A stretch of 63,161 nucleotides of DNA, counting the filler, from Folioceros fuciformis (lineage: Eukaryota): assembly GCA_049999805.1 (NCBI GenBank). It is 12 parts of 12 records of this genome, joined end to end, with 100 filler letters (N's around TTAATTAATTAA, not from the genome) between each part and the next. Parts side by side here need not be neighbours in the genome. Positions count along the whole stretch, not along the records: positions 21,679 to 29,874 come from JBNGIO010005596.1; 11 more parts are not named here. One strand, 5' to 3'. Within the stretch, counting starts at the first letter, position 1. Each line of letters opens with the position of its first letter. The notes beneath the pieces are model-generated. The model was not told the DNA's origin. It ran no database searches and saw nothing but the letters and a program-made list of their open reading frames with translations. Of the stretch, positions 1-63,161 are shown piece by piece. The position numbers and the translations under genes were made by a program.

Positions 1-85
1 TGCTGCCCGATCTAGCCCCTAGCCCCGCTCCTCCATCCTCCATCCCGATCCCGCTCCCTCCCTCTCCAAGTAAGGAGTTTTTTTA

Positions 86-192
86 GAGACCGTATACGGT
101 CCGTATACGTATACCCCCCTCTCTTGTATTTTATACGGTTTAGATACGTATTTAATACGTACTAATACGTATACCGTATACGTATCCCCGTA
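86..192. repeat. Cluster of CGTATAC/TACGTA motifs, possibly subterminal repeats of a DNA transposon or MITE
   Basis: Repeated ccgtatacg and atacgtat units in both orientations; no terminal inverted repeat identified. Confidence 0.35.
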
Positions 193-583
193 TTTATTTT
201 CTTTTTCTTTTCCTAATTTCCCCTTTCCTATTTTCTTCCCTATTTTTCTGGATTTAATTCCAGAAATTCCATTTCAACTCCGTTTCACCTGCTTCCTTTT
301 CCCCTTAGTTCAGGGCCTTCCCCAGCACCCTAGGGTCAGTCTTCCATGGCCGAGGAACCATTTCGGCTGGGAGCTGATCCCGCTGAATAAGCTACCGTTT
401 TCAGGCTAGGTTCCGGCTGCTGATCCCACCTCTTCTCTATCTTTCCCATTGCGCATGCTCCTCCCCTAGAGGCTGGCTCAGCCACCAAGGGTGAACAGTT
501 GCAGGGGAAGACTAGCGGGCGACCATCCAGCAAGGAAGAGGCGGCGTCCGCAGATCTTTGAAGATCGGACATCCTCCGAAGTC

Positions 584-1666
584 TGTGGATAGTCTAAGAG
601 GTGGTAGATCCTTGTGGTGGTAGGGCCAGAAGCTCATTGGTGGCAGGTTGTGCTAGAAGTCTAAATAAGTGGCTGGTGACAGCCGGCTAGGCTATTAAGA
701 TAATATTTCTCAAGTTAGAGAGAGGTGAAGTAAGAGAGAGAGAGAGATAGGCTCCTATAAGATCAGGTGAGCCTGTAGGAGGAGGGAGTCATTCACTTTT
801 GGGAGTCAGTCTATCTCTTTGTGAGCTCTTGGAGGTCCTCTCTTCATGAGCTCTTGTGGTCTGTCCCTGCTTGGTCTAGGACCTGCAGTGTGTTGCCGGC
901 TGTGCAACGTCTGGTAGGATCGCAAGCCGTGTGTTGCCGGCTGTACAGTGTCTGGTAGGATCGCAGGCAGCGTGTTGCCGGCTGTACAGTGTCTGGTAGG
1001 ATCGCGGGCAGCGTGTTGCCGGTTGTATAGTGTCTGGTAGGATCACAAGGTGTAATGACCAGGGTGTAGGGGCTTGCCCCTAGCTCTTGATTGTAAAGGG
1101 TGTGTCTTTCTCTCAACCTGTCCACTCTTGTTCCTTGCTTGGTCAAGTGCTGTAGGCCGGCCATGTCTCATGGCGTCTGGCAAGGTTGTGGGGAGGAGAT
1201 ACCCAAGAGGGGAGTGTGTTCCCCTCTTCCTTTTGTTTGGGGTTAGTCTAGTGACTCGTGCCGGGTAGGAGGAGTCCGTAGGGAAGTGTACAAGGTAGTG
1301 GTGTCGTTGCTGGTTGCTGGTAGTTGTTGGTGTTGGTGCTGGAGTGAGAGAGTGAGTGAGGTGTGTGAGGAAAGACGCAGATCTGAGAGGTTAGAGTCGT
1401 TGTAGTGACTGGAGTGAGTTTGTGGGCACCGAGAGAGGTGCAGCTGACCGCCGGACAGCGAGGCCTGCCCTACGCCTGATCGGAGCTGGAGGGGAGCCCT
1501 CGAATCCATCATCGAGTTCATCAAGTCCGACCCTCCATCCACAGCAGCAAGGAACCCCATCGCTCCTTCGTGGGAACGAAACCCAATGTCTCAACGACAG
1601 TGGGATAAGTGTGGCCACTAAAGGTGGGACCCGTCGGCAATCAGTGCCCTGGGTTTTGCCTCCACA
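584..1666 (+). mobile_element. LTR of a Ty3/gypsy-type family with TGTGG...CCACA termini
   Basis: Starts tgtgg and ends tccaca. The 3' end is fixed by reverse-complement copies at 18570 and 37435 that stop at the same base. Shares the U5 motif acgacagtgggataagtgtggccactaaagg with the 45242 LTR. The 5' boundary is less certain and no TSD was found. Confidence 0.6.
891..1048 (+). repeat. 41-bp tandem repeat, about 3.9 copies, inside the LTR
   Basis: tgttgccgg starts at 891, 932, 973 and 1014. Confidence 0.9.
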
Positions 1667-1687
1667 GATGGTGAACGGTTGAAGAGT

Positions 1688-1800
1688 TGAAGTGCTGATT
1701 TGAGGTGCTGAAGATTTGAGGTGCTGGAGAAGTGCTGGAGTAGAGATTTGAAGTGCTGGAGAAGTGCTGGAGTAGAGACTTGAAGTGCTGGAGTTTGGAG
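1688..1800 (+). repeat. Degenerate GAAGTGCTGGA-based minisatellite
   Basis: Repeated gaagtgctg/gaggtgctg units with an approximately 33-bp higher period. Confidence 0.7.
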
Positions 1801-2404
1801 TTGTTGTGCCGGGGTGAGGAGCTTAGGTGCTGAAGTTCTCAATCAGCTGCTGAGGTGGCTGGCATTTAGGGCTGAGAGTGGAGGTCGAGGCCAAGGCTAA
1901 GGCCTCCTCTCAGCTACTGAGGCGGCTGATACCCGGAGCTGGAAGTGGGAGCTGAAGATGATGTTGAGTCCTCATTCAACTGGGGTTGTGGTTGGTGTTG
2001 AAGACAGAGTTCTGATCTTTTTGCTGTAGTGTGGTTAGGTCTAGGAGCCGGCTGATAGATAGGATTAGATTTGGGCAGTGTGGGGGAGATTGTAGGAAAC
2101 CTTGACACTAGTTCACTCCCTTGGAAGCGAATCCTAGTACTACGACGATAATAAGGGGGAAGTGTGGCCCTTAGTGGTTCTTGGGTGTAAGTTCCACTCC
2201 ACACTAGCTTATTTAGCTGTCAGTGTAAGTTTAAATTTTGAAAGGCCAAGGACACTGATGTGGTCATGGTCAGTTCCGAGGTTGAGTCATCAATGCTTCC
2301 ACCATACCTACATGCAATACCCAGCCTTCCCATTTGCCAAGGACCCCCAAGGCTACCTCGACCCTTACTTAGGGTGGAGACTTGCGCTTCGTTTCCCCAC
2401 TACC

Positions 2405-2538
2405 CATTAATAGCCGCAGTTATACCTTGCCATTGCCTTCGATGGGGAGAGAGATGTCATCTTCGAGAAGAACATGTTGATTAAAGTTGATGGTATGATA
2501 TGATGTGAACATCTCCTTGCTACTTCCTATGTGAGTTG
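2405..2538 (-). pseudogene. Protease remnant of an older Ty1/copia element (target of the 2539 insertion)
   Basis: Minus strand reads THIGSSKEMFTSYHTINFNQHVLLEDDISLPIEGNGKV, continuing WFLDLGDT on the other side of the inserted LTR. Confidence 0.75.
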
Positions 2539-5500
2539 TGTAGGGTTATTAAAGCCCAATGTGCTTAGACTAATGTGTTTAGTCTAAGATTAGTGTCTAG
2601 CTAAGTATCATTTGTTTAGATTAGCTTAAGCTAATATGAAGGACGCTTCTTGCGCAGCTTCCTGTGAGCTTCTTGTGAAGCTTCCTTGGGAGCTCTTCTA
2701 GAAGGTATAAATACTCTCTTGAGCTCCCTTGCAATTGTGAGAGTGCGAGAGACCTTTCTTTCTCCTCTCCTCCTTTATCATGTGGCTCCCCTCCTTCTTC
2801 ATCATGTGGCTCCCCTAGCGATCCTTCAAGTTGTGTCACCTAAGTCCAAAAACCATCTACAACTTTCCATTCTAGTCAATGTTAAAACAAACAACTAAAA
2901 TGTAGCTTGCAAGGGGTGACTTGATCATGGATGTGGTCATGTTGGACTCATATCAAGGTGAGTCCTGTCGGGGTTCACCCGATTGCTCCACCCTGTATTC
3001 ATGCTCACAGTGCCCATGGTGTAGCGCCAATTGCAAGGCCGTGAGGAAGGCACTGGGAGTGAGGGCAGCATCCTGAGGGCCCGTGTGAGGCAACTTTGTT
3101 GCCCAGGGTGCAGGGGTCTCCAGCTCCACTGTGCTCAGGCCGTGGCAACGGTAGCGCAAGGCACCCGGGAGGACGCCACCGCACCGCGCGGGGTGCCTCT
3201 ACCACCGCCAGGGCGCGAGGGCACAGGGCGCCGAGCCGTGCTGCGCGGGGTACCTCCCCCAACGCCAAGGTACGAGGGCGCGAGGTCGTGCCAGGCCGCG
3301 GGGCACCTGTGAGGGCACCATCGCACGGAGCGCTACCCTATAGCGCGGGGCACCTACCCGCGCCGTGCGGGCGCCATGCCTGGCACAAGGCGCGGGGCGG
3401 GGGCCGCACCGCGCGGGGGGATCGCAGCCCTGCCGCACTAGGCACAGGAAGGCGGGCGCAGCAAGGCATCAAACCGCGTCGGGCCTAGGGTAGCCGACGT
3501 CACAGGACAATTGACGCCGCGAAGGAGGAAGGCTGTCACGGGGTTTCGAACGCAATGAGGCAGCAAGAATAGTGCATTCAACCGTGGCAAGAACGGTGGT
3601 GCTGATCGCCAAGATTGTGGATAGACTCTTGCGATGGTTTGAGGTCTACAAGTTGTGTAAGCCGATGCGGAACAAGGCGTGATTACCATAAGGGTAACTT
3701 CCAAAATCTACATTACATTCAGACCATTTCTAACTAGCCTTTGTTTGATTTGCATCGATTTTGAAGGATGACGTCCTCATAAAACGTTATATTCAATATC
3801 GAGAAGTTAGATGGTACTAACTTCCCGTTCTAGAAAGAACAAATGTATAATGTTCTAGTGCTGAAAAAACAGATCAAGCCCATAAAGTTGCTAGGTGTGA
3901 AACCTATTAGCATGACTGAGGATGAGTGGCAGAATCTAGATGAGCTTGCTAGATCTACCATCATGGTAACATTGTCGAAGTCGATCTACTTCAATGCGAA
4001 GACAAGACCACAAGTTACGAGCTATGGCAGAAGTTGTGTGACCTGTATGAGAAGCAAAGTGCGGCTTCTGAGGTGTACTAGTTGAAACAGCTGGTGGACT
4101 TGAAGATGAAGGAAGGGACGAGGATGTCCAATCTTCTCAATGAGTTCAATACCATTTTCAGCTAGCTCTCATCTCAAGGTATCTCGTTCCCAGATTTCGT
4201 GAGAGCTATGTTTCTGTTGGTCACATTACCAGAGAGTTGGGACACCTTTCATACAACTCTAAGTAATTCCGCTCCTGCCAGTGGTCTCACCATTGTAAAT
4301 GTAGAAGGTAGCCTGTTAACAGAAGAGGTGAACAGGAAGAATATGGAACCTTTGAAAGGTTCCAATGCCCTCATGATGAGAGGAAGGTCTACTTCAAAAG
4401 GGAAGCAAAAGGAGCGAAGCCTTTCCCATAGCAAATCTCGTAGTCGTAACAATGTTGAGTGTTATCATTGTCACAAAAAGGGTCACATCAGAAGGGATTG
4501 CGAGAAGCTCTAGAAGGACAAAGGAAAGGAGAAGAAGCAGAACGACAACAAGGCAAGTCCAAGTAACAAGTCTAACGAGGTGAATTTTGTTGATGATGGA
4601 GATGTTCTTATCTCTTCTTCCTTCGATTCTGCACAATTGACAGCCGTGGATAGTCACTTATTTTCTAATTGGATAATTGACTCTGGAGCATCTTTCCATG
4701 TTACTCCGCATAGGGAGTGGTTTAGCACCTATTATGCTACTAGGAAAGGATGTGTTCGGCTTGGAAATAACTACGCATGCGAGATTGCAGGCATTGGTGA
4801 TGTGCAACTGAAGTTTGATAATAGATCTTCATTCATACTAAAGGATGTTAGGCATGTTTCGAAGTTGACAAAAAGCATGATTAGCGCAGGGCAGTTGGAT
4901 GACGCTGGCTACCACTGTTGGTTTGGGGATCATTCTTGGAAGATCTCCAAAGGTTCTCTTGTGTTAGCTCGTGGATTGAAGTGTGGCACTTTGTACTCAC
5001 TTCTAGTAACCACTATCAAGGATCATGTGATTTGTGTAACGGAACAGCCAAATGTTTCCTTGTGGCATTGTCGGTTAGGACATATGTCTCAAAAAGGAAT
5101 TAAGATCTTATCTCGTTTTGGTTATGGCCCTGCTTTTGACTTCTCCAATTTCTCCGTGTGTGAGCATTGTTTGTATGGGAAACAGACGAAATCACCACAT
5201 GGAGCAAGAGGTAAACACAAAAGTAAACCTCTTGAATTGGTTCACATTGATGTTTGTGAACCTATGCCCACTGCATCATTAGGTGATGCATCTTATTTTG
5301 TCACTTTCATAGATGATTTCTCACACAAGGTGTGGGTTTATTGTTTGAGGAAAAAGGATGATGCTCTGATAGTGTTTCAGAAATTCGTCACCCTTATGGA
5401 GAATCTAAAGTGTCTAAGGACAGGCAATGGTGGAGTGTATGTTTCGAAGGCTTTCCAGTCATTATGTGATTCCATGGGAATCAAGAGAGAATTGACTGCT

Positions 5501-7990
5501 CCATATACTCCTTCCCATAATGGTGTGACTAATAGATGAACAGGACCATCCAGGAGAGGATTTTGGGCAGAAGCAATGTCTACTGCAATGCATCTTATTA
5601 ACAGATCTCCTAATAAGGCTGTGGATGAGCAGGTTCCAGAGGAGCTGTGGTCTGGAAAGAAGCCATCTTACAAGCATCTACGAGTGTTTGGCTGCGAGGC
5701 ATACTACCATGTTCGAAAGGAGTTTCGAGACAAGTTGGCACCCAAGTCTAGAAAATGTATTTTTCTTGGCTATGGTGACTTTGGTGAGATGGAATACCAT
5801 TTATGGGATCCAGAAGCCAAGCAGGTTGTTCACAGCAATGACGTGTTCTTCAATGAGAACAAGATGCAGAAGAAGCCTATTCCAACTGTGGAGGTGCAAC
5901 AGGTGGTCTTCCAAGAAGATGGACTTGACCGTCACGAGCAGGTTGAACGTCGTGATGTGCAGGAACCCGTTCCTCCACTTGTAGAAGAAGAGAGTGCAAC
6001 CAGGTCCAATCGAGGCGCCTGTGCTTCATAGGTGAGGAAGGATTTCACGTCCTCCTGACAGGTCTGTTGCATCTCTTGATTATGTCATGCTAACGGATTC
6101 TGGTGAGCCCTCTTGTTACAAATAGGCCATGTCAGTGACTGACAAGGACAAGTGGGAGAAGGCGATGCAGTCGCAGATGGATTCGCTCCACAAGAACCAA
6201 ACGTGGGAGTTGGTTCGGTTGCCTAGGGGCAAGAAGGCATTGCCATGCCAATGGATGTATAAGATGGAGGACATACCCCATTATGGCAAACCCAAGTACA
6301 AGGCATGATTGGTTGCTAAGGGTTTTAAGCAACAGCAAGGTATTAACTTTGATGAGATTTTCTCACCAGTTGTCAAAATGACCACCTTGCAATGTGTTCT
6401 TGCTCTAGTTGCAAGGAATGACATGGAACTTGTCCAAATGGATGTCAAGTAGGCATGTCTGCATCGTGATCTCCAAGAAGATGTATACATGCAGCAACCA
6501 GAGAGTTTCATTGAGAAGGGCAGAGAGAATCTGGTGTGCAGGTTAAAGAAGAGCCTTTATGGTTTGAAACAAGCACCTAGGGAGTGGTATTACAAGTTCC
6601 ACTTATTTATGCTTTCTCAAGGCTACAAACGTAGCGATGAGGATCATTGCCTCTATACGAAGTAAGCTAAGGATGGAAGCTTGCTCATTTTGGTTCTCTA
6701 TGTGGATTATATGCTAATTGCTGGGAATAGCAGTGATAAGATTTCAGCGTTGAAGTCAAAGTTGAATGCTCACTTTGACATGACAAACTTGGGAGAGGCC
6801 AACTATATTCTTGGCATGCGTATTTGTCGAGACAGACATAAGCATTTGCTTTACTTGTCTTAGATTGAGTACATTAACAGGGTGCTTCAACATTTCAACA
6901 TAGAGAAGGGGAAGCTATTGAGTACCCCGTTGCCTTCATATGTGAAACTTTCGAGCAAGGATTGCCCAAGCTCTGCGGAGGACAAAGCTGAAATGGAGAA
7001 GGTTCCATACTCATCAGTTGTAGGGAGTTTCATGTATGCAATGATTGCTATATGTCCTGACATTGCTTTTGTGGTAGGAATGGTTAGCAGGTTTATGTCA
7101 AAACCTGGCAAGAAGCATTAGAGGCAGTAAAAGAAGTTATGAGGTATTTAAATGGTACAAAAGCTTTGTGCATATGTTTTGGTAGTGACGATGCATCTGT
7201 CATGGGATATATGAATGCTGATTATGCAGGGGATATGGACAAAAGAAGGTCCACATCAGGTTATGTCTTCATGTGCATTGGAGGGGCAGTCTCATGGCGA
7301 TCTCTCGTTTGCAATTGTGCATAATGCTATCTACCATAGAGGCCGAGTATATTGCAGCGACTAAGGCTTGCAAGAAAGCCATGTGGCTTGCTCGTTTAAT
7401 GGGAGACTTGGGATCAAGGTTGAGGTGCCAATGTTGCATTGTGATAGCCAGAGTGTTATCCAATTGGCGAAGAATCCAATGTTTCATGCGAAGACTAAAC
7501 ATGTGGAAGTGAAGTATCACTTCATTCGAGAGGTGTTGGAAGACAAGAGGGTAGAGTTTGTCAAAGTTCACACCAATCAGAACCCTGCAGATATTCTTAC
7601 CAAGGGTCTCTCTATGGAGCAATTCACACAAGCTCGCACACTCATGGGCATGAGGTAGACCACTCTCCTATGAAGGTAAATTGGCCTTTAAGTGGGAGGT
7701 TGTAGGTTTATTAAAGCCCAATGTGCTTAGACTAATGTGTTTAGTATAAGATTAGTGTCTAGCTAAGTATCATTTGTTTAGATTAGCTTAAGCTAATATG
7801 AAGGAAGCTTCTTGCGCAGCTTTCTGTGAGCTTCTTGTGAAACTTCCTTGGGAGCTCTTCTAGAGGGTATAAATACCCTCTTGAGCTCCCTTGCAATTGT
7901 GAGAGTTTGAGAGACCTTGCTTTCTCCTCTTCTCCTTCATCATGTGGCTCCTCTCCTTCTTCATCATGTGGCTCCCCTAGCGATCCTTCA
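2539..7990 (+). mobile_element. Near full-length Ty1/copia LTR retrotransposon (Tnt1-like), decayed
   Basis: 290-bp LTRs at 2539-2828 and 7701-7990 (TG..CA, about 13 mismatches), AGTTG TSD, PPT aagtgggagg before the 3' LTR, gag-PR-IN-RT-RH order. The PBS is missing. Confidence 0.93.
3768..7658 (+). pseudogene. Copia gag-pol polyprotein with stops and frameshifts
   Basis: IEKLDGTNF; CYHCHKKGHIRRDC knuckle; WIIDSGASFH protease; LWHCRLGH..CEHC; LVHIDVC integrase; LYVDYML RT; ADYAGDMDKRRSTSGY and QNPADILTK RNase H. Confidence 0.93.
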
Positions 7991-8730
7991 AGTTGTGTCA
8001 CCTGAGTCCAAAAACCATCTACAACTTTCCATTCTAGCCAATGTTAAAAAAAACAGCTAAAATGTAGCTTGCAAGGGGTGACTTGATCATGGATGTGGTC
8101 ATGTTGGACTCATATCAAGGTGAGTCCTATCGGGGTTCACCCGATTGCTCCACCCTGTATTCATGCTCACAGTGCCCATGGTGTAGCGCCAATTGCATGG
8201 TCCCTTGTTTTCTTCTTCTGAGGATGGTTGTTGGAGCTGTTGTTAGCATAGCAACAACACCTTAAGCTTGATGACAATTGTGCCATTGGCTGCAAGCCAG
8301 GCCCACAAGGACCTAAAGTTGTGTACTTGCTACTCTATACTATCATTGTCCTTCGTCCTCAACCTATAAAAATGTCTGGTTGCATTTATCAAGGATATTG
8401 AACTATGAACTCTGGGGCTGGAACATGTCATTGAATGCCTTCCAAATCACGTGGGCTGTATTTTGGCCTTGAGTGTGTTGAAGCATTGTTTTATCTATTG
8501 CTGGAATAAGCAAACTATGTGCTCAACAATCATTCTTGTACCATGTTGCAATGGTGTTCATAGTGCCTATAGGTGTTGTGGTTGTCAAGGGTAATGGGAG
8601 TGTCTCATCAGTCACCTCTATTAGGTCGTTGTCTTTGAGAAGCTCGATGGTGTGCACTTTCCATATGTTGAAGTCTATTTCGGTGAATCGGTCTTGATCA
8701 CGGAACTTGATCCTCGTGGTGTTGAAGATT
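7991..8730 (-). pseudogene. Gag remnant of the older Ty1/copia element
   Basis: Minus strand RIKFRDQDRFTEIDFNIWKVHTIELLKDNDL, plus degenerate CNW..GH..GEPR and WFLDLGDT; same family style as the 39466 gag. Confidence 0.75.
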
Positions 8731-10941
8731 GTAGGGGCCAGTGTAATAATTCTACTTACTTGCTTGGTTCTCTTGATGTGTGACCTGAGAGTGTCAAAAG
8801 CAAGAGTGCAATTGTTGGGTGATGCAAAGGGGTCGTGGCCTAATTAAAATCTATTGCACAACGAGATTCTTTCTAATGCTAAGTGGTGAGAATGGATTTG
8901 AACTTCAATGTTTGACAATTGAGTGCTTAAATGCTCATGTGTTATGGTGATTTTGGCAGGGATTGTGTTGCCATAGTTGTGTTAAGATGCTAAGATGAGC
9001 AAGCAAATGTATGATTTGATTAAAGAGAATTCAAGTACATATTCTAGAGAAAGTATGGTTATGAGACCAACTTATTTGATTAATTTATATTCACAAAAAT
9101 AACTAAAAAAAATCTCTGGGATTAATCCCAATTCTATCCTTATTAAGCAAAATGTGCTATAATTTGTTTATGAGTTCAAAGTGCTAATCCATGGCATACA
9201 AGCTTTTCCCACAACAAGCATAGCCAGTCCATCTACCCACTCAATTAGACTACAATGAGAAGCATGACATTGGGGTGTTAGGAGTCAAACAACCCCCATC
9301 ACCATAAGGGCGGGAGAAGGGCTGCAGGCCAAGAGAAGCCCACCTTTGGTCGGAGTCATACCACCACTTGCCCCAAGGTTGGCAAATGAGCAACGGGACT
9401 AGAGGAAGTATCTCCCCAAACTGTGGTACTACTGGGGGACGTGATCAGCAAGGGCATCACCTATCAAAAAGCATTGCGTTGGGCCATTTAGGCCCCTTTG
9501 TTTGGGCGTGCTTGCTGGACTACGGCAAGTTTTATGATGGAGCAACATTAGAGGGGGCCACACATGCAGCCCAAGGCATCATGGCCTCGATAGCCTCTAT
9601 GACCTCTCTAGCTGCTTTGTCTACAAGAATGAGTCTCCACCAACCGACGTTATGCCAACTTGGGAAACACAAGGAGCCCCACTACCACCATCACTAGATG
9701 CTGCCCATGCACTATGATGGCGGATCACGGACCTACTAGCAACGATAGTTGCAACCCTGATGGTGCGCCAAGCAAAGACTTTGTTTTGTCAGCTTGGCAA
9801 TGAAAAAAGTTAGAATAGAGTAGGGTTTTTTTTTTTTTTTTTTTTGGTGCCATTACTCTAGTTGGCGGAGTCTAGGTTAGGGTTTAGGGTTTAGGGCCTC
9901 TCGAATTGAGAGGGCATTTTGAACTTCTTTTGGGTCTCCCACATTGTGGCAATAGAAGGACCTATTCTTTTCCTCTCTAGTATGCTCTTTAGCATCTGGA
10001 ATCACCAATCTCATGGCAAGGCACGGGTAGTTTGGCTTGTGTCCACAGCATCGGACCCAGGGATTGCATTGTCATAACCCAAAATACCCAAGTGTTTGAA
10101 CCGAGTTGGATACTCACATGGACGGACTTCAGAGCATACATGACAAAAACCATGGAGTTGTGTGACTTGAGATTTTGGTATTAACACCCCCACTTGGTAC
10201 TTAGGTAAATTTGGTGCCATAAGTGGTCCTCACAACCCCACCGTTTTGCCCCTTATTGATTTTTGCTAAACCCTGAAGTTTAAATTGTGGATCAAAATCA
10301 CCAAAGGCTTTCTTTTTTAAAGGGCTTGCTGCTATTAACTTGGAGCTCTCACATTGTCAGCTGCTATACATGCGCTAATGGGTTGAAAGGCTGCCTCTAA
10401 CCAACCTGCTCTACATACTAGTTGTGTCAAGTTATGTTGAGTCTTCCCAAGTTTCACTATGGCCCATCTTTAAGTTTCCTGAGTATCACCATTCCCCATC
10501 TTTAAGCCTTCCCACGTTTCGGGTTCGCATAGTGATGCTTGTGTTCAATTGATATGCAATACACAAGGCAGTCCGAGCCACGAGCCTCCGCCGCCACTCC
10601 ATGGATCCACTAGGGGTTCGCAGGATCAACGTTCCATTACACCTCAGAGGTCAACACGCGAGTGTCACCGCAAGTTTGTCTGGCAAATCAAATCCTTATG
10701 CAGATTTTTTTGGACTGACGAAGACGGATCTGAGGAGAGTTTCACCGAAACCTTCGGTCCCTTCCGTGAAATCTTCACAAACAACCCACTGTTTATTACG
10801 AATGACCAGTTTCACATAGGCTACGCCTGGCAACGCAAAAAGTTCACTGGCCACCAGTGCAAGCGTTCCTTTTCGCCGAGTTCTAAAACCGCGGGCATTA
10901 CCCCTCGATCATTTTCTCTAGGCATTAAACTCCATGAGACG

Positions 10942-13340
<2,399 letters not shown>

Positions 13341-13954
13341 GGCCCTAGAATCGAAAAACCTTCAACGAGATCCGCCGCCTGCACAAAAAGGGGAACATAC
13401 CCTGCTAAATAGTTGGCCTATTCCTACTTTAGAGCACACGCAGATGATGGCAAGAGGCAAAATAACATGACTCAACACCCGCACGAGCTTCAAGAAATAG
13501 GCGAATCACTACTACCCGCGCTCCAAGAAGTTTGAAACACCGGATGGACGACGGACAGTCCTATGACTAGAGCCTATCACCCCAGCTAAGACTGCAACAG
13601 ACACAAGATCACGAAACTTCAAGCAGCTGCGAGGAGCAAGACCCACGCTGTGCCAAAGCCGCGCTGCAAGCTGGAACCACCGCAGGGACGTGGAAATCAC
13701 CACCACTCGCGAACGAGAACGTATTCCTCGTCTCTATCTCAAAACCCCTGTACGGTGCTGTTCCCTGTACGCCGGGTTTACATGTACATAATACATATTT
13801 TCCATTTCGACAAATGATAAAAGTAACTCTGTAAAGGGAGGACACCACCTACTTTCTTCTTCGGCGAAATGCCTCCGGCCAGTTTGTCCCGTGTGGGCTG
13901 TGGAAGCTCTAAAATCACCTTTGGCTAACATTTATTTACTCGACGAGGTCCATC

Positions 13955-14055
13955 AAAGAAGCCCATTTGACTAGTCTATCATTAACGGGCTCATACATGT
14001 TTTGGCCTACCTCCTCAATGATAACGGGGATTTTTTTGGTTTGAAGGTGGGTCAT
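13955..14055 (-). promoter_or_regulatory. Possible site II (TGGGCY-like) elements upstream of the UBC gene
   Basis: agccca near 13960 plus gggctc and tgggtc nearby; a probable 5' UTR intron acceptor (gtgcag, minus strand) lies near 13380. Confidence 0.3.
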
Positions 14056-16229
14056 TATAAAGCAGAAGATTATAGGACGCAGAAGCATGTTTGAGGGCTC
14101 CCATGTTCCATCCTAAATGACATGGTTTTGAAAGAGGAGTCTCAAACATGAACGAAATTACTTGCTTATAGTAAAACTATGCATCCCTCTCCATATTCAT
14201 TGACAGGTTCAATTCCATGGTAGCATTGGTAGAAAACTGTAGCCGCGTGTGTCTGACACCAATAGCATATTCCCACTCACTTGCATCCTTAGCATTTTTG
14301 TTTTCCTACCACATTCTTGCTCACGTTCGTCCTATGCACTTTTGTTCTCCCATAACATACCTACTCAGGTCGATCCTTTGCATTTTTGTTGTTCCACAAT
14401 GTTATTGCTCGCATTCATCTTTCGAATTTCTGTTTCCCAACACATCTCCATCCACATTCATCCTTCACTACTTGCTTTTTCGTTTCCCGGGACATTCCCA
14501 CTCACTTTCATCCTTCACATTTTCTATTTCTACTTCATTTTTACATCCTCTCCATTCTTTTTCCTTCTTTGCATCTTTTGTAGTGGTGCATCATGGCCTT
14601 CTTGAACTCTCTTACTAAATACCTTCTCATGGTTGTCCATCCCATCGCTTTACCACAAAATGTTTTACCTTATCATGATCTTGTGTTGACTTACATTTCC
14701 CAACCATTCATGCCAACTTAGCTAGGAGTTAGTTGACCACAAATCACATCAAACTCAAAATGAGTATGCAAGGGCACTAGCTTAGGCTTATGTACTAATT
14801 TGACAAGGTGAGATTATGCCATGATCTAATAATGATATTAGGAACCATTAAATCAATTTGCAGCTTCATTTGGGTCATCAAAGACAACCAAAGTTGTTGG
14901 TAAGAACCAATCTAAATAGACTACATATGCAGCCATTGTTCCTACTTTGTGTGAGTACTGTTATACCAATATTGGAGGATGTTAGTTACAAAAGAGGTGG
15001 ATCATTGAGTACAGAAGTACTAGAAAGTTGCTAACTTCCTTGAGGAGACAAGGCAAGGTTTAAGGCATGGCAAGTGAAAAGTAGGTTTATCTCTAGAAAG
15101 TTGCTAACTTCCTCAAGAAGACAAGACAAGGTTTAAGGGAGACAATTGCAAAGCAAGTTTATCCCTTGAGAAAAAATTAGAGAGCATGTGCTTGTGATTT
15201 GATCCAATGTATGCAATTTTTGGTGAAAGGTCAATATGAGTCCATTGGAAAATTTTGAAAATATTGGACTACCATCATCTCGTTATCATATTCCTTTACA
15301 TGACTCCCATGTGCTTCTAGATGAATTTGACGTGCCTTTGATTGATCCCAAAAAGGTGCAGTAGAGGATGTCCATGTAGATGTATATAAAAGAATTGAAT
15401 TTATGCTAGTTGTGGGGTCCCATAATAGGTCCTACAAGCCACCATGTTGTTTTTTTTCTGTGTTTTCACTTTTAGATGTGTGGGTCATATGTTACGGTCA
15501 GTTATTATAGGAAATGTTACGGTCTAGGCAAAGGATAACAAAGCGAGGCCTGGACTTAGTCTAGTTGCATTGCTAATGTCGTTGTTACAATTGCCTTCCC
15601 AACCCACATTATTTTAGAGAGGAGTGAACATGGGGGTGCCTTGTCGACACACCCAATAGGTATGGGGGATTATGTGGAAAGGAGGGTGAGGCGGTTTTGC
15701 CGGCATGGGTATAGGTCATGATGAGGTAATGTTGCTAGGACTTGGTTGATGCATATTGCATGCGCAATTTTAAATGATTGCCTATATTGTATGTGATGTC
15801 CCCACAGTCCTGCTCAGTGATCGAATATTATGGTCTAATAATTATTCTAAGTTAGATGTTGGCAGGTACAACAGATAGGGCTATGAGTTCATTGGTTTCT
15901 CAATTTGATGAAGTATTGTGTGGAACCTTAGTGGGACTCAACCACGGCCTTTTGCGTGACAAGCTGAATTGACGTGATTACGGAAACCCACTTGGTTTGT
16001 TTTTGGCATGGATTTTCCCAACCATTCAAAAAGCAAGGAGGGTGTATCCCATTGGAATGTGGACTTTTTGTGTCGAGTGTAATGGTTGCCATTGCAATTG
16101 GGTTTGGGTAATTGGGTTCGAGATTACCTGCAGGTAATTTGACTGACTACTACTCTTTAGAGTAGGCGAAGGGCCATCCTTGCTCTTCCTTTGACAAAGG
16201 AAAGTGGATTAGAGAGGTTTTGTAGGCTC

Positions 16230-17447
16230 CTTTATGGATTTATGACAGAGTATTTGGTGCACTTGCGATGCCACTCAGACGTGAGTTTGAGCATCTGGCA
16301 AAACTGGACAAGCAAGACGTCACCAGGCAAATAATGAACGTGCTTCAGCTCTTTCATGAGAAACATTTGGAGGTTCCTTTTATCGCAATGTACTGTCAAG
16401 AACATTGTCCTGATTTGTTGCGGGAATATGTGGACGAACGAGATAGGGGTTACAGCTATGATATGGATAGTGATGACAAGGCCAAGCTGCGGCACCTTGA
16501 GGCACTCTAGGCTGTCCAGTTGTGGGATAAGAAATGGCTGTTGTTAAGGAGGAGGAAAACGAGTCTGAGATCAGCATACCAGAAAAGGGTGCAGAGTGAC
16601 ACGCTTATGGGCACGGCAAAGGATGATTTGCTAGCAAAGTTACTGACGCAGCTACAAGTAGCACAATCAAAACTTGCTGTTGACGTGGATGCAAAGTTCA
16701 ACTTGCATTTCCTTGCCGATGAAGTTGAAGAAAAGCAGGGACAGCTCAAGCGACCCAAAAGGCGTTCATACTACATTGTTTGCAGGAAAGCGAGACTCGG
16801 CAATGTCACAAAGTACTTTGGGCTTAGCCCTGAGCAGTTTGGAGAAAACTTGCAGGCCATGTACAAGAGACATGAAATGGGGGATGCTCAACTTTTCCCT
16901 GAACAAGCGGCTGCAGAATCTGTGAGCTCAACTATGTCACAATTTCGTGATGCCGCGTCAGCATTAAAAGGAGCAAGGCATATGGTAGCTGTGGAGATCT
17001 TCTCTGAGCCTGCTTGTCGGGAATATGTGAGAAATGTGTTCAATGAGCGATGTGTGGTATCGACGAGACCCACAGTGGATGGCAACTCTTCAATTGACTC
17101 CTTTCATAAATATGGGCCTGTGAAGTGGTTGTGCAATAAGCCAGTCAGTGCCTTTGTCGATGGCCGCTGGCTTTTGATTTAGAAAGCAGAAGAGGAAAAA
17201 CTTCTTGCTGTGAAGATGGGCTTGCCTGAAGAGGCCATTCAGACTGTGGTTATGCATGAGTTTGAATCGTGCTATATAAGTGATGGTGTAAGCAAAGCTG
17301 CGTAGGCATGGAATGAACAACGAAAGCTCATACTCAAAGAGGCCTTGCATTCACATTTTATTCCATTTATGGAAAAGGAGATGAGGATGGTTCTGCCTGC
17401 CCGTGCTAAGCAGTGGGTGGCATTGCAATGTGGCAAGGAACTGTGGA
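16230..17447 (+). pseudogene. SPT6: Internal fragment of transcription elongation factor SPT6 with three in-frame TAG stops
   Basis: EVPFIAMYC; WDKKWLLLRRRK; DVDAKFNLHF; KRPKRRSYY; LKGARHMVAVEI.SEP; STRPTVDGN..IDSFH; KAEEEKLL; SDGVSK..WNEQRKLIL. Confidence 0.9.
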
Positions 17448-17489
17448 GTCCTTCTAGGCCTGTGGTGCTATTTCAACATCTGACTGAAT

Positions 17490-17724
17490 TGTTATTAAGA
17501 GCATACAACACTTAAGATAGTGTAGATTATCCCATATTGAACTCGTAGTTATCTATCATCTAAGTGTTATCAGGATATATCAGGATATACTTAAATATTG
17601 CACCCTTGAGACTAAGGTTTACCTTATCGAGGGTTGCCCCGCCTAAAGGCTATACATGTAGCATCCTGTGCACCATAAGTAAGGAACTGTGGAGTCCTTC
17701 TATGCCTGTGGTGCTATTTCAACA
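17490..17724 (+). mobile_element. Probable short LTR (TGTT..AACA) whose last 44 bp are also present at 17435-17478
   Basis: Inverted termini and a 44-bp direct repeat with one mismatch; no TSD. Confidence 0.4.
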
Positions 17725-18569
17725 CTCGAGAGCTTCCCGGTCCTCGCCTCCTGCTCCCTACTTGGTTCAGGCTAGCAGATCTGAAACATCTTCAGTGCCC
17801 GAGACCAGCCAACTTTCCTCTCACAAGCCCCCCCTTCACCAAGTTGGAGAGCTATTTGCACACTTTCACTGATAGTGCTTAGTGAGACAGGACTTTAATT
17901 TTGGCTCAGACGCGAGGATGTGGCTGGTTTTGTTCAAACGAGGAGGGCCGACGAGCCTCTAGCCTATTGTCCAGGTCCGATTCGATTGCTCCCGCCCGAT
18001 GCACAACTGCCTACTCCCTTGGATCTAGTCAGCCCCCACCTTGATTTGTCTTAGAGTCACCTGCGAGCCGACCAGACCGGGTCCTGCCAATCCGACCGGG
18101 TCTTGCCAATCCGTCCTGCCTATCCATGTTGCGAGGTAGCGCCTTGCTCCCTGCCTGATCGACCTGGCCACGATCCAACCAGCTGCCATGTTGCGCATCC
18201 CCTGTAGCGGCCCCTGCTAGTCGATGAGCTAGGCCACCTGCCTGGCTCCAGTCGTGGCTAGCCGCTTATCCAACCACTAGCAGCTTGGCTACAGCGGCCA
18301 CGACTCAGCTAGCCCGTCGACTAGCCACGGTTCAGCTAGCTGGCCTAGCTACCTGAATCCGCAGACCCACCTACCTGCTTGTCCAGACCCGCCTGGGCAA
18401 ACAACTTGGCTGCCAGTCATCAGCTGGCTGCTTGTCTGCAGTCACTTGGTAAGGTCCGTCTGTCCTGATCTTGCCAGGCCTCCTGGAGCTGCCGGCCAGG
18501 CGCCCTCCAGCCCTAACTAGCCCTGCCAGAGCCTACCACCGACCCACCTGGCCGATTCACCCAGGCTGC

Positions 18570-18705
18570 TATGGAGGCAAAACCCCGGGCACTGATTGCC
18601 GACGGGTTCCACCTTTAGTGGCCACACTTATCCCACTGTCGTTGAGACATTGGGTTTCGTTCCCACGAAGGAGCGATGGGGTTCCTTGCTGCTGTGGATG
18701 GAGGG
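18570..18705 (-). mobile_element. 3' end of a TGTGG/CCACA-family LTR (same family as 584-1666), cut by a gap
   Basis: Near-identical reverse complement of 1531-1666. Confidence 0.85.
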
Positions 18706-18805
18706 NNNNNNNNNNNNNNNNNNNNNNNNNNNNNNNNNNNNNNNNNNNNTTAATTAATTAANNNNNNNNNNNNNNNNNNNNNNNNNNNNNNNNNNNNNNN
18801 NNNNN
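18706..18805. other. Artificial 100-bp contig spacer; also at 21579, 29875, 31230, 32944, 37663, 48211, 56206, 57427, 59014 and 61921
   Basis: N-run, ttaattaattaa (stops in all six frames), N-run, always the same length. Confidence 0.98.
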
Positions 18806-20288
18806 CCCAAGTGGCATGCGAGAACTCCAAGTCACCAAGCTACAAGCACTCCTAGTTTCCATGCGACATGGGGCCACTCTAAGTCCTCAGGTGCTTGGGA
18901 GCTTAGGGAAGTAGCGGTTTGTGAGCAAACGGACGGGCAGCAGGGATCTGTGAGCTGCAGGAAGTAGGGAGGCTACCACAATGGAGGGGCAACGAGCTTG
19001 GATAGTGGAGAGGTAGTGAGGCTGCCAAAGGGGAGAAGAAACATGGCGGCTACCCCTCCTTTTGTTTTTTTTCCCTTCCATGATCAAGGAGCGACCTGGA
19101 GGCAAGATCCTAGGGATCTGTGAGTTGGAGGTGGCCTAGGCTGCATTCGACGAGGGCTGTGAGCAAAGGGAGTGAAGAGCCGCCTCCCAAGACTCCACTT
19201 TTCTCTCTAATTTGCTGATCAAGGGGAGTTGGTTTCAGTGGGGGTTTTTGCACCCCCCCCCTATCTGCTGATTTTAGTGTGGAGAGCAGCGTGTGGAGCC
19301 AGCTAAGCTCCCTCTAGAGGGCTGCTCACAAGGGCTGATTGATTAGGCTTTGAGAAAGGGGAACATGGTGCAGATCCGGGTCCTTTTGTGTGCTCCTTTC
19401 CTTTCTTTCACTCAGAGGCAAGGAGCAAGGCAAGTGCCTCAATCTTCGTGGGCTGTGGCTGAGAGTAAAGGAGGGGGTGTGGCTCTTGGCCTCCTGTTCT
19501 TTCTTTTCCACATTTCTTTTCCTTCTTAGGTGCAAGGGATCTAGCAATTGTAGGGGGGGGTGATGAAGGGTGGTTTGTGAGCTCATGAAAAAGTTGAAAG
19601 CAGTGCTGTGAGGGGTTTAGGGTGCTGTGGGCTCCTGCTATAGGAGTCACCAACGTTGAGGTGATTTGCTCTTGGCCGGACAGAAGTGTGGTCAGCAGTG
19701 GCAGGACTTGGGGCTCAACCAACAAAACATGAAGACAAGGAAGGGCATGGGTGAGACAGAGGGATAGGTGGATTCCACTCCCGCCCCTCTAGTGCCAAAG
19801 AAGGCCCCAAGAGGAGAAGATTCAATTTTTGTGTCTTGCAGAACAGGTGTCACCCAAGGATCTGTGGGACTCCCGTCCTTATGCTGCGGACCCTGACGTT
19901 AGGATGGAGTGGCTCTACGGACAACACTGGTCCTATGCCCACTTCAAGATGGCAAGGGAGTGCTGCTGATAGATGTGGAATGCACGTCTGACAGACAGGA
20001 GATTTTGGGGACACTTGAGCCCAGGACAAAAGCTAACATGGATCTGTCACTTGTGTTGCCTACAAGATAGGGGGAGACTCCTCCTCCTTTGCCGTTGGAA
20101 AGCAGCCCAGCAACTGCACCTCAGTCAACAACAAGGAAGAGACCAGCTAATGAGGTGACAACACAGGAGGACAAGGAGGATAATTGCAGCCAGCAAAAGA
20201 TCAGAAGGTTCCGCCCAAGGACACAGCTAGCGGAGGACTATCAGGAGTGGGGTCAGACCCCACTGTTTAGACTTAGTTTATGTTGGCT

Positions 20289-21524
20289 TGTGGTGATTGG
20301 ACCTAAATGGTAGACCCATTAAGACTTCTGACACCGAGTCATTTTCTAAGCAAGCCTAGGTTAATGAGCCAAGAGGTTCATTAATTTAGTTGATTTTTGT
20401 AGTATTGACCTAAAGAGAGAGAGAGCGTTAAGAGAGAGGGGAGCTCTTATAAGGCTAGGAGAGTTCCCTAAACTCATTTTGTCATTTGCCACCCTTTAGT
20501 CTTCAGCTCTTGCTTCTTGAGCTCCATATGTCTCTTGTTTTAGCTGGCTGCTGGCTATTGTGGTTGAGACCTCGTCTCTTTTTTCGGTCAGATGTTGCTA
20601 AGTTGCAGCTGTAGATGTGGATGAGGTTGGAGATTGCTGGTTGATGGTGCAAGTGTCTATGGTTGCTGTCCTTACTGTTCCCGCATGCAAGTCTTGCTAG
20701 TGTGTTGCCGGCCAAGGAGACTAGGTGCCTGGTAGGAGGTAAGGGCAAGTTCCATCAACCTGTGGGGTAGCGTAGGAGAGTTCTGACCCGCGGAGGGGAG
20801 AACTAGTAGAGGAGTAGAGGTGAAGGTCATTGTAGTGTTTAGAGTTGCAAGGCAACGAGAGTGCTCAAGGCCTGGCAAGGAGCCTGAGGCTGTGTTTCCT
20901 CAAATCCACCCTGATTGGTGTGTGTTTTTGATGTGGTGCTAGTAGGATCTGACGGGGGAGGGTTGCAACCTGGTTGTAGTTTCCTCTTGCCGGTTCTGAC
21001 TTGTGGTTTCCAATACATGGAGTAAGGGGGCTATAGGCAGTAACAGCTACAGCAGTTGAGAGTGTGAAGATTTGTCCATAGGTCAGCAATGGCGACCTGA
21101 ACCGTTGGCAGGGTAGGAGTGACAATCCTGACTTGTCTGCAATTGGTAGGTTTGTTGGAAGTTGAGTAGTACCTCTGACCGAAGATAGCAAGATCAGAAT
21201 GGTTTGGATGGAAGTTGGTTGTGAGACGTGAGAAGTGTGAAGTAGGAGGTTGTGTGGTCAGATCCGGGGTGACAGACCTGATCTGTCTGCAGCTAGACAA
21301 GTCCTGACTAGGGGTTGCAAGAATAGGAGTAGAGGGTCAGCAATTGGATGTAAGAGTTGTGAAGTTGTGGAGTTAGGAGAAGTCATCTCATACACTAGAG
21401 ATTGGGAACACCAACCACTCTTTGGAGGGATCGAAACCCATTCTATACTAACGACAGTGGGATAAGTGTGGCCACTAAAGGACGGAGCTGAGGGAGTCCC
21501 ACTCCTCGAGATCCGACCGCCACA
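20289..21524 (+). mobile_element. Divergent LTR of the TGTGG/CCACA group (5' boundary approximate)
   Basis: Ends gccaca; contains the U5 motif at 21451, a tgtgttgccgg..ctggtagga box, and a GA-run/TATAA layout like 584-1666. Confidence 0.55.
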
Positions 21525-21855
21525 AACACAAATAAGATAAGTTTGACCTACTATCTATGGGCCCATAGACCACCATTTNNNNNNNNNNNNNNNNNNNNNN
21601 NNNNNNNNNNNNNNNNNNNNNNTTAATTAATTAANNNNNNNNNNNNNNNNNNNNNNNNNNNNNNNNNNNNNNNNNNNNGATGAAGCCACAACGTTTTGTG
21701 CTAGTCGTGTGTTGCTCAACAACAACAACACTAAGGCCTTACCCTCTTTTGGAGCTTAAGAGGGAGCTAGTTGTTTGTTTTGGTTTTAGTGTTATGGTTT
21801 ACATTAGCCTATTTTTCATATTTTCCTTATCCTGATTATTTCAACTAAGAGGGAG

Positions 21856-22004
21856 TAAAGGAAATTATGTTAGTTTATGTTAGTTTTATAACCAAAAATA
21901 CACTTTATTAAATACCTAATTATAACTGCTTTTGTCTTTGCTCACTTGCCCCTTGCGTTCTCACGCTCTCATGCCCGTGCCCTAGCTTTCACACTAATCC
22001 ATCA
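21856..22004 (+). mobile_element. PPT and short 3' LTR of a copia element inserted into the methyltransferase domain
   Basis: caactaagagggag precedes it, the same PPT context as at 45028-45041. It ends ccatca exactly where methyltransferase similarity stops. Confidence 0.65.
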
Positions 22005-22860
22005 CGCGAAAGAAAGCCCATGATCTGCTCACGCTCCTCAATGCGGGGCTCTTCCCATTGCTTTGTGGTGGTGTTGTATAGCAATCCAGCGCCGTTGCCG
22101 CAATAGGCAAAGGAGCCAGGAAAGCTCACTAGGGTAGGCAATGTTTTGCGAGGCTGACCAGGTGTGTTGGTTGGATGCCAGGGTGGTCGCTCACTAGCAA
22201 CCACAGGCCTGGGTTCATGATCTGCATCCAACACATCCTGCAGCTGCAAGGTGGGATCCCGCTTAGTATTGCGAAGCACGAGTTCCAAGAGTGAATTAGG
22301 GATGAGGTTGGTCCAGTAGTTGCGCAGACGATGCGCATAACTACCCACCTTGACAGCATCCAAAAGAAAGGGAGCACCAAGATGGTGCTCCACGACTGCC
22401 ATGTCCTGTCGCACAGAATCCCTCTTGTCAAGCTGTGCTGGGGTGTTCTCGAGGAGATAGCCACGCTGTGGATTTTCCTGTTGCACCCATGCCAAGATCT
22501 GGTGCAGGTCTCGAAACAACCCAGTGCGATGGTTCTCCAACCCCGCTCCTGCACCTGCTTAGGAGAACCCTTGGCATTCCCAGCTAGCTATTAGCACGTC
22601 TATGGATCCCAAGGCCTGGATGTGGCCTTGTTGGATGTACATGACGTCTTGAGGCAGTGCTGAGAATGTGGCAGCTAAGGCTGCCTTCGATAGCTGTGTG
22701 GGGAACCTGCTGCGGAGCTCCTGTAAGCGATGAGCAGCTATCTGCCGTGCTTCCCCGCTGCTGTCCCAGTATACATAACGCCTGATAGGGAGGCCTGCCT
22801 TAAGCAAAGCCTCTAGGCCAGTACAAATGCCGCCAAACAGGTCTACGAGAAAAAGGCCAG
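22005..22860 (-). pseudogene. DNMT3-like C5 cytosine DNA methyltransferase domain; one TAA stop, motif X absent from this contig
   Basis: Motifs in order: I LVDLFGGICTG; II YVYWD; III PQDV; IV DVLIASWECQGFS; V GL..RTGLF; VI YLLENT; VIII AHRLRNYWTN; IX EEREQIMGF. ORFs 22559-22948 and 21989-22540 share one frame. Confidence 0.88.
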
Positions 22861-23199
22861 CAGCTGGGATAGGCCAATCAATCACCTGAGACTTGACAAC
22901 ATGCTCTTGCATGGGATCCTTGAGTCCTCGCTGCAACAGAGCTTGCACCTACTGAACATGCTCGTAAGCATCCTACAGCACACCCTCAACCTATGTGGGA
23001 TGGTCAGCGGCCTTGATCAGATCTGTCAATCTACATGTGGTTGTGGTGTTGCTGAACTAGCTGTCACAATGCTCCTCCTCTTGCTCTGACTCTAGGTGGT
23101 CCTTATCCTGCAAATGGTTGCTGGCCAAGGGTGTTCCCTCCCTGACCAGGACTGTTGTACAGGCTTGTCGCTCTACAAGTGTAGCTGTGTCAGCCTCTG

Positions 23200-23650
23200 A
23201 CTTGTCATGCAATCGAAGGGATAAGTGTGCCACCCTTCTCCCTCCTTGCTTCCAATCTTGACGATAATACGCCTGCTCTGTCCAGTTGTCCACACTTAAA
23301 CTTGGTGGAAACAGAAATTCTTGCCCTAACAGCACGTCATAGTTTGTGGTTGTTGTCACTAGGCATGGAAGACTCAGCGTCATGGCATTTGGGGTGCCTG
23401 GCTTGAGTGTGATATCCATAGGCTTGACAGTTGCTCCAGCGACTGGCTCAATGGCTCCTGACGCTGTCCTTATGCTCCAAGGAGAGCTCTTGAGAGCTGA
23501 ACCATCGAGGTTGAGCCTAGCAGCTAATGTCTTGCCAATGATCACTGATTGAGCACCAGTGTCGAGCAGTACAACCCTTGGGGCATACCCATTCACTGTA
23601 ATATGCCCTGCATCATTGTCAACAAGTGCATTGCCGACTCTGACTGCTAG
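23200..23650 (-). pseudogene. Retropepsin aspartic protease domain
   Basis: VLLDTGAQSVII...IRTASG...YDVLLGQEFL. Confidence 0.88.
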
Positions 23651-24169
23651 GCAGTTGGTGGGTTGGATCCTAGGAGAGCTAATGGGTTGAGCAGGCTGCC
23701 TTCCAACTGCTGCAACTTCAAACATGCTTCCAGCTACTGTCTCCCTGGTGCAAGGTGAGATGCTACCAGGTACCACTCACCCATCTGGAGCTAGTGGCCA
23801 GCATGACGCTCCTGAAGACAATACAGTTGCTTGCGCTAGTTGCAATTCCTTGGGCAAACGCTCATGTCCTAGCCCCATGTCTTGCAAAGAGAATAGAGGA
23901 ATGCCAGTCAGTTTCTCAGATAATTGTTCCACAGTGAAGGCCCTGGGCATCAAGTAGACTGGCCCACTAGCTGACACCTGTGGTTACGGTGGAGGAATGT
24001 CTACTGTCTGTGGCCCTCCTGCCAATGTGGAATGCTCTTGCCCTCGGACTGGGATTGCACTTCCTGGTGACAGTGGTGCAAAAGTCTTGCCCTCGCTCCT
24101 CGCTGCCGAGTGACTGGCCCTGTTGCTGTCTCCAACACTGGTGGGTATAAATGTTGCCCTACCCACGTG

Positions 24170-25552
24170 TGTGGCAACTCAGCAGTTGTCATCTCAGCCT
24201 CCATCCAGTTGGCGACACACACCTGATGTTGTGAGCAGTAATCCTCCTCCTTGTCTCTGACCAGTTCAGCAACATTGGCTGGTTTGGGTGAGGTTGCTCC
24301 ACTACTGAGACTGGCTGTAAGCGCGCCCAGCTGTGAAGATAACGTTGCAACAGTGACTTCTAGGGCAGATACCTTCTCTGCATTGGATGCAGCCTTAGCT
24401 TTGGCCTTGTCCCTTTGCTGTCGGCTGCGTGAGACCCCAACACTAATACCAGCTTCTGTGGTAGCTAAACCTCCAGCATCGACTGCTGTAGTCCCTGTCC
24501 CACTGCTTGCATTTTTCTGAGATCTTCTCTCCGGATGCTTCTGAAAACATACTGTGACCACATGTCCAGTCTTGTGACAATGTGTACAGTACAAGCCTTC
24601 TACTGGGCATTTGCAAGCTGGGCTCATATGCTCAGAACTGTCACAGTAGTTGCACAAAGATGCAGCTGTAGCTACAGCTGCTCCAGCCTTGACAAGCTTG
24701 GCCTGCTGTGACTTGGCCCATGAACCTGTTGCAATACACCCCTTTGTGGAGAACATAGACTGGTAATGAGTAAATGCCTTGGAGTCTCGTGAAGCATATG
24801 CAGAGAGAGAAAGCAATCTCCCTGCGTTCAGCTTCTTCATGTACTTGCTCCAAGATATACCTATCACCATATTTATCCACCAACGTTGTGATGAGCTGAA
24901 AGTGAAAGAGTGGGTCTCCTTCCAAGGCTGTTAGGAATTTCTCTGCTGCGTCCTGGTCCGGTAGCATCCCTGTGCCCTCATGTAGCTTTTGCAGTCTACG
25001 AAACGCCATCTGCACGGTTTCTCCCTTCTTCCTAGCAAAAGATGCCAGCTCTACAATTTTCTCCGGAGTCTTCAATGGGAAGGCTTTCTCCAGAATGCCC
25101 ATAAATTCTTCGACGGGGTTGGCATACTTAGGAACCTGCAGCTCATCGGGTATGCCCACAGTGGCTGCTATCCTTTCATCTGGTGTAAGAGTTATGACCG
25201 TTGGGGGTGGCACTGTTGGTTCCACCGTGGTTGCAACAATGGCCTGCTGATGGCCTTGAATGGCTGCAACCAGCTTGGCGTTGTAAGCCAGCTGAAGAGC
25301 CTCCTAGAACCTTGGATTAGGCATGGACACCATGGCTGTGAGCTCAGCCTGATGCAGCTCATAAAGGTCTAGAGCTTCATCTGTCATATAACTTGAAAGC
25401 TACTCGAACATATACAAATGGTTGTAAGCTCCAGCATGCTTGAATTTTACCCGACTAATGACTGCATTGAGGTGCAGTCTAAAATCCCGCAAAGTTTGTG
25501 TCCCTAGTCTCCCGGAGAATCTCTCTTGCTTGTAAGGTGCTCCTCCCTCCAT
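24170..25552 (-). pseudogene. Gag-like region with two CCHC-type knuckles, stops and compensating frameshifts
   Basis: MEGGAPYKQERFSG; FARKKGETVQMAFRRL; CNYCDSSEHMSPAC; CTHCHKTGHVVTVC. Confidence 0.75.
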
Positions 25553-26959
25553 GGATCCAGTATCTGAATCCGATTTGCCCGACCTTGAGACCCTACCTCG
25601 CAGTTGTGACTACAGGACAATTAAAACCAGCTCCTTGGCTTCCCAAAGGAACTGTGGGGGCAGCTGTGCCTGTCCAGCCCACAAACGGAGACTAACTCTC
25701 GATCTCTGGTTGCTCCTGGTCTACGGCACTTGGCCGAGCTTGATGGTCCTCTTGGACCTCTTCCTCCCAAGACAAACGTGGCTGACGTGCAGCTCTCCTC
25801 CTCTTGGCTCGTCCACGCTTCGGTGTAACCCTAGCAGGGACGTTCCTCGATCGTAAGTGATAACATGGGCTGCCTTCAGGCTCCTCGGGTTGCATAACCC
25901 ATGCAACAACTCACACACAAACAACCAATTCTCAGCAAGAGGTGGCATGCAAGCACACCTGTTAGAGAACCCTAGGTGCCTCCCCAGCACAAAACAGAAA
26001 GCACAACTACTCTAGATCTGATCATGCTACAACACCCACAATTCCCCATGTCTGCCATAGGATTTAGGATCACAGCACAGCAAAACTCCAGCTCACATGT
26101 GAAGATTGTGGCACGCGGCCTCGCTCACTCTCGATGCCAGATCGAAAATCAAAACAAATGCAGCAAGAGCAAAACCCTGTTGTTCGAAACTTTCAAATGT
26201 AGTCAGTCCCTGAATAGGGCTCCAAATCGCACACAAAGCATACCAGACTGCTTGCCTTGACAAGACGAGTCGAATGGTCTAAGAATCAATGGCAACCAAT
26301 CTGTAATGCGGGCGCTATGAGCCCTGGTAGCTTGTTAAGTCAGCGTTGCAGCTGGCAGCTGGCAAGACGGGGAGGATGGCACCTTGCTGTAGGTGCGTCA
26401 CTACCTCCTCTAAGCCTAGTCGCACTCAGATCTTGCAGCTAGTTGTCGAAGTGACATGGAATCTGCTCACACGCAGATTTCTGGACGGTTTTGTTGGAAG
26501 AACTTGATTGACGAGAAAATCGGTTGGGTAAATCACACCGGGTGCTGCAGCGAGATACGAAGAACATCAATCCTTACAACTCTTGAGCCCAAATATGGCT
26601 GAAACAACAAAAGCAATTGAGTTTCTAAGATAGCGGCAGGCACTCTCCCTTGGTGCGACTTTGACGACTAGCGGCCTCCATCTCCATCTCCATAGTTTAG
26701 CATGGCGGCCATGGCTGACGTCAGCAATTCTGGTGCGGGCTTGCCTCTTTTAGTCATGATCATTTGGTTGGGCTCACACTCTCGGTGTGAGCCCACGGGT
26801 TTCAGCAGGGCAGCTGCGAGCATGCCCTAATCCACGTTCTCTAGTTTTTGGTGTTTACTAATTACCGTTTAGCATTTGCTAATTGCCAACATTTAAATGG
26901 TATTATCCTAAACTAATCTTTATTTAAAAGGATAATTGTTTCACGCTGCTTACTCAACA

Positions 26960-29619
26960 TTAAGCTCACCTTTGGTATCGTGACAAGAAAGACCTTAGAG
27001 TAAGGGCCATATTGGAGGCCACCATCGATAGTTCAATGATCCACCACATTGATGATGCCTCTGGATCACACATGGCATGGACAGCTTTGTCACAAATGTT
27101 TGCGACCACAATGTCCTCCTTGGTACATGCCACCATATCTTTTTGGAATTGTAAGATGAAGGACACGGACAGTGTTGAGGAGCATGTGATGCAATTTCGC
27201 CACCTTAGACAGAAGTAGGCATCCACAAGCACGACAATCACGGAGTTGCAAGCTTCGATGGCTTTGCTCATGTCATTGCCATACAAATACCGGGTATTTG
27301 TCAGCACACAAAATAGCAGCTTGAGGACTGCTACTGCTGCTACTATATCCTTATCCAACACAATTGGTGCTTTGCTCGAGGAGGAAGCGACCATGCACTC
27401 AAGTCGTGGAGGCCAAGGTTCACACAACCAGGTCCTTTATGCTAGCAGAGGAGGAAGAGGGGGTCATGGTGGCCGCTTTCCTACAAGACCACCATCGCAG
27501 GGCAAAGGCAAGACAAATAAAGGTCGAGCTCCACCAAACCCCAACCATAGGAAACGCACCTATAACTGGTGCCGTCTTCTAGGCCACACAGAGGCCAACT
27601 ATAGAAAGAAAAAAACCAGGGAGCCAAGGAGAGCACTTGAGGCTCATGTAGTTGCCCGGGCCAAAACAACAAATCCAAATACTATTCTTACTGTGTTCCT
27701 TGCACACACCAAGGCTAATCAAAATCATTGGTTTGTCGACTCGGGTGCTTCCACACACATCTGCTACATGCGAGAAGGCTTCATCAAATATAACGCCTAT
27801 GCACCTGGACAGTTTGTCCTACTTGGAGATGAGAGTGGACTTGCAGTTGCTGGTTGCGGCACCGTGCAAATTCAGCTGCAAGATGGATCCACCCGCTTGC
27901 TCTACCAAGTGCTACACGTCCCACACATGTGTAAAAATCTCATGTCAGTTCGGCATCTTTGCAAGGATTGCATGGTTAATATTTCTTTCAGCGAAAATCA
28001 CTGTGAGCTGCGAGAGACGCAGACAGACCATATCCTGGCCCTTGGTACCTTACAGGCTGATTTATACAAGCTGGATTGCTTCACATCACGTGCTGGAAAT
28101 CCACAAGTCAACTCGACATCCCAAGCCATGTTGGCAAAATGTTTTACACACAGTGATCCCCAACTCTTGTGGCATTCAAGGCTTGCACATCCGAATTTCA
28201 CGAAGATGAGAGGGATGACAGAGCAGGAGTTGTACCGTGAGAAACTCGATTGGAAGGTCAGTGACACAAATGTATTGTGTGGCGCCTGCATCCATAGTAA
28301 GATGGTCAAAAAGCAGCCTAAGAATGGTGAACATGACCGTGCATCTGACTTATTGAAAATGGTCCATACGGATCTCTGTGGACCAATGTCAATACCATCC
28401 CTTGGTGGTTCCCTTTACTTCATGGTTGTCATTGATGATTACAGCAGATACACTGTCACATATTTCTTGCGGCAGAAGAATGAGGCCAACAGTATGTTGA
28501 CTTTTCTCAACAACAAACTGGGAAAACTCTCAAGGTGCTCAGGACTGATAATGAGGGCGAATTTATTAGTGGCGATTTTCAGTCATACTATCGTTCTCTT
28601 GGCATTGCCCGCCAGCTGACCTCCCCACACACATTCAGCCAAAACCCATTGGCAGAGGCGAAGAATAGATACCTCCAAGAAGCAACCAAGGCCATACTTT
28701 ATCAATCTGGTTTATCCAAGCCATTTTGGGCTGATGCAGTACAAACTACCACATATGTGCAAAACCGTTTGCCCACCACTTCTTTCATAGGTGCTACCCT
28801 ATATGAACGGTGGACTGGTCATAAACCATCCATTTCATATCTGAAAATTTTTGGCAGCCGTGTGTACATGCACATCCCAAAGACCCAACCGAGGAAGTTG
28901 GATTACCAAGCCCGTGCTATGACCTTCATTGGATATACTGAGGGTATCAAAGGGTATAAGGTTTATGACCCTAGCTCCGGCCATGTCACTCATACCCGTG
29001 TTGGCATATTTGATGAAAACAGCTTGTTGGTTGCGGCTTGTGCCAGAGAGGGGGGCCGAAAGGATGTGATGCTTGACTCTCAAGTTACTGAACTCCAAAG
29101 TGATAGTGACTCTGAACTTGAGCAAATAATTCCAAGTGCAAGTAAGCCACAAGTAACTCCACCACATGCCCCAAGCCATACCTCAGCTCTAGGCTTAAAT
29201 CCACCACCACAAGTTGACACTGATGCTGGTGATACATTTGAGGCCAATGTAGGTGCGGGTGAAGCTGAAACCAATGTGCCAACATAGCCTGAACTTGGTC
29301 AGCCCGCTACGCTTAGGAGGTCAGCAAGACACCATACAAGCTCTCCCCTGGAATGGAGTCAAGTGCCGCTTGCCATGGAAGGGCACATACGGCCGAATGC
29401 AAATACGAATGCTATGTTGGCTAAAATACTCATAGCAGCCCAAGACCTAGGTGAACCAGCATCCTACAAAGAAGCCATAAACTCACTGGAGAAGGAGCAG
29501 TGGCAAGCAGCGATCAAATCAGAGTTTGATTCCCTCATTGAGAATGAGACGTGGGAATTAGTTGATCTACCTCAAGGAAGGAGGCCGATTTCAAACAAAT
29601 GGGTGTTCAAGAGGAAACT
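26960..29619 (+). pseudogene. Ty1/copia gag-PR-IN-RT(start) fragment, interrupted at both ends by insertions
   Basis: WFVDSGASTHIC; LWHSRLAH; VHTDLCGP; LRTDNEGEF; TWELVDLP..KWVFKRKL. Confidence 0.92.
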
Positions 29620-29874
29620 CGTGGAGTCCACATGCTGAACAGACCCCTGGAAAATGGTGGGGTTTCTTTTTTTGGGAATCTCTGAGTGAATTTTGTAGAG
29701 AAATGGTTAGGAGATTAGGTTAGATTAGTGGGTTAGTGAGTAGGGTCTAGGTAGGGTGTGTGGTAGGTAAGACACGGGTTACGTCCCTCTGGTTAGGGTG
29801 TCCGGATGTGTGTGGAACCTAGACCCATGAGTGGAGCTGCCTGGAGCGGCCAGGCAGTGACAACGACGAGGAGT
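29620..29874 (+). mobile_element. Probable start of an LTR inserted in copia RT, cut by a gap
   Basis: RT stops abruptly after KWVFKRKL; a (c)gtgg start is followed by G/T-rich U3-like sequence. Confidence 0.4.
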
Positions 29875-29974
29875 NNNNNNNNNNNNNNNNNNNNNNNNNN
29901 NNNNNNNNNNNNNNNNNNTTAATTAATTAANNNNNNNNNNNNNNNNNNNNNNNNNNNNNNNNNNNNNNNNNNNN

Positions 29975-30965
29975 GACATACCTGTTCCTAGTTTTGTATG
30001 TGGATGATATGTTGTTGGCTTCGAATTCCCTCCATTTGCTAATAACGATGAGGGATTTATTGATGGCCGAGTTTAAGATGACTCACCTGGGTGAAGCTAG
30101 GTACTACGTGCGAATTCATATACAAAGGGACAGGACTACAAGGACTCTCACACTGAGCCAGGAGAGATACCTTAGGGAGTGTTTGGCGCAGTTTAACATG
30201 ACCGACTGCAAGCCCTGTAGTACCCCGATGGTTGCAGGTCAGAGGCTGACAAAAGCTATGTGTCCAGTCTCCGATGCTGAGAAGGAAGCCATGAGGGGAG
30301 TACCCTACAGAGCAATCGTGGGAAAAATCTTATACTCTGGAAATACTACTAGACCTGAAACATTAGGAGCATCAGGAAACTGTTCCCAGTTTTTAGAAAA
30401 TCCCGGCAATTTACACTGGGTGGCAGCAAAACGTGCCCTACGATACTTTGCTGGAACATTGACAGTTGGAATCACGTATGTAGGAGAGGTTGGAGGCATA
30501 CTTACAATGCAGATTTTCTGTGACTCAGATTATGCTGCTGATGTAGATACCAGAAGGTCAATTATTGCTTTTGTGGCCACTCTTGCTGGAGGACCTGTGG
30601 ACTGGCAGTCACGTAAACAACCCACTGTGGCACTCTCAACAACTGAAGCTGAGTACAAGGTGTTGACAGAGGGCGCCAAGGCTGCCATGTAGTCCAGGAG
30701 ATTGTTAGCTGAGCTTCGGCATGAACAAAGGGAACCTACCATGTTGTACGTGACAACCAAGGAGCGGCTGCTCTTGCACGAAACCCTGTGTTTCATGCAA
30801 GAACGAGGCACATTGGTGTACAGTACCATTTTATTAGGGAAGCTATCGATGCTGGAGATGTAGTGGTTTCCTACATAGCAACTGCTGACAATCCAGCTGA
30901 CGTCCTGACAAAGCCACTAGCACGTGAGCTCCACAACAAGCATATGAAGTTTCTGTCACTTCTAC
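29975..30965 (+). pseudogene. Ty1/copia RT-RNase H fragment
   Basis: YVDDMLL; CDSDYAADVDTRRS; ALSTTEAEY; FHARTRHI; DNPADVLTKPL. Confidence 0.92.
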
Positions 30966-31329
30966 CTACTACACCAGCCAAAATAGGCCCTTCAGTCCAC
31001 TTGAGTATCAGCCAGAATCCGAAGATGGGCTTTGAGAGCTTAGCTGGGGCAAAAGGTTGTCTCGGCCTCAACATTCATGGGGCCATCACACTGTGGGAGC
31101 CTATCGGCATCGAAGATTCAGAAGCTGCAGTGGTGCAGCGCTGGCAGCAATTCGAAGACTCAAGCTACCGTGGCAATAAAGGGACGAAGAATTTTCAACG
31201 GGCGCTACTCTAATGTGCTGTGTGGGAGANNNNNNNNNNNNNNNNNNNNNNNNNNNNNNNNNNNNNNNNNNNNTTAATTAATTAANNNNNNNNNNNNNNN
31301 NNNNNNNNNNNNNNNNNNNNNNNNNNNNN

Positions 31330-32236
31330 GAAGAGCTGCCCCATAGCTTGAAACGAAGGACTGATAACTATGGGGAAGACTAGTTAGAAGTTGAGCCACA
31401 TCGTCAACCTCGCCCAACTGAGAACCAAGTGAGATCAGCTGTGATCTCAAGTGTCTGAACTTAGCCACGAAGGTGGCTACTTTCTCTCCCTCCTTCATCC
31501 GTAATGAGAAGAGTTCCCCACGTACTGTGCACAGTGTAATGATATTCCTCACATCATAAGTCTGTGACAGCTGATTCCAGATGTCCTCGGCCTTAAAAAG
31601 GTAAGCTACATCGGGAACAAGTACCTCATCTAACCCACTGATGAGTAGGGCACGAGCGACGTTACTTGCATTCATCCATCGGTCCTTGTCATCTTGTGTG
31701 GCGTTAGGTGAGGGTTGTGGAATCTGGCCATTCACAACTCCCCAGACATGCCTGGCATCAAGGGCAGCTTGCATCCGGACACTCCACACCTGGTATTTTG
31801 TACCATTGAATCGGTCACGTTCTTTGAATTCAATGGTGTACGCCGGCTGATAAATGTGACCTTGAGCAGCAGGCGAGCCTGAGGTTGCTTGTGCAGGCGG
31901 ATTAGGTGGTGGTACGGGCGGAGGTGGTGGAGGATTGGGTGGTCCGCCACTGCCACCTGATCCACCACTGGCACCGCCAAGACCAGAATACCAGTTGCCA
32001 AGGCCACCAAGTCCTGCATAAAGGCTTGTGTAGGGGTTTGGAAAAACGCCAGAGGTAGTGGCAGCACCAGAGGTAGAGGCGGAAGCTCCACCTGCACCCT
32101 GCGCTGGACCTGACGTAGAGGAAGATGGCGGCGGTGGCACAGCAGTGCTGCCTGGAGTTGCAGAACTCACGGCGGGGGAGACGTTTCCAGTCCTCATGCC
32201 AAAGAGGAGCCCTGCAGAACTCTGCGTGGTGTTCAT
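31330..32236 (-). CDS. Ty1/copia gag with a Gly/Pro/Ser-rich N-terminus (partial, runs into gap)
   Basis: IEFKERDRFNGTKYQVWSVRM; LRMKEGE; LLTSLPHSY. Confidence 0.85.
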
Positions 32237-33043
32237 CGTGCACGCAAGCAGTTAACAGGCTCAATTCTCAAAGGTGGATGCTGAAAAACTGATTCGCGCT
32301 GATCGATTGTGTAGACCAGCGCGGAGCATGCTGAGTTTCGGGAAGAAAAAAAATCAAGCGCAAGACGGGGGCGAACGGTTGCGAGGTGGTGTGCAAGGTA
32401 GCAAGCCGGCAAAGCGGCGAACCAGCTGTAGCGGTTATAGAGAAATCCCTTGCCTCTGAAAAGTTGCTTCACTAGTCGCGTCTGTTTCGCCATTTGAGCA
32501 TGCACCCTTTGCGACCACACACATCCGGATTAATCTGACGATGTTGACCTGGATTGCTGATCATAGGGCAGAGGCGCGTCCTCAAGATCTTGCATCGCCT
32601 GGCCGCGGCAGTTGCAAACAGTCGCGCCCCTATCGCTCTCCGGCCAGCACCGGTTCAGCGTCGCATGCGCGTCCTCGAAATCTGCTTACGTTCGCCCGTG
32701 CACGTAAGCTGATCGAGGGTCATGAACTCAGTTGTGCCGATTGAAATCTCGCGTTTGCTGAGTCTGTCTTTGTGCAAACACGCCAGAGTTGGTGTCGCTG
32801 ATTACAAATCGCATGAGTATAGGGAAAGATGGCCTGTCCAAGAGGAATTGCGTCCCGATAATAATCGCTCCAGCAAGGTAATGAATCTCCCATGCTGATT
32901 TATAAGGGCTCGCATTTGAGTTTGCAGAAGTCTGAGGTCGCCTNNNNNNNNNNNNNNNNNNNNNNNNNNNNNNNNNNNNNNNNNNNNTTAATTAATTAAN
33001 NNNNNNNNNNNNNNNNNNNNNNNNNNNNNNNNNNNNNNNNNNN

Positions 33044-35328
33044 TCCAACAATTTGTACCCCTTGATCCCTTCCGTATAGCCAACAAACACGTACTTGCGG
33101 GCCTTGTAGTCGAGCTTAACTCGCTGATCCTCCGCCAAGTGAGCATATGCTGTTGTACCGAAAATCCTGAGGTGATTGATTCTCGGCTTGTGATTTGTCC
33201 AGCGCTCATATGGTGTTGCACCTGTGAATGTGCTGGTGGGAACCCTGTTCCTAATGTACACAGCTGTACTTACCGCTTCAGCCCAGTATCCTCTTGAAAG
33301 GCGTGCCTGCTGAAGCATTGCTTTGGTTGATTCCTGTGTGTGTTGGTTTGAGATTTCACCTATAGGATTTTGTGCTGATGTATATGGAGTTGTCAGCTGC
33401 CTGGCTATGCCTTCTCCCTTGCAGAAACTGGCGAAGGCATCTGAAATGTACTCGCCTCCGTTATCACTCCTCAAGGTTTTAAGCAGCTGACCTGTTTGCC
33501 TTTGTGCAAACATAACAAACTCCATGAAGCAGTCAAGAGTCTGACTCTTCTGTTTGATGGGGTACACCACTGTGTATTGACTCCAGTCATCTATAAATGA
33601 CAGGAAATATCTGGCTCCACCGAGTGACACTGTGGACATAGGTCCACAGATATCCGTATGTACAAGCTCCAAACGTTTGGTAGCACGAGTTGGGTTGTTG
33701 TCTTTGTATCGAGCTCGGTGGTGTTTGCCAAACACGCATGCCTCACAGAAAGGCTTCTCAACGGACTTCAACTGAAATTTTTCCCGGTAAAGGGTGTCAC
33801 TCTTGGCCATCATGTTTAATTTGTCAAAGTTTGTGTGTCCCAAACGAGCATGCCATAGCCTCGCATCCCGCTCATCCTTCTGTGCTTGTGTCAGATTTGC
33901 CACTGGTCTGCCATGTCCATACTCAAGGTCCAGCTTGTACAGGTTATGCTCTGGTGTACCAATTGCAAACACTTCTAATTTGTTTGCCTGGTCAACTATG
34001 TGGCATTGCCCATTTGCACATATGGTGCTTAATTTGTGTTGTACGTCTAACAAGTAGACTGAGACCAAGTTCTTGACCAGGGTTGGTACATGCAGAACTT
34101 CTAACAGGACTTCAACTCTTCCAGTTGTGGACTGAATAGAGACCTTGCCTATTCCTTTGATGGGCATACCCCTATCATCACCAAGTAGCACAACCTGACC
34201 ACTTGGCATCTTTCTATACTCTGAGAACGCTGATCTGGTATGACAAATATGTGACGACGCCCCTGAATCGAGGTACCACGCATCCCTGAATTGTGGTGTG
34301 GACATCATGTAAACTGCTAGAACTGTATTGGGCTTTCTAGATGCCATGTTGGCTTCAGGTGGGGCCGTCCTGCGAGGCTCTCCTGCCTTCTTTTTCCTGC
34401 AGTCTGCCTCCCAGTGGCCTGGGATGAGGCACCAATTGCAGGTGCCCTTCTTCTTGGTGGATGCTGTTGGTGGTCGACGCTTGAAGCTCCCACTACCTCC
34501 AGCATTTTGGTACTGTGAACCCTGACGCGGTGGCTGTTTCTTTGAGCCTCTGTTAGTGTAGAGCACTTGATTTGAGGACTCTCCTCTGAAGGAGGTACCT
34601 CCCCTGCTTGCGATCCTTGTGGATTCTTCCTCCAGCAAGGCTCCAATTAAATCTGAGAGGGAGACTGTAGGAGTCTGTCCAGCTGGTGTGGCCTGGGCCA
34701 CATTTCGCATATGTGTGCAGTGGTTGCTCACAAAGACACGATAGCTGTCAGGCAGGGACAGGAGAAGAGCCACAGCAGCCTGCATCTCTGTCGTTGCTGT
34801 CCCACTGGAGGTGAGCTTCGACCTCAGCATTCTGAATTTGATGACGTGCTGTTCCACTGATTCGTGCTCCTTCATCTTGCAGTTGTAGAAGGCACGAGTT
34901 GCACTCACCATTGATGACCCATTCGACACTCTGTAAATCTGGTTCAGAGAGTCCCAAACATCTTTTGTTGTTGCAGCATCTTGAGTATGATGCATCATTG
35001 ACCCGTCGAGGGCTGACTGAATGATGCCCAAAGCTCAAAGATCTGATTTTGCCCATGCATCTACATCTGCCTGGGCTGCTCCTTGCGGAGGTTTGGGCAC
35101 TGTGCCCGTCACGATGCCCCAAAGGTCGTGCTCTCTCAAGATGGTATGGACTCTAAGTGCCCAAATGTCAAATTGAGTGCCATTGAATCTGTCTTTTTCT
35201 TTGAAATCTATCTTGACGTTTGTGACAATGGTTGTATTGTTTGTGACAGTCTGCGGTGGCTGGTTTGCCATATTTCCAACCGCTTGATGTGCAAGGGCTT
35301 GACCCGCTTGTGCTAATGCATATTCCAC
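33044..35328 (-). pseudogene. Copia gag-protease-integrase with one stop
   Basis: CNWCLIPGHWEADC; WYLDSGASSH; LWHARLGH; VHTDICGP; LRSDNGGEY. Confidence 0.93.
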
Positions 35329-36675
35329 GGCTAGCTGTGCAACCGATACAGTTTGCAGGCCTATGCTTGACTGGGAGGATGCAGCCTCCTGATTCAGGCC
35401 AAGTGGGTCAACTAGGAAGGGATCTGAACTTGTGTTTCCTCCTCTTCTTGTGCCGCGACCTCTATGCCTGCTTCATGGGTTTCTGGTACCCCTTCCACTG
35501 TTGCTATTGGACATGAGCCAGCTTAATCAGATGCCTGATCATGGGTTGACTGAGAAATGGCTTCTCGTTTCCATGACTGAAAGGACACTGGCTGGGATTG
35601 ATCTATCTCCGGGTCTGCACTGGTCTTGTCAGGTTGCATGGCAGATTTATGGAAGATAGGGAGCCTGGCAAGCAGTTCTATCTGGCGTGTGAGAGTCACT
35701 ATATGTCTTTGAGAGTTTATGACCCTTTCTGTCAGATCAGACACTTGCTGCTTGTGCCTTTCGGATTCAGACCTAAAACTATTGTATAAGTCCAGGAGGG
35801 TTAGATCAAGCTTGGGAGGATATGTACTCGCACAAATTTTGCAGATGGGAGTCTCCCTTGCCCTTTGTGCACTGACCGCTAGTGACTCGTTTATTTCCTT
35901 GCGAATTTGCTGCCTGAGACTCGCTAAGGGATCAGGCTGTGCCTGTTTCTATAACTGATTAGAATATTTATGTGATGCAGGTCTGGAACACAGATTAAAG
36001 AAGTGTTGAAGGTTCTTATGTTGTGCTTCTACACTCAACCCCGAACTGCATGCAAACGGGTCTTCGGGTAATTTACCCTTCCCTCGTGCTCTCGGCATAA
36101 TGTTAGACACTAACTGTAATAATGCGCAACAGCTTCTGCAAGGAATGCATCCGACATCTCTTCAAATCTACTAAGTGCTTGCTTTAATGCAGTGATTAGA
36201 CTGCAGAATTGAGCATGTGGCAGGCTTTTGATACAGATCGTGCTTTTGCAGACAGCGCAACTGCTAGGAGGAGACGCTGGATCCATTTTATTCTAATCAA
36301 ATTTGCTTGTGCAAGATATTGCAATGATCCATGTGCCTCCTATCCAAGTGACAGAAGACTGCACCTCGATTGAAGGCTGATGGATTATTTCGATGCCTTA
36401 CCACGCTCTGATACCATTTAGAATTTCTAGTCTAGGATCGATTTATTTCACATGTTTAGCAGAAAAGACAAGGTTATTGATTAGGCGTGGCCAAAGTGGC
36501 CTTAAGCCAGGGAGGAGGGTGTGCACCGGTTCGGTGGTGGCTGTCAGTTAGGGTTGTGACCCTTCACAAAGACACGACTCTATGAAACGCTCCCAGCATT
36601 TCATACCCCGGCTCATGCCCTAATAAATAAATAATTAATTAAGTCTGGCTATTTAAATGATGACCTAACTATTCA
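33044..36675 (-). mobile_element. Ty1/copia 5' half: LTR about 36675-36417, tRNA-Met PBS 36416-36405, long leader, gag-PR-IN
   Basis: gctctgatacca on the plus strand (= TGGTATCAGAGC); ORFs 35035-35328 and 33044-35031 are in frame, separated by one TGA. Confidence 0.9.
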
Positions 36676-37434
36676 TGCATTTTTGTAAACCCCAAGTCCA
36701 GGACAAAGAAAGAACTGGCTGCTAAATTCAAACCCTATAGGAACAAGGGAAAAGCATTAGCTGGAGGCTACAAGAGTGAGTCAAGCTCTGCTTCTTCCCG
36801 TCATACACGAAATTGTAATTGGTGTGGAGTTTCTGGCCATTGGGCACGTGAGTGTCGCAAGAAGAAGGCTGGCGAACCCCAAAAATCAGGCCTGCAACAA
36901 TCAACTAGTGTAGCTGTCAAGGACAAGAGTCCAACTGAGAATTACCAAAACGGTGAAGATTCTAACAGTCTGCTTAGCCAGTCAATTGCAGCAAGACAAG
37001 GGGTGATACCTTGATAGCAGAGCCACCGCCCATATCTGTAATGATAAAGCACAATTCTACAGGTTGGACCTTTGTCCAGTTAAGGAAAGAGTGCTGCTAG
37101 GAGATGAGCAGAATCAAACCAGTTTGCCTATACAAGGCCTTGGGATGTGTAAATTTCCCTTGCAAGATGGTTCCACTCTCACTCTGGATCATGTCCTCTA
37201 CGTTCCACAAATGGGTAAGAATCTCATGCCCATGAGTAAGTTGATGCAGCAAGGCACCTTTGAGATCTTTGTCTCAACAGGAGATTGTTGTTTCTTCAGG
37301 CCAGAGCTTCCTGGTCATTGTGTCTTCATAGGTATCCCTCAGGATGACCCCTACAGACTTTCCATCATAGGAAGTCTAGATGCCATTGCACTCTCCACAG
37401 GACCACCTACCATGAAGCCAGAAACATGACCTTC
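36676..37434 (+). pseudogene. Ty1/copia gag knuckle and protease remnant
   Basis: CNWCGVSGHWARECRKKKAGEP; VLLGD; HVLYVPQMGKNL. Confidence 0.85.
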
Positions 37435-37662
37435 TGTGGAAGCAAAACCCTGGGCACCGATTGCCAATGGGTTCCACCTTTAGTGACCACACTTATCCCA
37501 CTGTCGTTGAGACATTGGGTTTCGTTCCCACGAAGGAGCGATGGGGTTCCTTGCTGCTGTGGATGGAGGGTCGGACTTGATCGACTCGATGACGGATTCG
37601 TTGGCTCCCCTCCAGCTCCGATCAGGCGTAGGACAGGCCTCGCTGTCCGGCGGTCAGCTGCA
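37435..37662 (-). mobile_element. 3' part of a TGTGG/CCACA-family LTR, cut by a gap
   Basis: Reverse complement of about 1439-1666 with few mismatches. Confidence 0.88.
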
Positions 37663-37762
37663 NNNNNNNNNNNNNNNNNNNNNNNNNNNNNNNNNNNNNN
37701 NNNNNNTTAATTAATTAANNNNNNNNNNNNNNNNNNNNNNNNNNNNNNNNNNNNNNNNNNNN

Positions 37763-38275
37763 AACATGAATCAAGGTGCAGACATTTTTGACCTGGTAAG
37801 TGTCAACTAACTGATTCCAAACAACTGCTGTTGTCTTAAGGAACTCAACTTCTATGACTGTTGTCTCATCCAGTCCACTAAGAAGTATGGCAAATGCCAC
37901 TTTATTCCCTTTGTTCCACTTGGCTATCTCATCAGCTGTGGGTTGATGTGCTGCAGTGGATGGGATCGAACCATCCACATACTCCCACACGTCACGTGCG
38001 TTCAGATGAGCTTTCATCCTAGCTTTCCAGCTCTCGAATCTAGCAGGTTTCCCATCAAACCGATCCTTCTCTTTAAACTCTCCTGTATAAGTAGAACCAA
38101 TTGCTACGTTAGTACCCATATTATGAATGGGTCGTGGTAACGGGAGTGGTTGATTCTGTAGGAATGCAGGGAGTACAAAGACCGGGAACTGAGATGCAAG
38201 GGACTGTAAAAAGTCCTCCTCTACATCTGACGACTCATCTACCTCACTATCTGACTCGTCCAAAAAAGAAGGCAT
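37763..38275 (-). CDS. Ty1/copia gag N-terminal part (partial)
   Basis: EFKEKDRFDGKPARFESWKARMKAHLNARDVWEYVDG. Confidence 0.8.
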
Positions 38276-38735
38276 GAAACGGTAAGCAGCATGCCAGTGA
38301 CATTTCGTAGGGTTAGCAGCGGTTCAAAAACTTAACATGATATGAAACGTTATTTTTAGGGCAAGATGCCTATTCAAATGTGACTTTTGGTGACAAATGT
38401 CAGGAAGGACCAACCGACATGTCTGTTAACCATGGCGGTTGAAATCAGGCTGCAGACCCCCGTCGCCAGGCACTAGCTGATGCCTTGCACCTGCGATGGA
38501 GCGCCCACCAGCACTGAATCTGGTGTAAACTAGGCCGCCTCAAGTGCCTGCCTCCCTTGCGGTGTAGCAGGCTGGATGTTCAGCGTCAACCCTTGATAAG
38601 CAATAAGACAAATCATTGCCCTTCCAACATCAGCTAAGCCACCATCATTGGATCAGCTAAGCCCTTCCAACATCAGTCATTTGCTCCAATGATGTGGTTG
38701 TCGGCGCGCTGAACTGAGTGCAAGATTGTTGAAGA

Positions 38736-41700
38736 TAATGGAATTGTAAATATCTCTAGAATTAGGTTAGAAATATATAAGTAGTTTAATAAACAGTTAC
38801 AACCGACAAACATGACTTTGCTTATATGCTTGAATTTCTGCTGAAGCACCCAACCGTTTTTATTCCCCTTCGTGCCTCGTGCTTCTGGTCATCGCCTTCA
38901 CGCGTGCTCGTGCCCCTGGCATTCATGGATTGCGTTATGGTATTAGAGCTTTGTTGATCGTGCGCGAGCACCCATGTGTGGTACAGTACGATGCCGAAGC
39001 GCGGGTCTGCACCACGTGCGCCGAGGAGAAGAGTCTGCGTAGAAGCAGCACGGACTCCTTCTCCTAGGACGGGTTTTGTATGCCGATACTACTGTGAAGA
39101 CGAATTGCAGACCTTTGCTCCTCGATTTGTCATCTCAAGGCACACAGCTCGCTCCTCCTATATCCGGCGCAACGTGGTTAGCCCCGCACAAAGTCCTCGG
39201 AGAATTTCACCGGTAAGCACTCCAACATCCGGCACACCTCGAAGGCAGCGCCCGGACAGACAAGCGAGGGAGAGCGAGATCCTTGCTGCCAGCGCTCAGA
39301 TTCGAGTTTTACAAGATGTTCTTCAGGGTCTTACTGCCGGCATCAACCAACTGTTTCTCATCTGCCAGAGTCATCGTAGTGCTAGGCGTTCACATCTGGC
39401 TGGTCTGATAGCAGCAGGTCGCGAGAGAGCGACCCGTTACTAATTCCCTTCTCAGTTTTGATGAAATGTCGCCTAGGAGGTCTTTGAATGTCGCATCTGA
39501 TGACAAATTCGACCTCGACTCCGACGGCATAGTGGAGCCAGACGAGGGGAGAGACCCTCTTGACGTTGACGAGCAACAGTCACGGCCAGCAAGGACTCCA
39601 CAATACGAGTTTGACTTCGACTTTGGCCGCTCCCGCCATCCCACTGCTGGGACAGAGGAGGACCGGACACGGGGTGACTACAGATCTTATGTACGCGCTG
39701 GAGAGTATTCACGGGAGCCTGAGGTTTACCAAACTCGCCAGCAAGCTCGTCAACAACCTCCTACGGCTGGAACTATTCCAGCCTTTGCAAGTTTTGCATC
39801 AAGTTCAACTCCTGCTTCAACATCTGCCACCTTCTCTACATCAACGGGAGTTTCTTCTTCAACCATGGCAGCTCTTCCTCACAGTACCCTGAAAATAGAG
39901 TTCAGAGACAAGGATCGCTTCAACGGGAGCGACTACAACACTTGGTCAATGCGTTTGACCCAGATACTTGAGGAAAATGAGCTCATGTCAGTTGTTGATG
40001 GAACAGAAGTGATCCCTCCAGTGCAGCCTGCTCACGCATCAGCTGCAAACGCTACGAATGCTGCTAACATTCTGGCATGGCAGAGAAAGGATAGGAGAGC
40101 TCTCTCTATTCTTATTGCATCATTGGATAGAAATATGATGCCCCACACTCTTGGTGCTAACACCTCTGCTGCTGTGTGGCACAACTTCAGTCTGCTTTAT
40201 AAAGACAAGAGCAGTGCTTCCCAATTGTATGCACATAGAGAGTTTTATGGCATGAGGATGAAGGAGAGCGAGACTGTGGAGTCTTACATCAACCGGTTTT
40301 GCACTGCCCGTGCCACCTTAGCTTATTGTGGGACAGTTCTGACTGAGACTCAAGCTGGGACTACCCTATTAGCCTCTCTGCCCGAGAGCTATATAGTCAT
40401 TTCATAAGCTCTCAATTTGCAAGGGCCTCTGCAGCGGCTGCTGGAGGTCCTCCAGTCTTAACCTTGGAGGAACTTCTTGGTGCCCTCTTAGCTAAAGAAC
40501 GGACCAAGGGTTTCCACAAGGGCAAGCAAGGAACTCATCAGAATACTCGGGTTTTATTTTCTAGACGTGGCAGAGGTGGTAGAGGTGGCTGTGGTAGAGG
40601 AGGACAAGCCCGAGGAGGTCACTCCACTGCCAGGCAACCAAATCTTCAGAGGAAGACTTTCACATGTTATTGGTGCAAAATCCCCGGGCATTATGAGAAG
40701 GACTGTCGTAAGAAGCGTGCTAGGGAACCTAAAAGGGAAGTATCTGTCCCAGAATCAAATCTTGCTGCTGCTAAACTTGCAACATCCAAAACCCCGTCAA
40801 TCCTTGCAGTTTGTTTGTCTTCAGTTCACATACAGGCTGACATGTGGTTTTTGGATTCCGGTGCAACCAGTCATATCTGCTATGACAGACAATCTTTTCA
40901 TGACTTCACACCAGCTTCTGACAGTCGCCAGTTTGTGTTGTTAGGTGACGACAGTGGTCTTGCTATCAAAGGTTCTGGTTCGGTAAGTATAGAACTGCCC
41001 AACTTAGATGTCTTGGTTCTCACAGGTGTGCTTTTCGTCCCTGCCATGACTAAAAATTTGATGTCAGTTATGAAATTAGCTGAGGAACATTCTTGTCGAA
41101 TCTGTTTTGATCACACCGGGTGTTCTATCTCTCGCATACCTGGTTGGGATGATATTTTCTATGGTACACCTTTTAACGACTTGTATTTGTTGAATGTCAG
41201 AACCTTACCACAGCGGAGCACTGCCCATGTAAGTGTCTCACCCTCCATTTCACCAACTCAGCTTTGGCACTGTCGACTCGGACATGTGAATTTTCAGTGC
41301 CTATCTTCCTTGGTTAACAATACTGTTTTTCGAGATCAGCTGTCTTTTTCTTTTGATCACCAAGCTTTTTGTGACTCTTGCCAGGTCAGTAAAGCCATGT
41401 CACAACCATTTCGTGATCAAAATCTGTCTAGAGCCCCTAGCCTCTTGCACACAATTCACAGCGATCTCTGTGGTCCCATGTCTACTGAATCTTTTGGTGG
41501 GGCCCTTTATTTTCTCACCTTCCTTGATGAGTGGAGTAGATATTGCACCATCTATGTCCTCCACAGCAAAAGCCAAACACTTTCCTGTTTCCAAGACTTC
41601 ATCATCATGGCTCAACGTCAGACTAGGTGCAATGTAAAGATTCTTAGATCTGACAACGGGGGAGAATATACTAGCCATGCCTTTTCTGAGTTTTGTGCAG

Positions 41701-44700
41701 CAGAGGGAATCCTTCATCAGTTTACCGTTCTCTATACCCCTGCACAAAATGCTTTTGCGGAGAGGAAGAACAGGACCTTACAGGAGGCTACACTTTCAAG
41801 TTTGTCTTTTGCTGGACTCACAAGAGGATACTGGGCAGAGGCTCTTGTTGCGGCCAATTATGTACAAAACCACCTGCCCACCAAGGAACTTGGACTCATC
41901 ACACCTTACGAAAGGTGGACAGGGAAGAAGCCGCGTATCACTCACTTGCGCATTTTTGGCAGCCCACCATATGCTTTAGTCCCTTCTCAATTACGCAGCA
42001 AGTTGGATCCCAAAGCTGTTCGCCGAATCTTCGTAGGCTATGCTGAGGATGTCAAAGGATACAAGCTTTTTGACCCTGCTACTCGACAACTATCCTATTC
42101 TCGCAGTGTTATATTTCATGAGAATGCCTTGCTTCGCCGTCATGACACTCTGCTGACCCCTGCTTCTTTGCCGGCTCCCATCTCTATACATGGTGTAGAT
42201 GATTTATCTGATTTCTCTTCTGATCAGGATGCTGACGTCTCCATTTTTTATTTTGAAGATCCATCTTCTTCAGCTTCACGGGAGAGTACACAGCCGTCGA
42301 CACAGCCGTCGCAGCAACTACCATCACCATCCTTGCCAAATGAGTTGCCCTCTCCTTCTGTTCCTGAACCTGAAGAAGCTGATTTGTTTTCACCTGACCT
42401 AGTTGAGCCTCCTCAAGACATAGATTTTGTTCCTGTCTCTACTGAGCCTGCTGTGCCTACACCACTACCTGTCGAGCCTTCAGTCCCTGCTTCAGACCCT
42501 CCTGACTCACCAGTATTGCGTAGATCTACACGTCATAGGCCTCCCCGTCATGAATGGTCTGAGCCTCCCTATGTTGCTGGACTGTCTGCTACCTCATCTT
42601 CTACACCCAACTTCAATACCTCAAAGCCTGCAACATACCTTGAAGCCATCACAGGTCCTGAAGCCCAATACTGGAAGGAAGCAATAGACTCTGAGTATAA
42701 TTCCCTCATAGCCAATGGCACATGGAAGTTAGTGGACTTGCCCGAAGGTCGTAAGCCAGTGTCATGCAAATGGGTATTTAAGAAGAAGTTAAACACTGAT
42801 GGGAGTGTAGGACGCTACAAGGCTAGATTAGTTGCTAAAGGTTATAGCCAAGTAGCTGGTCTAGATTACAATGAAACATTCGCCCCAGTTGTTAAGTTGA
42901 CCTTTATTAGGATACTGTTATCCCTAGCAGCTCACTATGGCCTCCACGTCCATCAGCTTGATGTTAAAACAACCTTCCTTAATGGGTCTCTAGAAGAAGA
43001 GATATACATGATGCAACCCGAAGGTTACCAAGTTGATATGGACAAGGTATGCTTATTACTCAAGACTTTATATGGCCTAAAACAATCCAACAGGGCCTGG
43101 AACGAAACTTTTCATGCCCTACTTATCGAGCTTGGTTTCACCTGCCTAGATGCCGACAACAGTGTGTATATTTTATGGGATGGAGATGACTTTCTGATAC
43201 TGTCCGTCTATGTAGATGACAACTTCTTATTTAGCACTTCATTAGACCTGATGGCTAGAATTAAGAGTGTTTTGTTGTCTCATTTTGATATGACAGATTT
43301 AGGCCAGTTGAGATTCTCTTTAGGTGTCTAATTCCAATTTTCAGCTGATAGACATACTATAGAAATCCACCAGGAACATTTTGTTCACCAGCTGCTGAAA
43401 CGTTTTAATATGTCTGATGCACGGCCAGTTACTACTCCCATGGCCACAGGTGAGAAGCTCTCGAAGGAGCAATGTCCTGTTACCCAAGAGGAGAAGGAGT
43501 TGATGGCCTTACGCCCATATAGGCAAGCAGTTGGAAGTCTTATCTATCTCGCAGCTTGGACACGTTTAGATATTGCTAGAGCTGTTAGTAATGTTTCCCA
43601 GTTCCTGGAGAACCCGGGAGAACCTCATTGGATAGCTGTAAAGAGGATTTTCCGGTACTTAAAGGGGACATCCAGATTTGGTTTAAAGTACTCCAAGCAA
43701 GTTGCAGGGCTGGATCTTACTGCCTATTGCGATGCAGACTGGGCTGGTGACCCAGACTCCAGGAGGAGTGTCGCAGCATATTGTAACATTATGGGTGGTT
43801 CTGCTATTTCTTGGTCTAGTAAGAAGCTGGCAACCATTTGCCTATCATCTACAGAGGCCGAGTACGGAGCCCTGTCTCAAGCATTTCGAGAGATTATATG
43901 GGTTTGTTCATTTCTTAGAGGACTTCAACAGCTGCCTGCTGGTGCAACCAGGATTTGGTGTGACAATCAATCCGCAATCGCACTCTCCAAGAATCCTGTT
44001 TTTCATGCAAGGTCCAAGCACATAGAGATAACGCACCACTTCATCAGACAGGCAGCGGATACAGGAGAAGTTGAGGTAATGTATATTCCCACTGGTGATA
44101 ATATTGTAGACTTGCTTACAAAGGCACTGCCCAAGGTTCTCCACAGCAAGCATTTTACCTCTGCAGGGCTGAGTCTGGCTTCTCCCTCTCATAAGCCAGG
44201 CACTGCCCATTAATCTAGGTGTGCTGTTCCCATGCTCCGATAGTAACATTGTACCCCTTTTCCTTCACCTTCTTCTTGAGTACTTGCAGCAACTGCTCTG
44301 TTTTTCTCAGTTCATCCAGCAATGCTGCACCCACAACAGTTTAAGGTAAGGGTAACACCCATGAGCATGGAGCAACAGCACAAGTGGAAGAAGAGTAGGG
44401 TGGATGAAGCGAGCACTCACAGGAAATCGCCTGCCCTTCTTCATCTGGATCGTCATACCTTCCTCTCTTCACACGTTTTTCAGCTGCAGAGGGAGCTTTC
44501 TCATTGCCACCGCTTATCATAGTTGCCTTCAGAAGTATCTTCTGCTCCGCTGTTCAGAAGTTGCCACGCTGTCAGAATTCATGCTGTATGCATAGTAGTA
44601 ATGCAGCTCTCCCTCCTCCTCAGGCAAAGCAGTTTCCACTAGCCTCTCATACTCCTTGGTAGCTTTCACAATTAGTGCATTCCAGTCCCCTTGGTGTGTG

Positions 44701-45241
44701 ATCCTTCTTCAGCGCCATATGGAGCCTGCAGTGTGAGCACCGAAGACACCAGAGCGAGACAAGGAGGATGGCGAACCAGGCCAGGAGGAGTGAAGCAGCC
44801 AAGTTTCCGAGCGCAAACATGTCCATGCTTGGCGTCATTCTTCTGCTGAGGAGCTGGAGCGTAAGTGTGGAGCATACAATCTGCAGAGTTGGAGGCAGCT
44901 GGAGCGTTTGCTAGGACTGAGCGTGCTTCACGTTCCTCAATCCTCAATGTTTCCCTTTGAATCTGAAACCCGTTTCAGGGTTACTTCTCATACAATTTTA
45001 ATTTGGTTGCATATTCCCTGTTTATCCCAACTAAGAGGGAGTGATGGAATTGTAAATATCTCTAGAATTAGGTTAGAAATATATAAGTAGTTTAATAAAC
45101 AGTTACAACCGACAAACATGACTTTGCTTATATGCTTGAATTTCTGCTGAAGCACTTAACCGTTTTTATTCCCCTTCGTGCCTCGTGCTTTTGGTCACCG
45201 CCTTCACGCGTGCTCGTGCCCTTGGCATTCATGGATTGCGT
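38736..45241 (+). mobile_element. Full-length Ty1/copia retrotransposon, lightly decayed
   Basis: LTRs of about 200 bp at 38736-38937 and 45042-45241 (about 6 transitions); PBS tggtattagagc 38938-38949; PPT aagagggag. The end of the 3' LTR is interrupted by a gypsy LTR. Confidence 0.94.
39466..44213 (+). pseudogene. Copia gag-pol, with a frameshift near 40400 and a TAA at 43329-43331
   Basis: DRFNGSDY; CYWCKIPGHYEKDC; WFLDSGATSH; HSDLCGP; RSDNGGEY; YKARLVAKG; YVDD; CDADWAGD; FHARSKHI. Confidence 0.95.
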
Positions 45242-48210
45242 TGTGGCCAAGAGCTGGAAGAAGAGGAGGAATCGGGCATGGGTGGAATGAGCGGGAGGGG
45301 ACCGAAGCATTCCCAATAGAATTGGGTAGTTAGGATCAGACGTGGTAGAGGGGGTAGTTTAAGCGCCGTTTAATGCGCTTAAGCGCTGTGGTAGGTGAGA
45401 GACCATCAATGGCTGCCTACCCGACCAACCATCCCAATCGACAGTAGCCAGGAACTCTATAAGAGTCATAGGGCTCAAGAGATAAAGTTGTCGTTCTCCG
45501 TTTTTCACCAAGCCTGAGCACACTTGTTTGTGTTCCAACGAGTGCGCTCTTGCCGGCTGCGTCGTCTGCAGTGTCTGGTAGCTTGGTGGGGATTGTGACG
45601 GCCCAGACGCCTGGATGTGAGGTGCCATGTTTCGCACGCACGCTTGCGGTGTCCAACCTGGGTGAGTTTGTCGAGAAGGGCCCGAGTCTTCGACTCAGCG
45701 CGAGCTGGCTGGAGATCTTCGCTACCGCCGCATCAGTGGTCCTTCTCGTGAACGAAGTCAGGCAACCACTCCCCTGACGAAGGAAGAATGAAGGAGTTGC
45801 ATAGGTAGGTATGGAGTAGAGGAGTTGAGGGAGTTGAGTTGAGAAGGGAAGGCTGGTTGGGGAGAATTAGATCGAGGAGAAGAAGAGACGAGAGCAAGAG
45901 AGGAAGTGTTGGACTGGACACAAGGAAGGAACCGGGGAAGAGAGTGAGGAACGTGGGTGTCCTACCGAAGTGAGTCGCTAACAACAGAGGCGTGGTTGGG
46001 AGGCAGGGGGTGTATTCAAGCTCGCGAGGGTCGTGGTAGAAGAGAGGTACGAGTAGAGTCGTTCACACACAACTGGGGCAGGCCCTCCTTCGAGGGAACA
46101 AAACCTGCTAGACTACACGACAGCGGGATAGGTGTGGCCGCTAAAGGAAAGCCCCCATGGTTTTTCCACCACATTTTTGGCGCCGTTGCTGAGGAGGGAT
46201 TTTGTCCCTGGTTCTGTGTGCATGGCTTGCGTGCATGAAACTGCTGATGTTTGGTAGAGGAAGAGGCGGACGTGGTAGAGGAAGGGTACCGCCGACCACA
46301 TCAAATCGAGAGCGAAGAGCAGCCCGCAGAAACCAGCTGAGAGACGCTACTGCGAATGAAGCACAGGCGAGGAGGGGAGACATTGCCTTCACTCCCAGCC
46401 CTGATACCCTCGAGGAGGAGGAAGACTTTGCTGTTTCCAGCGAAGAAGAACGGGAGACGCCAGGAAGGCAAGGTGGAACGCGGTTTTGGGACGTTTTGGA
46501 AGAACTCACTGCAGAACAGAGAGAGAACCGTGCAAAGGCCCTCTTTATTCCAGTGCCCGACTCTCCATCCACAAGGATGCCACCTACTCCAGTCGCACCA
46601 ACCATAGTGGGCGGGGAACCCCGATTTTGCATCCAACCGGAATTTCCAGCATGAGGGGAGGCACGCCTGCAGCCACGGCTAGGGGAGGGGCAGTTCACCT
46701 CCACAGTCGTCAGCAGTTCACCAAATTTGGGGACAAGAAGAGGAGCGACGATGCAGAAGCTTTTGCTCACACCTTTGAGCATGTGTCCCATGCAAATTTG
46801 GAGGACGCAGTGGCTGATAGGCTTAGGATTTTCCCAGGCCTGTTGAGAAGACGTGCTCAGCAGTGGTACAGCAGGACCTACGGAAGTATGCCACCTGCTG
46901 ATTGGAATGCTTTGAAGGCAGCATTCCTCATGCGATTCATGGGTTTGAACTTTGGGAGCCATGCGCTCTCTCGTTTGAAGAACCTACATAGGGGAAGGAA
47001 GGAGTCCCTGCGCGAATATGTAGAAAGGTTCTACGGATACTTAGAGCGTGTCCCAAGGTGCAGGCCAGCCGTTCCCGGTGGTCCATCCACCCCTGGTTTT
47101 TCCGACAAGCAAGCGTTGGATTGGTTTGCAAGTGGACTCCCCGATGCTATGGACACCCACTGCCGGCTGGGGACCACCACTCTACAAGAATGTCTGAAGA
47201 TGGCCGAAGATTATGAGTTGGCTGAGTATGAGAAGCGAAAGAAGGGGAAGGAGCGGGGGAAGGTCAAGGAAGTGAGGTACTCCAGTTCTTCTTCGCCGTC
47301 GCGTCCCTCTACGTCTTCTTCCAGGTCAGACGCGGAGCAGGGAAGCACCATCTCAGGCAACTCGACGGATGACGAGTCCGACCGCGCTTACGAACGTCGG
47401 TTGAAGAAGGATCTCGAACGTGCAAAAAGGAAACACCAGGAGGATTCTGAGAGAGCAGCCAAGAAGGAGAGGAAGAACAAGAGTTCTAATAGGATGGAGC
47501 GCGGAGGTGCCTCCGCGGGCAGGGTTGGCCTCACGGATCAGTTGGAGGCCCTGACCAGGCGGTTGACGGAGTTGGAGGTCAAGGCGGTGAAAAATTAGGC
47601 TCCACGACAATCTCCCTCTCCGGCTAGGCAGTCGGTGTACTATTCCATATGTCATCAAGCAGGACACACCAACTGTGAATGCCCCAAGGCACCAAGACAT
47701 GTGGTCAACCAGGTGGGCGCATATGTACCTGGAGATTATTGGTATGTCAATGAGACCTATCAAGTGCAGGCGGTCACAGCGGCCCGTCCACCCCAATCGA
47801 TGAGAGCCGCCTATCAACCGATTGCACCCCCAGCCATGCGGTATGGGCCGCGCCCGATTACGCTAGGCCATTGGAGGCCTGACTCATCTCAACGACTGAT
47901 GTGAGTTCCAGCTGGGTGCTGCTATAATTGTGGTGCACCTGGTCATTATGCCCATGAATGTCTTGAGCCAAGGCGGCTGATGAGGTACGTTCCATTTTGT
48001 CAAGTGTGCAACGAACTTGGCTACAAAGCTGGTGATCCACGCTGTTCAGGCATCCCACGTGTTGTCCCATCTCGGCAAGGGGTCAAAGCTTCTAACTCTG
48101 CGGCAAACGGATCTCCCGTGAACAACGAGACGGCTATCACCATGACTCCTGTTATGCAGGTTGCGGCAGAGTTTGACACGATGAAGGATACCCATGTCTA
48201 CTCGGGAATC
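45242..48210 (+). mobile_element. Ty3/gypsy (non-chromovirus, Athila-like PBS) 5' part: LTR 45242-46173, tRNA-Asp-type PBS 46178-46195, gag
   Basis: tgtgg..ccaca LTR; PBS tggcgccgttgctgagga; retrotrans_gag-like RIFPGLLRRRAQQWY..DWNALKAAFL..ESLREYVERF. Confidence 0.88.
46486..48210 (+). pseudogene. Gypsy gag with three Cys/His knuckles and two in-frame stops
   Basis: ORFs starting 46486, 47635 and 47980 share one frame; YSICHQAGHTNCEC, CYNCGAPGHYAHEC, CQVCNELGYKAGDPRC. Confidence 0.8.
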
Positions 48211-48310
48211 NNNNNNNNNNNNNNNNNNNNNNNNNNNNNNNNNNNNNNNNNNNNTTAATTAATTAANNNNNNNNNNNNNNNNNNNNNNNNNNNNNNNNNN
48301 NNNNNNNNNN

Positions 48311-48888
48311 AACATCACTTTGTACGTGAGAAGGTGAAGTTATTGGAGGTTACCTTTGAATATTGCAACACTGAGGAAATGGCTGCAGATTTCTTAACCA
48401 AGGCAGTGAGTAAGTTCAAGTTTGAGAAATGCAGGGGACTACTTGGACTGAAGCAAACTCAAGTGCGCTGAGTGGGAGTGTTAAGCATGATTAATGTTGA
48501 TATTAATTAGTGCTAATCCAGCTTATTGAGTTTGTACTAATTAGTGGTAAGAGTGATTAAGGTTATGATTAATATATATAAATATATATAGCTTATTAGA
48601 CTTTGCTATGTTGGGCAAAAGAAGTATTGTAGGGTTTGGTTGGGGTCATTTATCCCATATTGGGCACGAAATGAGAGTGCCACCCATAGGTCCATAAAAG
48701 AAGGGATGAACCCACTTAGTATATGCAGTCTAACTCCCTCTTCACTTGTATTGTGTTGTTTTTGTAATTCTCCTTTTTATTTTAGTTTAAGAGCCTTGTT
48801 ATAGTGCTCTTAGTTTTGGGATTCTGCATCTTGCTTCAACTAACTTGTTTTAACCTCCTTTGAGCATGGCGGGGGTGACATCTCAACA
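48311..48888 (+). mobile_element. Copia 3' end: RNase H tail, PPT and 410-bp LTR (48479-48888)
   Basis: HHFVREKV..MAADFLTKA; gagtgggag; tgtt..caaca; matches the LTR at 54261. Confidence 0.9.
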
Positions 48889-49300
48889 CTTTGTGTAAGT
48901 GTCTAGCAAATTGTACACGTCTGCGTCGAGCAGTCACTCGGCCATGTGCAAAAATGTGGATTCCATCCATGCCACAGCTTGCTCTGCCTCCGTAGACGGC
49001 CTGAGTGGATTCCACCTGATGGAGTCCCAAGGTGCTCGATGAATGATTCTTGTCCTCATCTCCTCGTACCTCTTGTGGCCAATGCAAAAGACTCGTTGGA
49101 ATGCACGCAAACAACATTGAAAAGGAGTATCCCCAAGGAGAAGCGATATGACTTTCTGCCTACCTCTTGTCTTTCCTTCCACTCGCATTAGTGACTCTCT
49201 TGTCGAGACATCCTTAGAAACCTATATCGCAGCTCCTAGAAGTTGTCCTTTTGCATCCTCTGCACGCACATTTGACCAAATATGGGGTTTGGTGTAGACT
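48889..49300 (-). pseudogene. Remnant of an unclassified, probably DNA-transposon-related protein
   Basis: CCLRAFQRVFCIGHKRY..AVAWMESTF..YNL..YTK reads like a real protein; family not assigned. Confidence 0.3.
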
Positions 49301-49749
49301 AATTGCTATGAAACAATTACAGTATTTATATCCAGGAATATTGCATTGATAAAACCATGTATTGTGAAAAGCCAACAGTATTTAAGATATCATGAACACA
49401 CATGATCTTTCATTTTACGACGTAACCCTACTGAAGGCGTAAATAAACCAATTATGTCTACGTACATATATATCATTAAATGAACCCTAATGAATCAACA
49501 CCTATTCTGATCACTCCCACTTGTTGATTATTATAGGTTGGTAGGTTGGTCAGTCTCCTCCTTCGCGAGTAGCCTGTGGGACTGTGAGGTTAGCTGAGCT
49601 TCTCACTGAAGCGTATATGTGTACTCTTGGCGGCGTGAGCTCCCAATGGAGCAGGATAGTGTGAAGGCAGGTTTGCACAGGTTTGCTGTTTTAGTAGCTT
49701 TCGTTTATGCCCCATGCCTTTAGAGTTTGATTGTGCGGTTTTCACCTCC

Positions 49750-50918
49750 CTATTAGATGAGAATTGTACCGCTCAGTCCTACAAAGTTATCTCCTCGGAG
49801 GGTATGTTGGACGGTTAAGGTAGGGAAGATGGGAGGATATGCCGAGGGGCTCTGCGGCCAATCACAATTTTGACACGAGTGGTTCAAGCAGGAAAATGGC
49901 GCATAGCGGATGAGCAACCCAAGATCCAACGGCCCAATGGTAACTAGCGCATAGGTGTTGATTTCGTCTTGCCGAGAATTGGGAGCTGACATTGCGGCCA
50001 TACCTCTTTAGGTGGCCTAATTGCCTAGGTACTACCACATAGACCTCCATGTCCTTTTTCAACTACCATACTGTTGTGGTCTATAGGTGGCTGGTTTGGT
50101 CACAAACGAACATCAACCGCTAGCCGATGGTTCCCAGATTGAAACATTCAGTGAGACGACAATAGGCGGCCATCCAACTCCTATGGTTCGCTTGGGGTAT
50201 CCCTCAAAATGTTAGGCTCATGATCTTGTGTTTCTTCCAAGCGTGCTTATTAGCGGTAGACCGAATGGCTTGCTTGTGGTAGTGGGGGAGGAGATTTGCA
50301 AGATGTGCAACACAGCCCCAAGCAAAAGCCAACACATCTTCTTTAGATGCGAGTATGCACAAGCGATTTGGAGGGAGATTGGCAATGGCTATTTCGCATT
50401 CTCCCAACGCCCCATGTTGTTATCACATAACAAGTTGCACTTTTCGGCTTAGATGGAGTCTCAGGGAAATCGCTTTTGGATTTCCAATGGTGGGGCCCAC
50501 TTTGGGGGCTTGCCTTTCTAACTTATGGCTCAATTGGACGCATGTTGTCTATGGCGGCAAGGAACCAGTCATTGCCAAGACACTATTGTGGCGTATTTGG
50601 GAACGCCTTCTAATATCTGTTGAGGACGCTAGGTTGGCAACCCCCAGCAAATTCAAGAAAAAGGAGTGGCAGCTTGCAGGCTACCTCACTTAGGGGGATG
50701 CAGCCTCATGGAACCACTCGTGCCCATGGAAAGGGTAAAACACCCTACCTTCCAAGAGAGCTAAGGGGGTGTATATGTAGCCTTCTTTTTTGCTTAGTAC
50801 AAAGGTAGCAGACTTGCCTTGTGGGAAGGAGATCCTACCTAAGTCCTATCCTTACGGCTTCTGTATTCTAGCAGCTAATATAGCATTAATCTGATTTTCT
50901 TCTATGAAAAAAAAAAAA
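49750..50918 (+). mobile_element. L1-type LINE 3' remnant (5' boundary approximate)
   Basis: zf-RVT motif CKMC..QHIFFRCEYAQAIW near 50297-50372; A12 tail at 50907-50918. Confidence 0.7.
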
Positions 50919-52315
50919 TGAAGGTGGTACCTAAACTAGAGCAAAGCAAAGCTAGCAAGGAGCATTGACAAGGAGAGTTTATGAAATATTTGGGTCATTT
51001 TGGGACAAAAAGGACGTTAAGTTTACTCATGAACAACTATTATTAGAAGGGAATGATGGATGTAGTGAAAAAAGTGGTGTCTACATGTGAGATGTGTGAT
51101 AGAGTGAAGGCTAGCTTTTCGAGCAAAACTTATGAACTTCATCCATTGCTTATAAGGGTAATGTTTTAAAGGTGGAGTTTGGACTTGGCAGCGGTGTTAC
51201 CAATCACACAAAGGGGTTTCAAGTATGGGTTGATGATAGAACAATTTTTAGAATGGATAGTTTTAAAGTCGTTAAGAGAAAAGAGGGCAGATATTAGGGA
51301 AGCGTTTCTCAATCATGTGCTTAGCATATTTGGAGCATGTGCAGAAGTTTTGATATTGATAGATCACGATATGGAGTTCATGGGGGAGTTTGATGAACTT
51401 TTTGAGTGAGTGTCTTATTGATCATAGAGTTACTTCTAGGAATCATAAAAAAGCGATGGTTTAGTGAAGAGGATGGTTGAGACTTGTAAGGAAACTCTTT
51501 GGAAGTATTGCTTCAATATGGTTTAGTGAAGAGGATGGTAGAGACTTGTAAGAAAACTCTTTGGAAGTATTACTTGAATATGGATAAAAATGAGTGGGAT
51601 AGACTGTTGCCTTTTCTTGTGATGGGTTATAGGATGAGCATACAGATATCCTTAGGAAAGTTTTTACCGTACATGTCGTTGTTTGGGCATAGACCTCAAC
51701 TATCTAAAATGTTGAAGAATAAATTGGTGAATGTCTGTCTCTTACTAAAATGGTGAATGTTATTATGGATTTGGATAATCCAAACTAGTGGTTGAAGCTT
51801 GTTAATCATAGGGTAGAGTTGTGTAAAAGGATTATGCCCATGGCAATGGATAATTTGCTGATAGCTCAACATGGAGATGAATTGAGGTATAGGAAGACTA
51901 GGAGTGGACAGTTTAGACCTAAGATAAAAAAAAGTTTGAGGTAGGGGATTATGTATACTTGCCAAGGAAATATACTACGATTATTGATACAAGTGCAACC
52001 TTGGGTTTTTATAGAATAATTTTGAAGGTTAAGTGTGTGAAACCAAATTGAGTTTTAGAGTCGGAGGGCAGCTATGGTGCAACATGTTTGGAGCATATGA
52101 AAAACTATGCACCGTGTCATTTGCCACATTTGGATCCAACGATTGATGTGTAGGCTTTTATACCAAGGAAGGGATTTGCTTATATGGGGTGTGGAGATCC
52201 CAGGAGTGATCATTGTTTACTTTTATGTGATAGATGGAACGATGGCTGGCACATTTTCTATTTAGAGCCGCCATTGGAAGTAGTGCCTGAAGGCCAATGG
52301 TTTTACCCAATGTGA
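50919..52315 (+). pseudogene. Ty3/gypsy integrase with a C-terminal PHD finger, heavily decayed
   Basis: GHFGTKRT..CEMCDRVKASF; WSLDLA; FGACAEVL; IDHRVTS; LPFLVMGYRMS; APCHLPH; then YMGCGD..LLLCDRWNDGWHIFYLEPPLEVVPEGQWFYP. PPT aggggagaaggg and a tgta LTR-like start at 52571. Confidence 0.85.
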
Positions 52316-54260
52316 AAAAAGGGGGGAAGAAGGAGAAGGAAGTGGAAAGGATTCTAATGTATGGGTTTTGGAGGAGGTGGAAGCTGTGATATTGGATAGG
52401 AAGTTTTGGTGTGATTGCTGATCAAATGATTTGGATAAAATAGCAATTTGTAAAGATAAAAATGATGATGTGCAAATTGTTGTTAATCGACTTGTCAATG
52501 AAAGTTGAGCAGCAAATTAAAGGGGGAAGGAACGCATGGAATTGCACTCGTATCAGGGGAGAAGGGACATTGTAGAATATGTTTCCTTCATCGATATCGT
52601 ACGAAGAGAGCCACTAAAGAGTGGGAGGATGATAGGCAACCTTGGAGTACACGTTAGGGAGGAAACACCCAAGGGGAGGCATCAAGAATTATAGCGATAT
52701 AGGGACTTGTCATCCCATATATATATATATATATATGCATTTGCATGAGAATGATAATGAGCATAGATGTATGTATGGGTTTTGAATATTTTAGTTGTGA
52801 AGTGCTTGAGATATCGTAGATTAAGATTCTATAACCTCATTAATCACCCCCGTGGATCACCAAGTTAGTTGATATGCCACAAAGTCTAGGTGGAAATTCT
52901 ATCACACACATGACATGAACAAATTCCTCAAGCATTCCATTTATTTCAGCAATGGGAATCTTGAGTTGGCAAACCCACATGTAAAGTGGCTCAAGCTTGC
53001 AAGTTCCTTATACACCTCTAGATGAATGTGGTCTTGAAGGACAATGGGAAAGTATCCCTGCATCAATACATGTCGATCATGGCTTTTTAATGATCCAACC
53101 TTCCCCTTCGCCAACTTCAATGCTATGTTTGAAGTGTAGCCAAGAGGAAGCCATATTTTTTGCATCTCTTGAACCACAAGGTCAAAGTTCAGACGGGTTA
53201 ACACATACGGCTTCACTCGAAATGTTTCTTCCGTCTAGTTTGGCCACAACCATGCCTTCCCACCATGCATTTCCCTTTCTACCCAAGTTGGAAAGTCGTC
53301 TTGCTCTTCGATCAATGTGTGTCATATGGACTCAATGTTGTTTCTTTCCAAGTGCATTACATCCTTTAGTCCTTACTTTAGCATATGCTATTAGTAGGGC
53401 AGAAAGTCAAACTAGGATGACTTCCTACGACTTCCAAAACGCCCAGTCTCCCACAACTCCCTGGTCATTTTATATTCACATTGATGCATGTCCTCCATGA
53501 TAGTTGCAGAAGATGGCGGCTCTAGCCGCTCCCTTGCCTCCACAACATTATTATACCATTCCTTTCGCGGGTTGGGGTGCTTATGGGGGGAGGAAACGCC
53601 TAATTCCTAGACACACTTGTTTGCATAGTGCAAGTGCCCACCTACAATCAATATGTTCCCAACACTCAAAGCAAGCACGGGCTCCATGCACAACCAGCCC
53701 TTTCATGGTCCCCAATGTGGGATAATTCCCAATAATGTGCAAAATTGCAGCCTGTAAAGTGAAGTGACGGGACGAATCATCTAATGGCTTAGAGAAATCC
53801 TCCACCTCCATACCTGTGACCCACCAATCACGCAACTCTTCCAGCAAGGGCTACATGTACACGTTAACGATGTTCGGGCCTGGAACAATGAGTGGCATAA
53901 GCACGTGTTCAAGCTTGGTGGTTGCCCATGGCGGAAGGTTGTGAACAAATAATCAGACCGGCCATATTGATCTAGATGTGGACTTGTGACCAAATGGGTA
54001 AAATCCATTTGATGCCAAGCCCAAATGCACATTTCGGGGTTCGCTGCTGAAACCATCCAAGGTATCCAACATTTGCCATGCAGGACTATTTCCCACCATT
54101 CCCATGTGCCCATTTGTACTACACAAGCGCCCTTGGGCAGTCATATCCATTGTTGTTGATGGGTAGCAGAGCATGTGCCTAAGGCAATCCTTTAGAGGGA
54201 AACGCCACATTAGCTTCTAAGGAACTTTTTCCCTAACATACCTAGGCTTTGCACACTTAG

Positions 54261-54660
54261 TGTTAAGCATAATTAATGTTGAGATTAATTAGTGCTAAAC
54301 CAGCTTATTGAGTTTGTACTAATTAGTGGTAAGAGTGATTAAGGTTATGATTAATATATAAATATAGCTTATTAGACTTTTCTATGTTAGGCAAAAAAGT
54401 ATTGTAGGGTTTGGGGTCATTTATCCCATATTGGGCACGAAATGAGAGTGCCACCCATAGGTCCATAAAAGAAGGGATGAACCCACCTAGTATTAGTAGT
54501 CTAACTCCCTCTTCACTTGTATTGTGTTGTATTTGTAATTCTCTTTTTTTATTTGAGTTTAAGAGCCTTGTTATAGTGCTCTTATTTTTGGGATTCTGCA
54601 TCTTGCTTCAACTAACTTGTTTTAACCTCCTTTGAGCATGGCGGGGGTGACATCTCAACA
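54261..54660 (+). mobile_element. Copia solo LTR with CTTAG TSD
   Basis: cttag|tgttaagc...ctcaaca|cttag; same family as 48479-48888. Confidence 0.95.
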
Positions 54661-55046
54661 CTTAGAACAAGCAGCAAGCAACTCTTACAGCCCTCTGTAT
54701 TATATGCAATCATATGGACAAGCAAACAAGCAAATATTTTATGCGCCTTCGTAACAAATGTTGGGGGTGACATCTCAACACTTAGAACAAGCAGCAACAA
54801 GGGGTGACATCTCAACACTTAGAACAAGCAGCAACAGGGGGTGACATCTCAACACTTAGAACAAGCAGCAATAGGGGGTGACATCTCAACACTTAGAACA
54901 AGCAGCAACAGGGGGTGACATCTCAACACTTAGAACAAGCAGCAAGCAACTCGTACAGCCCTCTGTATTATATGCAATCATATGGACAAGCAAACAAGCA
55001 AATATTTTATGCGAGCAAATATTTTATGCGCCTTCGTAACAAATGT
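54643..55046 (+). repeat. Tandem array of the LTR-end/target junction (37-bp units) within a roughly 120-bp duplication
   Basis: ggggtgacatctcaacacttagaacaagcagcaa units start at 54643, 54763, 54800, 54837, 54874 and 54911. Confidence 0.92.
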
Positions 55047-56595
55047 TGACATAAGCTTCTTGGCTTCCTCGATCGAAGTGGGAAGACAATTAGGGGTGGG
55101 CAAAAAATGCAATGATACCACCTGGAGCATGTTCGAAATAGCCACGTCGGACATGCCATGTATTGATTGGAGGCCAAGGAGAAGAAGGGTGCCTGTCACA
55201 CAACTACAAACCATGGCCTCTTATGGCAATTTTAATAAGAGGGTAGTGACAATACCATATCACAAATAGGCATCTCATAGGAAATGTCTTTATCATGTCT
55301 TTCCAAAATCGTGCTAAATTTCTGAATGACGAATTGGGTCCGTTTCCCGTAGTGGTGGACTTACTAGTCCCATTCCCGTTGCAATTTCCTTGGACTGGTT
55401 TTCATAGCCCTATCTTGCCCTGACTCTTCACGGTTTGCAGTCATCCATGATAGCTCTATCGCACAGCCTGCCTAGTCAGATAGTACCTCCATGCCCATTC
55501 CATTGCGGAAAGCTGTGTACAGTTGGCACCTGTCATTGCATAGCGCAATTAAGGGTTTCCTGGTTATGTTCGTATGTATGTTTCAATGTAAGGGGAAAAG
55601 CCTTATCCTGCAAAGTGCTATACTGCGATATGGTTATGCTGCTAAGTAGTTAGTGTGAACTAGTGGTTTAGGGTTTGTTATTCCGAACATAATATCTCAA
55701 CTATGGCTTTAACCGTAATCAGGGATTCGTGCTAAGCATTCAACGACTTAGGGTTAATGAAACTCGTCTTACAATAATTGCTGGTTCACTAGAACAAAGA
55801 CCCATTACGGCAATTAATAATATCCATTTCTTTACAATCCATTTGTTTTTAATTGGCAATGCAATTCATGCATCCCCATTCACCCCCATTGTTTGATCTA
55901 AGTGTGTTTTTTGCTTTCCTATCCACCTCTCAAAATATTTGATATATTCCTTAAAATAAGAGAAATGTCACTCTTATTTTTAAGATGTATGAGGTAACAA
56001 ACCTTGTCTTATCATTTGTGAAAGTTAGGAAGTACTTTCCCTGCCTATGGACTCTTGAGAAAGAGGTGCACACATATTTATCCATACAAGTTCTAGTATT
56101 TCAGCTCAGTGAGGAGCTTGATTTTTGAATGCAAGGTAATTTGCCTATTTTCCCATCTTGATGCAAATCAATAGTTGCTAGTTTTTGCAACTTTATGTTA
56201 TGGGGNNNNNNNNNNNNNNNNNNNNNNNNNNNNNNNNNNNNNNNNNNNNTTAATTAATTAANNNNNNNNNNNNNNNNNNNNNNNNNNNNNNNNNNNNNNN
56301 NNNNNCGCGTCAATACTCCCCCTCGACAGTGACTTGGTTCTAGGTTACGGGCTTAGATGGCGTCCATGCAGCATGCGATTCTCCGCCTTTTCTTAAGTGT
56401 GTTATCAAGCATCTGGTGGTTGCTTCAATCGTGAGCCACCTGATTTCAGCTGTGAGTGACGAGATTGAAAAGCTGGAGAAGACCGACATTCGTAGGCGTA
56501 GACGGGATTCGGAGAAATCCAAGCTGGAGAGGCATTCTGGAACATCGCGTGCAACTTGGAAGGAAGTCAGTATGGAGGAATTTATGCTAGCTATC

Positions 56596-57426
56596 TCAAC
56601 ACCCTTGCCTGACTGAGATGCAACGTGGAGTCGAGGTTTGCGGGAATTTTGTTGTTGTAGAAGCCATAGCTGCAGGTTGTTGCTGAACTCCCCCTGTTGC
56701 TGCGCCGGGCTGTGAGCTGTGAAGACTGATGTAGGCTTCTCTACTTATAAGGCCGATGCCCTGCACATGTCTTTCATGCAAGTGCTTCGGTAACCCCTTG
56801 GTCATAAGGTCTGCAGTGTTGTCGTTTGTGCTCACATACTTCAGTGCCACCTGCTTACCAGCTACGATCTGTCTAATAAAGTGATGCTGTATCTCAACAT
56901 GTTTAGTCCGTGCATGCAGCACAGGATTCAGAGTCATTGCAATCCCGGACTGATTATCGCATTGAAGCACTGTAGGCTGATGCTGCTCCTCCCCGATATC
57001 TTTTAAGAATTGTCTGACCCACAGAATCTCCTTGGCTGCAAGTGAGGTGGCTACATATTCTGCCTCGCTGGAAGAGAGGCATAAGGTGGGCATCTTCTTA
57101 CACGCCCATGAAACACATCCTCCGTTCAGCATCATGCAGTAAGCGGCTGTGGATCGACGAGCATCTGGGTCTCCGGCCCAGTCTGCATCGGAGAAGGAGG
57201 TAAGTGTGAGCTTCCGTTCAGGATTACTTCTATAAAACAGGCCAAGTGTTTGGGTGCCTTTCAGGTATCTCAGGATGCGTTTAATATGCGTCCAGTGTGC
57301 CGTCCCAAGGTTTGAAAGGTATCTGGACGCAATATTGATAGCCTGAGCCACGTCTGGTCGAGTCGAGATGGCCAGATATAGGATACTTCCTACGGCCTCG
57401 CTGTAAGGTACGTTGACCATCTCCCT
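56596..57426 (-). CDS. Ty1/copia RT-end and RNase H (partial)
   Basis: PYSEAVGS; SDADWAGD; LSSSEAEY; HARTKHVE; ADLMTKGL. Confidence 0.92.
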   Translation of the reverse strand, partial: REMVNVPYSEAVGSILYLAISTRPDVAQAINIASRYLSNLGTAHWTHIKRILRYLKGTQTLGLFYRSNPERKLTLTSFSDADWAGDPDARRSTAAYCMMLNGGCVSWACKKMPTLCLSSSEAEYVATSLAAKEILWVRQFLKDIGEEQHQPTVLQCDNQSGIAMTLNPVLHARTKHVEIQHHFIRQIVAGKQVALKYVSTNDNTADLMTKGLPKHLHERHVQGIGLISREAYISLHSSQPGAATGGVQQQPAAMASTTTKFPQTSTPRCISVRQGC

Positions 57427-57526
57427 NNNNNNNNNNNNNNNNNNNNNNNNNNNNNNNNNNNNNNNNNNNNTTAATTAATTAANNNNNNNNNNNNNNNNNN
57501 NNNNNNNNNNNNNNNNNNNNNNNNNN

Positions 57527-58615
57527 CACTACACATGCACGTAGTGTCATATTTAATGAGAAGCTTCTTCTTACCTCAGCACCCGAAGATAGGTTTAGAG
57601 AAGAAGCCTCCTCAAGCGAGCCACCTGCAGATGAAGAAGATGATTATAGATCTTTTTCATACCCTCCTGTCCAGTCAGCACCTGTACAGTCACCACCTGA
57701 CCAGTCAGCCCAAATACCATCAGGGGTAAGTGACGAACCAACCATGTTTCTTGATGATGACTTAGAAAGCCAAAACGAGGTGGGGTCAGCTGGACACGAA
57801 GGTGACACACATGGCAACTTGATCCCTGTCACAGAGGAACCTCTCATACACAGTGCACCACTAGTAACATTGCGCAGAGGGACGGATTTGGGAACAAGGA
57901 GGCACACCACTTCCCCATCCGAATGGATTCAGCCTCCCTACTCACCACAAACCTTCCTTGTGCAAGATGATGGTGCTCCTCTGGATATGGGAGATCCACC
58001 CACTTACCAAGCTGCCCTCAACTCACCTGATGGAGAAAAGTGGAAGGAAGCAATTCAGTCTGAATACAAATCACTTGTGGACAATAAAACATGGGTGCTG
58101 GAAGACTTACCACCTAGACGCAAAGCAGTGACTTGCAAATGGGTCTTCAAGCGTAAACTTAATGCTGAAGGAGCTGTGGCTCGATTTAAGGCAAGATTAG
58201 TGGCACGAGGCTACAACCAAGTCGAGGGCCTTGACTACAATGAGACGTTCTCACCTATGGTACGTGCCTCATCAATAAGAGCTTTACTTGCCATAGCTGC
58301 GCAGCATGACTACATCCTTCAACACATGGATGTAAAGACTGCGTTCCTTAACGGGAACCTTGAAGAAACTATCTTCATGCGGCAGCCAGAGGGGTATGTC
58401 AACCCTAAGCACCCCAACAGAGTCTGCAGGTTAATAAAAACAATATATGGGTTAAAACAATCACCCAGAGAATGGTACAAACGAATTGACACATATTTAA
58501 AAAGTTGCGGGTTTGTCCAGAGTGAGGCAGACAGCAATGTCTACAGGTTACATGACAAGGATGGAGTAGTTTACTTAGCTTTGTATGTAGATGACGCAGT
58601 TATCATTGGTGAAAC
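57527..58615 (+). pseudogene. Ty1/copia RT fragment interrupted by another LTR
   Basis: CKWVFKRK; FKARLVARG; HMDVKTAFLNG; YGLKQSPR; LYVDD. Confidence 0.92.
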
Positions 58616-58772
58616 TATATATATATTAATTATGTCCTGTCCTTAGGTTAATTAGCGAACTAGACGGTTACCTAAATACGGTTGTAACCGTCACATGTCA
58701 GGTGACACACAAAACGTGTGTTACCCCATAATGCAATTCATTCGATCCTATCTTTTTGCATGGTTTCAGAGC
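58616..58772 (+). mobile_element. Probable short 5' LTR (about 58616-58760) and Met-type PBS tggtttcagagc
   Basis: RT breaks after YVDDAVIIGE; the segment ends ttgca and is directly followed by the PBS. Confidence 0.65.
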
Positions 58773-59113
58773 TCACGTTCACGGTGCTGACCTGCTGGCT
58801 GTCCTACTGGCTGACGCGCCGCGTGCACAAGATCTGTATTTTTTCGTGGAGTATGGAGATGTGTTCTTGATCGTTGGTCAGGTGGCGCGCTAGCAGCGAT
58901 CTGGGAAATGCTTAGTGCATACAGCTTTCCCAGGTGTTAGGATCGATAGGAGCAATTCTTGGAGCAATGTAGTGCAGCCTCTGGTGCATCATGCCTGGTT
59001 TGCGAAAAAGAGANNNNNNNNNNNNNNNNNNNNNNNNNNNNNNNNNNNNNNNNNNNNTTAATTAATTAANNNNNNNNNNNNNNNNNNNNNNNNNNNNNNN
59101 NNNNNNNNNNNNN

Positions 59114-60381
59114 CTTCCTCTCCGGCATCGACCAAACCCAATTCCAGCCAACGCAGATACTCTGTGACAACATGTCTGCTTTGGAGTTAGTGGCCAATCC
59201 CAAATATCACGCACGTACAAAACATATTGAAACGCAGCATCACTATATTCGAGACGCTGTGGAACGAGGGGTTATCAAGGTCAGCTATGTGGGGACAGAC
59301 GAGAATACGGCAGATATCCTCACCAAAGGATTGCCCAAGCATCGACATTATTTTCACATGGCCGGCTTGGGGCTTCACGATTTCTCACCCTACTTCGATT
59401 AGTGATCTTCCCTCCTGTCTGATTACGAGGGGGCGTTTCCTTCATGCTGCCGCCCTCACAGTCCGGCTCCGTTCCAGCATGCTTCTTGGATGATCTGCAC
59501 AACTCAAGCTTATTTTCTCACAGCTCTGGAGGCAGCAGCACTCGGTGGATGAAGCTCACAGTCCTTACCCAATCGCCGGCCTGCTTGCTAGCTTTCACGC
59601 CTCCACAGCCTTCCTCTCGTTGCCGACGCACAGCTCACACCACCTCTTGTTTTCCAGGCCAGATCTGGACGCCTCAATCTGGACAACATTGCGCCTGTTG
59701 GGGGAGAGGGGCCAGCCAAACAAACAGCACGCCTGGACACAGTGCACAGTGCGCCTGGCCAGCGCGGGCATCCTGGCCGTGCGCCTGCACAACCCGGGCG
59801 CAAGCCCGTCTTGCCACAGCGCGGGCACCATGGCTGCGCTCCTGGACAGTGCAGGTGCCATGGCTGTGCGCCTGGACAGAGAGGGCGCCTCCCTTTCTTG
59901 TCCGAACGTGGGCGCCTCGACACCAGCCACCCATCGCCATTGTTGCTTCTCACCATTTGTATCCAGCCATGCCGATTGCCAAGCAGCCAGCGACGCGCGG
60001 CGGGGCTGCAAGATCCCGTCTTGGGACTGGTTGATCGCGACCGGTTGCCTATGTTTTGCTTCTGCGCGTTCATGGCCGTTTTCGCAATCTGTACCAATAG
60101 TTCACCATTGGCCAGCCTCGCGATACCGTGATCTTACCAGCGTGTGGTCATTGCGTTATCCATTTATTTTTCATTTTCCTTATTTCAAGTGCGTTAAGTT
60201 TACGAGGGGGTGTTAAAATAAGTATAAACATTAACTACCTTATTTAATATTTTTGATAAATAGGCATTAGTGAACCGTCACCGACTTTTGGTATTTAAGC
60301 AATCTATTGTATTGTATTGACTTTACTTTTATTAATAAAGTAGTTTTCCAACTAGCTTCCGCTCAAGCCAACTTAGTTACA
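59114..60381 (+). mobile_element. Copia 3' end: RNase H tail to 59402, about 0.8 kb GC-rich 3' region, PPT, LTR about 60211-60381
   Basis: NPKYHARTKHIE..ADILTKGL; gaggggg|tgttaa...ttaca. Confidence 0.78.
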
Positions 60382-60659
60382 AAGGAACTACCAGTCGCGG
60401 AGCGCAACTAGAAGAGAGCGTCAGCAAGACACCACGTCCAGGAGCAACCTTTGCGTTGGTGGAGCAGCCAAAAGGAAGGAAGCCGAGCACGGGCCGGGCG
60501 AAGACAGTAAGCGATGTGGCGTCAGGAGAAGTGTGGAGCGCAAAACAGAAGCCCCAGAGGAAAGGAAGAGCAGGAGGCGCAGGGGACTACGTGGAGAGGA
60601 GGAGTGAGCGGCAAGGGAAGGAAGACGAGCAGCTAGGGGAAATTAGGTCCAGAGTAGGC

Positions 60660-61340
60660 ATGTGATGGCAGCTCAAGCGGAGACAATGATTTATACCACC
60701 CAGTGGCCCAACGTGGACCACTGGAAGATAAAAGCGAGTGGTCTGGTGCAGAAGCTGGGCCTTGGGTTTGGGGAGAAGAAGTGGTGTCACGACAGTCATG
60801 TTCTGGTGTAGGATTGTGCTCATTTTCTGAGGAACATGGGACCCGAAGAAACTATGAGGCAGAGGCCCCAAAGTTGGAGCCCAGAGTTGTTTAAGGAGGC
60901 TTATGGGCGAGAAAGGACGGAGCGGGGAGGGGTAGTATTCAATGTGCAGAGGAAAAAGCCTTTAAAAGCTGCAGTAGTTGCGCTCATGATGCCCAGAGAA
61001 GCGAGGACTAACAATGGCTGGGTGGTGCGACAGCTAAATTCAGGGCAGTTGGTGGGGCTGGCCAAATGGGTCTTATGCTTCCTACAGAGTAAAAAGTTAG
61101 ACCACATGGTTGACCATTTCTTGGTGTTTCTTCATGAGGTAGTCAGCGGGGTGCAGGTGGATTGGACCTGGATCATTTTTAAGCGGGCCTACAAGGAGAG
61201 AACCAATTTATTGTCCACTTCACCCCGTCCCTCCTTCATCTCGTCGTTTTTTATTCATCGTTTTACACACACTAAGTGTCTGACAGAGTTGGAGGTAGTG
61301 TCCTCCCTCCACAGTTGCAAGCCGGTTCGAGAGGTCAAGG
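60660..61340 (+). pseudogene. Probable retrotransposon accessory ORF remnant
   Basis: LGLGF..W..RQRPQSWSPELFKEAY...VDWTWII pattern recalls extra ORFs of plant gypsy elements; one TAG upstream of the 60836 ORF. Confidence 0.4.
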
Positions 61341-61496
61341 TGGAAGAAGGTGAACATAAGGATCCATCTCTTTTTCAATAATAGATAATACATAGTAGAA
61401 TTATGCTATTACATCTATGAATGAAGGGTCTACTACCTTTGGTTCATGCACATCTTGATAATGAAAAGGTCGTGTCATTTGATTTTTTTGTCCTAG

Positions 61497-61722
61497 CATT
61501 GAAGCCAATGCTACTTACTTGTCCTACAATCTACACCACTTGACCTCCTATATCTACCATTGAAGCCAATGCTAGCGTTTGTCCCTATACCTACTATTGA
61601 AACTAATGCTAACATATGTACTACACTCTACACTAATTGTCCTCCTATACCTACCATTGAAACCGATGCTAGAGTGTCCTCCTACACCTACCGTTGAAGC
61701 CAATGCTAGAGTTTGTCCTACA
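61497..61722 (+). repeat. Degenerate minisatellite with alternating 61/37-bp spacing
   Basis: ttgaa(g/a)c(c/t)(a/g)atgcta core at 61499, 61560, 61597, 61657 and 61694. Confidence 0.75.
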
Positions 61723-61727
61723 CACCG

Positions 61728-61920
61728 TGTAAGGTTATTAAAGCCCAGTGTGCCTAGACTAATGTGTTTAGTCTAAGATTAGTGTCTAGTTAAGTATCAT
61801 TAGTTTAGATTAGCTTAAGCTAATCTCTAGGAAGCTTCTTGTGCAGCTTCCTGTGGGCTTCTTGTGAAGCTTCCTAGGGAGCTCTTCTAGAGGGTATAAA
61901 TACCCCCTTGAGCTCCCTTG
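61728..61920 (+). mobile_element. Third copy of the 290-bp copia LTR (family of 2539), cut by a gap
   Basis: tgtaaggttattaaagccc..gagctcccttg aligns to 2539-2731. Confidence 0.92.
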
Positions 61921-62020
61921 NNNNNNNNNNNNNNNNNNNNNNNNNNNNNNNNNNNNNNNNNNNNTTAATTAATTAANNNNNNNNNNNNNNNNNNNNNNNN
62001 NNNNNNNNNNNNNNNNNNNN

Positions 62021-62512
62021 CGGAAACTCCATCCTGATGGGAGCACAGCTCGCTTCAAAGCAAGGTTAGTGGTGCGAGGGTTCTCACAACAAGAAGGCCT
62101 CAATTATAATGAGATCTTCTCTCCAGTTGTGAAGTCTACCTCTGTAAGGGCACTGCTGGCCGTTGCTGCACAAATGAGGATGCAAGTGCACCAAATGGAT
62201 GTACAAACCGCCTTTCTAAATGGTACCCTCGAAGAAGAAGTTTACATGGAGCAGCCGAAGGGCTACGTCAGCAAGTCCCATCCGAATCACTTCTGCAAGC
62301 TACAGAAGACGTTGTATGGCCTGAAGCAGTGTCCAAGAGCCTGGTACAATCGCATCCATCAATACTTGATCAAGTCAGGTTTTGTACAATTACCAGCAGA
62401 TGGCAATCTTTATATTTTGAGAGAAGGGGATGCGGTGGCGTACCTCGCTCTATGTGTTGATGACACGTTAATTTTTGCAAGTGCACCAAAGATCATGCAG
62501 AAAGTGAAGGAC
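62021..62512 (+). pseudogene. Ty1/copia RT fragment interrupted by an LTR
   Basis: FKARLVVRGFSQ; QMDVQTAFLNG; YGLKQ; LCVDD. Confidence 0.9.
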
Positions 62513-63161
62513 TGTTAAGAGACCTACCAGGTCTTGGTAACCACGTCATTAGATTAGGGTTGATAATATATTTACCATAATTAGCCTTGATTAATTAGCC
62601 CTAATATGAAGAGACACTTTACTTACGTATTTAAACATTTTTGTTAATTGTAATGTATTATTCTTTTGCCTACCATTGTTCTGATTTTCTCAAGCTCTCC
62701 GCTCTAGAAAACTCTAACATGGTATCAGAGCATGTTTATAGTGGTGTATACATTATGACGTCAATAACTTGCTACTACTATTTATCAAATACATTGACTA
62801 TACTAAGGAGAATTTTCAGAAAACATCACATCTAAATTAGATGTATTTCTATAATTTCCCTAGTGTAATTTATATTATTCCGCTGCAAATTATGAAATGA
62901 GTGGGAAGCGAGAATTAGGCAAAAATGCCTCGTCGCAATTCTGCCGAATGCGATGTCTTTTACAGACCAAGCTATCCAGTGCCATGAACGAGTTATGCCG
63001 AAGTTGCGATAAGGAGGTTCGACGCCGATTTGAAAGACTTCCCCAAAAGGAGAGCATAGATTTCTTTCAGAGAAGATCTCCGCCTCAGTTTTTGGGAAAG
63101 GACAATTTTCGATTAGGCGACCTCAGACTTCTGCAAACTCAAATGCGAGCCCTTATAAATC
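62513..63161 (+). mobile_element. 5' LTR (62513-62719), perfect tRNA-Met PBS (62720-62731) and leader of a nested element
   Basis: tgtta..taaca|tggtatcagagc. Confidence 0.88.

Follow-up and report, generated by a model that had tools for sequence, protein, structure and literature searches.

Cytosine methylation is the main weapon of hosts against transposons, and for this reason a transposon with its own de novo methyltransferase inverts the usual picture. To our knowledge, transposon-borne de novo methyltransferases are in print so far only from dinoflagellates and one charophyte. KnitGypsy-Dnmt3 of Klebsormidium nitens (de Mendoza et al. 2018, PMC5890265) has a DNMT3-like domain inside a gypsy-type polyprotein, as does the locus described here. 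In that paper, the methyltransferases of the K. nitens elements are placed as a divergent DNMT3-related clade, the copies are under purifying selection (Ka/Ks < 0.2), and the gypsy enzyme gave no methylation in yeast, a result that its authors call inconclusive. The same paper describes de novo CG methylation in yeast by SymbioDIRS-Dnmt3 enzymes, suggests an RNA-methylation role for SymbioLINE-Dnmt, and already raises the idea of a retrotransposon marking its cDNA; the precedent that the original prediction cited for retrotransposon-borne methyltransferases is a published one.

The window (the whole stretch of DNA analysed, 63,161 nucleotides) is a set of 12 short contigs with linkers between them, and the element lies on one of 8.2 kb (21679-29874). 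Comparison with related proteins indicates, with a probability of about 90%, that positions 25552-22012 (minus strand) hold a degenerate copy, truncated at its 3' end, of a streptophyte retrotransposon family of Ty3/gypsy type. The family very probably codes for a single gag-pol polyprotein with gag, an aspartic protease (PR), a DNMT3-like C5 methyltransferase (DNMT), RT, RNase H (RH), a DDE integrase (INT), and a PHD finger. The gag, protease, and methyltransferase parts are consecutive on the minus strand in this copy, and the order is seen up to motif IX (Table 1).

Table 1. Features of the element, its flanks, and a related remnant; positions count along the window
Feature	Position	Strand	Details
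Non-coding, upstream of gag (leader, perhaps part of LTR)	25553..26963	-	Copia to the right
gag N-terminal and capsid-like part, frame A	24643..25552	-	ATG 25552-25550; TAG stops 25402, 25306
gag nucleocapsid part, shifted frame B	24001..24930	-	ORF; frame unlike flanking frame
Two CX2CX4HX4C knuckles	24654-24613 and 24588-24547	-	
Retropepsin-type aspartic protease	23312..23602	-	LLDTGAQ 23569-23549; collinear with P0002 from 655
Protease-to-methyltransferase linker	22862..23311	-	Four TAG stops (23059, 22993, 22975, 22951); gapped alignment to P0002 linker
DNMT3-like C5 cytosine methyltransferase	22012..22861	-	Motifs up to IX; TAA stop 22561; cut before motif X
Internal stops, frame 24166-21989	23986 TAA; 23779 TGA; 23059, 22993, 22975, 22951 TAG; 22561 TAA	-	
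Terminal TGA of frame 24166-21989	21991	-	
Unclassified repeated sequence replacing rest of element	21679..22011	.	333 nt; ends at linker; many contigs cover it
Decayed integrase and PHD finger, same gypsy lineage	50921..52309	+	Other contig (contig 8); tblastn to P0002 1918-2340

This copy is inactive. There are at least nine stops and two frameshifts between the ATG and the break, and everything after motif IX is lost, bearing out the earlier view that the copy is dead. The region 24166-21989 (minus strand) reads as a single frame interrupted by seven internal stops and no frameshifts, as had been predicted, and one tblastn alignment to an intact related protein, P0002, spans 23623-22013 without a change of frame. 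Segments 25609-24643 and 24178-21991 share this frame, and the gag knuckle part is shifted, lying between the two frameshifts.

Both the gag start codon and the two Cys/His knuckles of the original prediction are present on the minus strand. No Pfam match was found for the gag N-terminal and capsid-like part, and residues 26-166 of its ORF (25303-24644) align to P0002 162-295 (E 9e-10); the nucleocapsid part aligns to P0002 360-445 (E 8e-6), with a tblastn match at 24654-24430. The retropepsin motif, which had been placed at about 23560, lies in a region that matches Pfam gag-asp_proteas (PF13975; 42.3 bits, E 1.2e-10) as well as PF13650. The non-coding segment upstream of gag has no repeat elsewhere in the window, is covered by many contigs of the same organism, and shows a summed depth that climbs from bin 26812-26963.

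The methyltransferase has motifs I (DLFGG), IV (WECQGFS), VI (LLENT), VIII (AHRLRNYW), and IX (EEREQIMGF) in order by alignment, five of the eight C5-methyltransferase motifs first noted; the window copy stops after motif IX at 22012 and lacks motif X, which its relatives possess. A PF00145 search reading through the stops, proposed earlier as a check, passes the Pfam gathering cut-off of 22 bits, scoring 25.2 bits on the polyprotein and 27 bits on the isolated domain, and 30 of 38 aligned family members match this profile (best E 2.6e-17). The P0002 methyltransferase matches the window domain by tblastn at 41% identity (E 9.5e-68), and database relatives of the domain include 213 representatives at E <= 1e-30 (best E 2.9e-64). 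Conservation across the family is complete or no lower than 90% at C125, E167, N168, R207, and R209, RxRxxW is present in 129 of 138 relatives, and the Glu-Arg-Glu of motif IX is kept throughout. In motif IV the catalytic Cys is retained and Glu replaces the Pro of Pro-Cys; Glu-Cys is found in 72 of the 138 relatives and Pro-Cys in 45.

A profile of 38 sequences searched against solved structures ranks DNMT3A (6.7e-25, 90.9 bits), DNMT3C (1.3e-22), and DNMT3B (2.2e-22) far above DRM (1.8e-12, 49.9 bits) and bacterial HhaI (1.2e-9, 40.6 bits); DNMT2 scores 21.5 bits, and no DNMT1 or CMT is returned at E <= 1. The domain is classed as DNMT3-like, as originally proposed: it resembles DNMT3 more than DRM, DNMT2, or bacterial enzymes and its motifs are not rearranged, the class being a ranking against solved structures rather than a tree with reference DNMT3, DRM, and DNMT1.

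P0002 (2358 aa) is organized with PR at 663, DNMT at 953-1137, RT at 1443, RH at 1685, INT at 1925-2090, and a PHD finger at 2300, and the window PR and DNMT align to its residues 655-1238 with 33% identity (E 2e-89). A second relative, P0096, has the order zf-CCHC-PR-DNMT-RT-RH-INT, and the Ty3/gypsy pol order of PR, RT, RNase H, and DDE integrase is present in both of these and in P0385; the named relatives of the element are from Klebsormidium and Closterium. The PR-DNMT order occurs in 14 of 195 surveyed proteins, and the DNMT tree contains a branch (SH-aLRT 96) that splits 21 rows, comprising all 14 of these proteins, the window, and 6 of undetermined order, from 118 rows, comprising all 77 RT-RH-DNMT proteins and 41 of undetermined order. 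The gag-PR-DNMT fusion is, as judged from these comparisons, a trait of the lineage.

A host DNMT3 gene fragment or retrocopy lying by chance beside an unrelated gag-protease remnant could give a similar picture, in that the copy is truncated with no RT, RH, or INT following, and the two separate pieces of the domain either side of the TAA stop do not match PF00145. Such an origin is extremely improbable, however, as the protease, linker, and DNMT are in the same frame and collinear with P0002, P0096, and the K. nitens and Closterium proteins, the 14 PR-DNMT proteins are independent, and many diverged contigs cover the DNMT part just as they do gag and PR. The domain is also 36-43% identical to transposon DNMTs, whereas the single-sequence match to DNMT3A is weak (E 3.7e-5). 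The earlier description of the methyltransferase as an in-frame domain after the protease, and not a neighbouring gene, agrees with this collinearity.

Short DNA contigs from three runs of one sample of the same organism (641 in X1, 553 in X2, and 335 in X3; 85-99+% likeness) lie on the stretch and cover all 30 bins into which it was divided, including the DNMT part, and many diverged copies of the element are thus shown to be present in this organism. The contigs making up the window are short and unplaced and the region is highly repetitive, so that the 8.2-kb contig might have joined different repeats and made the gag-PR-DNMT order an artefact; this is very improbable given the identical order and spacing in proteins from unrelated assemblies and the recovery of contigs in every bin from independent runs. 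The element itself breaks off at 22011/22012, where there are loose contig ends on both sides. It was predicted to be cut by a copia insertion at 22004, but the sequence there is a repeat of no assigned class, which runs up to a contig linker and has no similarity elsewhere in the window. Four X1 contigs continue past 22012, and their in-frame letters give a T-A-A-P motif, which is found after motif IX in P0002.

A tblastn search of the contig returned no RT, RNase H, or integrase belonging to this copy, no direct repeat within the window involves 21679-29874 (and there is thus no LTR pair for this copy), and there is no initiator-tRNA PBS match near the element. The label of LTR retrotransposon is consequently not borne out by this copy itself, and its gypsy class rests on relatives; with so short a contig and a truncated copy, the absence of LTRs is uninformative about the family. 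Alternatively, the repeats of the element could be arranged as in DIRS: the Fig. 4c legend of PMC5890265 gives the K. nitens elements the repeat structure of a DIRS element with gypsy-like domains, and neither this copy nor a metagenome relative (L001) has an LTR pair. We regard this as unlikely, as a DDE integrase (rve, Integrase_H2C2) and RT_RNaseH, both typical of Ty3/gypsy, are present in the relatives and a tyrosine recombinase is not, and the integrase-PHD remnant on contig 8 is flanked by two simple direct repeats of 416 nt (48477-48891 and 54259-54663, 93.75% identical). This remnant is 41-52% identical to P0002 (E 2e-34 and 2e-51), and its integrase has 8 stops in 198 codons, with P0002 as the nearest relative at 45% and without a supported clade. 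Contig 1 has an SPT6-like pseudogene nearest to that of the lycophyte Diphasiastrum (53%), with Ceratopteris and Amborella at 46%; all of its named matches are to land plants. These matches fit either an embryophyte or an alga as host, and the original attribution to a plant is not supported by them.

In a living Ty3/gypsy-type family of this kind, the polyprotein would be cut by its own protease. The methyltransferase, whether released or left attached to RT, would methylate cytosines, most likely in CG, on the newly made cDNA of the element or on a newly inserted copy. The PHD finger at the integrase end would read histone H3 tails and choose integration sites, in the manner of chromodomains in chromoviruses. 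Self-methylation of cDNA or a new insertion is a tentative assignment, at somewhat less than even odds, and the remaining probability may lie with host DNA methylation, RNA methylation, or a non-catalytic role. A real family whose enzyme targets RNA or the host DNA flanking insertions, or serves solely to bind DNA, is a doubtful but substantial possibility, to which the yeast result for K. nitens, the RNA role suggested for SymbioLINE-Dnmt, and the change of Pro to Glu in motif IV of about half of the relatives all point. Against it, the catalytic Cys, ENx, RxR, and the motif IX residues are kept across the family, the K. nitens copies have been held by selection, and the SymbioDIRS-Dnmt3 enzymes do act de novo on CG.

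It is conceivable, although we would not put it at even chances, that a non-seed land plant is the host. In that event no DNMT3-bearing gypsy family would have been recorded in embryophytes before this one, which would exist there in hundreds of diverged fragments. The gag-PR-DNMT-RT lineage seen in Klebsormidium and Closterium proteins would have moved onto land together with its hosts and expanded in a genome that also has RdDM. As a separate point, the chlorophyte RT-RH-DNMT-INT and streptophyte PR-DNMT-RT layouts may be sister arrangements of one capture. A land-plant host, with RdDM, CMT, and DRM, would be a system for asking what a transposon gains from writing methylation.

Among known enzymes, the catalytic domains of cellular DNMT3A, 3B, and 3C are the best solved-structure matches and share the canonical motif order, but the window domain sits inside a polyprotein and has no PWWP or ADD; plant DRM is circularly rearranged and lies ~40 bits below DNMT3 in the family profile search. 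The EpiLTRs of Cymbomonas and Euglena (Fernandez-Moreno et al. 2026, 10.64898/2026.05.21.726589) are LTR elements with a cytosine methyltransferase and a chromatin reader, but in the tree of that preprint their DNMT is sister to DNMT4, and it occurs together with a chromodomain and a Dam-like adenine methyltransferase. SymbioDIRS-Dnmt3 of Symbiodiniaceae (PMC5890265) has a DNMT3-type domain inside a retrotransposon Pol, as here, but differs in being of the DIRS class with a tyrosine recombinase, in its alveolate host, and as an independent capture.

The gypsy elements of the chlorophytes Chlamydomonas eustigma (CEUSTIGMA_g13874) and Chromochloris zofingiensis (Cz02g39130), and the metagenome element L001, have the order RT-RH-DNMT-INT-PHD. 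They share with the family 36-44% DNMT identity, the motifs WECQ or WPCQ, AHRLRNYWTN, and ERERAMGY, and the integrase-PHD tail, but their DNMT is between RNase H and integrase, whereas in the window type it is between protease and RT. The Closterium proteins CAI7855100.1 (zf-CCHC-PR-DNMT-RT) and GJP34393.1, each annotated as 'unnamed protein product', have the window's order and fall on its side of the DNMT tree, although they form their own clade (SH-aLRT 99) with the window outside; no published description of them was found in the literature searched.

The K. nitens protein GAQ93235.1 (P0135; zf-CCHC, protease, DNMT) may be one of the PMC5890265 copies; it has the same order as the window element and matches it collinearly between the protease and motif IX, at 30% identity across 544 aa (E 6e-57). 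The high novelty first ascribed to the window element is thus reduced. Its motif IV is Glu-Cys rather than Pro-Cys, it lies outside the K. nitens branch of the DNMT tree, and the copy is dead and truncated and in a different host, but it has a gypsy-type polyprotein with an in-frame DNMT3-like domain and is a further member of the Gypsy-DNMT3 kind known since de Mendoza 2018 (PMC5890265). With the gag-PR-DNMT layout now in a further, probable streptophyte, in many copies, and also in Closterium proteins, and with a sister layout in chlorophytes, the family is lineage-wide in green organisms and not the curiosity of one alga.

The element lies on the minus strand, where open reading frames, Pfam matches and motifs bear out the predicted order of gag, knuckles, retropepsin and C5 methyltransferase. 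From 24166 down to 21989, translation gives the single frame that had been claimed, interrupted by point stops alone (seven internal and one terminal), and tblastn aligns 23623-22013 to an intact relative in one piece, with the frame unchanged throughout. The gag ATG frame (25609-24643) is also that of the protease and methyltransferase, and the knuckle part of gag is in a different frame from both of its flanks, so two frameshifts bracket it. With at least nine stops and two frameshifts between the ATG and the break at 22011/22012, this copy is a dead fragment, as had been proposed. The observed/expected CpG ratio is 0.35 in the element and 0.43-0.61 in five other measured stretches. Two candidate observations were dropped. 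One was that the kinds of stop prove decay through methylated C; transitions can yield all seven, but this is non-diagnostic. The other was a boundary at 25571, where the loose contig ends come from indel variation within one sequence.

Features of the element and of the other contigs in the window
Feature	Position	Strand	Remarks
Gag start ATG	25552	minus	followed by a capsid-like gag part
Two CX2CX4HX4C knuckles	24654-24613 and 24588-24547	minus	within ORF 24930-24001
Retropepsin, LLDTGAQ	23569-23549	minus	Pfam gag-asp_proteas, 42.3 bits, E 1.2e-10
Linker between retropepsin and C5 methyltransferase		minus	150 codons
C5 methyltransferase domain	22861-22013	minus	
Copia gag-integrase	~26964 to contig end	plus	right of the element
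Linkers joining contigs	18706-18805, 21579-21678 and nine more		
Decayed integrase and PHD finger	50921-52309	plus	contig 8 (48311-56205); matches P0002 1918-2340, 41-52% identity
SPT6-like stretch	16226-17182	plus	contig 1; intronless, 318 codons, one internal TAG

The METHYLTRANSFERASE identity test on the methyltransferase domain gave a PF00145 match of 25.2 bits with stops read through and 27 bits for the domain alone, against a cut-off of 22; the two separate pieces flanking the TAA at 22561 gave no PF00145 match. An exhaustive search of 1.84 billion representative proteins with this domain returned 1539 matches at E <= 1e-3, of which 213 reach E <= 1e-30; the top match has an E value of 2.9e-64 and 43% identity, and full-length identity is at most 43% to any relative in a library that includes the Klebsormidium nitens and Closterium proteins. 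Among solved structures, a single-sequence search places DNMT3A, 3B and 3C at the top (E 3.7e-5), followed by M.HhaI (E 0.14). A profile of alignment A1 (the window domain and 37 short relatives) run against the same kind of target ranks DNMT3A first (6.7e-25, 90.9 bits), then DNMT3C (1.3e-22) and DNMT3B (2.2e-22), above a DRM (1.8e-12), HhaI (1.2e-9), DRM2 (8.6e-9) and DNMT2 (8e-4), with no DNMT1 or chromomethylase at E <= 1; the DNMT3-like character that was predicted is thereby upheld. The alignment likewise agrees with the prediction that motifs I, IV, VI, VIII and IX occur in order, as DLFGG, WECQGFS, LLENT, AHRLRNYW and EEREQIMGF. The Glu-Cys of motif IV (22579-22571) and the ENT of motif VI are the most frequent variants of the family; among 138 relatives, ECQ is present in 72 and PCQ in 45, ENT in 57 and ENV in 46. 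A1 also shows that the catalytic positions are kept across the family: in motif IV the Cys (at least 90%), in motif VI Glu and Asn, in motif VIII two Arg and in motif IX Glu-Arg-Glu.

Eleven longer protein relatives were found (E <= 1e-3; 7999 candidates scored), and P0002, an intact 2358-aa polyprotein, illustrates the full organization, with Pfam placing protease at residue 663, DNA_methylase at 953-1137, RVT_1 at 1443, RNase H at 1685, integrase at 1925-2090 and a PHD finger at 2300. The window copy is collinear with it, matching residues 162-295 by its gag (E 9e-10), 360-445 by its knuckles (E 8e-6) and 655-1238 from protease through motif IX (33% identity, E 2e-89), consistent with the claim that the methyltransferase is an in-frame domain after the protease; judged by this collinearity, the domain belongs to the element. 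Domain probes cut from P0002 and applied to 195 proteins, including 35 redundant cluster members (17 type A, 18 unclassified), sort them into 100 of type A, with reverse transcriptase (RT) or RNase H (RH) ahead of the methyltransferase (DNMT), and 14 of type B, with DNMT directly after the protease (PR) or ahead of RT; the other 81 are too short to classify. In their full forms, PR-DNMT-RT-RH-INT-PHD (type B) and PR-RT-RH-DNMT-INT-PHD (type A; INT, integrase), these are, on domain order, two arrangements of one DNMT-bearing, PHD-tailed gypsy lineage. In a tree of 139 DNMT domains, built by a quick maximum-likelihood method and leaving out the 35 cluster members and domains shorter than 270 aa, one branch (SH-aLRT 96) parts 118 rows (77 type A, 41 unclassified and no type B) from 21 rows containing all 14 type B proteins, the window domain and six unclassified. 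By architecture and tree the window copy is placed in type B. The Glu and Pro forms of motif IV are each present in both architectures. Some RT-RH-DNMT-INT polyproteins also have a G-patch between DNMT and INT, as seen by Pfam in the relatives P0004 (1082-1105, E 5.7e-4) and P0117 (737-780, E 5.1e-5).

An LTR pair, primer-binding site, RT, RNase H and integrase belonging to this copy were not found within the window, and blastn and tblastx revealed no second copy or LTR in the rest of it. The initiator-tRNA primer-binding motif is absent at the element (10 matches in the whole window versus 5.7 expected by chance), and neither Rfam nor a tRNA scan matched anything in the window. The left flank, 21679-22011, is repeated sequence of no assigned class, and the copia identity of an insertion said to cut the element at 22004 is not borne out. 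One contig from X3, a sequencing run of the same organism, fits this flank and continues past 22011 into letters loosely like an initiator-tRNA primer site, and it is therefore possible that the flank at 22011 is an LTR end. To the right, base composition and contig depth, which is a sum over contigs and never a copy number, shift near 26830, and an X3 contig spans 26952 with a diverged version of the stretch.

Short contigs from three DNA runs on one sample of this organism were aligned to 21679-26963, with 641 (X1), 553 (X2) and 335 (X3) fitting at 85 to >99% likeness and covering all 30 bins, including the DNMT part. The X1 contigs comprise 149 at 99+%, 260 at 95-99%, 177 at 90-95% and 55 at <90%, and so many diverged pieces indicate a multi-copy family. 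Four X1 contigs match from 22012 rightwards and have differing letters on the left, which in the element's frame read T-A-A-P, as after motif IX in P0002 (T[AS]AP follows motif IX in 55 of 119 relatives); other copies therefore carry the methyltransferase on beyond the window's stop. One contig each in X1 and X2 joins 22624 to 24573, a deletion derivative that skips 1948 nt and fuses gag with mid-methyltransferase. No RNA run is listed as carrying the sequence, and X4, the only run that we guess to be of RNA, has one 47-nt piece only.

Twelve short contigs make up the window, strung together by 11 copies of one 100-nt linker (44 N, TTAATTAATTAA, 44 N), so neighborhood across a linker is meaningless. 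The contig with the element spans 21679-29874; a direct repeat, 18566-18705/37431-37570, sits at two contig ends. Ty1/copia remnants on both strands dominate the contigs (4514-5984, 26964-31213, 31274-35034, 37715-38323, 39412-44213 and 57483-58646), and a 994-aa copia open frame at 40347-43331 has at best 31-45% identity within the protein collection, its best named matches being land plants at an uninformative 31-36%. The integrase-PHD remnant of contig 8, whose integrase has eight stops in 198 codons, is flanked by a pair of direct repeats of 416 nt (48477-48891 and 54259-54663, 93.75% identity). Its nearest relative in a tree is P0002, without a supported clade, and gag to RNase H are absent, as only ~2 kb separates the left repeat from the integrase. 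The SPT6-like stretch of contig 1, probably a processed pseudogene, is 52-55% identical to run assemblies, and every named match is a land plant: the lycophyte Diphasiastrum complanatum is nearest (53%), followed by two EukProt transcriptomes (49%), Ceratopteris and Amborella (46%) and angiosperms (~40%). Because the DNMT domain reaches no more than 43% full-length identity in a library that contains the K. nitens and Closterium proteins, the host is neither of these algae; we read it as a streptophyte other than a seed plant, and more probably than not a land plant. A 41-nt tandem repeat (844-1047, plus strand) with four overlapping 81-nt matches, 60-100% alike, is near the start of the same contig.

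With architecture, DNMT3 likeness and conserved catalytic residues read from the sequences, we infer how a living copy may have worked. Its polyprotein would be cut by the element's own protease, the DNMT, adjoining RT, would methylate new cDNA or a fresh insertion, and the C-terminal PHD finger could read H3 tails and steer integration, as chromodomains do in chromoviruses. We give methylation of the element's own new cDNA or fresh insertion about two chances in five, and the remainder is shared by host-DNA methylation, RNA methylation and a role without catalysis. The frequent Glu in place of Pro next to the catalytic Cys bears on this weighing of roles and may affect catalysis. According to PMC5890265, the K. 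nitens copies are under purifying selection, SymbioDIRS-Dnmt3 enzymes carry out de novo CG methylation in yeast, and the K. nitens enzyme showed no activity, a result judged inconclusive; the benefits suggested there are that the element resembles host DNA or damps its own activity.

Relatives are mostly from metagenome or run assemblies, and a scan of metagenomes gave 41 loci, of which two (L001 and L002) are true relatives; L001 differs from the window copy in having the other architecture and is without direct repeats. Named type B proteins are from Closterium sp. NIES-53, -54, -65 and -68 (e.g., CAI7855100.1 and GJP34393.1) and K. nitens (GAQ93235.1), and named type A proteins are from Chlamydomonas eustigma and Chromochloris zofingiensis, placing type B in streptophyte algae and type A in chlorophytes among the named records only. 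A clean split of this kind would add to the interest of the finding, and no paper describing it was found in the literature searched. A search of openly accessible texts found no report of a DNMT-bearing gypsy in land plants or lycophytes, or with a PHD or accessory domain, nor does one appear in the 26 titles listed out of 33 works citing PMC5890265. The original prediction is confirmed as an observation and supported in part as an interpretation, and the algal precedent that it cited exists: the K. nitens LTR gypsy KnitGypsy-Dnmt3 has DNMT3-related domains in its Pol polyprotein (de Mendoza et al. 2018, PMC5890265), its domain order being absent from the main text of that paper. GAQ93235.1, presumably one of those copies, resembles the window element in its Pfam zf-CCHC, protease and DNA_methylase domains, with 30% identity from protease to motif IX (E 6e-57), and a Closterium protein shares these three domains and adds RVT_1. 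Given KnitGypsy-Dnmt3 and the 'streptophytes (Gypsy-DNMT3)' named in a 2026 preprint (10.64898/2026.05.21.726589), the window element is a distant further member of an already described kind.
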